Of a stretch of 64,000 nt of DNA, positions 1 to 64,000 are shown piece by piece. Every line of letters starts with the position of its first letter. Within the stretch, counting starts at the first letter, position 1. The position numbers were made by a program, and so were the translations under genes. The notes beneath the pieces were generated by a model that searched no databases, was not told the origin of the DNA, and worked only from the letters and a program-made list of their open reading frames with translations. Source of the stretch: Geosiphon pyriformis uo1 (lineage: Eukaryota > Fungi > Glomeromycota); NCBI GenBank assembly GCA_016748015.1, contig JAAOMT010000597.1, positions 124,001-188,000 of the forward strand. The letters are read 5' to 3'.

Positions 1-435
1 TAGCTACCAATTTCAGTAGACTGTTAAAACACTTCTAGGCCTGGATCCAAAATGACTTCCATAAATTATCAGTTTTACTTTTTTTTTTACATTTCTTTTA
101 TTTTCTTTCTTTTCTTATTATAAATCATTTGGGTAGCCTACAGATGAGAATTTCTGTAGAAGAGTTGACTTTTACAGCAAAGTAACTACACATTTTTAGT
201 GAGCTTCCAGATGAGCAATTCCTGGGAAAGGGTTGACGTTTACTACAACGTAACTATACAAAGTAACTGGCACGGAATTGGCCATTCTACTTATAAGCCC
301 AGCAGTTCAAATTATAGGAGATAATTTGAAAATAAATTCAGTTACTGGAGGTTCAACCACATCCAGAAAACGTGAATTCACAGCAAACAGGTATCAACAA
401 CATTTAAGAAAAGAGACCAAAAACCTCCAGTAACA
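1..435 (+). repeat. 5' LTR (3' part only) of family A element
   Basis: About 93% identical to 2915-3349 by manual alignment; ends GTAACA immediately before the PBS. Confidence 0.92.
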
Positions 436-437
436 TT

Positions 438-453
438 TGGTGCTCTTTCACGG
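438..453 (+). promoter_or_regulatory. Primer binding site (TGGTGCTCTTTCACGG)
   Basis: TGG (complement of tRNA CCA) 2 nt after the LTR end; same motif at 57341. Priming tRNA not identified. Confidence 0.8.
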
Positions 454-480
454 AAACAACACAGCAAAAACAAATTCAAA

Positions 481-2153
481 GTGGCAACCACACCAGACAC
501 AACAACTCTAGAGTACTACCAGTCAATTTACACCCACTGCAAGCAAAGATTCAACATTCCAGACGGAATTGAAGTTGTCAAGAAATCAGTATACCAATAC
601 ATTGAAAACCACATCAACAATTATCTTTTTGGAAATTACAATATTTCAGAAGTTAGAAGCAACCTTTATAATAATTTAGCACACTATTTATAGTTGGGAA
701 CTGAAGACCTTAACAATAAAACACTTGCCACTTACTTTCAAGAACTTAATTTTAACATTATCAAGTACTGTGAAGAAACATATCCAGTACAGTCTCAATA
801 CTCTATTGATTTTGAATTGGAAACAGAAACAAGCAACAAAGGCAAACACAAATTAAAGCAATACTCAAAAACCACCCCAAATACTCCAATACTACCAAAA
901 ACAATTGCCAAACACTTACAAACACCTAAACAAGGAACAAGTTCAAAACTCCCACTCACCATCACACCTTTTCCAGCTTTACTTGCACAAGCACAAACAC
1001 TTAATTCACTCTTAAATTGATTTGTGAGACCAGAAGATTTTACATCACTCAGAAATCCCACCAGACAGCAAGAACCCCTTCAAACTAGTTCCAATCTTCT
1101 TGATTTTCTAGCTGAGAATCAAAGTGAACACTTTGAGACAACAGTGAACGAAGAAAACAACTCTGAAATAACTGAAAAAAAATCAATAGACAGTGAAAAC
1201 AAAGAAGACAAAATGACAGCATACATCACAAAAATTCCTGAATTTAATGGAGAAAACATTGAGACTAGTCCCCAAGAATGGCTCAATCAAGTTACTAAAG
1301 CTGGATATGCAAATGGATGGAATGCTGCCAGAATGTTAAGAACAATTTCCTACTTTCTCAAAAGAACAGCAGGAGAATGATTTGAAAACTTGGCCACTCT
1401 ATTCAATGATTGAGACACTTTCAAAGCAGCCTTTCTTGAACAGTTCACTGACAATAATACCTCTATCACTCTTTGAAATCGGTTTTGCAATATTAAACAA
1501 GAATCCTCCGAATCTGTTATGACTTATATTGGGAAATTTAACAAACTTCTTAGACAAATTTGCCAACTCAAAACAAACAATTATTATTCCGATGCTCAAA
1601 TCTTGGATTAATTTATCACTGGTCTAAAAGATAAACTAATTAAAAAGGTTTACCCACATGCCCCAGAAGATTTAAACTCTGCCATACAGCATGTGAAAAG
1701 ATACAAAATGGCCATGGAAGAGGCCAATCGCACAAAACTTGTGAATTTGGCAATTGGAGAAACCAGCTCAGCAGCTAAGGAAAAAATTGACCAACTCACA
1801 AAGAAGTTTGAAAATTATTTCACCAATCAACAACAACAACAACTCCAAAGATATCAACCATCTCAAAGACAAAATTAAAATAACTTTGCACCACTTTCTA
1901 ATAACCAGCCTCAGAATTGCCATTACTGTGGAATCTCTGGCCACTGGAAAGAGATTGCAGAAAGCTACAACAAGACCAACAAAATAAGAGTAATCAACAT
2001 TATCCTCCACCACAGCAATTTTATTATCAACCACCACTACCAGCTTACTATCCACCAAGACCCCAATACCAAAATAATTATTATCAGCCCGCCCTACAGC
2101 CAATCCAACAGCAATACCAACAACCACCCACACAACATTATCAAGTACCTGCT
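481..2153 (+). pseudogene. gag: Gag (N-terminal extension, retrotransposon capsid domain, CCHC zinc knuckle, Q/P/Y-rich tail), multiple stops
   Basis: KIPEFNGE..SPQEWL...ANGW capsid-like motif from ATG 1213; knuckle C-H-Y-C-G-I-S-G-H-W-(fs)-RDC at ~1918-1958; stops explained by C>T or G>A changes. Confidence 0.88.
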
Positions 2154-2361
2154 CTTAGACTTTATGACCTATTCTATACCTGTGAAAACGTCCTACAAAA
2201 CCCAATTTTACAACCTTTGAAGATTCAATACATTGGAAAGCTCACAGAACTGAAATTTCAACAATTTTCAGACCAAATTTCTTCAATAATTTTGGATTAT
2301 TATCTGGAAATTACAGACAGTACTTGGACTTCGACAGAGCTCAGTCTTGAGGAGGAGATTA

Positions 2362-3349
2362 TGTTACCAGACGAAATTAGAAATATTATTTAGCATGAAA
2401 TTATTGTTATAATTCCCATTATTAATTAACATATATTATCGTTTCAAATTATTATTTATTATATTAGCAAAATGTCCAAAATTATCATTTAATTAATAAC
2501 TCAATATGTATATGACACAAATGTAACCTAATTGCAATGATCAATCATGCAATACCCCGAACTATGTAACATTCAAAAAGTTCACCGAAATTTGTAGAAA
2601 TTTGCCAAAATAATTGATAGTTCACCAAAATATCTAATAGTTCGCAGAAATAACTTGTAGTTTGCCAAAATGTATTTTTAGTTCAGTGAAATTGTAGAAA
2701 ATAGCAAAGTTCGAGTTCACAAAATAGTGTTATAACAAATTGTATAAAAGAAAAGTGTCTCTCTTCGAGAAAATGTATCTTACTTCAGATTTAATAATTA
2801 GAATCATTCTTTACACACAAAAACAAAATAAATATCATATAAATTCAAAAAGCCAAATTCTTAAATTATTTCCCTTGAAATTAACCAATTCCTACTAACA
2901 GTTTTGAAATTGATTAGCTACCAATTTCAGTAGACTGTTAAAACACTTCCAGGCCTAGATCTGAAACAACTTCTATAAATCATCAGTTTTACTTTTTCTT
3001 TTACATTTCTTTTATTCTCTTTCTTTTCTTATTATAAATCATTTGGGTAGCCTACAGACGAGAATTCCTGTAGAAGAGTTGACTTTCACAGCAAAGTAAC
3101 TACACATTTTTAGTGAGCTTCCAGATGAGCAATTTCTGGGAAAGGGTTGACATTTACTACAACATAACTATACAAAATAACTGGCATGGAATTGGTCATT
3201 CCACTTATAAGCCTAGCAGTTCAAATTATAAGAGATAATTTGATGATAAATTCAGTTACTAAAGGTTCAACCACATCCAAAAAATGTGAATTGACAGCAA
3301 ACAGGTATCAACAACATTTAAGAAAAGAGACCAAAAACCTTTAGTAATA
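2362..3349 (+). repeat. 3' LTR of family A element (988 bp), preceded by PPT at ~2349-2358
   Basis: Starts TGTTAC, ends GTAATA (decayed GTAACA); homologous along its length to 56358-57338. Confidence 0.92.
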
Positions 3350-6300
3350 TTGTTGTTATTACCAATTTGAATGGAGCTGGAACTAGTGTTTTTGTCATTG
3401 TCATTGTTGGAGTTTGAATCAGGATCAAATAGTAATTCTGATTCTGATGTGCAGCTGCTGATTGGTTTCTCTTCTTCTAGAATTATGTAGATCATGTGGA
3501 TCAGTGGATTGTAAATGAGGTCACACTCATTACAATATTGAAAGTCATATGGGATTAAGCAATGGTCACATAATCAAGTGTTTAGCTGTGCTAACCACTC
3601 TTTCTGTTCCTTTCTGGTCAGTGCTAAATTTTGATAATGTTTGTGGAAGTCTTTTGAATTGGTTTCAATGTTAAAGAAAGCATCTGGGTTTGGGACTAGA
3701 ATAATGTTGACTGGTTCTGGAGGATTGTTCTTGATTTCCAAGATTTTGCTGGATGTGGTGCCTTCTACTTTGGCATTTACCATCCACCAAATTTTGTCTT
3801 TGTCGTGTGGGTATCCGTCCAGATGAGAGATCACTCGGTGCCAAGCGGCAGTTATTGGCATGCCACAACTCATCCAGTCACTGATGAGGATTATGTACTG
3901 GCATGAAGTGTCACACATTCCTTCTTGACCAGGAATGTCGTTCCACATTCTTTTGTTGAACAACTGTTTGCCACAAATGAGACATAGTTCATTGTTCCAC
4001 TTGCCTTGTCTTTTTGGGTAGCCATACCATTTGTGGTGGCAAGACTTGCAATAATAGTGGATTCACATTTATTAATCTTCATCTGGTGCGACTCAAGCTC
4101 CCATGGAAGAAAGTTTCTTCTCACAATTTTTGTATTTGAGTGGTATGTGTGGTGGTTGTGACAGTGGCTCATGGATGGAGTACAAACTTGTCCAGCCATT
4201 GGTTACTTGAGATGTGTTGGTGATTTGTTCAGGTGGCTTGTCTTCCTTTTTTTCTTTTTCTTTTTCTTTCCAGCTGGTTGTTGGTATGAATTCACTTTCA
4301 TTATCTTCGTTCCAAGTGTCAATAGTGGTTTCCCAGGTATGTTCTTTTTTTTGCTTTTTTTTTTCATGGTCATCTTCGTTCCAGGTGAGTATAGACAGCA
4401 GTTCATTGTGGTTGACGTCAGCCCATGAAACCTGATACACTTCCTATATTGGTTTCTTTGCTTCCTCCTCAAATTCGATCAGTGGCTGCAAGTTGGTTGG
4501 TTTAAAGTAGCCACATACTGCTGGTGCCCAAGTATGTTAACTATTTTGGCTCAGTTGGAGCTCTTGCATTGTCCAATCAAGTACGGCATTTGTTTTAAAT
4601 AGCCAATCATTTCCAACAAGAGCTTAGTACTGAGTGGCTTCCATCACAAAGCCTTTAATGGGTACTATGATGCCATTAATTTTGATAGATAGGTTGTCTA
4701 TTTCGCCTATTGGAGTTTTGGTCACTCCATCAGCTATAATGATTCTTGCACTGGCAGTTCAGTCAACTCGGCAACCTAATTAATCTATGAATTGCTTTGT
4801 TATGATGCTGCCAGCTAATTCACTATCTAAGATCAGTTTGATGACATGGCCATCAATTTTGGCATTTGTATACATGGTGGTAATTGGCTTCTCTTCAAAA
4901 GCTGCTCTACTGAACAACGGGATTTTGATTGTTTCTTCCAAGTCAAAGAGAAAGATGGCTGCAAGCAATTTGTCATTGGTGACAGTTGCTGATGGAATGT
5001 TATTGGTAAGTGCTTGTTGTTGGTTGGATCCTGAATTGTTGGTGGTGACATCTTCTGGGGTAACCAGGAGACTTAAATAGTTCTGGGAATTTGGGTTTTG
5101 GGTGATATTGGTACCTGAATTCTGAGAACGCGATCCTGATAGTGCGTGAGAAGAACTGGGGATTGGTTGGTAGACAACCATCGCTGATCTCCAGTTTTGT
5201 TGTGTTATTCTTGGTCTTTGGGTTCTGTGTTAAGGTAAGTTTTGAGGTGGTGTTTAAATGGTTTGAGGTTGATAGATTACTTGTGACTGCAGTTGATATA
5301 TTACAGATGGCTGCAGTTGATATATTGCTGGTGGTTACAGTTGATAAACTGGGGTCTGATATACTGGTGCTTGATAAATTGGCTGCTGTGTCATTGGCAG
5401 GTAAGTGTTTTGGTATTGATCTTGATTTTAATATTGATTCTGAGTTTGGAATCGAGGATTGGGGTTTTAATGTTGATTTCCCGATCATTGGTTATAAGTA
5501 TTATAGTTGGCTCTTATGTGATCTTGTTTACCACAGTTGTAATAGACACGTGTTTCCTACTGCCATAGTTGATTAATTGATAATGATGGATGTGCTTGAT
5601 TTTGGAAATGATTGGCATTTCCCTGATTACTGCATTTTTGGAGAGGTTAATAAATGAACTGATAGTTGTTAGCTAAGTATCCCTCAATTTTTTGATTGAT
5701 GGTATTACTGATTTGCTTCAATTTGGAATCCAAATCAGATCATCCATTTATTACTAAATTTACAGCTTGAGCATAGTTAGCTTCTAGCTCAGCTGATTCA
5801 AAATCTCTGGCATGTGTGACTATGGCTTGAAGGTTGGCTGGGTGTAATGGGCATACGTGTTGCAAAATGCTACTGCACAGGCCATGAATAAACTGGTTGA
5901 GGATCTGGGGTTCTGTAAAATACACGGCATCAATGACTTGAATTTGGCATAAGACTTTATAAAAGCATCCTAGGTATATTGTGACTGCTTCAGTATTATT
6001 CTGTTTGATGGTGGTAAAAGTATTGGCTAAACGATTAATACTGTTATTATTGCTAAAATATTCCAGAAAAGCAGTTTTGAATTGTTGGAATGTTTGTAGT
6101 TTGGTGGCTAAACTCTGGTACCAAGAATTGGCAGTTTCTTTAAGAAAGTATGGTATCACCTGTAGGGCTCTAGTATCATCCTAATTGTTTGCTATGATGG
6201 CCTTAAAGACATCATTGATCTATGCTTGAGTGTTGTTTTCTTCACCAGTTAAGTTTTCTAACTTTACAATGGGTGTGTAGGCCATTTGGTTTACATTTAG

Positions 6301-8326
6301 TTGTTGTGGTGGCTGCTGTAGCAGTTATTGTTGCAGTGGTGATTGCTAAGATGGTCCTTATGGCTGATAGATTTGTGAATTCGGTTGTTAAGGTGGCTGC
6401 TGAATGGGTTTGACTATTGGATCAATTGGTAGATGATCAATGATGATATTTGGAGGTACATTTGGCTGATTAATTAAATTGGGGTTCTAATTGTTTTGAT
6501 TTTGCTGAGTTTTAATATTTGGAGTTTCAATTTCTGGATTTTCTATGTTTGAATTTTGTGGAGTTTGAATGTTCGGGGTTCCAAATTTCGAGTTTTCTGA
6601 AATCAGGTTTTGGTAAGTGAATCCTTGATCTTTACTTCTTTTCTCTTCTTTCTTTGATAATTCTCATAGAGTAGTGGCTCCGAAATTTGGTTGGGGTAGT
6701 GGTAATCAAATTTCTGATGGCGTTGGGGATCGTAATTTAAATCCTTCAAAATACGCGCCATATGGTCCTAGTAAGTCTTCTTTCTATTGGTTGCTTTGGA
6801 ACTGAAATCTTCCAAATGTTGATATTGCATTTGATGTAGATGCGTCTGCTGATAAAATGTTGATGGTGCTTCCAAGTATGTAGTAATATGATGGAGCAGT
6901 TGGTGATTCTACTCTGTGTTTCTTCCAACTAGGTAACTGTATTTTTTTTGGTGTTGCTGCTGGTGTTTGTATTCTTCCTTTATCTTTGTCTGCATAGGTA
7001 ATGAAAAATTGTTGTTGCATGTATCTTTCAATGGTTTGATTGATTTTTTTGATGATTGGGGCGAAACTGTGATTTTTTGGTAAGCTGGTGTGTTGAAATA
7101 ATTTTTTATAGAAATTTTCTCTTGTTGACTCAATATTAACGGTTCCTTCTAAACAGTTTGTGATTTTATCATTAACGTAATAGTTAAAAGCTGATTCGAC
7201 TGGATAGTGATTACTGTTTAATCTTAATTGTTGGCTGTATTGTTGAAACAAGGATTTTGTGAATCCTAAGTGGTTGGCTCCTATGTTTTCTGATTCTGTC
7301 ACTTTTAGATTTGTGTTGGTACTGATTCTCTGTAGGATTATACCTTACAGGAAGCACCAAATGTTATAGGTGGTGTCTTTGGGGTTCTGAGTGAATAACA
7401 AACCTGTAACTTGGTACGCAAAGTGATTGGTGATGATAATCTGAAGATATTTTATCTGAAGGTTTTCTAATCAAGTTCTTTGTATAATGGACAGAGATTC
7501 AATGGTAACAGTTTATCAGTAATTTTCTGAAACCATAGTTTTGTCAATTGCTTGCTCAGCTTGATGGTTGATGATTCTCCTGGTATAATATCCTTTGTAA
7601 GTGTATACCAATGCTGTTTTCTGACGTCAGTTCCTCCATAAGTTCTTCAAGAATATGTATTGTTTAAGCAAGTTTATTCCTTCGTAAGTCCTCCAAGAGT
7701 AAGTATTGTTAAGTAAGTTTTATTCCTCCGTAAGTCTTCCAAGAGTAAATTTTTTAATCAAGTTAGCAGACAACAAAAAAAATAAAGAAAAAATAAAAGA
7801 GAAAATAAGAAATAAGCCAAAGTGATTTGCAAGTTAGTATCCTGTTAATAACTGTGATCAAGAGCTATTGTTCCAATATGGTTAAGTATCTATTACTATC
7901 AACATGAAGTGTTGATAGTGAAGAATGAATTTAATATAGCAAATAATTATTTATTTGAGGATTGTGGTAACTAAGCTAAGAATTCTTGGTGTTGATTCTG
8001 TTTTTTCTGCTTCTAACGCTACTGCTATATATACATATTTAAGATTTCTTAATTTTTCAATTCCTTACAACAGAAATCCTGGGATTTCTGGAATCCTGCA
8101 ATTTCTGATGAGAGGAATCCTGCAATTCTGGAATCCTGCAATTCCTTGCCAGAGAATCCTGAAACTCCTGGAATCCTGCAATTCCTTGCCAAAGAATTCT
8201 GAAACTTCTGGAATCCTGCAATTCCTCTGAGAGGAATTCTAGAATTCCACATTTATTATGTCTACTTCTAATTGGCTAATCTCTACTTGCTAATAATAAT
8301 ATACTTCCTCTATTCTATAAGTAATA
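3350..8326 (-). mobile_element. Ty3/Gypsy element family B: 5' LTR, PBS, gag, protease and Cys-rich region; interrupted at 3349 by the family A element
   Basis: On the minus strand: LTR end TAACA, then TTTGGTGCTTCCTGTAAGG. Gag from GTG 7302, capsid from ATG ~6285 (MAYTPIVKLE), knuckle ~5505-5550, protease LILDSELAGS ~4810-4840, Cys-rich region 3480-4150. Confidence 0.88.
7362..8326 (-). repeat. 5' LTR family B (965 bp)
   Basis: TGTTAT...GTAATA termini on +; homologous to 13177-14010 and 15009-15857. Contains a 3x ~46-bp repeat (~7631-7750), a TATA-like run ~8026-8035 and a GGAATCCTGCAATTC array ~8074-8250. Confidence 0.88.
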
Positions 8327-11300
8327 CTAGTTCACATTGGTACAGCTGGTAGTTCTGTTCTTTGGTCATCAGCCCAAGAAAGCTGATAGATTTCGATGGC
8401 TGGTAGTACTGGATTTTCCTCAAATTCGAAGATAGGTCTTTGGTTAGTGCTGGGTTTTTGGAAGTGGCCACAGGTGGCTGGAATTCTGGTCTGGTGGCCA
8501 TTATAATTGATTAAAAGCTCTTGAATAGTCCAGTTTAGGGTGGTGTTGGCTTTTGTTAACCAGTTATTCCTTACTAATGCTTGATATTGTGTAGCATCCA
8601 TTACTAATACTTTTGTAGGTATTACTATGCCGTTAATTTCGAAAGGAAATGAGTCAATTTTGCCATAAGACAGCTTTGTACTTTCATCGGCTGTTATGAT
8701 TTGGGATGTTGTAGTACAATCAACTTTGAAACCCAGTTGGTTTACTAGTTGAAGTATTATGATGCTTCCAGTAGATCCGCTATTTAAGATAAGTTTGATT
8801 GGGATATTGTTTACAGTAGCTTTTGTATACATAGCAGTGATTGGGTGTTTTTTGTTCAATGTTGCTCCACTGAACATAGCCTTGTTTTCCTCTAATTTAA
8901 AAGAAAAAATAGCTGTGAGGCTACTATCTTCAGTGGCAACTGCTGGTGATATTGTTTGGCTCAATTTGTTAGAAGAATTTTTGGTTCTGTTTATGTTTCT
9001 ACCATTATTGTTTTTGATGATCAGATTTTCCAGTATATTAAGGTAAGTTTGTTAATAATTTTGGTAGTTTGGATTGGTTTGCTGACTGGTTTTGGCACAG
9101 TTTGGATTCCTCTGGACCAATGCGTTCTGGTTCCATATGGGCTGATTTCGGGGCTCAAAATGCCAATTCAGGTTGGCTATCATGAATTATTGCTGGTAAG
9201 TTCTTTGATTTTGATATGTGGTAGAATATTGGCATAGTATTGGCGTGTACTGGTTTTTGAGCATTTGGGGTGGTGCATAATAATTATTTTTATGTGTTTC
9301 CTGCATCATTCACGTTTGATATTAACTAATTAAATGTTCTATGCATTTGCAAAAATGGCAGACGTGTGTTTCTGTTCTGAATTCTTGGTGTAATGAGCAA
9401 TTATTTCGACTGTTGCTGACTTTCTGGCTGTGTCTTTGGGGTGGTTAGTATGTATTTTTTTTTAAATTTGAGATGAGGTAATTTTCTATTTTCTTAGAGA
9501 GTTTCTCCCCTAATTGTGTTACTCTTTTTTTTAATGTTTCTGTCTTATTTTTCTCCATTACCATGTTAACTATTTGACTATGATTAGCTTTTTTCTCAAC
9601 TGATTCAAGGGCTTTGGTGAGTGTAATGGCTTCTGGTAAAGAATTAGAGTGGACAGAGCATACTCTTCCTAAAATGCTGTTTTTTAATCCTCTAATAAAC
9701 TGATTTAAAACCTGAGGATCAGTGTAGTATCCTTGTTTAATTGCTTCAATCTGATGGCAAATTTGATTGAATCGAGCAAGATATTGGGTAACAGTTTCAC
9801 CAGTACCTTGCTTGATTGTATTGAATTTGTTCTGTAGTTGAATTATGGCATTTGAGTTGCTAAAATACTCCAGAAGTGCATTTTTAAATTTGGTGAAGCT
9901 CGTGAGTTTTGTTTCTAGGCTTTGATACCATAAGTTGGCTGTGTCTTTCAGGAAAAAAGGTAATGTTTGAATTGCTCTTTGGTTGTTCCAGTTATTTGTC
10001 TGGATGACTTTTTGTGCTTTTTTGAGCCATATGTGCACGTTCATTTCTTCTTTTTCTCTTGAGAAATCTGTTAGTCTTGCAATGTATGGTGTGGCTATTT
10101 TGTCACCGTTTTCTGTTAGTGGGCTTATTGGTCTAAGAGGAGGTGGAATGATATTTCTTTGAGTGTTCCTAAAGGTGGCTTCCCTTATATCCAGTTCTTT
10201 CTCTTGATCACAAGTTTCTTGGTTTCTGGACTGGCTGCTTGTTCCAGTGACCAGTCTTGTGATTATTTTTTCACTGATCTCTTTTTTGGATTTTGATTCA
10301 GACTCCTCTTCATGGTTTTCAAAACCTGTTCCAAATTTTGGTTGAAAAAGAAAGTTTTAGAATAGTGATAAATATTCTCCTGTAATTGGTATGTCTCTCC
10401 AGTTACATTGTTTAATTTTATCAATATAACTAGAAGTTCTTGGCATTTGTGGAGTTGATGTTGATGATGATGCAGCTCCTAATGGAATTTGTATCTTATT
10501 TTCTGGTGAAAAATGGTATGATTTATTTTCTGGTGAATAAATACATTGTTTTTTTATTGATTAAGTGACAGTTTTTTTTGGTGTTTGAGCAGGTATTCCT
10601 AGTTTTTGCTGGTTACTTTCCTGATTAGTTTCTAAATTTTCTTTGGTTTTGTTGGCACATTCCCTAATGTTTTTTGTAAATATTGAAAAATTTTTGTTGG
10701 TGTATTGCTCAATTTTTCGATGGATTTTGACAATAGTTATGGCTATTACTGCTACTTCCTTTCTAAGTTTTGCATCATGTGGTTCTTCTTTCTTTCCTAT
10801 ATAATAATTTATTCTGGCATTAATATAATAAGTGAGGGCAGATTCTGCTAGACAACACCCTCTTGGTAATCCAAGATCATTTTGATTTTGTGTGTAAATA
10901 GCATGGCAGAATTTAAGAACAGTAAGGTTAGGGATTTTTGTTACCACTTTTGTCTCTTTTTTTTTAGCAATAAATTATTGTTAATTATTATTTTCTTTTT
11001 GATTTTCTTTTTTCATAAGGTTTACCAAATGTTATGGGATGGTTTTCTTGGTATATTTAATTGCTGATATTCCATTTTAATTGCAATCAGTCTCTTGTGA
11101 GTTCCTCAATTCTATTTGTGTGATAATGTCACTGTTATACTGAAGACTTTCTCTTTAATGTTATGATGTAAGTTATTTCTCAATTCCTAATTGTTGTGTG
11201 TGTTTATGTACTCCTTCTCAGAGACTGAACTGAAATCTACCTACTGTTTGGGGTCTTTTCTAAGGCTATTCTTGCAATTGCCTGATGTGTTTCTCTAATC

Positions 11301-11905
11301 TAGAAACATGAAACGTTAATGGCCTTTAGTGCTTTTCCCTAATTCTCACAATAAAGCTTTTATTAATTAGTAACAACGTGAATAATCTTAATCAGGGATT
11401 ATTCTTCTAAGAAATTCAACTGATAAATGATAGTTTCATTTAATAATTAACACAAGTAAGTTTCTTATTACTTTGGGGTTGTGATAATTTAGTTTTAAAT
11501 ATTCTTTTTCATTTCTTTTTGATTTAAAGGTTTTTTGAGATATTTAATTTAAAAGTACAATTTAAAGTGGAGTTTGTTGGATAAATTAGATCTATTGCTT
11601 GATAAGTTATGATTTTTTATTACTTGATTTTTTTTTTCAATATTAAAGCTACTGTATATATACATGTTTGTAGTTCTACGAGAAAACACATTGTAATACT
11701 TTCTTTTTAATATTTCAATCTGGTGTTTGCTGCTATCATTAGTTGGTGTTGGCTGCTATTGTGAACTGGTGCTTGCCACTATCACGAGATGGTGTTTTGC
11801 TACTATGTTAATCATTACTTTTCTAAAATTATTACTGTGCTATATTATGATTGAATAGTTTATATTATTTTTATGATTCTTTTGTTAAATTCTTAAACTG
11901 TAACA
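8327..11905 (-). mobile_element. Ty3/Gypsy element family C: 5' LTR (11030-11905), PBS, gag, protease; interrupted at 8326 by family B
   Basis: LTR TGTTAT..GTAACA; minus-strand PBS TGGTAAACCTT; gag from GTG 10947; capsid ORF 9445-10044; protease ORF 8332-8964 (LILNSGSTGS, ALVRNNWL). Confidence 0.87.
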
Positions 11906-13176
11906 ACATCAAAAACAACTGCCAAACACTTGTAAACACCTAAATAAGGAACTAGTATCAAATTACCATTTTCTATTACACCATTTCTAATTTTACTTGC
12001 TTAATCACAAACACCAAATTCACTACTTATCTGTTTCTCAAGACTAGAAAATTTTCAGTTATCTAAAAGTCCTACTCAACAACAAAAACCCATATCAATT
12101 AGCACCAATATTATTGATTACTTACAGAAAAACAAAAGTAATCATTTAGAGAACTTGAAAAGTAAAGAAACTAAATCAGAACAGGAAGAAATCACAGAAA
12201 ACAAAGAAAAAATGACAATTGCTTATATTGCAAAGATTTTAAAATTCACTGGTGAAGATAATAATACCAGTCCACAAAAATGGCTTGACAAAGTCCAGAA
12301 AGTAAAAGATACAAATGAATGAAATGCAGCAAGAATGCTTAAAGCAATCCCATACTTTTTCTAAGAAACAGCAGAAAAATGGTTTAAAAACTTGGATGCA
12401 CCTTTTGAAAACTGGCAAGCATTCAAAGATACTTTTTTACAACAATTTACTGACAATAATACATTTATTATCCTCCAAAATTGGTTCCAAAATATCAAAC
12501 AAGAACCAAGTAAATCAGTTATGACCTACCTAGAGAAGTTTAATAAACTTCTCAGAAGAATTTGTCAGTTGGAAACCAATGAATATTATTCTGATGCCCA
12601 AATCTTAGATCAATTCATTGCTGAATTAAAAATAAACTCATAAAAAAAGTGCATTCATATTCACCTGAAGATTTGGCCACTGCTATCTAATATGCAAAGA
12701 ATTATGAAATAGCTATAGAAAAAGCCAACTACACAAAACTTGTGAATCTTATTATTGGAGAAACCAGCTCAACATCTAAAGAGAAAATTGACCAACTCAC
12801 AAAAAAGGTTGAAAACTATTTTACCAACCAACAACAGCAACAAACACAAAGATATTAGTTATCACAATAACAAAACCAAAACAACTACTCATTATTATCA
12901 AACAGTCAAAACCAAAGTTGTCACTATTGTGGAATTTCAGAACATCAAAAACGAGACTGCAAAAAGCTACAAAGAGACCAACAAAACAGGAGTAATCAAC
13001 ATTACTCTTTAACACAGCAATCTTATTATTAGCCTCCACTACCAGTCTACTATTCTTCGAGATTCCAACAGCAAAACAATTACTATTAGTCTGCTTTACA
13101 ACAGCAATATCAACAACTTTTACCAATCCAATAGTATTAACAACTACCTACACAACAATATCAAATACCAGTCTGA
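11906..13176 (+). pseudogene. gag: Family A gag fragment bounded by family C LTR and family B LTR
   Basis: Colinear with ~893-2155 and ~57796-59066; capsid ATG at 12212; CCHC knuckle ~12919-12960. Confidence 0.87.
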
Positions 13177-14010
13177 TGTTACAAGTGATTATTTGGGGTC
13201 TTGAATTAAATAACAAACTCATAATTTGGTGCTTAATAACTAATATAATAGTTTTGATAATATCTGAAGGTTTTGGTCGAGTTTTTTATATAATAGACAG
13301 AGATTTAATAGTGTTTTAGTAGCCTTCTGGAATTGCAATTCTATCAAATTTTTTTCTCAGCATAGTGGCTGGTAATCTGGCAGAGATGCCTTTTTGGTAA
13401 GCTATCCTTAATTTATCAAATTTTTATACTCTTTCTTTGGGATCTTTTACCAAGTTATCTTTGACATTAATAACTCAGCACTTTACTCTTTAATCAATTA
13501 GTTAACAAAAAAAAATAAAAAAAATAAAATAAAAAAAAATAAAAAAAAAATAAAAAAATAAGCCAAGACAATAAATATTAATATTCTATCAATAGTCATG
13601 ATCAAGAGCTATTGTTCCAGTGTGTTTAAGTGTTAGATTTTATCAACATAAAGTGTTGATAAATGGAAGAATAGATTAAGATAGTTAATAATTATTTATT
13701 TGTAATTGTGAATTGAAAAGTAGCCTAGATAAAATCTAAACTAAGAGGTCTGTCTTTTCTATTTTTAATACTACCACTATATATATAATTGAAATTCTTT
13801 AATTCCTCGATTTTTCACATCAGGAATTCTGAAATTTCTTTGAGAGAAATCCTGAAATTTTGGAATTCTGTGATTCTTCATACAAGAATCCTAAAATTCT
13901 TAAAATCCTGCAATTCCTCTGAAAAGAATTCTGAAATTTTACCTTTATTATGACTACTTTTGATTGGCTAATTTATATGCTAATATATTTTCTATATTCT
14001 ACAAGTAATA
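13177..14010 (-). repeat. Family B LTR without adjacent PBS or PPT (solo/recombinant LTR)
   Basis: TGTTAC..GTAATA termini, homologous to 7362-8326; left flank is family A gag, right flank family B gag; flanking 5-mers TCTGA and GTACA differ. Confidence 0.82.
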
Positions 14011-15857
14011 GTACATAGGCCATCAATACTAGTAGTTGTTGTTATTGTTATGGTTGTGGTTGCTGTTGAAGTTGTTGCTAAAGTGGTGGTTGTAGCTGTT
14101 GTTGTTGCTGTTCAGCAATTGGTGCAACTGATGGTAGATTGATCACAATTACTGAAGATAAGTTTTAAGAAACAATAGGAGCAGAGTTTAGATTGTTTTG
14201 ATTTTACTAAGTTAGAATAATTGGGTTTTGAATTTCTGGATTTTCTAAGATTGGATTTTAATAATTAAATTTTTGATCTTCATTTTTCTTTTTTCTTAAG
14301 TCAGTTATTTTTCAAAGACTAGTGGCTCTGAAATTAAGTTGAGGTGGTAGTGATCGAAATCCTGATGGTGTTGGTAATCACAATTTAAATTCTTCAAAGT
14401 AATTATTGTAAGTTTCCAATAAATTGGCTTTTTCTTAGTTGCTTTGGAATGTTATTTTTACTCATAGTATTTTCATGGTTGATGTGGATATACTTGCTAA
14501 TATTATGTTGATTGTACTTCCTAATATATGATAATATGATAGGTGAATGGAAGAAACTACTTTTGGTTTCTTCCAAGTAGGTAGTTGTATTCTTTTTGGT
14601 ATTCCTGCTGGTGTTTGTAGTTTTTTTTTATCTGCAAAGATAATAAAAAATCTTTGTTGTGTGTAATTTCCAATTTCTCTATTTATTTTTGTAATTGTTG
14701 GTGCAAACAAATGGTTTGAGGACATTGTAATGCTTTGGAATAATTCACTGTTGAAATTGTTAAGAGCAGTTTTTAAATCTTCTTTGGCTTCTAAGTATGA
14801 TTTGATTTTTTTATTGACATATAAATTGAAAGCTGATTCTATTGGCCAATAATTACTTGTTAATCTGAGATGATTTTTATAATGCTAAAATAAGAATTTT
14901 ATAAATTCTAAATGGTTTTTTCCTATACTTTCTTGGTCTGTCACTTTTCTGAATGATGGTTGTTAATGCTAGTTTTTTGTTGGATTATATCTTACAGGGA
15001 GCACCAAATATTATAGGTAATTATTTGGAGTCTAAAAACAAATAACAAATCTGTAACTTGATACTTAATAAGTAATCTAATAGTTAATATCTCAAGATTT
15101 TGATTAAGTTTTTTATATAATGAACAGAGATTTAATGTTGAGATTTTGTTGTAATGTTTCTAGTTTCTTTTCCAACCTGAAAGTTGGTATGTGTTGTTGT
15201 CTGTAGCTTCTCAGAATATATATTCTGTTAATTTCTTTCTTAAGTTAATAACTAGTTTTTTAGTAAGCTATCTCTCAATTTCGAGTGTCTACCCTTATTC
15301 TTGGGTCTTTTACCAGTCATATTTCTGACATCAATAACTCAGTACTTTAATCTTTAATCAATTAGTAAATAAAAAAATAAAAAAAAATAAAAAAAAATAA
15401 AAATAAAAAGATAAGCCAAGACAAAAAAGAGTTAATATCCTGTCAATAACTGTAATCAAAAGCTATTGGTCTAGTATAGTTAAGTATTGTCAACTATTAA
15501 CATGAATTGTTAATAGTAAAAAAATAGATTATAATATTTAATAAGTATTTTATTGATATTTTCTGTTTTTACTTCAAGTTATAAAATACTATCATATAAA
15601 GAAATAGGTTTGGAATTGAAACTAAAAGTTCTAAAACTAATGATTTTGTCTTTTTTTGCTTCTAATACTACCACTATATATACATAAATTCCATAATTTT
15701 CTTAGCCAGGAATCCTGCAATTTCTTTTATGAGAATTTTGTAATTCTGGAATCCTACAATTCTTCTGAAAGAAATTTTGGAATTTCATTTTTACTATATC
15801 TATTTTGATTGGCTAATTTATGTACTAATATATAATTCCTATATTTTATAAGTAACA
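14011..15857 (-). mobile_element. Second family B copy: 5' LTR (15009-15857), PBS, 5' part of gag
   Basis: Minus-strand PBS TTTGGTGCTCCCTGTAAG; gag from GTG 14944 homologous to 6280-7302; truncated just after the capsid ATG (~14023). Confidence 0.85.
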
Positions 15858-16105
15858 ATATAACAGCTTAAAATAAATCTCCCAGGTATTGTAATTTTAC
15901 TCATTCTAGAATGTTACTTCTTAATCTTTTTACAAACTGATTAAGAATTTGAAAGACTGTGTAATAGTTGTTGTTTTTTTTATTAAAGTTTAATAAACAA
16001 GGCCCAACTACTATCTAATACAATATAATTATATAGGGTTTTAAATTAAATATGGCTTATGTACTTTTTACATATAACCAGTTATTCAAGCCAGTTTAGG
16101 CTATA

Positions 16106-17290
16106 CTATGTTAATGTACCCAAAGAAAACTTATTCAAAGATGACATTTTTTGAATAACAAAAAACAAAATAGCACTGCAAAAAACCAATCTAACCAGCC
16201 ATTCAGTTGTCTTTAAGATATTAGCTTTAATATTAATAGATTTATGTTTCCAAAAAGACATCAAGTTAGAAAACATCTCATTATCCAAACCAACTGAATG
16301 CTCTAAATTACCAAATATATTAATATCTTCTATATAGCACTTTTTTTTAAAAAAAATCACTTCTCTCTCCAACTTACCAACAACTTTACTAAAAGAACTC
16401 ATATGTACCATAATTTTATTGACTTTAAGGCCAAGTTTACTACTTGAGACCAAATCTCTATTAATAAATTGTTCAAACAATTTAACCAAAAAACCAACTG
16501 ACTTAACAATAGATTTAACCAAAACAGAAAGCTTAACCAAATCAAACTCCAAAGAAGCCAACTGAAAAAACACCAAGGAATTATTAACAATTATAAAAGG
16601 AGAAGTAAAAGCTGCCAAGAAAGAAAACAGAAGAATCTAAAGAAGCAAAAGTCTTTACATAAAAAACACTACTCACAAAATGTGGTTTAAACATCTTGGG
16701 AGCCTTGAAAAAGGGAGGTAAAAATACTTTACAGTTTATAGCCAAATGGCTCACTTCTTAATACCTAAAACAGTGTTAACAACCAGAAGTTTCCCACTAA
16801 ATACAGTACTTTCTTAGGATACTAGTTTTAACAACCACAGAATCTAAATCAACTTGAGAACCAAACATAACCAGAGCAAACTGAAAACAATATTCAGAAT
16901 CAGGTGAATGAAAAATAAAACAAGTCCAGCCACCAACTTAAGAGATCATATTACTAATTTTAAAGACAGTACAACCAAAAGGAAGGTTGACTAACTTGAC
17001 TTTGAACTAATCACAAATAAAATTGTCTCATTTTGATTGACAAAAAAAAAAAATTCAAACACTATTTTTGTTTACCAAAATTAATCAATAAGTGAAAGCA
17101 GATATAGCAGTATTTAATTCTTTAAAATAAACAATCATATATTGCCAAATACCAGGAGGCTTTAGCACAACATAAAAAACTTTACCAAAAATACCAAAAG
17201 CTAACTTAATATTGGCAGCAGACATATTCAAAGACATATTATACAGTCTAATAGTAGCAAGAGAAAAACCAGACTCATTCATGCTTTTAT
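16106..17290 (-). pseudogene. Degenerate non-LTR retrotransposon (LINE) ORF1-like: RRM-type segments plus CCHC knuckle
   Basis: IRLYNMSLNMSAANIKLAFGIFGKV..YMIVYF is RRM-like; at ~16735-16780 the minus frame reads C-F-R-Y-*-E-V-S-H-L-A-I-N-C, a decayed Cx2Cx4Hx4C. Confidence 0.6.
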
Positions 17291-17904
17291 TGATATGTTA
17301 GATGTTTTCACTATTGTTTTTTCTTAATAGAAAAATAATGATGGAAAAAAAAATAGTGGCTTTTTTCAGTTGTTTATAAGAAACTAAATTATAAAAGTAA
17401 AAAATTTCTAATTCTATTGATTTCAGTATTAGTAGATATTATAATACAAAGCTTAAAAAATATTATTTAGCTTTTTTTGGAATTTATAATCTAATTTTTT
17501 TATCTTTTTTTTATTTTTATTTTATCTAATTGACTTTTTATTTTTTATTATTCTCTTTTTTTGTTTTTTTTTTTTAATTAAAAAGCTATTATATATTTAC
17601 ATGTTTTGAGTTATATATAATTGTGTCTATTTTAACTGATTAATAAGTAATTATTAAGCTATTGGGCTTTCTGTTTAACTGTAAGTGTTTCTTGATTTAC
17701 TTGTTTATAATTATGTTAAATTGGGTATATTTGTACATGTTTTCTATATTATTATGTGCACATTATGTTTTTTTAATTTTATTTATTGATTTGTGTTATT
17801 TATACTATTATTTAATAATTAGTTAATATATTATAATATTATTACTTTTGATTTTTTTTGTTAATTTCTATTGAATAATATTAGTTTAATATCTAAATTC
17901 TTAT

Positions 17905-18560
17905 ATGTATTCTGAATTTATCAGCAAAATTTCAGTTGTTCTTTACAAATATTTGATAAAAACAATCTATAAAAAACTATTGACTATAATAATAAAAAAA
18001 CTTTACAACAAAAATTACCTAGATGTGTTATGTCTGTTCTATAATAATGTTGAAATGTCTAATTATGTCTGTATTTGTTTGAAAAATATCTTAATGTATT
18101 TTGGAATTTTGTTAAATTATATTGAATTGTAAAAGTTTTTGGTAAAATCTTGTTTTTTATTGTCATTTTCAATACTATATACTTTTTTTTTGGAAATATT
18201 AGATATGAATATTTATGAAATTTTATGTAAAAAGTTTGTTTTTAAGAACTAAATTAATAAAACAGCTTTGATATTTGAAGATAAAAAAAGAACAGCACTA
18301 ATAATAACTGATTTTGTTTGCTATCTGGCTAAAAAACATTATAATAAGTTGTAGAATTTTAAGTTGAAATACAGAATTAATATAAAGAAATATGGATTAG
18401 TTAGTAATATAAGAGTTCTATCTAAAATACACAGTGACATGTCTGGTTTTTTGTCAGTAAAAATGGCTTATTTGCTTGATATTATCGAGTTTTTTGCAGT
18501 TAGTTTTGGTTTGCACAAAACATATTTGTTTTTTTTAGGTTTGAATAATAAAAAAAAAAA
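17905..18560 (+). pseudogene. Highly degenerate 3' end of LINE ORF2 (C-terminal zinc-binding region) with A-rich tail
   Basis: KKLYNKNYLDVLCLFYNNVEMSNYVCIC fits a decayed Cx2Cx7-8Hx3C LINE motif; A-run at 18549-18560. Confidence 0.5.
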
Positions 18561-19057
18561 CAAATATAATTGATAAATTTTAAAAGTAAAAATATACTTA
18601 AATTATACTATTTTGTAATTGTAATTAAATAAATAATTATTTTTACTTATAAATATAAATTTTCAACCTATTTTTTGAAACCATAATTTAAATATGACAA
18701 AAGTTTTTTGGTTAATAATTATGCTATAATATACAAAAAAAACAATTTATTTATTAATTTATTTTTTCATATTTTAATTTTATTACTCTTATCAAAATAA
18801 TTTTTTATAATAAAATACTATAAAAACACTTTATACAACACGACTTTGCTGATTTAGTAATTATACATATTTTTCGTGGTTGACAACACATTGTTTTCTG
18901 GAAAAACTTAATTTCCTCTATTTAAATTCTAATATTTATTTTCTTTGTTTCTAAAAATTAAATTAATTGGTCAGATCTGCAGATTCCCAAATATCTATAG
19001 GCTACAAAGCTCAAAAAGTCGAAGTTCCCCAATTTTAACTATCTTAACTTAATCATT

Positions 19058-20513
<1,456 letters not shown>

Positions 20514-21322
20514 GTATAAATTTTAGAGATGAACCCCTAATCTGGCTGAAAATTTATCACCCGGGTAATTTACCAATTGTCATACAATACCTAATTGGCG
20601 CATGTAATAGTTAAGTGATCCAAGATCACAACTCGGAAATTACTGGAAAGACGGGGCTTCCGTTTAAACATATTAAGTGTAACTTAATCAAAATTTAATG
20701 CTTTGAGGACGTTTAGAATTAGATTTTCAAAAGCCGAAAATATTTCAACAGCAGCAAAAATTTCCGGCGTGATTTGATATTTAATTCACATGAAAAGAAA
20801 TTAATAAATTTTATCTTATCAACTTTTTTGTCCCAAACACTATGCTCAAATTTAAGAAATAAATTTCCGTGTATAATTGTTTTTAAAATAATGAAGCCTA
20901 CAATAATTAGTATTAAGGTTTGCGGGGATTCTGATATTTTCCAGTTTATAATATTGGCGTTTGAACTCGGTCATTAATAACGGGTTTTAACTTTCGAATG
21001 TAAGATTCATATTGCTTTGCTTGATCCTAATGTTCAAGAGCTTCAGTGGAATTGGTCTTCAATAAACAGGAAGAATGGAAATGGGAGCCTCCATCAAAAA
21101 ACTCATTGTATACGAACTCGACGAAACGACATTAAATAATATAGTTACAGAAAAATTATGCAAGAAAAATAGAAGTCCTAATGATAGTTTACATACCTGA
21201 TCCTCAACTTCAGCCGTCGTGTTTGCGAGTCAAACAGATATAGTCAATATCGGAACAAAAGAAGTGGTCACGCAATCAAGACAGACAAGCAGGCATACAA
21301 AAAACCTATAGAATGAAAAAAT

Positions 21323-22730
21323 CTACAAAATTTGGCCAATTTCAACTTTGAGCCCATCATATGCTGGTCTAATCCATAAATCCGGCTCTTCTTCTTGAAG
21401 TTCACACATTTCTCGTTCTAAGTCATAATGTTCGACTCTATGCGAGAAACCGATTAAATATGTCCGCTTTGGTCGGGGAAATAAAATTCGTGCCGTATCA
21501 ACAGCTTGATTCACCGAAAAGTGTGAGATGTGCTTTTTACCTTTTAAAATCATAAATATTTTTTAGAAATTAATGTAATTATTGGAAAGAAGGATATAAC
21601 TTACGACTCAAAGAATCCAATATTAAAATTTTGCTTCCATGCATTTTTTCTTTGGTTTCTTCGGGTATAAAACTACAATCAGAAACATAAGTTATATCAT
21701 CGAATCGAAAACCATGGCTGATATATGGATCTTTGCTGGGAAAATAAACTCCATGATGTACTAACAGTCATATCAATTTACTTGGTTAGAAAACCTTGAG
21801 AATTGGCGGCAAAAAGCTGTTTTGTTACCTGGTAATGGGATAAACTGCAGACCTTCTACAATAAAAGGATCAAGGGTATCAATTTCATGAAACCGAAAGG
21901 AGGGAATGTCCCCACCACCTAAAATCTTGCCATTTATTACAAGTTTGAATAACAAAAAAAGGTACGAAGCACGATCAAGGTTACCTGTAGCTTTAGATTC
22001 ATCAATAATATAAGGGAACGTTTTTTCGATGTGATTTTTGGTAATTTTGGTCAAGTATATGGGAATATATTCTTGGATAACCTTTTGCAAAGTCCATGCT
22101 CGGAGGTCATCAAGTCCATTTATGGCATCTGCGTGAGGATGGGTGAGTATGAGAGCGTCAATTTGTCGCAAGTTGTGATGAGGAAACCATTTGAGAGCAG
22201 AAACTTCGGAAAGAAGATTAATACGAATAAATTAGTTGTTTGATGATTTATGGCAATTTAACGACTTTTTTCTCCACCATAAAACGTCTTGCCACAATCT
22301 ATGACGATGTTTCTGAATAAAATGAAAAAAATAAATATAATATGAAAACACTCTTAAGTCCTTTCAATTGAGTTGTTAAACCGACGAAAGGAACAAAATG
22401 TCAAAGTAGCGTGAAAAACTAAATGAGTTGGACTTGAGCAACTACTCTAAAAAATAATTGAAAATCTCACCTCAGTCTTCCATCAGGGTTTTCAACTCGG
22501 ATTAGTAAGCTGGTGTTCCTTCTAAGGTTCACCTGGCCTTTCTCAGTACGCGTGGACAGGCAAGTTCTACAACCTTCTTTAGGGTCTGTTAGACACGAAA
22601 CTGTTGGAATTCCAGAAGAAGTCCCTTTAAGAAAAAAGATAAATCTTTGTTAATTTCTTCGGAGAGGCCCACAGATACACCACTCACCTGTTCCGAGAAA
22701 GATGATTTCTTTAACGCGGTGTAAATTCAT
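21323..22730 (-). CDS. Metallo-beta-lactamase-fold hydrolase, PhnP-like (multi-exon)
   Basis: IIFLGTG|TSSGIP..C..C, RRNTS, IVIDCGKTF, LTHPHADAINGLDDLR, SHF, SH, PAYDGL. Confidence 0.9.
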
Positions 22731-22848
22731 GTTCAGATTTTCGGAAATTGGAAATTTGGGATCATATTATAGATCTATGCGTATGTACAACGTAGTTCTA
22801 TAATAAGTAATGTTTTGATGGTTGTGGGGCATAATTCGAACTCTAACA

Positions 22849-24066
22849 ATGTCAACCTCTAGCAGTTCGCGAAGAATATCTCTAGCTCCATCTATTATCA
22901 CCCTTTTAACTATTTTCTCCTTTTCCGCAGGAGCTGTTTATTTCACACTTAAAACACTTTTACCAGAAGAAGGGTATTTAGAAAAAGTCGATTCGCCGAA
23001 AAAGACTGCTTAAAATCTTTAGTGGTAGACTTGAAACTGACTTAACTTATTAAAAACGTTAGTAGGCAGGATCTGGCATTTCCGAAAACATTTCAAGATG
23101 TAAAAAAACTTTACACAGCTTTAGCCCGGAAAGATTCTCCAGATGACTTTAGAACTGTAATTTGTTATGTCCTTACTTATATTTTGTAAGAGCAGCATCC
23201 CGTCACGGTAGTTTGTGTGCTTATGTCGCAACCACATCCGTGTTTTTTTTGAACAATTACATTAAATTCAATAGGATGTTAATTTATACTTGGCTTTCAA
23301 AATAATAAAGCTTACAGTCGTTTGCAATACCTGGGAGTGTAATGCTTAGTGTTTTAGGGGGAATGTTATGGGGAAGTTTAAGAGCTCTTGTTCTTATCAG
23401 TTTTGTGAGTACCTTGGTTTTAATTTTAAATCTCAATTTATTTAGAAAATAAATTTCTTTGACATTTCTTTTTCTAGTGCGCTGCTACAGGGGCCACAAT
23501 TTGTTATTTTCTCTCTTCTATTCTCGGGCAAGCATTCATTAAAAGATACCTTTCGCATCGAATGGAAATTTGGAATAAACAGGTATTTACTCTCATCATT
23601 TTAATTACATATCAAATACTAAATGCTCCCTAATTTACTTTCATTTCCAGCTAGCAGAAGAAAAGAAAAATTTATTTTCGTATATTATATTCTTAAGGGT
23701 AACACCATTCTTTCCGAATTGGTTCGTAAATATCGCATCACCACATTTGGAGGTCGGGGTGAATGTATTTTATTGGGGAACTTTTTTTGGTAATGCTTGA
23801 TTAAAAAATTCTTGATACGAAAAGTTTTGACGGAACTTTTATAAATTTAATTAAAGTTATTTTGTATTTTAAATATGAAAGGGGTGGCACCGCTTTCTTT
23901 TATTCATGTCCAAGCCGGTGAGACCCTGCAGCGTCTTTCAGCAACAGATGAAATTTCTTTTTTTACAATACCCAATGTTGTATCTATGGCATTGATTTCA
24001 ATTGCCGCTTTGATTCCCATCTCTATTCGCCGCAAGTATACTAAGGAATTGAATAAAGTTGAGTAA
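22849..24066 (+). CDS. TMEM41: TMEM41/VTT-domain (DedA superfamily) membrane protein (6 exons)
   Basis: YIFLQSFAIPGSVMLSVLGG, CAATGATICY, YIIFLRVTPFFPNWFVNIASPHL. Confidence 0.9.
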
Positions 24067-24419
24067 AATGTATATTATTGATTTCACCGAGGCAATAATA
24101 ACTTCAAATTAAAAATTAGAGTTACTAGTAATCTATCAGATAATTTTTGCTTCCATGTACAAAATTACCGTTTCGGAATGGTTACGTTAGCCACCATGCA
24201 AAATTTTGAAGAGTCAACGTTAAATTACAACTTCATTTGTTGGCATGATAATGATGCTTATGTTTGAAAATCTTGATTGGTTTTCGATTAAATAAATGTT
24301 TAAACTGTTAAATTGCAAAATGATCATCAGTAACAATCTTCACACCACCAGACCTTAAATAGTACGTGTCAAGAGCATTGAACATAAAGAAAAAGTGCAC
24401 GTACTAACGCTAAAGTGTT

Positions 24420-27400
24420 ATGAGTATCTTACAAGGAGCACTAGAAAGACTCTTAGCAGAGGCAAAAGTTACGCGACAAAAGGAGCTCCAAAATATTTGT
24501 ACTTCTAATCTGGAAAGGCTTTACCGAGAAATAGAGTTAAAAACAAATGAAATAGCTCAAAAGAGATTGGATAATGCTGCGCAACTAAAAAGCCTCACAA
24601 GTGTTAGCGTTCCTTTAGCAGCCACAGTTGAAGAGAAAGAAGTACAAAAGAAGGAAAGGGAAAAATCAGATGTTCTAAAAGAACAAGTTGAAACTTTTGG
24701 AAAAGAAAAAGCTCTTGAACAGAAGCCTGATAATTCATCAAACGATTCCCTTGTGATTGTCTCGGTGCGTACTCCTGAACCGGAATCACCAAAGCCTTCC
24801 CGCACATCGACATCGAGCACTTTATTTATCCGTCCCGGTGAAGACTTGCCTAGAATCATGATGGATGATTACTGGCAACCATTCAGAGTCGCATGCAATA
24901 ACTCTATGCCATTTCAGGTTCGCGTCGCAGCGTTAGACTCTTTGCAGAAACTAATCGCGCATGGCTTATTGAAAGGATCAAATCCAATAGCTCATCCAAA
25001 GAATGCACAGCTCAAGAAAGATCGTCGTTCTGGTGACTCATCCAATAAATCTTCCAGCTTTAGTGAAAATAACGACTTGAACTCTCTTGACTTAACATCT
25101 TTTGAGAGTGAATCCGCTACTATTGAGGGTATTCCAAATGCTACGCCTAGTAGTTATCCAAATCCCGCGCGTCTTATTGATGATGTGGTTCATATTATAT
25201 GTGTAGGTTACGTTGGTCCCCATTTGGATCAAACTGTTCAATTACAAATATTAAAAGTTCTCCTCACTCTAGTCACCTCAGAGACTTGCCAAGTTCATGG
25301 AATCAGTTTACTCAAGGTCATTCAGACCACGTGTAACATATATTGTTTTTCTAAAAATTCAATTCACCAGGCGACCGCCAAAGGGGAATTAACTCAAATG
25401 GCTAATTTAATAGTATCCCGTTGTGAAGATTATGCCATTGATATGACAAATTATGAATCACAAAAACGTAAGACAATAACAATAGGAAATCAGGAGGAAA
25501 GCAATGCCAGTAAGGGAGAAATCATCATGACAGAAGCTGAATTAAATAATGGTAGTCTAGAAGAGATTGAAGAAAAACAAGTGGATTCTGTCGAATTTCA
25601 TAACAAAGAATTGACTAGTGATACCACACTTGAATGGCAAGATGTTGTAGAATCGCCTTTAGCTGGTAACGAACAGTTCCAAGATCCTAATTTTGAAGAT
25701 ACCGAAGATAAGACTGAATCTTCATTTAATACATATTTTTGCAAATCAGACGAACCACAATTTCATCCATCTATTGCCTCTTCTGAAAAATCATCAGAAC
25801 TCGAGGAGAATTCATTTGTCCAAAATGAACTAAGCCAATTACATGATGAAAACAGGATTAACCGTTTCGAATCTCCAAATGCTAAAGATGTAGCTCCCTC
25901 GTCGAGTAAAAATTTAGAAAATATATCCAAAGAAAAGATTAAATCCACGTTGAAAGTGGGAGAGAGCTCAAGAGTTTTGTCCGATACAGATTTGTCGAAA
26001 GAGTATTTTGGTGTTGAGGATGAACTGCCATCCGAAACACCGACGGTTGATCAAAGGGAACTTGAAGGAGATAATCAAGAATCCCAAAGAAAAATATCAT
26101 TAATTCCTAAAACCGACCTTACTATAACAATTCCTTCCATTGGGACGAAACTGAAAACTCAAAAAAAGATTGAAACTCCTAATCCTGCAATTCCGACTCG
26201 CCATCGGTTTAACACCTTAAGAAAAGATTTATATTTGACTTTTCGGCTTTTTTGTCGACTTTCCATGCGAATAGAAACAGGCACTAATCCGCAAACTGAA
26301 GAAATTAGTATTCGTGGTCGAGCATTAGTTTTAGAGTTGATTTTATCTATGTTAGATAATTCTGGACCAGTATTTCGTGGTGAAGAAATTTATATTAATT
26401 TAATGCGTCAGGCACTTTGTGTTTCATTGTCACAAAATGGGGTCTCCTCAAACGAACAATTATTTGAGTTATCCTTATCGATATTTTTTCTTTTGTTGCG
26501 GTATTATGCTGCACCGTTAAAATCAGAATTGGAGGTACTTTTTAATGAGATTTATCTCCGGTTCTTGGATATGTCAAATGCATCTTATAAGCAAAAGCAA
26601 ATGGTTCTTCAAGGCTTAATGAAACTCTGTGCAAATCCTCAGACACTTGTCGATATTTACCTAAATTATGACTGTGATTTGTCGATGGCCAGTGTTTTCG
26701 AACGCATAGTGAATGCTTTATCAAGGGTGGCTCAAGGTCGTTCAAAGAATACAGGGGGTTCTGCAATGGGAAGTTTAATTGGGGCACATGCATCTGGATT
26801 ATTGCTGGAGAATCGCGCTGATTTAGCTGCTTTACAAGAAAAGAGATTAAAAGTAAGGGGACTGAAATGTCTGGTTATCATTGTAAAATCATTGGTCGAA
26901 TGGTGCAAGGATCTTGATGGCAATACATCTGTGGGTGCTAATGGGTCAAATGCGCAAGTTCATCGAGAAAAGTTAATTCCTGAAATCGCCGAAGATAAAT
27001 TACCAGTGATATTCTCCAAAAATCCGTTACTCAACGTATCCATAAAAGGTTTCTCATTATTACACGCAAATTCTAGTAACGTTAGCGTTGGTACTAATGA
27101 ATCTGAAGATCATCCAGCTCAGTTTCAAGAAATAACGTCACGAAAGCAGACTTTGCAAGCTGGAATTCGTCTCTTCAACACTAAACCGCAAAAAGGTCTC
27201 GAATTTTTAATTAACAATAGTTTGTGCAAAAACAACACAAATGATATTGTTAATTTCCTTGCAACAACCCCCGGACTGAACAAAGCAGCCATAGGGGAAT
27301 ATTTGGGTGAGGGTGATCCGGATGTCATAAAAGTCATGCATGCATTTGTTGATAGTATGAATTTCACAGGTCTCGGGTTTGTGGACGCTTTGCGAACATT

Positions 27401-30400
27401 TCTACAAACTTTTAGGCTTCCTGGAGAATCCCAGAAAATTGATCGTATTATGGAGAAGTTTGCTGATAGATACTGTGAAACGAATCCTGATGTATTTGCA
27501 AATGCCGATAGTGCTTACATTCTAGCATATTCTGTAATCATCCTGAATACCGATCAACATTCAGCCCAGGTCAAAAGAAGGATGGATAAATCAGAGTTCA
27601 TAAAAAACAATCGCGGTATCAACAATAATAATGATTTATCACAAGAATTCCTTGGAGCAATTTTTGATGATATTGTAAAAAATGAAATAGTAATGGAAGA
27701 AGAACAAATTTCGGAGGTCGCTAAAACCGCCATTAATATCGCTAATGAACGAGAACGACAAGAGCTTTACAATCGCGAAATCTCCCAGATGCAAAAGAAG
27801 AGCCATGCTTTATTGATCAATACCAAACGACAATCGCCAAAAAATGCAACTTGGCGGAGTGGGTCACATTCAGATCACGTCAAACCAATGTTCGCGGTTG
27901 CTTGTTGGCCAGTAATGGCAACGTTGAGTTTAGTATTTGAGGAGTCGGAGAATATATCCAATACGAACAAAGGGAATGAATTTGCTCAAGCAAATTCGGA
28001 AGCAGTCGATCTTTGCTTAGAAGGATTTATGGGGGCTATTCGAATCAGTAGCGTCTTTTGCATGGCCGTTGAGCGTGATGCTTTTGTTTCTTCTCTGGCT
28101 AAATTAACCAGTTTGAATCACGTGGACGAAATGCGAGCTAAAAATGTTGCAGCTATTCGTACGCTTTTAGCCGCGGCTAACGCTTACGGGGAAGGGCTAC
28201 AAACATCTTGGTTAATTGTATTGAAGACAATTTCTACAATGGAAAGATATCAATTAATTGACAGTACAACAACCTCTGTTAGTTATTCTGCTGAAGGTGT
28301 TCTTAGTGGATTGGATTACTCCCCATTGAATAATCGAGGTAGCGCCTCTCTTCCCGTTGGAACAAATTCGACTCAAATCTCTGAGGCTCCTTCAGTCGTT
28401 GTTACATCAACTGTACCCCGCTCAAACGTAAATACGACGCGACGCGGATCACTTGGGGGCCTAATGAGGGAGTTTCAGTCCCAAAGCACCATTATCGCCA
28501 TCGATCGAATCTTTACTAATAGCGTAAATTTAAGTGCAGATGCTATAGTACATTTTCTTAACGCTCTTTGCACTGTTTCTTTAGAGGAAGTGGACTCTTC
28601 ATTGAGCAACCCACGAATGTACAGTCTGCAAAGGATAGTAGAAATTGGTGGGTAAATTTTCAAAGAATCTTGTAGTTTTTTCATGGTTAGATCTAACGTG
28701 TCAGATGACTTTTATGCACCTTGACACGTAATTTTGGTCGCTCAAAGCGTATTATAATATGTCACGAATACGATTCGAGTGGACACAAATATGGAAGATA
28801 CTACAACCACATTTCATTAAGGTTGGTTGCCACTCAAATCAAATAGTGGCTACCTTTGCTGTTGACTCACTACGACAACTTAGCATGAAATTTTTGGAAA
28901 GGGATGAACTGGCTCATTATAATGCCCAAAGTGAATTCATAAAACCTTTCGAACATATAATAAAAAATACTCCTTCTAGTAGCATTCACGATCTCATTAT
29001 TTCATCTCTCATCCAAATGATTTCCGCACGCGCTCATAATATCAAATCAGGATGGAAAAGCATTTTTATTGTGTTTGGTCGAGCAGCATCGGATGAAAAT
29101 CCACAACTGGTTGATAATGCATTTGGCGTAACTAGACTCGTTTATCAGAAACATATGGATTTGATTGGACCGGCCTTTGGGGAATATGTAAATTGTTTAG
29201 TGGAGTTCGCTTTTAATGCCCGTGAAGAGGAAATTGTCAATGAGGCTATCAGAATGTTGCAAGGTTGCTTGAGAACTTTAGTGAAGGATCTTGACAGTCT
29301 TGAGAAAACTGAAGAGACAAACCTCACATCACCCATAATTATTAGCCAAATTCCGACTATTAAGAGGAAATTGCAACCCATTGAAGAAGAACAATTTTTC
29401 CTAAAATGGTTTCCTGTAATTTCGGGCTTGTCTCGTTTGGTCGTTGATCATACCTCTTTACTTGTGCGCAGTAAGTCATTAGAAGCAATGTTCGACGCTT
29501 TGAAATTGACTGGGCATCTTTTCGAAATAAGTTATTGGAATAAAATTTTGCGAAATACCATAATCCCTATATTTGAAGATCTTAAAGAAACTCATCCCTC
29601 TAAAAAAAAATCAATGACGGCTGATTCAAAAAGGAAGGATGGATCAGTTGAAGTATGGATTCATACCATTCGCTTAATGGTGGAAATTTATACACGCTTT
29701 AATGAAATATTCGCAACCGATTCCGAATTTTTTGTTCAGCTATTAGCTCTATTAATAGCCATGCTCAAACGAAAAAGTGAAAAACTAGCACAAACTGCAA
29801 TTCGGTCTTTTCATAATCTTATTTTAAGAAATGGAACAAAGTTCAGTGAGGAACACTGGGAGGCAGTGACATCTACATTAGAGGAGATCTTTAAATATAC
29901 TACTCCTCATGAATTTTTTGAAGTTGAGCTTATCTCTTTGATTGACAATTCTGATCACAGAAACGAAACTGGTAATCCCAAATCAGTGGCTTCTGTTCGT
30001 GGTGGAGCTTCTGTCATCTTAAGATCAACAGAAACCAATAATAAACCAAAAGAAAAAAGTTTTTCTAATAGTAAAATTGATCGTCATATTTCTTCAAATG
30101 CATCCCCTATTGGCAAGACTGATGTAGATTTTCTATATGCCGTAAACAAATGCTCAACACAACTTGTTATAATTCAATCCGTCAAAGATCTAGTCTTAAC
30201 TCACTCAATCACTCCATGGTCGGATCAAGAAATGCACTACCTTGCAAAAATGCCGGCGAAATGTCGTAATCGATGGCTACGATGTCTCTACAATTCTTAT
30301 AAATTCGCTCATGAATTTAATGCTCGACATGATCTTCGTCATGCTCTCTGGAAATCTGGTTATGTGGAGAAAATGCCTAATCTCGCAATGCAAGAAACAT

Positions 30401-30870
30401 TATCAATGTCAGTTTTTCTTCAGATTCTATTTGACCTGTATCGAACTGTGGGGGACGATGATCCTGATTTATTGCAACCTCTAGTAGAAAAATCGACTAA
30501 TGTTCTTGAACGATTTATTACAATAATAACCGATCCTAATATACATAACCAACCGCGAGAACTTTCGACTTGGTCTCCATTAGTAATAACAGTATTCAAA
30601 GAGTTATGTGAGACTCGGTGGGACGAGAGTAGAGACGATGACTTTATGTCAGAAGATAACATAGATGGATTATCGGAGCAACCAAAAGATAGTGAGAATA
30701 GTGGAAAGCAACCCCCTCGATTTATTGGCATGCGAAAAAGGATACCAGAATTTTATAAATTGACATTAAAGATGATTGGAGTAGATAGAGCGGATGTGAG
30801 GACTGCTATGCAGGAATTTCTTGAAAAGATTGGTAACGAGTTTTTGAACGTTGATCGTTGGGATCTTTAA
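24420..30870 (+). CDS. SEC7: Large Arf guanine-nucleotide exchange factor Sec7/BIG (2 exons, intron 28648-28747)
   Basis: DCB (ALDSLQKLIAH), HUS (YLNYDCD), Sec7 catalytic FRLPGESQKIDR, HDS domains; splicing restores VEIAYYNMSRIR. Confidence 0.97.
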
Positions 30871-31101
30871 GACAACCTTGAAACTATCAAACCATTCAAC
30901 TTTTCTGGCTTATAAGCATAAGGAATGATAAATCTCGTCTATTAACCTAGCTATTTACCCACTTATCCTGCAACGCAAGCGTTGTGTACAAATTATTTAG
31001 AGAATTAATCTTGTAATAGACCTGCCTTTTGAAATTCCTGTACCCCAGTTTCAATTTATAGTATTTATAGAGTTTTACAAGCAAAAAATATTTTTACCTT
31101 C

Positions 31102-33129
31102 TTAATCACCGGTCGATCCGGAAATTTTCTTGGCGCTAAATATATGCATCTGACTGTCTTCGCCACCAGCTAAAAGCAACTCGTATGACCAGTCAATACA
31201 TAACAATTTTTTGTCTGTTTTTCCCTTACCCGTTTGTAAAATGTATAATGGGGTTTTGCTGCGGATGTCCCAGATCCTTATAGTAGAATCATAAGAAGCA
31301 CTTGCCAAAAGAAACGGAGAGTCGTGGGACCAAGAAACAGCCGATACCCAATTTTGATGTGACGCTAAAGATAGTTTTACCACTGCAATATCTGTGAAAT
31401 ATCAAAAGTGTAATCAAATCTTACATTTCAAAAAATTAGAAGATTTATTAAATTAAATATATACCTTCCGCACGAGGATCCCACAGACGAACTACACGAT
31501 CAGGATGACCAGACGCAATAAGTCCAGATTTGGAAGAATGTGCCACATTGTTGACAACTTTTCCACAGTTCTTGATTTCAAAGGACATCATGTTATTTGA
31601 AGATATCGAAAATGCTGCTTGAACACATTAAGAAAATTCACCTTTGTATCAATATTGACCCTTGATTCGACATCCCAAATTCGTATTGAATGATCCCATC
31701 CACCACTATATAATTTGGATGAGTCGGTGTTGTCAAAAATCACGGAAGAAACAGGGCCTATATGTCCATTGAAGGAGCCTATAGGTTTCTAATGAGTGAT
31801 TTTGAGTAAGCAATCACGAAACAAAATACATCCAAATTTTCGTGGAGGGAATTATTATCATTTTTGGCTTCTACCTTGGTAACCGTTTCTTTCGGATACT
31901 TTTGGACTTTTCTCCTCTTTTTCATGGATTTAATTACTTCGTGATCTGATTCAGATTCATCTAACGGAGCTGTTGTCCAAAGAAGAATTAAGGAATCGCA
32001 AGAGGCACTTGCAAACTTTCCATGAAACCAAATTAGTATAATTGATAATATTAATAATTTAATTCAAAAATTGTACCTCAGTTCCAGTGGCATTAATAGT
32101 AATGCTTTCTACGCCTCCTTTATGACCATGGCATTCATACAAGACACCAGAACTATCATTTGAGAGAGAAGTCTGGACAAAGAAAAGGTCATATTTCACA
32201 TTTCCAATCAAAACTAAATGGGAAAGAGAGAGGCAAAAGGCTAAAAGCAAAACGTACATGCCATGCACGGATGGTACGATCTTGCGACGCACTCAAACAA
32301 ATGATTTCTTCATTATCTAATGTGATCAAGAATGTTGAGAACAAACCTAAAACCAAAGGAGCTTGTTGAAATTCTGAGAAGCCCAACCTTGCGATGAACC
32401 CCAAGCGACACTTTTCACTGGTCCTTGATGTCCCACGAGGGTATGTATACATTTTCCTGATTTATTCCATATGCGGACCTTATTATCATATGATCCGGTT
32501 AAAAAAAAACTTACAACGCAAGTGATTTGAAATTTTGCTCTGAGTTTATTGGAGTGGGTCCTCGATAGCGATCAATCCGACCGTAATGCATGCTGAAATA
32601 CCATCATACCCTTTGTTGTGACTTTTCACGGAACTTATCCAATCATCATGCTGATAAGCAGATAAAGGAGCCGGTGGAAGCATAGATTCCACATATTCAA
32701 GGGAAATTACATTTTCCTAAAACAGCGACAAAAGAAGTAATAGATCATTAGTTTTGCATAAAGTGATTATTAACCATCAAATAAAATTAGTTTTACGGTG
32801 GATAAGCCAGCATTTTGCAAATATTCTGATAGACTCGTTCGCAAAAACTGGCCTTCAATTAGAAAATCAAAAGGAACCGGCTTTTCTAAAATTCATTGAA
32901 AACATTAGGATTTCAAAAGTCCGACCCATAAAATCTTCGATACTTATGAAAAGCTTTTAATATAATAAGTACCATAGGCTAAGAGATGATTAATAATTTC
33001 CGAAAGACCATAACGACGTAGTTCTGCCGGTACAAGAATAGCCGAGTCGGTAACCGCATACTTTGATTGTTGAGTGAAAAAACGTACTTGAACTTGGGGT
33101 CCTAAAGTTTTAACTGTATCGAATTCCAT
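31102..33129 (-). CDS. YTM1: Ribosome biogenesis WD40 protein Ytm1/WDR12 (multi-exon)
   Basis: QVQVRFFT..VPAELRRYGLSEIINHLL, PFDFLIEG (UBL/NLE domain), HDDWISSV, WD repeats, SGHPDRVVRLWDPR. Confidence 0.93.
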
Positions 33130-33545
33130 ATGTTGGTATAGAAATTATATGCGCAAATTTAACAAAAAAAACAAATCACGTTATTGACAACTCATCTCGC
33201 TATTAAGAATGACAAGGTCACACTTTTTCAAAATAAAAATAGCCAATACAATGTAGTTAAGATTTCCCAATTTTATTTCCCAAACACATAAAATAGCTCA
33301 TGCTTAAGACAACAAGTATTTGTTAAAATACAATGTAGTAATTTTATTAAAACTTAATACATAAATAAAAGGCTTTACATTTTAATATATCATTATCGAA
33401 GGAATGCAAGACTCAATCTAACGATCTAATGGTGTATATTATTTGTTTCAACCAAAAAAAATGCTTGATTAAAATGACCAAGTTTTGAAAAGTGGGCATG
33501 ATGGAAACTCAATTTCAACCAGAGATATGACAGATTAATAGTTTA

Positions 33546-34538
33546 CTAGCCAAATTCTTCTCGTTTTTTCTGAGCAGCAACAAATGCTGCTCGGGTTTTG
33601 AAATAGTCCTTATGTAGTCCACATTCACTTTTGTTTTGACCTTCCCATCTTCCACTTCTTTCATCAGCAGAATCCGTGGTTGGTTTTGTGCTATGCCAAT
33701 CACCGATAGATCGATAACCTTGATTTAGTAATGAATTATATGGAACCTAAAAATAGGAAAAATTAGAGTGAATTTTCGACTTCAAAAATTCTCACGACGG
33801 GACTATAATTTTCGAATTAAGTACCTTATTGTCTTTGATATAACTCCACACTTGGCTGAACTCCCAATGCGCCAAAGGATTCAATTTTAATAGGCCTGTT
33901 CCTTTTTCTAACTCTAAAATACTAATATTTTCCCTTTCTCCACGTTGGCTACGTCTACGACCAGTAATAATTGCCGTGACTCCTAATTGATTATATGCGC
34001 GCCTTGACGGTTCTACTTTTGTTAAATAGTCATAACTATCTTCGTCGACTTCCCATAATTTTGGCCCGTGCTTTTGTTCAAAATCTTTCACTGTTTCACA
34101 CTCGGCTGGTTTAAATGTATATAAACATGTATTATATTGAGAGGAAGCTCTGTCTGCAAGTGCCAGAGTTTCAGGAAAATGGTATAATGTATCGAGAAAA
34201 ATCAGTGGAATTAGATGTTCGGATTTATTTCCATTTTCTGTTCCCTGTTCCACACTGAGTTTAGATATCATATCAAGAATAACTAATCCTAAAGAGAAAA
34301 GTTTTAAAAAGAAGAAAATTATTCAACAAGGGTTCTCATAAAAAGCTTAGGTAATATCGTATCTGAGTAAAAAGTTCGAGTCAGACTCACCTGTAAGTCC
34401 AAAAGCAGTGGTCTGATATAAACCAGGTAAAGTGACAATGGCCCATTCTATAATTTTTTGTGGTGACAATTTTGCCAATTTTTCATTAATAAATTTCAGA
34501 TGAGTTTCGGTGAACAAAACATGTTTTTGATTTGACAT
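33546..34538 (-). CDS. MET16: PAPS reductase (3 exons)
   Basis: LYQTTAFGLTG, IFLDTLYHFPET, YDYLTKVEP, TGRRRSQ, GYRSIGD, ERSGRW, C-terminal ECGLH. Confidence 0.95.
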
Positions 34539-34866
34539 TTTTTTTTTTTAGGTCTCAAGGGAATGCAAAAAAGTATAAAATGAAAAATTGCCACAAGTGA
34601 TATATATGTATATTTCTTGGGATCATAGCTTGCATTTTGATGCGAATCTTGGGCCAATTATAATCTGTATAGATGGCGTCAATATCATAAGGATGAGGAA
34701 TATTTCTTGGTTAAAAATCCCTCGAAAGATACAGGGTTGTTGATTTAATTTTGGTGGAAACCATTTCCATTCTCGTGGATTGAATACTTCGAAAATACGT
34801 GTATAGGATGATCTTAGCATTTATAATTAAAGTATCTTCTCCATAATTCCAACACCTATTCTTTTC

Positions 34867-36959
34867 ATGTTGGCTAAACAGGCCTGTTTATTTCGACCCA
34901 AAGGTCATAATATTTCCCGCTTTTTCTCAACCCATACTCCTTTGTATCAATATTTATTCGCGTGGGGCACGTTACCTTCCTTTTCTGGGGAACCTTCACA
35001 ACAAACAGTATCCACAGTCCCAAAGTTGTTGGACTTAGGTCACCTTATCAGCACAGATTTAACAACTGAGGAGAAAAAGGTAAAGAAAAGCGGCTTCGCC
35101 TTGCATCAAGTTAACTAAGTGAGCAAAGGATCGTTTCCCTTCTCACTAATCTTATTTTCAAAGTCTCTCAAGATTACACAATTAGCCGCCGGCTGGGCTC
35201 ACTCTCTTATAGCTTTCAAGTATGGAAAAGGTCTTGAAAAAACCGGAATCTTTTCGATGGGTTTAAATACATCTGGCCAATTAGGTAATCATTTGGATTT
35301 TAAAACTTTCTTTTAGTCAAATGTCTCGTTTTTTAATTTTCTCTATTCGTGCTTAGGCGAGATATTTATTCTCACTATTATGTGACTCTTTGAATTTCTA
35401 GGACTTGGTAAGATCTCTAAGAATGGATTTCAGAAGGGAATCATAAAAACATTGCCCAATGATAAAGAAGTAAGAGCTTTAGCATGTGGAAGGCTTCACT
35501 CTTTTGTACTTCTATCCGGGAACGACGGTAGGTTATGGCTTTAATATAAGATATTTAGTTCACAAATGCTTTTGAAATATCCATGAGGCAAATCACCAGA
35601 TCACCCAATATTTTGACTAATAAGGAAAGAAAGAGGTATATGGATTCGGGGATAATATGTACGGACAACTTGGCTTAGACAAAAATAAAGATTATGTTGG
35701 CTTCGAGAACGAGTTTCAATTAAACAATGTTTGTGAGCCTTTACCCTGTGGCCTTAACATTCCGGCTCCGTCTGATCATGTCAGGCAGATAACATGTGGA
35801 CTAGATCACACCATATTACTAACTGGTAATAATTCTTCTTTAATATATAATCTTATAAAAAGATTGAAGCTCCTTCATCAAGTAGGAATCATATGTCTCT
35901 AATATTTTATTTCCAGAGCAAAATGCCCTATATTCCATGGGTTGGGGCTCCGATGGGCAACTTGGTCTGGGTGGTAATAGCACATCTGATAAATCTATTC
36001 CGACCTTAATAACGGGTTTAAAAGGCGAATTAGTACGCAAAATTGCTTCTACAACTGATTTCACCATGGCCTTATTAGGTGAGCTTTTACTTGTGAAAGA
36101 TAAAGAGTGGTTTCTGTTTCAATCAAACTCATTTATCATATTCCAAGAAAATGGGGACTTATGGACATGGGGAAATTCCGAATATGGACAATGCATTTCA
36201 GGCGCAAAAGTTGATCGGGTTCATAATCTCCCTTAATTTCAGAGTTTTCGGAGCTGGGAGCTTAATTCGCCTAATCACTTTGATAAATGTCCCAGATTTT
36301 AGAGCCCTGGCGGATTCAAACTGGACATAGAGTTGTAGATGTTGCCGGTGGAGGCCCATTTAGCCTATTTTTAGATGGTATGTTAATTTTTTGAGCCTTT
36401 CAGGTGAAATAATTCTGTAATGATGATTGAAAAGTTCAGGGGCCAACTGAATTTAATACCAATGACTGAAATGAACTTGCTAATATAATAAAGCTAAAAT
36501 AGTATTCTGAAAAAGTCCTATTATAATTGTCCCTTAATATATAATCCGCCAAACCATTTTTTACGATACTGATAATTTTTTTCAATAGATCAAGGAGACG
36601 TTTTTGTTTGTGGCTATGGTGCTTTGGGGTTAGGAGAAGGGGTGATCGAGAAATTAACCCCAACTCGAATTCCACAATTGAGTAATATACTGGCTATATA
36701 TTGTGGAACAGATTATGCCGCTGCCATTTCTGGTAAGCGTTTGGATCAAATTTTCAGGGAATCTTTTAATCTAATGACATTATCATCTTTTCTAGAATCC
36801 AAAGATTTATATACATGGGGATTGGGAGGGCCCTCAGGGCGTCTAGGTCTTTGCCACCTTAATAACCAATATATGCCCTCAATAGTCAAATTTCCTGAAA
36901 AAGTCAATATTGTGACGATTGCTTGTGGATCTTATCATGTCTTAGCTTTATGCAATTGA
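34867..36959 (+). CDS. RCC1-repeat protein with probable mitochondrial presequence (RCC1L/WBSCR16-like)
   Basis: Repeats such as AAGWAHS, GLNTSGQLG, ITCGLDHT, GWGSDGQLG, WGNSEYGQC, IACGSYH; basic, non-acidic N-terminus. Confidence 0.85.
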
Positions 36960-37700
36960 ATGAATTGGGCTCAATAATACAAAGTACCTTCATGGAATAA
37001 ATTTCTTGATTTTCCACGGAATTGGAATTGCAAAACCTTTTGTAATATATTTTATTATATATAGATAAATAATTAAATTATACTTAATTAAAACATTTAA
37101 ATAAATTAACTATTAATAATTAGATAATTTAAACCAATAATATAATACTAAAATATTAATAAAGATTGAAAAAATGTTTTATAATTGTTTTATTAACAAT
37201 ATTTGAAAATATTTTGTTGTACATATTTTAAAACAGTATTTTAAATTTGTATTTGTATTTGTTTTATATTGCGATTTTTTAAAGTTTTTTGTTTGTGTGT
37301 TTATTAAGTTTTTTTTTTAAACATATTTGTAAAACTTAATTTAAGACTTTATTCCAGCCTTTTGTAATTAACTGATGAGAATTTTTAATATAAAAATAAT
37401 AATTTTAATAAGCAAATTTTGTCAAGTTTATTCAGAGCTGGCTTATTCTGCGTTAATCCGAAAATCTTGCATTTAACTTGTGACTTAATAAACCCAATCC
37501 AAAGCACATTCAACACAGATAGTCCGTCTTTTTTCAATTTGCAGAAGGTTTATTTGCTTTAAGCATAATACTCAAGACAAAAAACCAAAAATAAGAGTGA
37601 TCTATTGCCTACGATATACGAATTTAAGCCCAAAATTAAACTACTCCTTGATAAAACTATTCTAAACTCTAACTTTCTGATTTGCTGAAATAAAAATGAT

Positions 37701-40700
37701 TTAATGGGACGCATTAGTATTACTTGATGAGGAAGGTGTGATTGTAATTAATGCTGTTTCCGTAGCTGTGCTCGTAGTTGCCGGGGTGGTCAGGTTATTT
37801 GGTGAGAGCATGGGCGTGTTACCACCAGTAATGTTGACAGTACTTGACTTTTTTAACTGTTCGATTTTAACCTTTAGAGCCTCGTTTTCCTTTCGAAGCT
37901 CTTCATTTTCTTGAATAATCGATTGAATCTGTCGATCAAGGGCTCCCTTTGAGAATGAATCCAAGTCTTTATTAATCAGGTCGAAAATTTTCAAACTTTT
38001 CGGAATAGTTAGATTAATGCTTACCAAAGAGGCAGTCACCTCATTTGTCATAAATTTACCTTCACCTGAATTTCCATTAATTTGTAAGAGTTTTTGCATG
38101 TTTTTCTGTTGCTGTGCTTTGAAATTAATAATCGGTTCACTTTCGTTCAATCCCATCAACTCACTTAAAATTGTATGCTGTGCTTCGTTCTGCTTCAGTA
38201 ATGTTTGAATATGAAAATACAGAGAGCTTGATTCTATTTTTAAGCCTTGACCCCGTGAGATTGAAGAAGATGGAGAAATGCCAGGAGATTGGCCAATATG
38301 AGTAGAATGTGGGGAGTAGGTCGTTTCAGACGTTGAAGCCTTTCCTAAAAGGAGAGATCCAGCATAATAACATTGTTAAACAATTTGGGGTCAAAGGAGA
38401 TAAAAAGCTTAAAACGTTAATCGCTTTAATATGATATAAGTTTAATATTCATGAGAGAATTATATATTCTAAATATATTATACCACTCGATACTTCAAAT
38501 CTTCCTATTTTGGTACCATGAATCTTTTCTGCAGTGGGTTCGTTGTTGATCCCGTTTTCGGATTGGACTCGACTTATCTGCTTAGAAAAAGGACCTTCCC
38601 TCGATTGTAAAGTTTCGTTCCTAGAGATGGCCGACTCACGGGGGAGTGAAGAAGGCGATTGAGGTAATTCTCTCTGTTTACTTGGCGCTAAACCATTAGC
38701 CTCTTGAGTATCAATCGGTTGAGATGTTGCAACTTGAAACTTAAATCGGCCTCGCCTGCTTTCTACAGCCATAATGTTTACATAATAAATGCAAAGCACT
38801 CATAAGTTTTCTAAACCTTAAAACGATGATACACCAATTCGTTCGTCACCTGTAGTTAGATTTTCATTAGAGGACTCTTTACTTAATGGTGTCTGTAGTG
38901 TTTCTATGTCATTTTGTGAACCACCAGATGCTGAAATTTCTCTTGGTTTAGTATTTTCAAGTACACTGAATCTTCCCTTTTTGATTTCCCCTTGAGATTG
39001 TTGTGATAAATGGTGTTCAATAATGTGGGACGATTGATTATTTAATCCATCTTCTCTCTGTGATATCAAATACTGTTGACTTGGTAAAGATGATTGTATG
39101 ATTTGATCCCCAGAGGTCGAATGTTTAGGAAGCACAGTAGGAAGAGATGACGATAATAAGACGCTCGGATCAGAGTGGGAACCTTCTTCCACAAGATGCC
39201 GAGCTTTTGTTGATAAAGAATTTGTCGCATCGGTCTCAATATCTTTATCAAGATCATCTGAAGGTATGAAAGATACCCGTTTGTATCCAGGAATTGATGT
39301 ATCTGCCGATAATAATGATGTTTCTTCCATTTCTTTGATAGAAACTTGGTCAATATCATCCCCTTTGTCACCGATTTCAAAGTCCCAAGATACAGGTCTT
39401 TGATAAATAACTGGTTTTTGTTGAACTCCTAGTAAAAAGGCATTAATTTGACTGTGTTTAACAATTCTATTTCATGATATTCAACATACTTTTGTGAGGC
39501 CTTTCTTCTAACGGCGGTAGATTCTGTAACAATTTAGTTACAAGAAATTCTTTCCTCTTGGCTTGTCTGAAAAAGGCATGACTCAAAAGTTTTTCCGTAT
39601 TTGGTCTGATTTTAATATTTTCTCAATAAATTGTATTAAATGAAGATATTCGATTATATATAAATGTTTAAGCAAATAATTTACCTTTTGGTCGGATCTT
39701 TTTGCAAACACGAATCAATCATCTCCTTGAGAGATTTTGTGTATTTATGTTTAGTAGAATCTCTATTAAGAGTTGGTGGGTCGTTTGAAATTGTAAGCAT
39801 GAGCACCTAGATCATTAAACCAAAGTTATCATAAATAAGACGCCTTATTGGATAGAATGAATGGAATATGTCGTGATCTTAAATGGAAACCTTTATTGGT
39901 GGATATTTCGCAAAAGGCGCATGACCTGTCGCAAGTTCAATTGCAGTAATCCCAAATGACCAAATGTCAGCCTTGTAATCATATCCATTTTGTTCCATCA
40001 CCTCAGGTGCCATCCAACAGGGCTAAAATTGAAGAAATCTCGGAGATTCAGAAAAAATGTTTAAAGATGATAAAAAGTCTTTTTATACATTTATTACCGT
40101 TCCCACAAAGGTCCTTCGGTAATTTCTGCGATCTCCGTTTTCGAGGGAAGACGAAACCCCGAAATCTGCGAGCAAAACTGAACCATCATCATCCATTAAA
40201 AGATTTCCAGCTTTAACATCTCTATTAAGAATGTAAAAATTGGGTATCATGGTAAATCAATTCGTGTATATAACCAGTTTAATGTTCATTTGCGGCTTGC
40301 CTATGGATATATCCCTGCTTGTGCAAATAATCTAATCCCTGTAAAGCCTGTTTTAATATAGTAGCTATGACTACCTCTTCTAGCCCGTCAGGATGTGCAG
40401 TCTTCATAATATCCAAGCAAGAGCCTGGTGAACCAAAACCATAAATGTTTAAAATTCGAGTGATACGTAGGAAGACACTGGATTAATCGGAACATACCAG
40501 CAGACATATAAGGCGTAACAATATATAGTTTGGAATCATTGACGAAAGAACCATGGACACCAAGAATGTTGGCATGTTTTGATAAGGACATTAATTGTGT
40601 TTCTCTCTGTTGAATTTCATTGATGAAACCAATAAATATTTTTTGATAACTTATATTAGATTAAAAATCAAATCATATTGACGGATATCGAGTGGGATAA

Positions 40701-41062
40701 ACATAAGATAATTACCCGTAATTCATCAATTTGATTCCTTTCAAAATAATCCAGATCAATTATTTTTATTGCTACTTTCTTGCTTGAAGGGATATATATG
40801 GCATTATATACAATTGCAGAAGAACCATATCCTATTGTTCAAGGAGTACCAAGGGAAAAGCAATTGTAAGAGGAGGCAGGCATCTCAATAGTGGAGAGAA
40901 TTTAAAGACTAAGTGTGAAAATTTTGAACCTATAGGGCTTTGAATCTCATAATCTTCAAAGTGGCTTGAGAATGCGTGCTCCTCCGAATTAGTGGGAAGT
41001 GGAGAAGATCCATAAGATACACTCATACTTCGTCTTTGAACTTGTGGCCCTGGTTTCTCCAT
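37701..41062 (-). CDS. STE20/GCK-VI family Ser/Thr kinase, OSR1/SPAK-like, with C-terminal coiled coil (multi-exon)
   Basis: [81 protein letters not shown]. Confidence 0.9.
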
Positions 41063-41565
41063 GATATAAAAACGAGATTTACAAAATGGCCTTGTCCCAA
41101 CTCATTGTAAATAGTTGAAATTCACAAGAATTTCAAGTTTTAATTATCCGCTAGAATCAGTGATAGCAAAGATGTCTGACTGCTAAGATTGGGTTAAGGC
41201 AGTTCTGACCTCTAGGCGCTAAAGTCGTGCGACATTCTTTTTTGATCACTAACAGTTTACTTTTAATAGCTGAAAGCAACACATCCTTTCCGTCGAAAGT
41301 ATCAACTATTAAACAGACGCTACCAATGACGGAAAGTAGTTACCCTTTCACCGATAAATTGCAAATGAGAGTATATACCTAATCAGTAATTTAGAGACTC
41401 GAAAATCTACTATTAGCGGAAAGGCTCATCTTATCTTTTTCGATATAGAATTTAGGAGAATATTAAGAATATTCAACAGATAAATCAAACTTTACAACTC
41501 AGATTACTTATCGACGTTTAAAATTTCAAAATTTTGAGGGCTTTTGTCATTTTTGCGAAAAATTT

Positions 41566-43324
41566 TTATCGAATTATTGAGTTAATATCGAGTGTTCCTG
41601 TGTTTTCTTTTTCGCAGCTCCTCGACTTACCGGACCTTCCAGTACTCTCAAAAGCTCTCCAGAATTTCAAATTCTCGTCACCTGCCGCCGTGGCAACAAC
41701 CTGTCCATCTGGGCTAATAGCTGAATGTAACACGCGTGTTTCGTGTGCTTTAATATCGGCGATTTTTTGAAGGGAAGGATACGCCCAAAGTGCTAAATGG
41801 TTGTCTGGAAATCCATGAGTGGATAGAAGTTCACGATATTCTCTTGACCAAATTATAGAGGTAACTTGAGAGCCCGTATCTGTAGATTGAAGTCGCGTAC
41901 CATTTGTTGTGTTCCAAAAATGAATGGTACGATCATAAGAGCCTCCTCCAGTGGCTAAAAGATTTGTTTGCCATGGACACCATGCAAGCGCCTATTATTA
42001 TGTTAGAAAATAAATTAAGCGACCATCCCGCTTAAATTTTGATTAATCATTGATTTTTACCTTTACAGCAGCGACATGAATTTCTTTTGTATATTTTGGT
42101 AAGCTTGATCTGGCATCCCAAATATTCACTCGATTATCATTTCCTCCGCTTGCCAGCTGAAAGCCATCAGGGCGCCATTTTAACCCACATACCTCGCTGG
42201 TATGACCGGACAATTGTGCCGCTCGATGTTCAGGTATCCTTATATCATGGTTCCATATATTCCCATCTTTACAACCAGAAGACAGGATACAGCTTTTCCA
42301 TGAGAGAACGCCAACACGAGCTGAATGTCCCAACATTGATCGAACTTTTTGCTCTTTGCTAACATCCCAAACTTGGGTATCACCGTCACTCATCCCGACT
42401 GCAAGGTGATCTCCATCAGCGGACCAGGATAAACTAGCAACATAATCATTATCACCTGCATCACCAATGGACGTTACTTGACCAGTATCGGCGTTCCAGA
42501 TGTAAACATTCTTGTCTAAGCCTATGGCCACCATATTTTTACAGCTCCAATCCAAAAGATTGAGATAATAATCATCACGCATTCCAGGTGCGTCAAGAAC
42601 ACGCTCAGGAACTTTGATAATGCGCCGATTGATTTGAATTGAGGTGCTGCTTTGTGAGGGGCGATTATAAATCTGCCCAAAATCCGCTTTCTCATTAATC
42701 GGTGGATTAACATTAAATGCTAATATACGCTTATCAATTGCGATGCCACAAGCTCGTGCTAACTCGGATTGATAGGCTAATTCACGGCTGTCCATGTATT
42801 TGTCTGTTGAGGAGTCCCGATGGGCTATGTTGAATTGTGTTGAGGAGTCATTCATTGCTTCACGATTAGGAATAAAACGATCACACTGTCCAAAATAAAG
42901 GGTGATTGAGAAAAAAAATTATTAAAGAAGCAAATAATTCCAATGTGGATTAAATAATAACCGTTGCTTTGATCTTTTTTTTGGATGGTGTTTTTCCTGC
43001 GACACATATCCAATCCTGTTCAACGATATGCAATTTTAACACATCATTCCTAACTATGCTCTTGGAGTTTTTCTTCTTGGTCGACTTAAATAGCTGAAGT
43101 AAAGAGGTCCCGTGTGAGACTGGCGAAGGTGTTGTACGCGTCGATGTAGAAGTTAGGGCGCTTCTTCCAGAGCGAAGATGGGTTGGTGTCGAGCTTAACC
43201 GCGGTGTACGAGGTGTCCTTGGTGTTCTTGGTGTACGCGTATTTGACTTCCGAGGAGAATTTGGAGCTGGAAAAGGTATCGCGACTTTAGGTGAAGGTAT
43301 GGGTGGAAGGTTTCGACTCGCCAG
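41566..43324 (-). CDS. CDC20: APC/C activator Cdc20/Slp1 (3 coding exons; proposed CTG start, see findings)
   Basis: C-box DRFIPNR, RILAF Mad2-binding-like motif, [22 protein letters not shown]40 repeats, terminal IR. Introns 42886-42961 and 41992-42060. Identity is firm; the start position is inferred. Confidence 0.9.
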
Positions 43325-44363
43325 TTTGACCGAACTTATTTAATGACCACAAGAGCAAAACAAGATTTATAGAAACAGACACAAGAGATAAGTAAGCAAT
43401 GAAAAAAAAACTGCCGAGATTTTATAGATTTAGCTGTCCTTGCGGATGTGGTAATAAAAAAACTTACTTTCGCTATTAGTTTATTTTCAGGTTGGAATTC
43501 GTGCTCTTTATCAAACCCTTGATGCTATTTAAAAAGTTCTCGGGTTTGAGATTCAAGAGTAAGAATGAAATTCGGAAAGTTTGATTAGCGAACTAAAGAG
43601 TAATAGGTGCTGAGCTTTAATTTGAGAATAACAATTTTTTGTTAATTGTTTATCATTTTTTTTAGTTACTTTGAAAGCCATCTAGCTTTTGCCCAATAAA
43701 TTTTTTATTATAATATAAGTTAATTTATTTAGTTTTCAAAATGTAAAATATTTGGCATTGAGAATAAAAATTACAACAAATAAATAAGTCTTTAATAAAT
43801 AATAAATTAATTACAAACTTACTAATAAAAATTTTAAAGTTTTATTTTTCAATAAAAAAAACCAATTTTAAAACAATATTAAAATTCTTAATATTAATAT
43901 TAATAAAAATATTAAGATTTTTAATAATAATTATATATTATTTAAAAAAAACATTTTAAATTTATGCTATTTAAAAAAATAGTTTAAAAAATTTTGTTTT
44001 TTTAATTATATTATAAAAAAATTTATAAAACTAAAATTAAAAAAGTTTTTTATATTATTTTACAATATATATATATATATTTAATTATTATATAATTGCA
44101 ATTTATTTTGAACAAATTAAATATATACTTAATAATAAAAACAAAAAAACTTGTTTTTTATATAAATCTTTTTTAATAAAGAATTTTGAAAATTTAATTT
44201 TTATATAAAAATATACACACTCAGAATCAATGATTCTCATTTTTTGAGCAACAATGGTTCAGTTTTTTTCCAAGATAAATTATTTTTTTCTTTTTTTAAG
44301 CCTGTTGAGACTTAATCAGCAACAGTATCTTCTTATTCCAAGCCCATTTTATCACTTGTCAAA

Positions 44364-47300
44364 ATGGAAAACTTTCGTCCTCCTGAAAACCCATATGGGC
44401 CTCCACCGGCTTCAACAATGTCAACGCGTTCTAATTCGCCTTCTCAAAGGTCAAATTACAGTGAAAGCCAGCAAGAAAGTAGCAGGTCAGGCAATGTTAT
44501 AACCAGACGTTCATCAAGGCAATGGAGCCGCAGCAGTAATGAAGGAAGTGGTAACGGCACTTCAGTTTACGGGAACAGTAATCCAAGCAATAGAAGTTAT
44601 GGCCCTAGTAATTCAAACAATAGCGCTGTCAATTATGGAAATAGTTCGGGTGGATCAAGTTATGGTAGCTCACGAAATCGAGGAACTAGAAACAGTTCCT
44701 ATGATCGTCATTTACGAGATAACAAAGATTCGTGGAGCCAAAGACAACATCAACAAGACAGACAACATAGGAATTATCGTGACTCGGGAAATCACCGTGA
44801 TCGACACAGGGATGGATACAATTCGCGACAGTACAATCAAAAACATTATCGTTCATACCACGATAATTACAATGGCCATAGGCAAAATCGCAGAACAAAC
44901 GAAAGACCACCTTGGCATCAAAGTCATACCGGCCATCACTCACAAAATCAAAATAATGAACAGCCTCATCCGATGGCCCAACATCTTTCCTCACAACCTC
45001 TTCCTCCTAATCATCGTCTTCCTTCGCATCAACTTCATCCATCCCAATCTCAAACTAATTTTGAACTACAAAATCATTCGCATCAGCAACCAGCTCATTC
45101 ACATCAACATCCTAGTCAACTCAACCATCGACCAGCGCACCACGGACATCATCAGCAACATCATTATCAGCCATATCCACAACATCCTTGGATGACTGGA
45201 CCACAATCTTCAGCTACGGTGGCCCACGCACAAAACCAATCAACTCACGTATTATCAGGTACTCTTCACAATCATCAACCCCCACCACCAGGGACAAATA
45301 TTGCTCCACAATTAGCAACAGGACAGCCGGCTCAACTCGGGCAACATGGCCTTCATCCACCACATGGACCCCCAGTTGCCTCTCAAATTCCTCCTCAAAT
45401 GAACTTGTATTCTGAGCAGCAACATCATCAACAATCTGTTCAATTTCAAGGACAGCACCTATCTCAGATATCCACATGGGACCAGAATTCAGCCGCTGCT
45501 TATCATCACACACAATCATCTCTTTATCCACCTGAATCATATGAGTCTTTCGCTCCTCGATATTCTTATATGTCCGGCATAGATCCTGCTTATAATTATG
45601 AGCAGCCAATGTTAGAGATACCTCAATTGTCTGTTCCTACTCAACCACCTCAGCCTCCACAACCGCCTCAACCGCAGAATTCCATAGGGCAATCAATTCA
45701 AGAACAATATAATCAGTTGATAGCCACAATTGATCCTAGCGAACCCCCTGTAACGTCAATTGAGATTTCTGAGAGTTTGCCTGAGAACCAAGAATCAACT
45801 GTTCAGGAAATGGATATAGAAAAAGAGCCATCAACTCTTCAGCTTGGCACGCTGACACCTCTGAACCAAAAGCCGACCGAACTTTATGAAAAGCTTGTAC
45901 AAGTTGGAGAAGGCACTTATGGGTTAGTATCAACTTAAAAAAAAAATTTATCTGTATGATTTTCGTCAATTTGCGGTTACACTATTCGATAAACAGCAAA
46001 GTATATAAAGCCAGAAACAGTGAGACTGGAGCAATTGTCGCTCTTAAACGAATTAGAATGGAGACCGAAAGAGAAGGGGCGAGTATCAGTCCAATAATTC
46101 ACATAAGTAATGGAACAAGCTTAACAATTTAATTGATATTTTTCATTCAAATTTGTATGAATTAGTTTCCAATAACCGCCCTACGAGAGATCAAAATCCT
46201 TCAAGACCTTGATCATGAACATGTTGTCAAACTTTTGGAAATTATGGTTGTCAAAGGTAGGCAATTTATTTGTTGCTATTTATAATTCTGTCCCTTAATC
46301 GGCTGTATCGCCTATTTTTTATTTTCTGAAATATAGACTAATCATAATAATCTCTTCAGTTTTATTTACATTATTCGAAACTTATCCAATTTTTTTATAA
46401 TAGGAAGCGTTTACATGGTCTTCGAGTACATGGATCATGATCTAACTGGGGTGCTTTCAAACCCTCAAATCAAATTTGAGCCGCAACATATCAAGTGTCT
46501 TATGAAACAGTTACTGGAAGGAATTGGTTTTCTTCACAGCCGTGGAATTTTACACCGAGACATAAAAGGTATGGACTTCAGATGTGATATGGTTTAAACT
46601 ACTTGATTAAATTTTCTTTTTGTATATATCCTTGTCATTAGGGTCAAATATTCTTTTAAATAACTGCGGCCAACTGAAATTGGCCGATTTTGGCCTTGCC
46701 CGCCAATTTCAGCCTAGGCGGATGCACGATTATACCAATAGGGTAATAACCCTTTGGTATAGACCACCTGAACTATGCCTGGGCTCCACAGTTTACGGGC
46801 CTGAAGTAGACATATGGAGTGCAGGGTAGAAAAAAGCCCATATTCATTCATTCTTGTAAACAAAAATCTAATACTATTGAAATCATATACTTTTAGCTGC
46901 ATTATGGTGGAGTTGTTCACGGGAAAGCCTTTGTTTCAGGGAACTGACGAGATCACTCAGTTGGAGGCCATTTACCAGCTTTTGGGATCGCCGTCAACTC
47001 ATACCTGGCCGGCAATGGCTGAATTGCCTTGGTATGAGTTGATCAGGTTTGAGAAGTTGTGGGAAAGCAAGTTTGAGGAGGTTTATGGGGAGTAAGTACA
47101 AATAGATCTATTGCATTTAGGAAATTTTCTCTTCGTTAATTTCTTATTTTCTTAGGATTTTGTCGCCGAAAGCTTTGGAATTGATTTGTACCTTGTTGTC
47201 CGTGAATCCTACGGACCGCCCGACAGCGATGGAGGCTCTCGAGTTGCCGTATTTCACTGCGGAAGAACCTGAGGCGTGCTTGCCAGAAAAGTAGGCTTTT

Positions 47301-47428
47301 CTATTTACATTTTTTCAGTTTTCATCATTTTCAATTCATTCTAATTTTAAACACATTATAGCCTCCCCAGGATTCACGGGGACTGGCACGAATTTGAGTC
47401 AAAGCAGAGAAAGAGGGTTGTGGAGTGA
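44364..47428 (+). CDS. CTK1: RNA polymerase II CTD kinase Ctk1/Lsk1 (CDK12-like) with long low-complexity N-terminus
   Basis: VGEGTYG, EREG|[41 protein letters not shown]; exon 1 is S/R/N- then H/Q/P-rich. Confidence 0.9.
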
Positions 47429-47674
47429 AGGGGTCAATAGGTTTTATAATCGGTTAAAAACATGTAAATTTTTGATTTGCAGAGAAGAATCACATGAATT
47501 CTGATTTTCGATTTTGAAGCTGTCGCACTTCTTTATTCGATCTATATAATTTCCAGTCTTCTAAAAATGATTGAGTTTTATATCGGGGCGTTTTCATTCA
47601 TTGCAAATATTCATAAACTAATCTTTATTGCCTAAAATTGGACATAATAATAATTGGGATAGAAAGTTTCCATT

Positions 47675-48600
<926 letters not shown>

Positions 48601-48796
48601 GATATTAGAAGCGTATTTTCAAAGTACAGTTGGGTAAGAAAAAAAAAAGTCGTAGAGTTGAGCTTGAAAAGTCTGGTTCGATCCATAGTGAGTCTTTTGA
48701 TTGGCTTGGTGGCTAGTCACGTGTAGAAACAATATATATTTAATCGCGTTTTTCTCGTGTGTTTTCCTTCAACATTTTTTTCCTTTCTTTTTGCCC

Positions 48797-49261
48797 GTGA
48801 CGGACGCTTCCAATACAAGAGAGCACAAATACTTCGATCGCAAAACCACAGAATGGAATATACTCGGATTTCTTGGTGAATGCGATACGGAACCATTCAA
48901 CCTGAAGATTGATACATACCTCAAATTTCTGGAGAATCACATGGAGCGCGAACGAGGCAATAGGAAAGAAAAAGGGAAGCTCCTTCTCGTTAGGAAAGTA
49001 AGAATTTTTTTATATAGATTAAGGAAATAATAGCGTGACGGAACCTACTCGCTTCAAGACTATTCGTCAAGCCAAAACCAGAGTTGGGCACAAGTGGCCT
49101 ACTCCCTTGCCTGATGTTCAAGACTATTCGTCGACCTGATGGGATAAAAAAATAATGAGAATTGTAGCAATGAAATGTTACTAATACACTAAGTTTTTAT
49201 GAATCGACCTGACCGCCAGCTTGCTAAGGATTGGGACAAGGAACGCAATCACGCCAAATGA
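48797..49261 (+). pseudogene. Short/truncated member of a lineage-specific expanded protein family
   Basis: NTREHKYFDRKTTEWNILGFLGECDTEPF..KIDTYLK.L then, after an apparent intron, NRPDRQLAKDWDKER; resembles N-termini I recall from Glomeromycotina multigene families; no ATG (GTG at 48797); stops before LTR relic. Confidence 0.45.
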
Positions 49262-49299
49262 GTACTGGAAACACTATCCAATTTTTTGCTTCATTGCTG

Positions 49300-49698
49300 G
49301 ATCTTCTTAAAAATACAAATTAACAATACATCTTTATTTAAAAAACCAAAACTTGTACATAAATTATTCTCTTGGAAATTAATCATTTCTGACTAATATA
49401 AAATTGATTAGTTGCCAATTTCAGTAGACCAGATTAGTTTTTTTTCACTTTATAATATTATTAAATTATTATTTTTTTATTTATGTTATTTTTGAAATTG
49501 TTGTAAAAGTTGATTTTTACTGTAATATAATTACATTAAAAGTTATTGGCCATTTTATTATAAGTTCAATATGAAACAGATCCAAAGTATAAAAAAATAA
49601 TTTGAAAATAAATAGCTTATTAAAGGTTTAATAGCTTCTATCAATAACAGCATTTACAATAAATTCAACATTAAAAAATAATTAAAACTTTAATAATA
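49300..49698 (+). repeat. Ancient, heavily AT-shifted family A-like LTR relic
   Basis: AAATTGATTAGTTGCCAATTTCAGTAGAC and further colinear blocks match 2860-3349; ends AAACTTTAATAATA like the LTR end. Confidence 0.7.
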
Positions 49699-50184
49699 CT
49701 ACAGTTTTATTTGTATTAAACTTAATATTAAAATTTTGTAAGATTTTTTTTATTTTTTATACAAAACAGACTAAGTATTATAAACTAAATGCAGTTAATA
49801 TTTTGTTTATATGTAACTAGTTACTTAAGTTAATTAAGATATCACTATACAATTATTTAAACTAAAATAGCATCATTCAAACCAAAAAAAAAACTGCAAT
49901 ATTTTTAAAAATCAAAACTAATAGCAAAAATCTTAATAATACTAAGCATATAAACCACTTTATTTAAAAAGTTAATAAACAATTCATATTATATATATGA
50001 CACAAATTTATTATTATTTATTAAATTACTTTTTTTTATAATACAGTGAACTCTCTTTATAATCACACCTTTTGGTTAGTATATTTGTGGTGACTATAAA
50101 AAGATGAGACTATAAAAAATGATTAATATCTTATTACATGATTTATATATTACATGCATAATATAATAATTAATTATATATATT

Positions 50185-51744
50185 TTATTTAAAAAAGCTA
50201 TCTATTTGCAACTGTTTTTTCTCTTCTTAAACTTTGAGAACAGTATTATGAATTAATGTTTTTAAAGTTTTAAAAAAGTCTGAATCAACTTTTTTACTAT
50301 ACTGTTCTTTACAATAGCACAATGTATTTTCAAGTACAGTTTTACCTTGATGTGTAAATAGCAAAGGCAAAGATTTATCTTCATCTTTACTTTCTAAATC
50401 TTCATTTGCATTAGAATTTCCACTATACTTGTTGTTAATAAGATCTACAATTTCATTTTCTGAAGCATAAGTAAATAATGATTCAAACTTGTCAATATTA
50501 ATAAAGTCTATTGTCAATAACTTGTCAATATTAACATGTTCAATAAGAACTTGTATTTTTTGTAGAAATTCTTATTTAATATCTAATAAATAGGCTGGCA
50601 TTTAACTATTATTCAGAATTCTTATATGACACCAACAGTTTTAAATTGTAGTTGTTATTACTGCTGATTACATATCAATTAAAAAGTCAACTACATCCTT
50701 TAATATTATTGTTAATATTGGAATCTTGTTATCATACTGATTAATAAGATGGAAAAGAAACAACTTTTGGTATTGTGCCTTAAAAAATACAATAATTTCT
50801 GCATCTAATAGTTGCAAATAGGATGTTGTATTGGATGATAGGTATCTAATCATAATATTAGATAATATGGAAGGTTTTTTACTATAGGGACCAGCATTAT
50901 CAAGCAATAACAAAATCTTTTTTTTCTTGTGACACATTTCTTCATTTAATAAATTAAGCCATTCACTAAAAATATCAGTTTGCATCCATGCTTTTGTATT
51001 GTAACAATAAGTAATTAAAAGTGTATTTATATTAATATTGCAAAAACATCATGGCTTTGTAGCTTTGCTAATAATTAAAGACTGCAACTTGATACTGTCT
51101 GTTGCATTACAAGCAAAAAGTATGGTAATTTGACTCTTATCATGCTTGGTGCCAGAAGTAGATCTTGTTGTCAAAATTGCATTTGGTAGTATTCTAAAAA
51201 ATAATGCTGTCTCATTGGCATTGTAAACATTATTTAGATTATATTCACTGATAATCTCATGCAGTTTCTTTCGTTTTTCTAGTAAAATTTTCAAGAGAGC
51301 ACTGTTTGCTTCACTATGCATCTTAATATGGTGCAAATTATAATGTTTCTTGAACTTTTCTAACCAAATATCTGATGCTTTAAAGTTATTTTTTTCCAGA
51401 AACTTTTCAGCAAACTTGAAGGCTTTCATTTGTAAAAATTTTCCAGTAAGAATACAGTTAGTAGCTAGTGCTCCAAGCATTTATTCTTTCAGTGCATTAT
51501 TTATCTTCAGAAACATTTCTTTCCTGTCCTTTGTCAATTAACCAGAGTTGCCAAATACATTCTTTTCAATTTATTGGTCTGATTTTATGAATATCTTTGT
51601 TACAGTAAAGCAATTAATCTTTAGATTAAATATTTTAATAAGTCTATTTACTGAGTAGTCAGAATGCTCTAGTTTGTATTGACAGAAAGCTTTTTTAGTC
51701 TCTAAAAAGATTGCTGCTCACTTTTGGTTTGCATTTTTTAACAT
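50185..51744 (-). pseudogene. CENP-B-like HTH plus DDE_1 transposase, multiple stops
   Basis: FKASDIWLEKFKK, VYNANETALFF, ITILFACNATD, KAWMQTDIFSEWL, ILLLLDNAGP, NTTSYLQLLDAEII, terminal QLQIDSFFK. Confidence 0.92.
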
Positions 51745-51944
51745 GTTAATAAGAACACACTTTTTATTGCATTTTGCTTTTATAATATATTGATGTATCT
51801 GTTATGTCTCAAATGTTATTTTGCCTTATATCTAATCAAACATGTGAGGTGTTTCATGTCATATGAGGGGCCTCAGATTATAAAAAGTGGCCAAATTATA
51901 AAAATAAAGGTTTTAATCTAACTGTAGAATTCTAAGTACAAATG

Positions 51945-52780
51945 ACAGATTCTTAGTAAAAAGAAACCTAATTTCGATAATGCATCTACAACACTTTTTG
52001 CCTCTTACCTCCAACTAATAATCAATAATAAAGGCTGTCAATTTGATCCTCCACATACTTGCATAATCACGTAGAAAATAGCACAATGTTATATTATCAA
52101 GCCCCCTAAACACAGCAATGCCTATATTAATTATGTAAATATCACAGCTAATGGAAGTGGTTGACAATTTATTTCTCCATTCTAAAAACACTTACTAATA
52201 TGTTTTACGAGTTTATTAATTAAAAACATAATGATGAAACATAAAACATCACAATCTATTTTCAATGCCAATAAGACAACACATTGCAAATTCATTTTAT
52301 CAGTTATCTATGGTGTTGTATTGGTATTCAATGGCTAAGTCAAGGTTTGTTCACAATATAAGATATCTAGAAGCTATAAAAAAGAGCCAGTTGATTGGAC
52401 AATCAAGGTACATAATATGATAATTGTAATTACAGAGATGAAATGGAAGATATCAATTAAGATGTGGACCAATGTATGATTCAACTTCAAAGCATCCATG
52501 CAATGCAATAAAAAACATTTCTATAACATAGTCTTATGAGAAATTGAAATGTTTGAAATAATCACTGTGAGTGATTAGGTAATTATCAAAGTGGTTTCAA
52601 GTGGGATCAACAATAATAGTAAAGTTGAGATATTGTTAAGTTTGTGCTTCCTTCTTTCCTTGCCTATTAGTAAGACAACATTGAATAAAAATCTTTTGTG
52701 TAGTCAACTTGAAAGCTTGTTTGGTCAGATCAAGTGGGGTTTTGACCAACAAATTGAGTCTCAGGATTTAGGTAAATGAC
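51945..52780 (+). pseudogene. Crinkler-type PD-(D/E)xK restriction-endonuclease-like domain (decayed cargo)
   Basis: From 52261: FNANKTTHCKFILSVIYGVV..VKVCSQYKISRSYKKEPVDWTIKVHNMIIVITEMK, frameshift, EDIN*DVDQCMIQLQ, ASMQCNKK. This fits the VD..E.K...Q nuclease pattern I recall for Glomeromycotina CRN C-termini. Boundaries approximate. Confidence 0.62.
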
Positions 52781-52789
52781 AACATATGG

Positions 52790-53520
52790 AATTTACTCTT
52801 ATTCTGATTGACATTGCCATATTCATAGCAATAACTTAAATTGTACATTGCAGTAAAACTCCCTGTATCAACTGGTTTTTGATATAATTTGACACCTTCA
52901 CTTTTGTTTTATTGATGTCTTTGTCATACTTATAGCAATAACCTAACCAATTCATTGCACCAGGATTTCCTACATCAATTATGATTTGAAAAAATTTGAC
53001 CACTTCACTTATGTCCTGATCAATGCATTTGCCATTAAAATAGTAATAACCTATCTAATTCATTGCCCCAGAATCTCTTACATCAGCCGCTTTTCGATAC
53101 AATTTGATAGCTTGATCTGTGTTCTAATTGACGCATTTGCCATTAAAGTAGCAATGTTCTAATTAAGTCATTGCTTTAGAATTTCCTGTATCACTTGCCT
53201 TTTGATACAATTTAACAGCTTGATCTGTGTCTTGATTGACACCTTTACCATATTGATAGCAATAATCTAATTGAGTCATTGCTTCAGAATTTCTTGTATT
53301 AACAGCTTTTTGATATAATTTGATCTCTTAACTTTTGTTCTAATCAATACTTTCATCATGCTGATAGCAATAACCTAAATTGTTCATTGTAGCAGAATTC
53401 TCTATATCACTTGTCTTTTAATATAATTTGACAGCTTAACCCATGTCTTAATTAACACTTTTGCTATAAAAGTAGCAATTTTCTAATTTATCTATTGCTG
53501 CAGAGTTTCCAGCATTTAAA
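52790..53520 (-). pseudogene. SEL1-like repeat array (about 6.5 x 36 aa), decayed cargo
   Basis: 108-bp period; e.g. NSEAMTQLDYCYQYGKGVNQDTDQAVKLYQKASDTG, the SEL1 consensus A..LG.CY..G.GV..D...A...Y.KA...G. Confidence 0.92.
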
Positions 53521-53584
53521 CAGAATAGATGGTGAAAATCTAATTCAAGATTTTTACATTTTTAAAAAATACCTCCAAACAGCC

Positions 53585-53920
53585 ACAACAATTAACATGG
53601 CAATAATAATTCAGTTTGCTTACTTCCTAATAGTCTTAACAATTAATATAACAATAATAATCAGGTTCACTTATCTTTGGATGGTCTTAGTAATCAATGC
53701 AACAATAGTAATTCACTTACTTTTAGACAGCTATAACAATTCACACAAATATATTAATTAAATTTGCTTATCTCTAAATAATTATGGCAATCAATATGAC
53801 AATAATAATCAGATTCACTTATTTTTGGATAGCATTAACAATCAATGTAACAATAATAATTTACTTTATTTACCTTTGGATAGTTATAGCAATTATTACA
53901 GCAATGCTAAATAAATTTAC
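53585..53920. repeat. Degenerate ~50-bp tandem repeat inside the pogo element
   Basis: Recurrent CAAT(C/T)AA..(G/A)CAATAATAATCAG.TTCACTTA..TTGGATAG units with a higher-order ~200-bp duplication. Confidence 0.65.
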
Positions 53921-55360
53921 TTAGTGGCTTGGGCAATTATTCAATATTTGCCACCAAAACAAAGCAAAGCATGCTATTTTACACCAATTTGCTTGTTGTA
54001 ACTTTTAAAATTATACCAATAAAATAATAAATTAATGAATAAAACAAACAATGATAGATTAATATAAGTCTTATTATTACAATACTTAAATACAAAATAG
54101 GATTGACATTTTAAAATAATATTTGGAGCATTTTTTATAATCTGAGGTACCTTATATGTCTGATTAAATATGAAATAACATCTAATGTTCATATTTAATA
54201 TTATATAATTATAGTGTAACTATAAAGAGTGGAATTACTTATATTCTGCTATTATATTTGTGGGGATAGAGACTATAAGGAAATATATATAGTAAAAGTG
54301 ACTATAAGAAGATAATATTATATATAAATGGCTTTGGTTTTTAAAAAAATGTGATAATAAAAAGATAATAACTATAACCAGAAGAACTATAGAGAGAGTT
54401 CACTGTAGTTCTAAACTTAAATTTATATAATTATATTATTAATACATAAATTTTATTAATTTAATACTATTTTTTAATATTTTTAAAAATTAACACTAAT
54501 TTTTTATATTAAAATTTAAATATTATACTTTTATACAATATAATACAAATTATTATTAAATTTATTATTAAACAGATTTTATAAAATTAATAATAATAAA
54601 ACTTAAATAATAATCAAAAAATTTTAATATACAATACAATCTTAAAACAATTTTTTATAAATATTAATATCTTTATTATTATTACTAAGAATTTTTATGG
54701 TTTTTCAATACAAAAATTACAAAAATTACTATTAAAATTATGTAAAAAAGACTTATATTATTATATTTAATTAACAAAATTAGCTAATAAACAAAAAACA
54801 AAAAATTAGTAATTAGTCAATGATAACAAAAAAATATAGCACAATTTAATTATTTAACAAAAAATTTTTAACAAACTAAGAAATACTAATAAAAATTATG
54901 AATTAATGTATATAATTTAATAATAACAGTTTTTATTATACTTTAAGATTTTTATATGCCCTTATTTATACAGTCTAATATTCTAAATCTATAATTACTA
55001 TTCAAAAATAGTTACTAAAAAATACAATTAATTAATTTATATCTGATTGTATTAATCTAAAGTTCTAATATTTAGTTTGGTTTAGTTCAAATTCAATTAA
55101 ATTACCAAACTGAACCAAATTTAAACAAAAGATTTGGCAAAATTTCAAACTTGAACTTAAACCAAACTTAAAATTACTAAACTTAAACCAAACCTAAACA
55201 CATATAACAAGTCTAGTTTAAGCTTGGTTTAAAGTTCATAAACATGTTCAAATTTAACTATTAAAAATATTATATTATACTATATTATTATTTAATTTTT
55301 TTTCAATAATTCCTGCATTTATAATTAAAGATATTGTGCTACTTTTATAATTTTAAGTAT

Positions 55361-56357
55361 TGTTACAGGTAATTATTTGGGTGGGTAAAATAAATAACAA
55401 ATCTGTAATTTGGTGCTTAATTAATATAATAGTGTTAGTATTTAAAGATTTTCATAATCTGAAGGTTTTGGTTTGAGTTCTTTGTATAATGAACAGTAAT
55501 TTAAGTATTGTTTTATCTATAGTCTCTTAGAATTGCAATTCCATTAAATTTTTTTCTTAGCATAATAGCTGGTAATCTTTTTGATAAGCTATCCTCAATT
55601 TTATAAATGTTTTATTTTTGTTTCACAGGTCTTTTACTAATTCTTTTGACATCAGTAACTTCATACATTAATCTTTAATTAATTAGTAAAATAATAAACA
55701 AAACAAAAAACAGAAAAAAAAATAAAGAGATAAGCCAAGGCAAAAAAAAGTTAGTATTCTATCAATGGTCATAATCAAGAGCTATTGGTTTAGTGTAGTT
55801 AAGTATTAGCAATTATTAACATAAATTATTGATAAAAAAAAAATGGATAGCACTAATAATAATTATTTTTATTGATATTTGATGTTTTTACTTCAAGTCA
55901 TAGAATATTATTATATGAAAAAATGAATATAGAATTGAAATTAAAGATTTTAAAACTAAGAATTCTGTTTTTTTTGTTCCTAATACTCTCATTATATATA
56001 TATATTTGATGTTCTATGAGATTTCACATATTTTTAAACAATGCTCCATAATTTTTCAAGCAATGCTCATATTGCTAAGCAATATCTCATAATTTCTGAT
56101 AATGTTTTATATTGCTAAGTAATATGTTCATGTGCTAAATACTATTCTTCTATTGGTCTATTTTTTATCTGTTTTTTTTACTACTTTTCTTGTATCTTTT
56201 TTTTATGAGTAATATTATTTTTTTCTTTAATATTGAGCTCTGTTAAAATTTTTGTTTAAGATTAATTCTATTACTTCTCTTTCTAAAACTGTTTGTTCAA
56301 CTTTGGTTTTTATGTTTTCTATTTGTAAGTTGTTTATTCTTCTCCATTGGTTAATAG
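55361..56357 (-). mobile_element. 3' end of a further Gypsy element (D): 3' LTR 55361-56214 plus decayed PPT and tail, cut by family A LTR at 56358
   Basis: 55361-56000 is homologous to family B LTRs. On the minus strand ACAGAGCTCAATATTAAAGAAAAAAATAA precedes the LTR, matching ACAGAGCTCAGTCTTGAGGAGGAGATTA of family A with G>A decay. Confidence 0.8.
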
Positions 56358-57338
56358 TGTTACCAGTAGAATTTTAGCTATTAATTAGCATGAAATTATC
56401 CTCATAATTCCTATTATTAATTAGTATATACTATTATTATTTCGAATATTACTATTATTTAAATCAAATTATCAAATATTATTACTCAATCAATAATCTG
56501 ATTTGTACTATAGAAATTAAGATGATCAAATTACACAATATCCTGAACCATTTAATATAGTCAAAATTTGCTAAAATTAATGAAAATTTGCCGAAATAAT
56601 CAATAGTTCAGTAAAATAACTTGTAGTTTACCAAAATGTATTTTTAGTTTACCCAAATTATAGCAAAAAGAAAAGGGCAAGTTCAAAGACTAGTACTACA
56701 ACAAATTGTATAAAAAAAGAGCTTCTCTCTTCAAGAAAATGTATTTTCTCATAGTATTTTTTTATAGTATCTTACCATAGTATCCTACTATAGATATTTT
56801 AATTGAAACAAATCACTTTTTACACATTCAAATAAAAATTAAATATTTAAAAACCAAATCCTTAAATTATTACACTTGAAATTCCCTCAACACAACTGAT
56901 GTTTTGAAATTGATTAACTACCAATTTCAATAAACTGTTAGTAACTTCAGACCTGGATAGAAAACGTTTCTCTTGTTAGAATTCTATTTCTTTTATATTT
57001 CTTTTATTTTCTTTTTTTTTGTATCATAATTATTAGAGTAGTCTACAGACAAGATTCCTGTAAAAGAATTGACTTTTACAGCAAAGTAACTACACATTTT
57101 AGTAAGCTTCCAGACAAGCAATTCTTGGAAAAAAGTTGATGTTTATTACAATGTAATTACACAAAGTAACTGGCATGGAATTGGCCATTCTATTTATAAG
57201 TCCAGCAGCTCAAATTATAGGAAATAATTTGAAGATAAATTCAGTTACTGGAGGTCCAACTACTTCCTGAAAACATAAATTCACAGCAAATTAACATTAA
57301 CAACATTCAAGAAAAAAGACCAAAAACTTCTGGTAACA
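56358..57338 (+). repeat. 5' LTR family A (981 bp)
   Basis: TGTTAC..GTAACA termini, followed by TTTGGTGCTC; homologous to 2362-3349. Confidence 0.92.
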
Positions 57339-60300
57339 TTTGGTGCTCTCTCATGAAAATAACACAGCAACAACAAATTCAAAGTGGCAATCATACCAAA
57401 TACAACAACTTTAGAGTATTACTAGTCAATTTACATCCACTGCAAGCAAAGATTCAACATTCCAAACAGAATTGAAGTTGTCAAGAAATCAGTATACCAA
57501 TACATTGAAAACTGTATCAACAATTATTTTTTTGGAAATTATAACATTTCAGAAGTTAGAAGCAATCTTTACAATAATTTAGTGCACTATTTACAATTAA
57601 AAACAGAAGACCTGAACAGTAAAATTTTTGCCATCTACTTCCAAAAACTTAACTTTAGCATTATTCAGTATTGTGAAGAAAAATACCCAATACAATCTAG
57701 ATATTCTATTGACTTTGAATCAAAAACAGAAACAAGCAACAGAGGCAAACAAAAACTAAAGCAACATTCAAGCATCACCCTAATCACCCCAAAGACACCA
57801 AAAATAACTGCCAAACACTTGCAAACTCCAAAACAAAGAACCAGCACCAGACTTTCACTCTTAGTCACACCCTTTTCAATTTTACTTGTTCAACCACAAA
57901 CACCAAATTCATCACTTATTTGTTTCTTAAGACCAGAAGATTTTCAGCCACCCAAAAGTCCTACTCAACAGCAGGAATCTATATTAACCAGCACCAATAT
58001 TATTGATTATCTACAAAAAACGAAAGTAATCATTCAGGAAACTTGGAAAGTGAGAAAACTGAATCAAAACAAGAAGAAACTACAGAAAACAAAAAAAAAA
58101 TGGCAACTGCTTATATTGCAAAAATTCCAGAATTTACTGGTAAAGATAATAATACCAGTCCTCAAGAATGGCTTGACAAAGTACAGAAAGCAGGAAATGC
58201 AAATGGTTAGAATACAGTAAGAATGCTTAAAGCAATTCCATACTTTTTCCAAGGAACTACAAGAGAATGATTTGAAAACTTAGAAAAATTATTTGGAAAC
58301 TGGCAAGCATTCAAAGATGCTTTCTTATAACAATTCATTGACAACAACACTTATATCACTTTCTGTAATCACTTTCACAATATCAAACAAAAAACATCTG
58401 AAACTATTATGATCTATCTTGGAAGATTCAACAAACTTCTTTAATGAATTCGACAATTGGAAACCAATGAATACTATTCCAATACCCAGATTTTGGATCA
58501 GTTTACAACAGGATTAAAGAACAAATTAATCAAAAAAGTTTGCTCACATGCCTCAAAAGACTTAACAACAGCTATTAGACATACAAAAAACTATGAAATG
58601 GCAATAGAAGAAGCAAACCATACCAAACTTGTGAATCTTGCTATTGAAAAAACCAGCTAAGCAGCTGAAAAAAAAATTGACCAACTTATAAAGAAGGTTG
58701 AAAACTATTTTACCAACCAACAACAACAGCAAAAACTACAAAAATATTAGCCACCACAATAATAAAACCAAAACAACTACTTATTATTATCAAACAGCCA
58801 AAACCAAAGTTGTTACTATTGTGAGATTTTAGGACATTGGAAACAAAATTGCAGAAAGCTATAAAGAGACCAATAAAACAGAAGTAATTAATGTTATGCT
58901 TTAACACAGCAATCTAATTACCAGCCACTATCACCAGTCTGCTATTCCTCAAGACCCCAACAGCAGAACAACTACTATTAGTCTGTTTCATAGCAGCAAT
59001 ATCAACAACCACTACCAATCCAACAGTATCAACAGCCACCTACACAACAATACCAAATATCTGTTTGAAGATTGGTTCAACATAATCAATTCACATCTCA
59101 AAATCAATTTCAGAATAACAACAACAAAATCAATCCAAATAACCAGTTGGTTCTCTGAAATTCTGGTCAGCAAAGACCCAATTACTCCCACACTCAACTC
59201 AGTTATCTTACAATGCCTGAAGAATTGGATTTTCAACAAACTGCACTTTTTGAAGATAAAGTTGCAGCACCAAGATCAAACTCTTCCAACAATACTATTC
59301 CACCAGCTTAAATTGCCCAAAATGCCAATCTCTTAAATATATTTTTATTTGAATTTGAAGCCAATAAATCATCATTTTTGCTTAGCAATGCAGCAGTCAA
59401 TAAACAAAAAGCAATTACAGCAATATATACTGAAGCTGAAGTTGAAGAAAAACCAATTTGGTTAATCTTAGACAGTAGATTAGCTGGAAGTATTATCACC
59501 TACCAATTAATACAACAGCTTCAAAGAACTGTTAACAGACCAGCCCAAACTGTCATTGTTACAGCAGATGAAATGAAAAAGACATCAGTAGAAGAAATTA
59601 ACAATTTCCCATTCATTATTAATGGAATTACTATTCCAGTTAAAGTTCTAGTTATGGATGCACTCCAATACTAAGCTCTCATTAGAAATAATTGGCTTCT
59701 CAAGGCCAATGTAAATTTAGATTGGGAAACCCAGGAATTGAAAATTTCATACCAAGGACAATACACCAGAGTATTTGTCACTTGTAGTACTTTTAATAAA
59801 AAATCTGAAAAAGCCTCAGTATTCGAATTTAAAGAAGAGAAAGAACTACCAGTTACTGAAACTTTTATGGCTCTTGGATCAACATCCAATTGGGCTGAGA
59901 AAACAGAACAAAAAATCTTTGAAAAGACCAGAAGATGGAATGTTGTTCAATACTCTACACCAGAACCAAAGAAACAACCACCCTATATTCCACTCAAATG
60001 CAGAGATTGTAAGAAGAAACTTTTATTAATAGAAGCATATATTTTTTCAAAAGAGAAATATGAAACTTGCATCTGCTACTTTTGCAAAGCATGCTATAGA
60101 AAACGATTTGGATATTCCAAAAAAAGTGAAAAATGGAACAACACTCTTTGTCTTACATGTGGAGATACATTACCAGAAGAATGCAACTGGATTGATGTTG
60201 CAATAAGAGGAAGAGTATGTGACCAAACCTGCCAATATGCCTTATCAATTTCGGAAAAAGTTAAAAGAGGAACACCTTTTGATGCAGCATACAACAGTGC

Positions 60301-60744
60301 TTTTAACAAACTTTATTACTATCTGCATAATGCTGAAATAATCTTTGATTTAGCAATGGCTTTAATTAATGGAGCCACAAAAGAAAATGTCTGCCAAATA
60401 AAAAAAGCTGAATACATTGAGTACACTATGGAATTAGTTGAATTCAACTATAAAAATGAAGTAGAGACATACCACCAAATTGCAAGCCACACATACTCAA
60501 TCCAAGAAGCTCAAATTCAACAATTAAAGCAAATAAACATTTAATTGTGTGAAGAATATATTATGCCTTGTGATAACAAATAGTGTCTAAAATACTATGC
60601 TCTTAGCATTTCCTTGCCCAGTGAAAATAATCAAGAAGAAATCGAATTTGGGAAACTGAAAACAAAAAAAGAAATTGCAACAACACCAATCTATCTTATT
60701 GAAAACCAGTTTGCTATACAACTCAAATACTTTGACAACAATGA

Positions 60745-61150
60745 ACAAGGAATAAAACCAGAAAAAGCCCATAAAATTGATACAGGATATGATCTTAGAT
60801 ATTCTGGCAAAAACATTTTGGTTCTTCAACCAAAATTCTTAACCAAAATCAATCTCAAAATTGCTCTTGAAATACTACCAGGAGCAATAGTGCAAATTGC
60901 TTTCTGATTATTATTGGCAAACAAAAAAATCAATGTTAGAAGAGAAGTCATAGATGCAGGATATACTGAAGACATTACCATTATGTTACAGAATGAAACA
61001 GACAAACCATTCAGAATTGAACATACTAAAAAAATTGCCCAAGCAATTTACCTACTCTTAATTAACATTTCGGGTTTACAATTAGTTAACAACAGAAAAC
61101 AATTGGGAAAAAGTAAAAAAAAAAATCAAAGTTTTGGTTTAACTGAATAA
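60745..61150 (+). pseudogene. dUTPase domain within Pol
   Basis: Motifs PEKAH.IDTGYDL, VQIA.., VIDAGYTEDITIMLQN, KKIAQAI, decayed motif V (QSFGLT). Confidence 0.88.
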
Positions 61151-61599
61151 TTTACAGTTTCAGTAAATATAGCTTTCAATACACAAAATAAATCTCACCA
61201 GATTCTTCAACTTTTCCAACCAATTACCATTTTACTTTTTGGAGAACATTATGAAATTTACACTTGCTCAAAACCCACCACTACCCAACAAATCTTTGAA
61301 TTCAATAAACAAATCTGTTTAAAGCATGAAATCTTAATTCCAAAAGTTTATATTCCCAAAGGAATGAAAAAATTTCAAGTTATATTCTACAATCTTAATA
61401 ATTATTCTATTGTTTTATTGAATAAATTAGAAATTGGAATTATACACAGCAATATTTTTCAAGATGAAAACTCTTAAATTGTCTCTAATTTTATCAAAAT
61501 TATAAGACATATATTACTTCCAAATTCAAACATCATTCTTACTACTAAAAACTACCACCTTTTAGAAGAAAAACTTTTTCAAATCAACATAGGTCTCTT

Positions 61600-64000
61600 A
61601 AAACCTCAACAACAAAAACAATTGAAACAGCTAATAGCTGAATTTGCTGACATATTTGCAAAAGACAACAATGATCTTGGAAAAACTAATATTGTTCAAC
61701 ATCAGATCCACACAGGAGATGCTTTACCAAAACATCAACAAACTTATTGAGTGCCATCTGCCAGCCACCAATTTATCAGAGAAGAAGTTCAGAGAATGCT
61801 CAATAATGGATTGATTCAACTATCAAAAAGTCTTTGGGTTTTACCAATAGTTCTGGTTAAAAAAAAAATAGAAAAATCAGATTTTGTGTTGACTACCACC
61901 AATTGAACAGTGTAACAATTGGAGATGTCTACTTTCTTCTAAGAATTGAAAACATGCTGGATGCTCTAGAAAAAGCCAAGTTCTTCTCAACTTTAGACTT
62001 GAAAAGTGGATACTGACAAGTCGAAATGAACTCAAAAAATCGACCCAAAACAGCATTTACCACCCAAGAAAGAAACTATGAGTTCAATGTTATGTCTTTT
62101 AGACTCTGCAATATACCAGCAATATTTCAGCAATTCATGGATGTTGTATATAAAGAACTCTTATGGCAATCAATAGTTGTCTATTTTGATAACACTAATG
62201 TGTACTCATCAAGCTTTGAAGCTCATCTTATTTATCTGTGAGAAGTTTTTCAATGATTACAGAAAGCAAGATTAAAGTTGAACATTGAGAAATGTTACTT
62301 TGGAAAAACAAGTTTAATCTTTCTTGGACATATTGTTAGCAAAGATAGAGTCCAACCAAATTCTGGAACAATTAATGCTGTTAAAAACTTTCAAACATCC
62401 AGAAATACTACAAAATTACAAGGATTTGTAGAATTAGCCTTCTACTATCAAAAATTTATAAAAGGATTCTCAGAAATTACCAAACCACTTAACTATCTTA
62501 TTAACAAAAATGTGCTATATCAATGGACTGAAGAACAACAAAAAGCTTTTGAAATTCTCAAAACAAAATTAACAACAGCCCCAGTTTTTGCTTATCCAGA
62601 CTTCAACAAACGGTTCTAATTAGCTACTGATGCCTTATATATAGCTTTTGGTGCCATTTTATCACAATTAAATGAAAATAGCCAAGAACAAGTCATTGCT
62701 TATGCTAGTAGAACACTCAAACCAACAGAATTCAAATATGGCTCAACTGAATTAGAAGCTGCTGCAGTTATTTGGGCTATTAAACATTTTCAACAATACC
62801 TGAAGAATAGAAAAGAATTTGACATTATAACTGACAATATTGGTCTTATATAGTTCAATAAAAAAAAAACTGAACAAAATGCCAAACAGTTTTAATAGAA
62901 TGACTTCCTAACAGACTACAAATATATTGTACACCACAAACCAGAAAAACTACACACCAATGTTAATAGTTTCTTAAGAATAAGACAAGATTAACACCAC
63001 CAACAAATCCACTACAACTTATTACTACCAACAAAACAACAAAACAACAATAGATTCCAGAAATTACAACAACTTTAAAAATTATTTGGAGACTCTTATC
63101 ATGCCAAAAAATTGGTCTCCAAGTGAAAAACATTAATTACAACACCAATCTAAACAATATTTCATATATCATAACAAAATTTATTATAAAAATTGCAGAA
63201 ACTCAAACCAACTATTCAGATTAGTACAAGAGAATGAAAAAGAAACAATCCTATACAACATGTATACAAATCCTTTGTCAGCATACTTGGGAAGAGATGG
63301 AACAATTCAAAAAACTCTTAAACATTACTTTTGGTCTCACATGCAAAAAAACATTTGACAATATATAGAATTTTGTAATAGTTGTCAAAAAAAAAGAGAA
63401 ACTCACCCCATAGAACCTATAAATCCAATCAAAGTTGGACAATTTTTTGACAGAGTTGGAATTGATTTAGTCAGACCATTATCTATTACAATCCAAGGAA
63501 ATTTTTATATTGCAGTTGCAGTAGATTATCTTACCAAATGGTCTGAAGCTAGAGTCATCTAAAGAACAGATGCAAAATCAGTAGCAAATTTTATCTATAA
63601 AGACATTATTTGTAGACATGGATGCCCAATTAAACTTTTATCTAATCAAAGAACACATTTTGTAAACAACTTAATACAAAAAATTTGTGAACAATTCAAT
63701 GTCAAAAAACTTTTATTATCACCTTATTACCCCTAAACAAATGGACTTGTAGAATAGTTCAACAGAATATTGTATGAATCTTTAGCCAAAGTCTTAACAG
63801 ATTTTGAGCAGGAATGGAATATCTTTATTCCATCAGTATTACTAGCATACAGAATACTAAAACAAGATACTATGAAACACACACCATTTGATCTTACTTA
63901 TGGAAAGACAGCAATATTACCAATTAATTTCACAGTAGAAACATACTCAATGCAATCAATCAATGAAGAAAACTTTCAAGAAACCCTCCAAAGAAGAGCT
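61600..64000 (+). pseudogene. pol: Reverse transcriptase, RNase H and integrase, with stops and frameshifts
   Basis: RFCVDY, FSTLDLKSGY, KTAFTT, VYFDN (decayed YxDD), ATDA, ELEAAAVIWAIKHF, HHCC region ~63260-63390, VGIDLV, NGLVE*FN. Confidence 0.93.

Follow-up and report, generated by a model that had tools for sequence, protein, structure and literature searches.

MLV glycoGag is an N-terminally extended form of Gag that is thought to be a minor form (PMC5120145, PMC3542737). Like the elements described here, it combines an upstream in-frame near-cognate codon with a downstream Gag AUG. In the MLV case, as described there, the codon is a CUG, the extension comprises 88 residues with a signal sequence and the product is a type II membrane protein, whereas here, in a fungal retrotransposon, a GUG heads an extension of 244–339 residues that lacks a hydrophobic segment, and the capsid itself begins at the AUG. 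Human PEG10, a gag-like gene derived from a retrotransposon, is similar in that mutation showed an upstream in-frame CUG and an AUG to be both used (PMC2800197). According to that source, however, PEG10 is a domesticated host gene with a 34-residue extension, in contrast to the multi-copy, formerly mobile elements considered here, whose extension carries a predicted folded domain of 95 residues and a long ATG desert.

A non-AUG first start followed by leaky scanning to a capsid polyprotein is also described for ORFs I–III of rice tungro bacilliform virus, where scanning covers about 895 nt that contain only one weak AUG (PMC3542737). In that account the virus uses separate ORFs and an AUU reached by shunting, whereas the frame is fused here. 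Two co-terminal Gag forms from one LTR retrotransposon, as we propose below, are known from Ty1 (p22/Ty1i RNA; PMC5408680). Ty1, however, belongs to the Ty1/copia group and uses AUG starts, and its short form is reported to arise from a second transcript and to restrict transposition. A fungal precedent for a long N-terminal extension under purifying selection with a conserved near-cognate start is Neurospora cpc-1 (PMC5487733), although cpc-1 is presented there as a host transcription factor subject to uORF control. In our literature search, which covered papers outside subscription access, no such dual-start Gag was reported for a mobile LTR retrotransposon. Retrotransposon Gag is customarily annotated from the first ATG.

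Element copies and families

The window, i.e. the whole 64-kb stretch of DNA that was analyzed, is eukaryotic and carries genes of the Sec7, CDC20-like and PAPS reductase types; self-alignment placed nested LTR retrotransposons in its first 16 kb and last 8 kb. The retrotransposons of families A, B and C are distantly related, decayed members of the Ty3/gypsy group. The hallmarks of the group are evident in copy A1 on the forward strand, with TG...CA ends, a primer-binding site (PBS) at 438 and a purine tract (2349–2358) before the 3' LTR (2362–3349). The 5' LTR of A1 is cut by the window edge; its 3' part (1–435, terminus GTAACA) is 92.7% identical to 2915–3351. The A1 PBS (438–455; TGGTGCTC...), which contains ACG where copy A2 has ATG, is presumably not of the tRNA-iMet type; no tRNA genes were found in the 64-kb window. 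Between its LTRs (438–2361), A1 contains gag alone and keeps the PBS and purine tract, as a gag-only unit or an internal deletion would. Its gag region downstream of the first ATG (1216–2164) comprises a decayed capsid, a CCHC knuckle (about 1918–1959) and a Q/P/Y-rich tail, the capsid being recognized by the Pfam family Retrotrans_gag (PF03732) in the colinear relatives P0014 and P0017. PF03732 was also found in copy A3, and both PF03732 and PF19259 scored above cut-off in copies B1 and C.

Copy A2 (57341–58102, forward) has its PBS at 57341, an out-of-frame ATG at 57353, the GTG at 57384 and the capsid ATG at 58100, followed by pol. The pol domains follow the Ty3/gypsy order of protease (59312), dUTPase (60908), RT (62017), RNase H (62620) and integrase (63137–63733), with the protease and integrase matches lying below the Pfam cut-offs. 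Copy A3 (11906–12214, forward) retains the 3' part of the linker and the capsid ATG at 12212. On the reverse strand, copy B1 (6283–7359) has its PBS at 7359, the GTG at 7302, an extension of 339 codons and the capsid ATG at 6285; copy B2 (14020–15006) has its PBS at 15006 and the GTG at 14944, and its extension is cut before the capsid; copy C (10096–11027) has a decayed PBS at 11027, the GTG at 10947, an extension of 283 codons and ATA at the capsid-start codon (10098).

Decay is chiefly C>T and G>A in all copies. Because TGG>TGA changes are frequent (sites 691–693 and 1018–1020 and many other Trp codons) and Glu>Lys replacements reach 10–25% outside CpG, the C>T loss is not confined to CpG. 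CG methylation of elements has been reported in the relative Rhizophagus irregularis (bioRxiv 10.1101/2021.03.30.436303), and LTR elements are given as 41.2% of the Geosiphon genome (PMC11952901).

Searches with the extensions returned Geosiphon pyriformis gene models alone: at least 120 for family A (the best 120 of 188), 61 of 61 for family B and 86 of 86 for family C. All 267 relatives named in this way, with 120 of the 188 family-A matches listed, are gene models of this species, which points to G. pyriformis, or a species very near to it, as the host. In a profile search, the best 150 of 272 proteins comprised known models and 120 new ones (32 of family A, 88 of family B). Scans for related loci gave 398 pattern matches in metagenomes and eight in viral contigs, of which none was confirmed in either set. 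The family counts used below rest on automatic gene models, which tend to begin at ATG and to steer clear of stops.

A GTG codon at the head of the extension

A preliminary description of this stretch had placed AAA-GTG shortly after the PBS at the 5' ends of five gag copies, and the codon was found at each of these sites (481 and 57384 on the forward strand; 7302, 14944 and 10947 on the reverse strand). The same 5' ends had been called intact, which does not hold: A1, B1 and C contain in-frame stops, A2 is frameshifted before the capsid and B2 ends before it. At the level of sequence, an in-frame near-cognate GTG is present 244–339 codons upstream of the Gag AUG.

Among gene models covering the start column, Val is found in 68 of 88 in family A (Met 15, Leu 5), in 30 of 44 in family B (Met 12) and in 61 of 69 in family C (Met 3); Ile is not found in any of the three. 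Additional unnamed relatives from the best 150 of the 272 profile matches agree, with Val in 24 of 27 (A) and 36 of 44 (B). Since G>A decay produces ATG from GTG but Ile from the other Val codons, the presence of Met and complete lack of Ile identify the codon as GTG. Only one of 32 other Val-majority columns shows a large Met share, the remainder changing to Ile or staying Val; GTG is therefore a rare Val codon in these elements, yet it stands at the start in all three families. The Met share of the start column is itself an upper figure, because gene finders favour ATG.

An ATG in the family consensus or in young copies would have spoken against a GTG start, as had been recognized at the outset. 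Both the family majority and the least-diverged copies carry Val, and copies with Met are no nearer to the family majority than others (p 0.25, 0.43 and 0.94). In a quick family-A tree of 83 rows, the 15 Met rows are scattered and require 15 changes (shuffled mean 14). We therefore rejected the existence of a young, ATG-starting subfamily; the Met copies look like separate decay events.

In A1, the candidate near-cognate start reads AAA-GTG-GCA (478–486, GTG at 481–483), with A at −3 and G at +4. This is the context described for non-AUG starts, which are reported to require a purine at −3 and G at +4 and to be generally accompanied by leaky scanning (PMC3542737). The context is strong and conserved: GTG is read in five copies and K-V-A is the majority at the start in all three families, despite extensions that are only about 20% identical, while the residues upstream differ. 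B1 and B2 carry A at +4 and are separated by a 5-nt gap directly before the GTG. Leader registers also vary within family A (61, 11, 8 and 9 other among 89 models), and slippage in A-runs after insertion could lie behind part of this variation. In the five decayed copies, no potentially stimulating hairpin about 14 nt 3' of the GTG beat shuffled sequences (z −0.8 to +1.3); such a hairpin acts as an enhancer and is not a requirement.

The extension as a conserved protein

The frame is open from the GTG through the capsid, and six family-A models cross from the start region to the capsid without a gap. A separate ORF0, parted from gag by a stop, was thus rejected, as extension and capsid share one frame. 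The extension comprises 244 codons in A1, so that the approximately 240 residues estimated beforehand are appropriate for this copy; those of B1 (339 codons) and C (283 codons) are longer.

The first 100 codons gave transversion pN/pS values of 0.09 in family A (five changes) and 0.33 in family B, based on subfamily copies, compared to 0.40 and 0.55 for the linker and 0.16 for the capsid. The non-coding LTR control (0.73, 0.23 and undefined) contained too few changes to serve. The extensions of families A, B and C are homologous, with hhalign E values of 6e-6, 5e-6 and 1e-15 at about 20% identity. Judging from these substitution patterns, the extension is under purifying selection.

Structure prediction, which had been suggested as a check, yielded a four-helix domain and a disordered linker. 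In AlphaFold2 models of the relatives P0099 and P0017, four helices span residues 7–100 (block pLDDT 66–93), with the first helix beginning at residue 7, while residues 105–241 have pLDDT below 50, indicative of disorder, and the capsid helices follow. On A1, the predicted N-terminal domain maps to 499–780 and the predicted in-frame linker, rich in S/T/P/Q/N and with an acidic end, to 781–1212, in keeping with the pN/pS values of both regions and with the linker composition. The four-helix domain had no significant match in Pfam, Foldseek PDB or BFVD (E 0.001), and the best VIA-align Z was 6.9; for a small helical bundle, a missing fold match shows little. Weak matches to the Pfam family PAZ_2 in 16 of 72 members (best E 0.0025) were not adopted. 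Relative P0182 matched Arc capsids alone among solved structures, and these weakly (E 0.1–0.5).

Hydrophobic, transmembrane or signal segments were not detected in the extensions of A, B or C (top 19-residue mean hydropathy 0.8–0.9), and Gly is absent from position 2. A membrane-anchored, glycoGag-like product was therefore rejected. The parallel to MLV glycoGag drawn in the preliminary description is for this reason limited to the logic of initiation and does not extend to the type of product. Taken together, a real and conserved coding extension headed by GTG is well supported by these comparisons.

The methionine at the capsid start

The first ATGs of the three family-A copies are located at 1213, 58100 and 12212, exactly at the capsid start, as had been noted before. 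In A1, the ATG (1213–1215) is in frame with the extension and corresponds to a Met column of the family-A models. Met occupies this boundary in 91 of about 108 models in family A (in two adjacent columns), 15 of 17 in B and 56 of 70 in C, where it lies seven residues ahead of the Pfam Ty3_capsid match; the ATA of copy C departs from its family in this respect. Its neighbouring residues differ among families, and the capsid AUG of family B carries C at −3. By these counts, the capsid-start Met would be the first original in-frame AUG.

Distribution of ATG triplets

In family A, the intervals 436–1212, 57361–58099 and 11906–12211 are devoid of ATG, as previously claimed. The ATG-free stretch of A1 extends over 999 nt in three frames (214–1212; 9.9 ATGs expected), and the ATG-free gaps of two family-A copies are the longest on the forward strand (1002 nt, from 211 to 1213, and 747 nt). 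Dinucleotide shuffles of A1 and A2 gave 7.4 and 6.9 expected ATGs, slightly below the roughly 10 per full copy estimated earlier, and reached zero in 1 of 2000 and 0 of 2000 cases, respectively. ATG is the most depleted of the 64 triplets in both intervals, and element-wide block shuffles produced a run of this length in 0 of 600 cases for either element. On its own, the A3 interval falls short of significance (0 vs 1.9, p 0.10). At the edges of the desert, the out-of-frame ATG at 57353 lies inside the A2 PBS, just outside the interval beginning at 57361, and A1 reads ACG there; the PBS of copy C holds an ATG at 11016.

Equal depletion elsewhere in the element had been named as an argument against the dual-Gag reading. 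ATG occurs at expectation in the capsid regions (15 vs 13.9, 12 vs 12.1 and 12 vs 13.7) and in pol (83 vs 88.3), but one shorter ATG-free stretch is found in the low-complexity, Q/P/Y-rich end of gag (1717–2163, 447 nt in A1, 0 vs 5.1; 12707–13175, 0 vs 3.5). Family-A models show the same regional difference in Met, with 7 of 25,495 residues in the extension vs 145 of 9560 downstream. We rejected a RIP-like loss of ATG as the cause of the desert, since the capsid regions of the same copies hold the expected number of ATGs and the replacement of Met by Ile in true Met columns amounts to no more than about a fifth. Upstream of the GTG, in the 3' ~575 nt of the family-A LTR, eight of nine ATG sites have an ACG or ACA as their counterpart in another copy, while four ATGs further upstream are shared; the original ATG-free stretch of family A was therefore probably about 1.3 kb long.

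Codon-order shuffles yielded zero ATGs in 0.18% of cases, and synonymous shuffles alone were not significant (P0 0.23). Codons for N, D, Y or H followed by a codon starting with G were found 4 times vs 10.7 expected in A, 4 vs 11.2 in B and 8 vs 11.1 in C; downstream of the extension, family C has 5 vs 9.7, such that the avoidance is clear in A and B but not in C. The desert arises mostly from the order of residues.

In families B and C, ATG is not significantly depleted in the copies as they stand (B1, 8 vs 11.2; B2, 5 vs 8.2; C, 10 vs 13.8). True Met columns alternate with Ile, and CpG-derived ones with Thr, Val or Ala. Six of the 10 ATGs of copy C fall on decay columns (by majority or an R/C/H pattern), three on sites where N, H or D precedes a G-starting codon and one on Thr/Met column 189. 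Ala codons of the C extension show G>A in 65 of 293 cases at four such N/H/D-then-G columns vs 23 of 397 at non-CpG columns, as CpG decay predicts. At column 189 of family C, Met (38) and Thr (35) are similarly frequent, with an excess of Met in one subfamily (17 of 21; nominal p 0.004, with 98 columns tested); at column 180 of family B, Met is the commonest residue (11 of 38). Among the eight ATGs of B1, the one at 7020 corresponds to Thr in the family, the one at 7172 changes at a CpG-like rate and the one at 6830 has C in 31% of the depth, while those at 6995, 6761, 6667, 6461 and 6296 were not traced to decay. The out-of-frame ATG at 6995, in weak context, may be original: T is present at the third position in both window copies, G>A is seen in 8 of 44, and no C variant occurs among the 40 of 47 rows compared. 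The earlier suggestion that the ATGs of B and C are deamination products thus applies to most sites but not to several, such as 6995. Because several B and C ATGs were not traced to decay, the desert, which is shown in family A, is for B and C one that we infer, with exceptions; likewise, the lack of any AUG between the two starts holds for A, and for B and C mostly after such reconstruction.

Two proposed Gag forms from one RNA

Based on these sequence features, we consider it probable, with moderate confidence, that weak initiation at the GUG combined with leaky scanning yields two Gag forms from one RNA. The transcription start would lie in the LTR, 3' of the last ATG that the copies share, and most ATGs now present in B and C would be products of CpG decay. 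A cap-dependent ribosome would meet the GUG first, and a minority of ribosomes would initiate there, giving rise to the long Gag; initiation at such near-cognate codons is reported to be about 2–30% (PMC3542737). The remaining ribosomes would scan a further 730–1020 nt to the AUG at the capsid boundary and produce the short Gag. A single account would in this way explain why the weak codon is conserved, why the desert spans every frame and why the first AUG lies where it does. More speculative than any other step is the role of the long form: it might be soluble, present in minor amounts and assembled together with the short form, its four-helix domain acting as an adaptor on a flexible tether where retroviral Gag has its matrix domain, and its dose might be set by the weak codon.

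The chances seem to us evenly balanced for the fuller picture, i.e. a Ty3/gypsy lineage expanded in Geosiphon in which a new four-helix adaptor sits on a scarce long Gag, the capsid-start Gag is abundant and the protein sequence of the extension has been shaped against AUG in all three frames across as much as 1.3 kb. If true, a mobile Ty3/gypsy lineage set the ratio of two capsid precursors by a weak start codon, a device already described in gammaretroviruses and domesticated PEG10. It would also expose a new helical Gag domain and account for the invented first exons in hundreds of Geosiphon gene models.

Other routes to one or two Gag forms have to be weighed against this proposal. The long Gag might be the only form initiated, at the GUG. 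The short form would then be a processing product, and the capsid-start Met would either have a structural role or mark the site of protease cleavage. Met is found at some retroviral protease sites, the residue sits exactly between the disordered linker and the capsid, and the elements encode aspartic proteases. We nevertheless regard this course as unlikely: it leaves the lack of out-of-frame ATGs in family A unexplained, the residues around the Met vary among families, and ribosomes that miss the GUG would reach the capsid AUG first anyway. It also appears quite unlikely that the long form stems from a true AUG created by splicing, either by joining the TG that follows AAG to an LTR exon with a terminal A or by way of an upstream ATG exon, with unspliced RNA giving the short form. 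In PEG10, a splice variant is described that provides an upstream AUG (PMC2800197). Splicing would account for the desert as well, AAG precedes the TG in all five copies and many gene models attach upstream exons near the GTG. However, AAG is a rare type of splice acceptor, AG dinucleotides lie nearer in the A-rich upstream sequence, and the modelled exons vary from copy to copy, the common family-A model starts reading ACG or ACA in other LTR copies.

Rather than by scanning, the short Gag might be made from a second, internally started transcript, as in Ty1 (p22/Ty1i RNA; PMC5408680), or by internal ribosome entry. Such a route would tolerate the possibly original ATGs in B and in one C subfamily, yet it provides no reason why family A should avoid ATG throughout the extension and the 3' LTR, and we judge it distinctly improbable. 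The prospects are poorer still for a long form started at another upstream near-cognate codon, for example an ACG that lies in frame within the family-A LTR (370), with the GTG being a plain Val codon. The A1 frame is indeed open for 36 codons upstream, where model P0096 reads through a stop, but leader registers vary, the other four copies have in-frame stops 7–15 codons upstream (some of which may be decay), and the GTG in three families would go unexplained. Finally, the extension might be untranslated, with AAAGTGGC acting as an RNA signal and the ATG-free stretch as a long leader. The motif lies 43–80 nt from the PBS start, and RNA signals are common close to the PBS; purifying selection, protein homology at 20% identity and a confident predicted fold largely refute this idea already, and we give it hardly any credence. 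Weak GUG initiation with leaky scanning thus remains our preferred reading.

Further features of the window

The nesting of elements in the first 16,000 nt can be followed from their boundaries. The A1 3' LTR ends at 3349 against internal sequence of B1, a B1 LTR breaks the protease region of C near 8335, and a family-B LTR cuts A3 at 13176. Away from gag, a partial family-B LTR is located at 55361–56004 (reverse) and a short piece of family-A LTR at 49311–49429 (forward).

The pol region of A2 contains two protease-like matches on the forward strand, an Asp_protease_2 match (59312–59671, E 0.0014) upstream of the dUTPase (60908–61147) and a spumavirus-type A9 protease match (61478–61747, E 4e-6) after it, just upstream of RT. 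From 58100 to 64000, the stop-free pieces from capsid to integrase lie mostly in one frame, with shifted pieces at 58905–59333 and 62017–62850, a pattern that would be compatible with one continuous gag-pol ORF as well as with a programmed shift. Long open stretches after the A2 protease (59675–60904, forward) and after B1 gag (3577–5491, reverse) showed no Pfam match. A stop-free frame of 540 codons with strong C skew and likewise without a Pfam match spans 44316–45938 on the forward strand, an imperfect palindrome of 134 nt (71%) is found at 43830–43963, and self-alignment revealed tandem-like repeats with periods of about 107 and 148 nt at 52805–53923.
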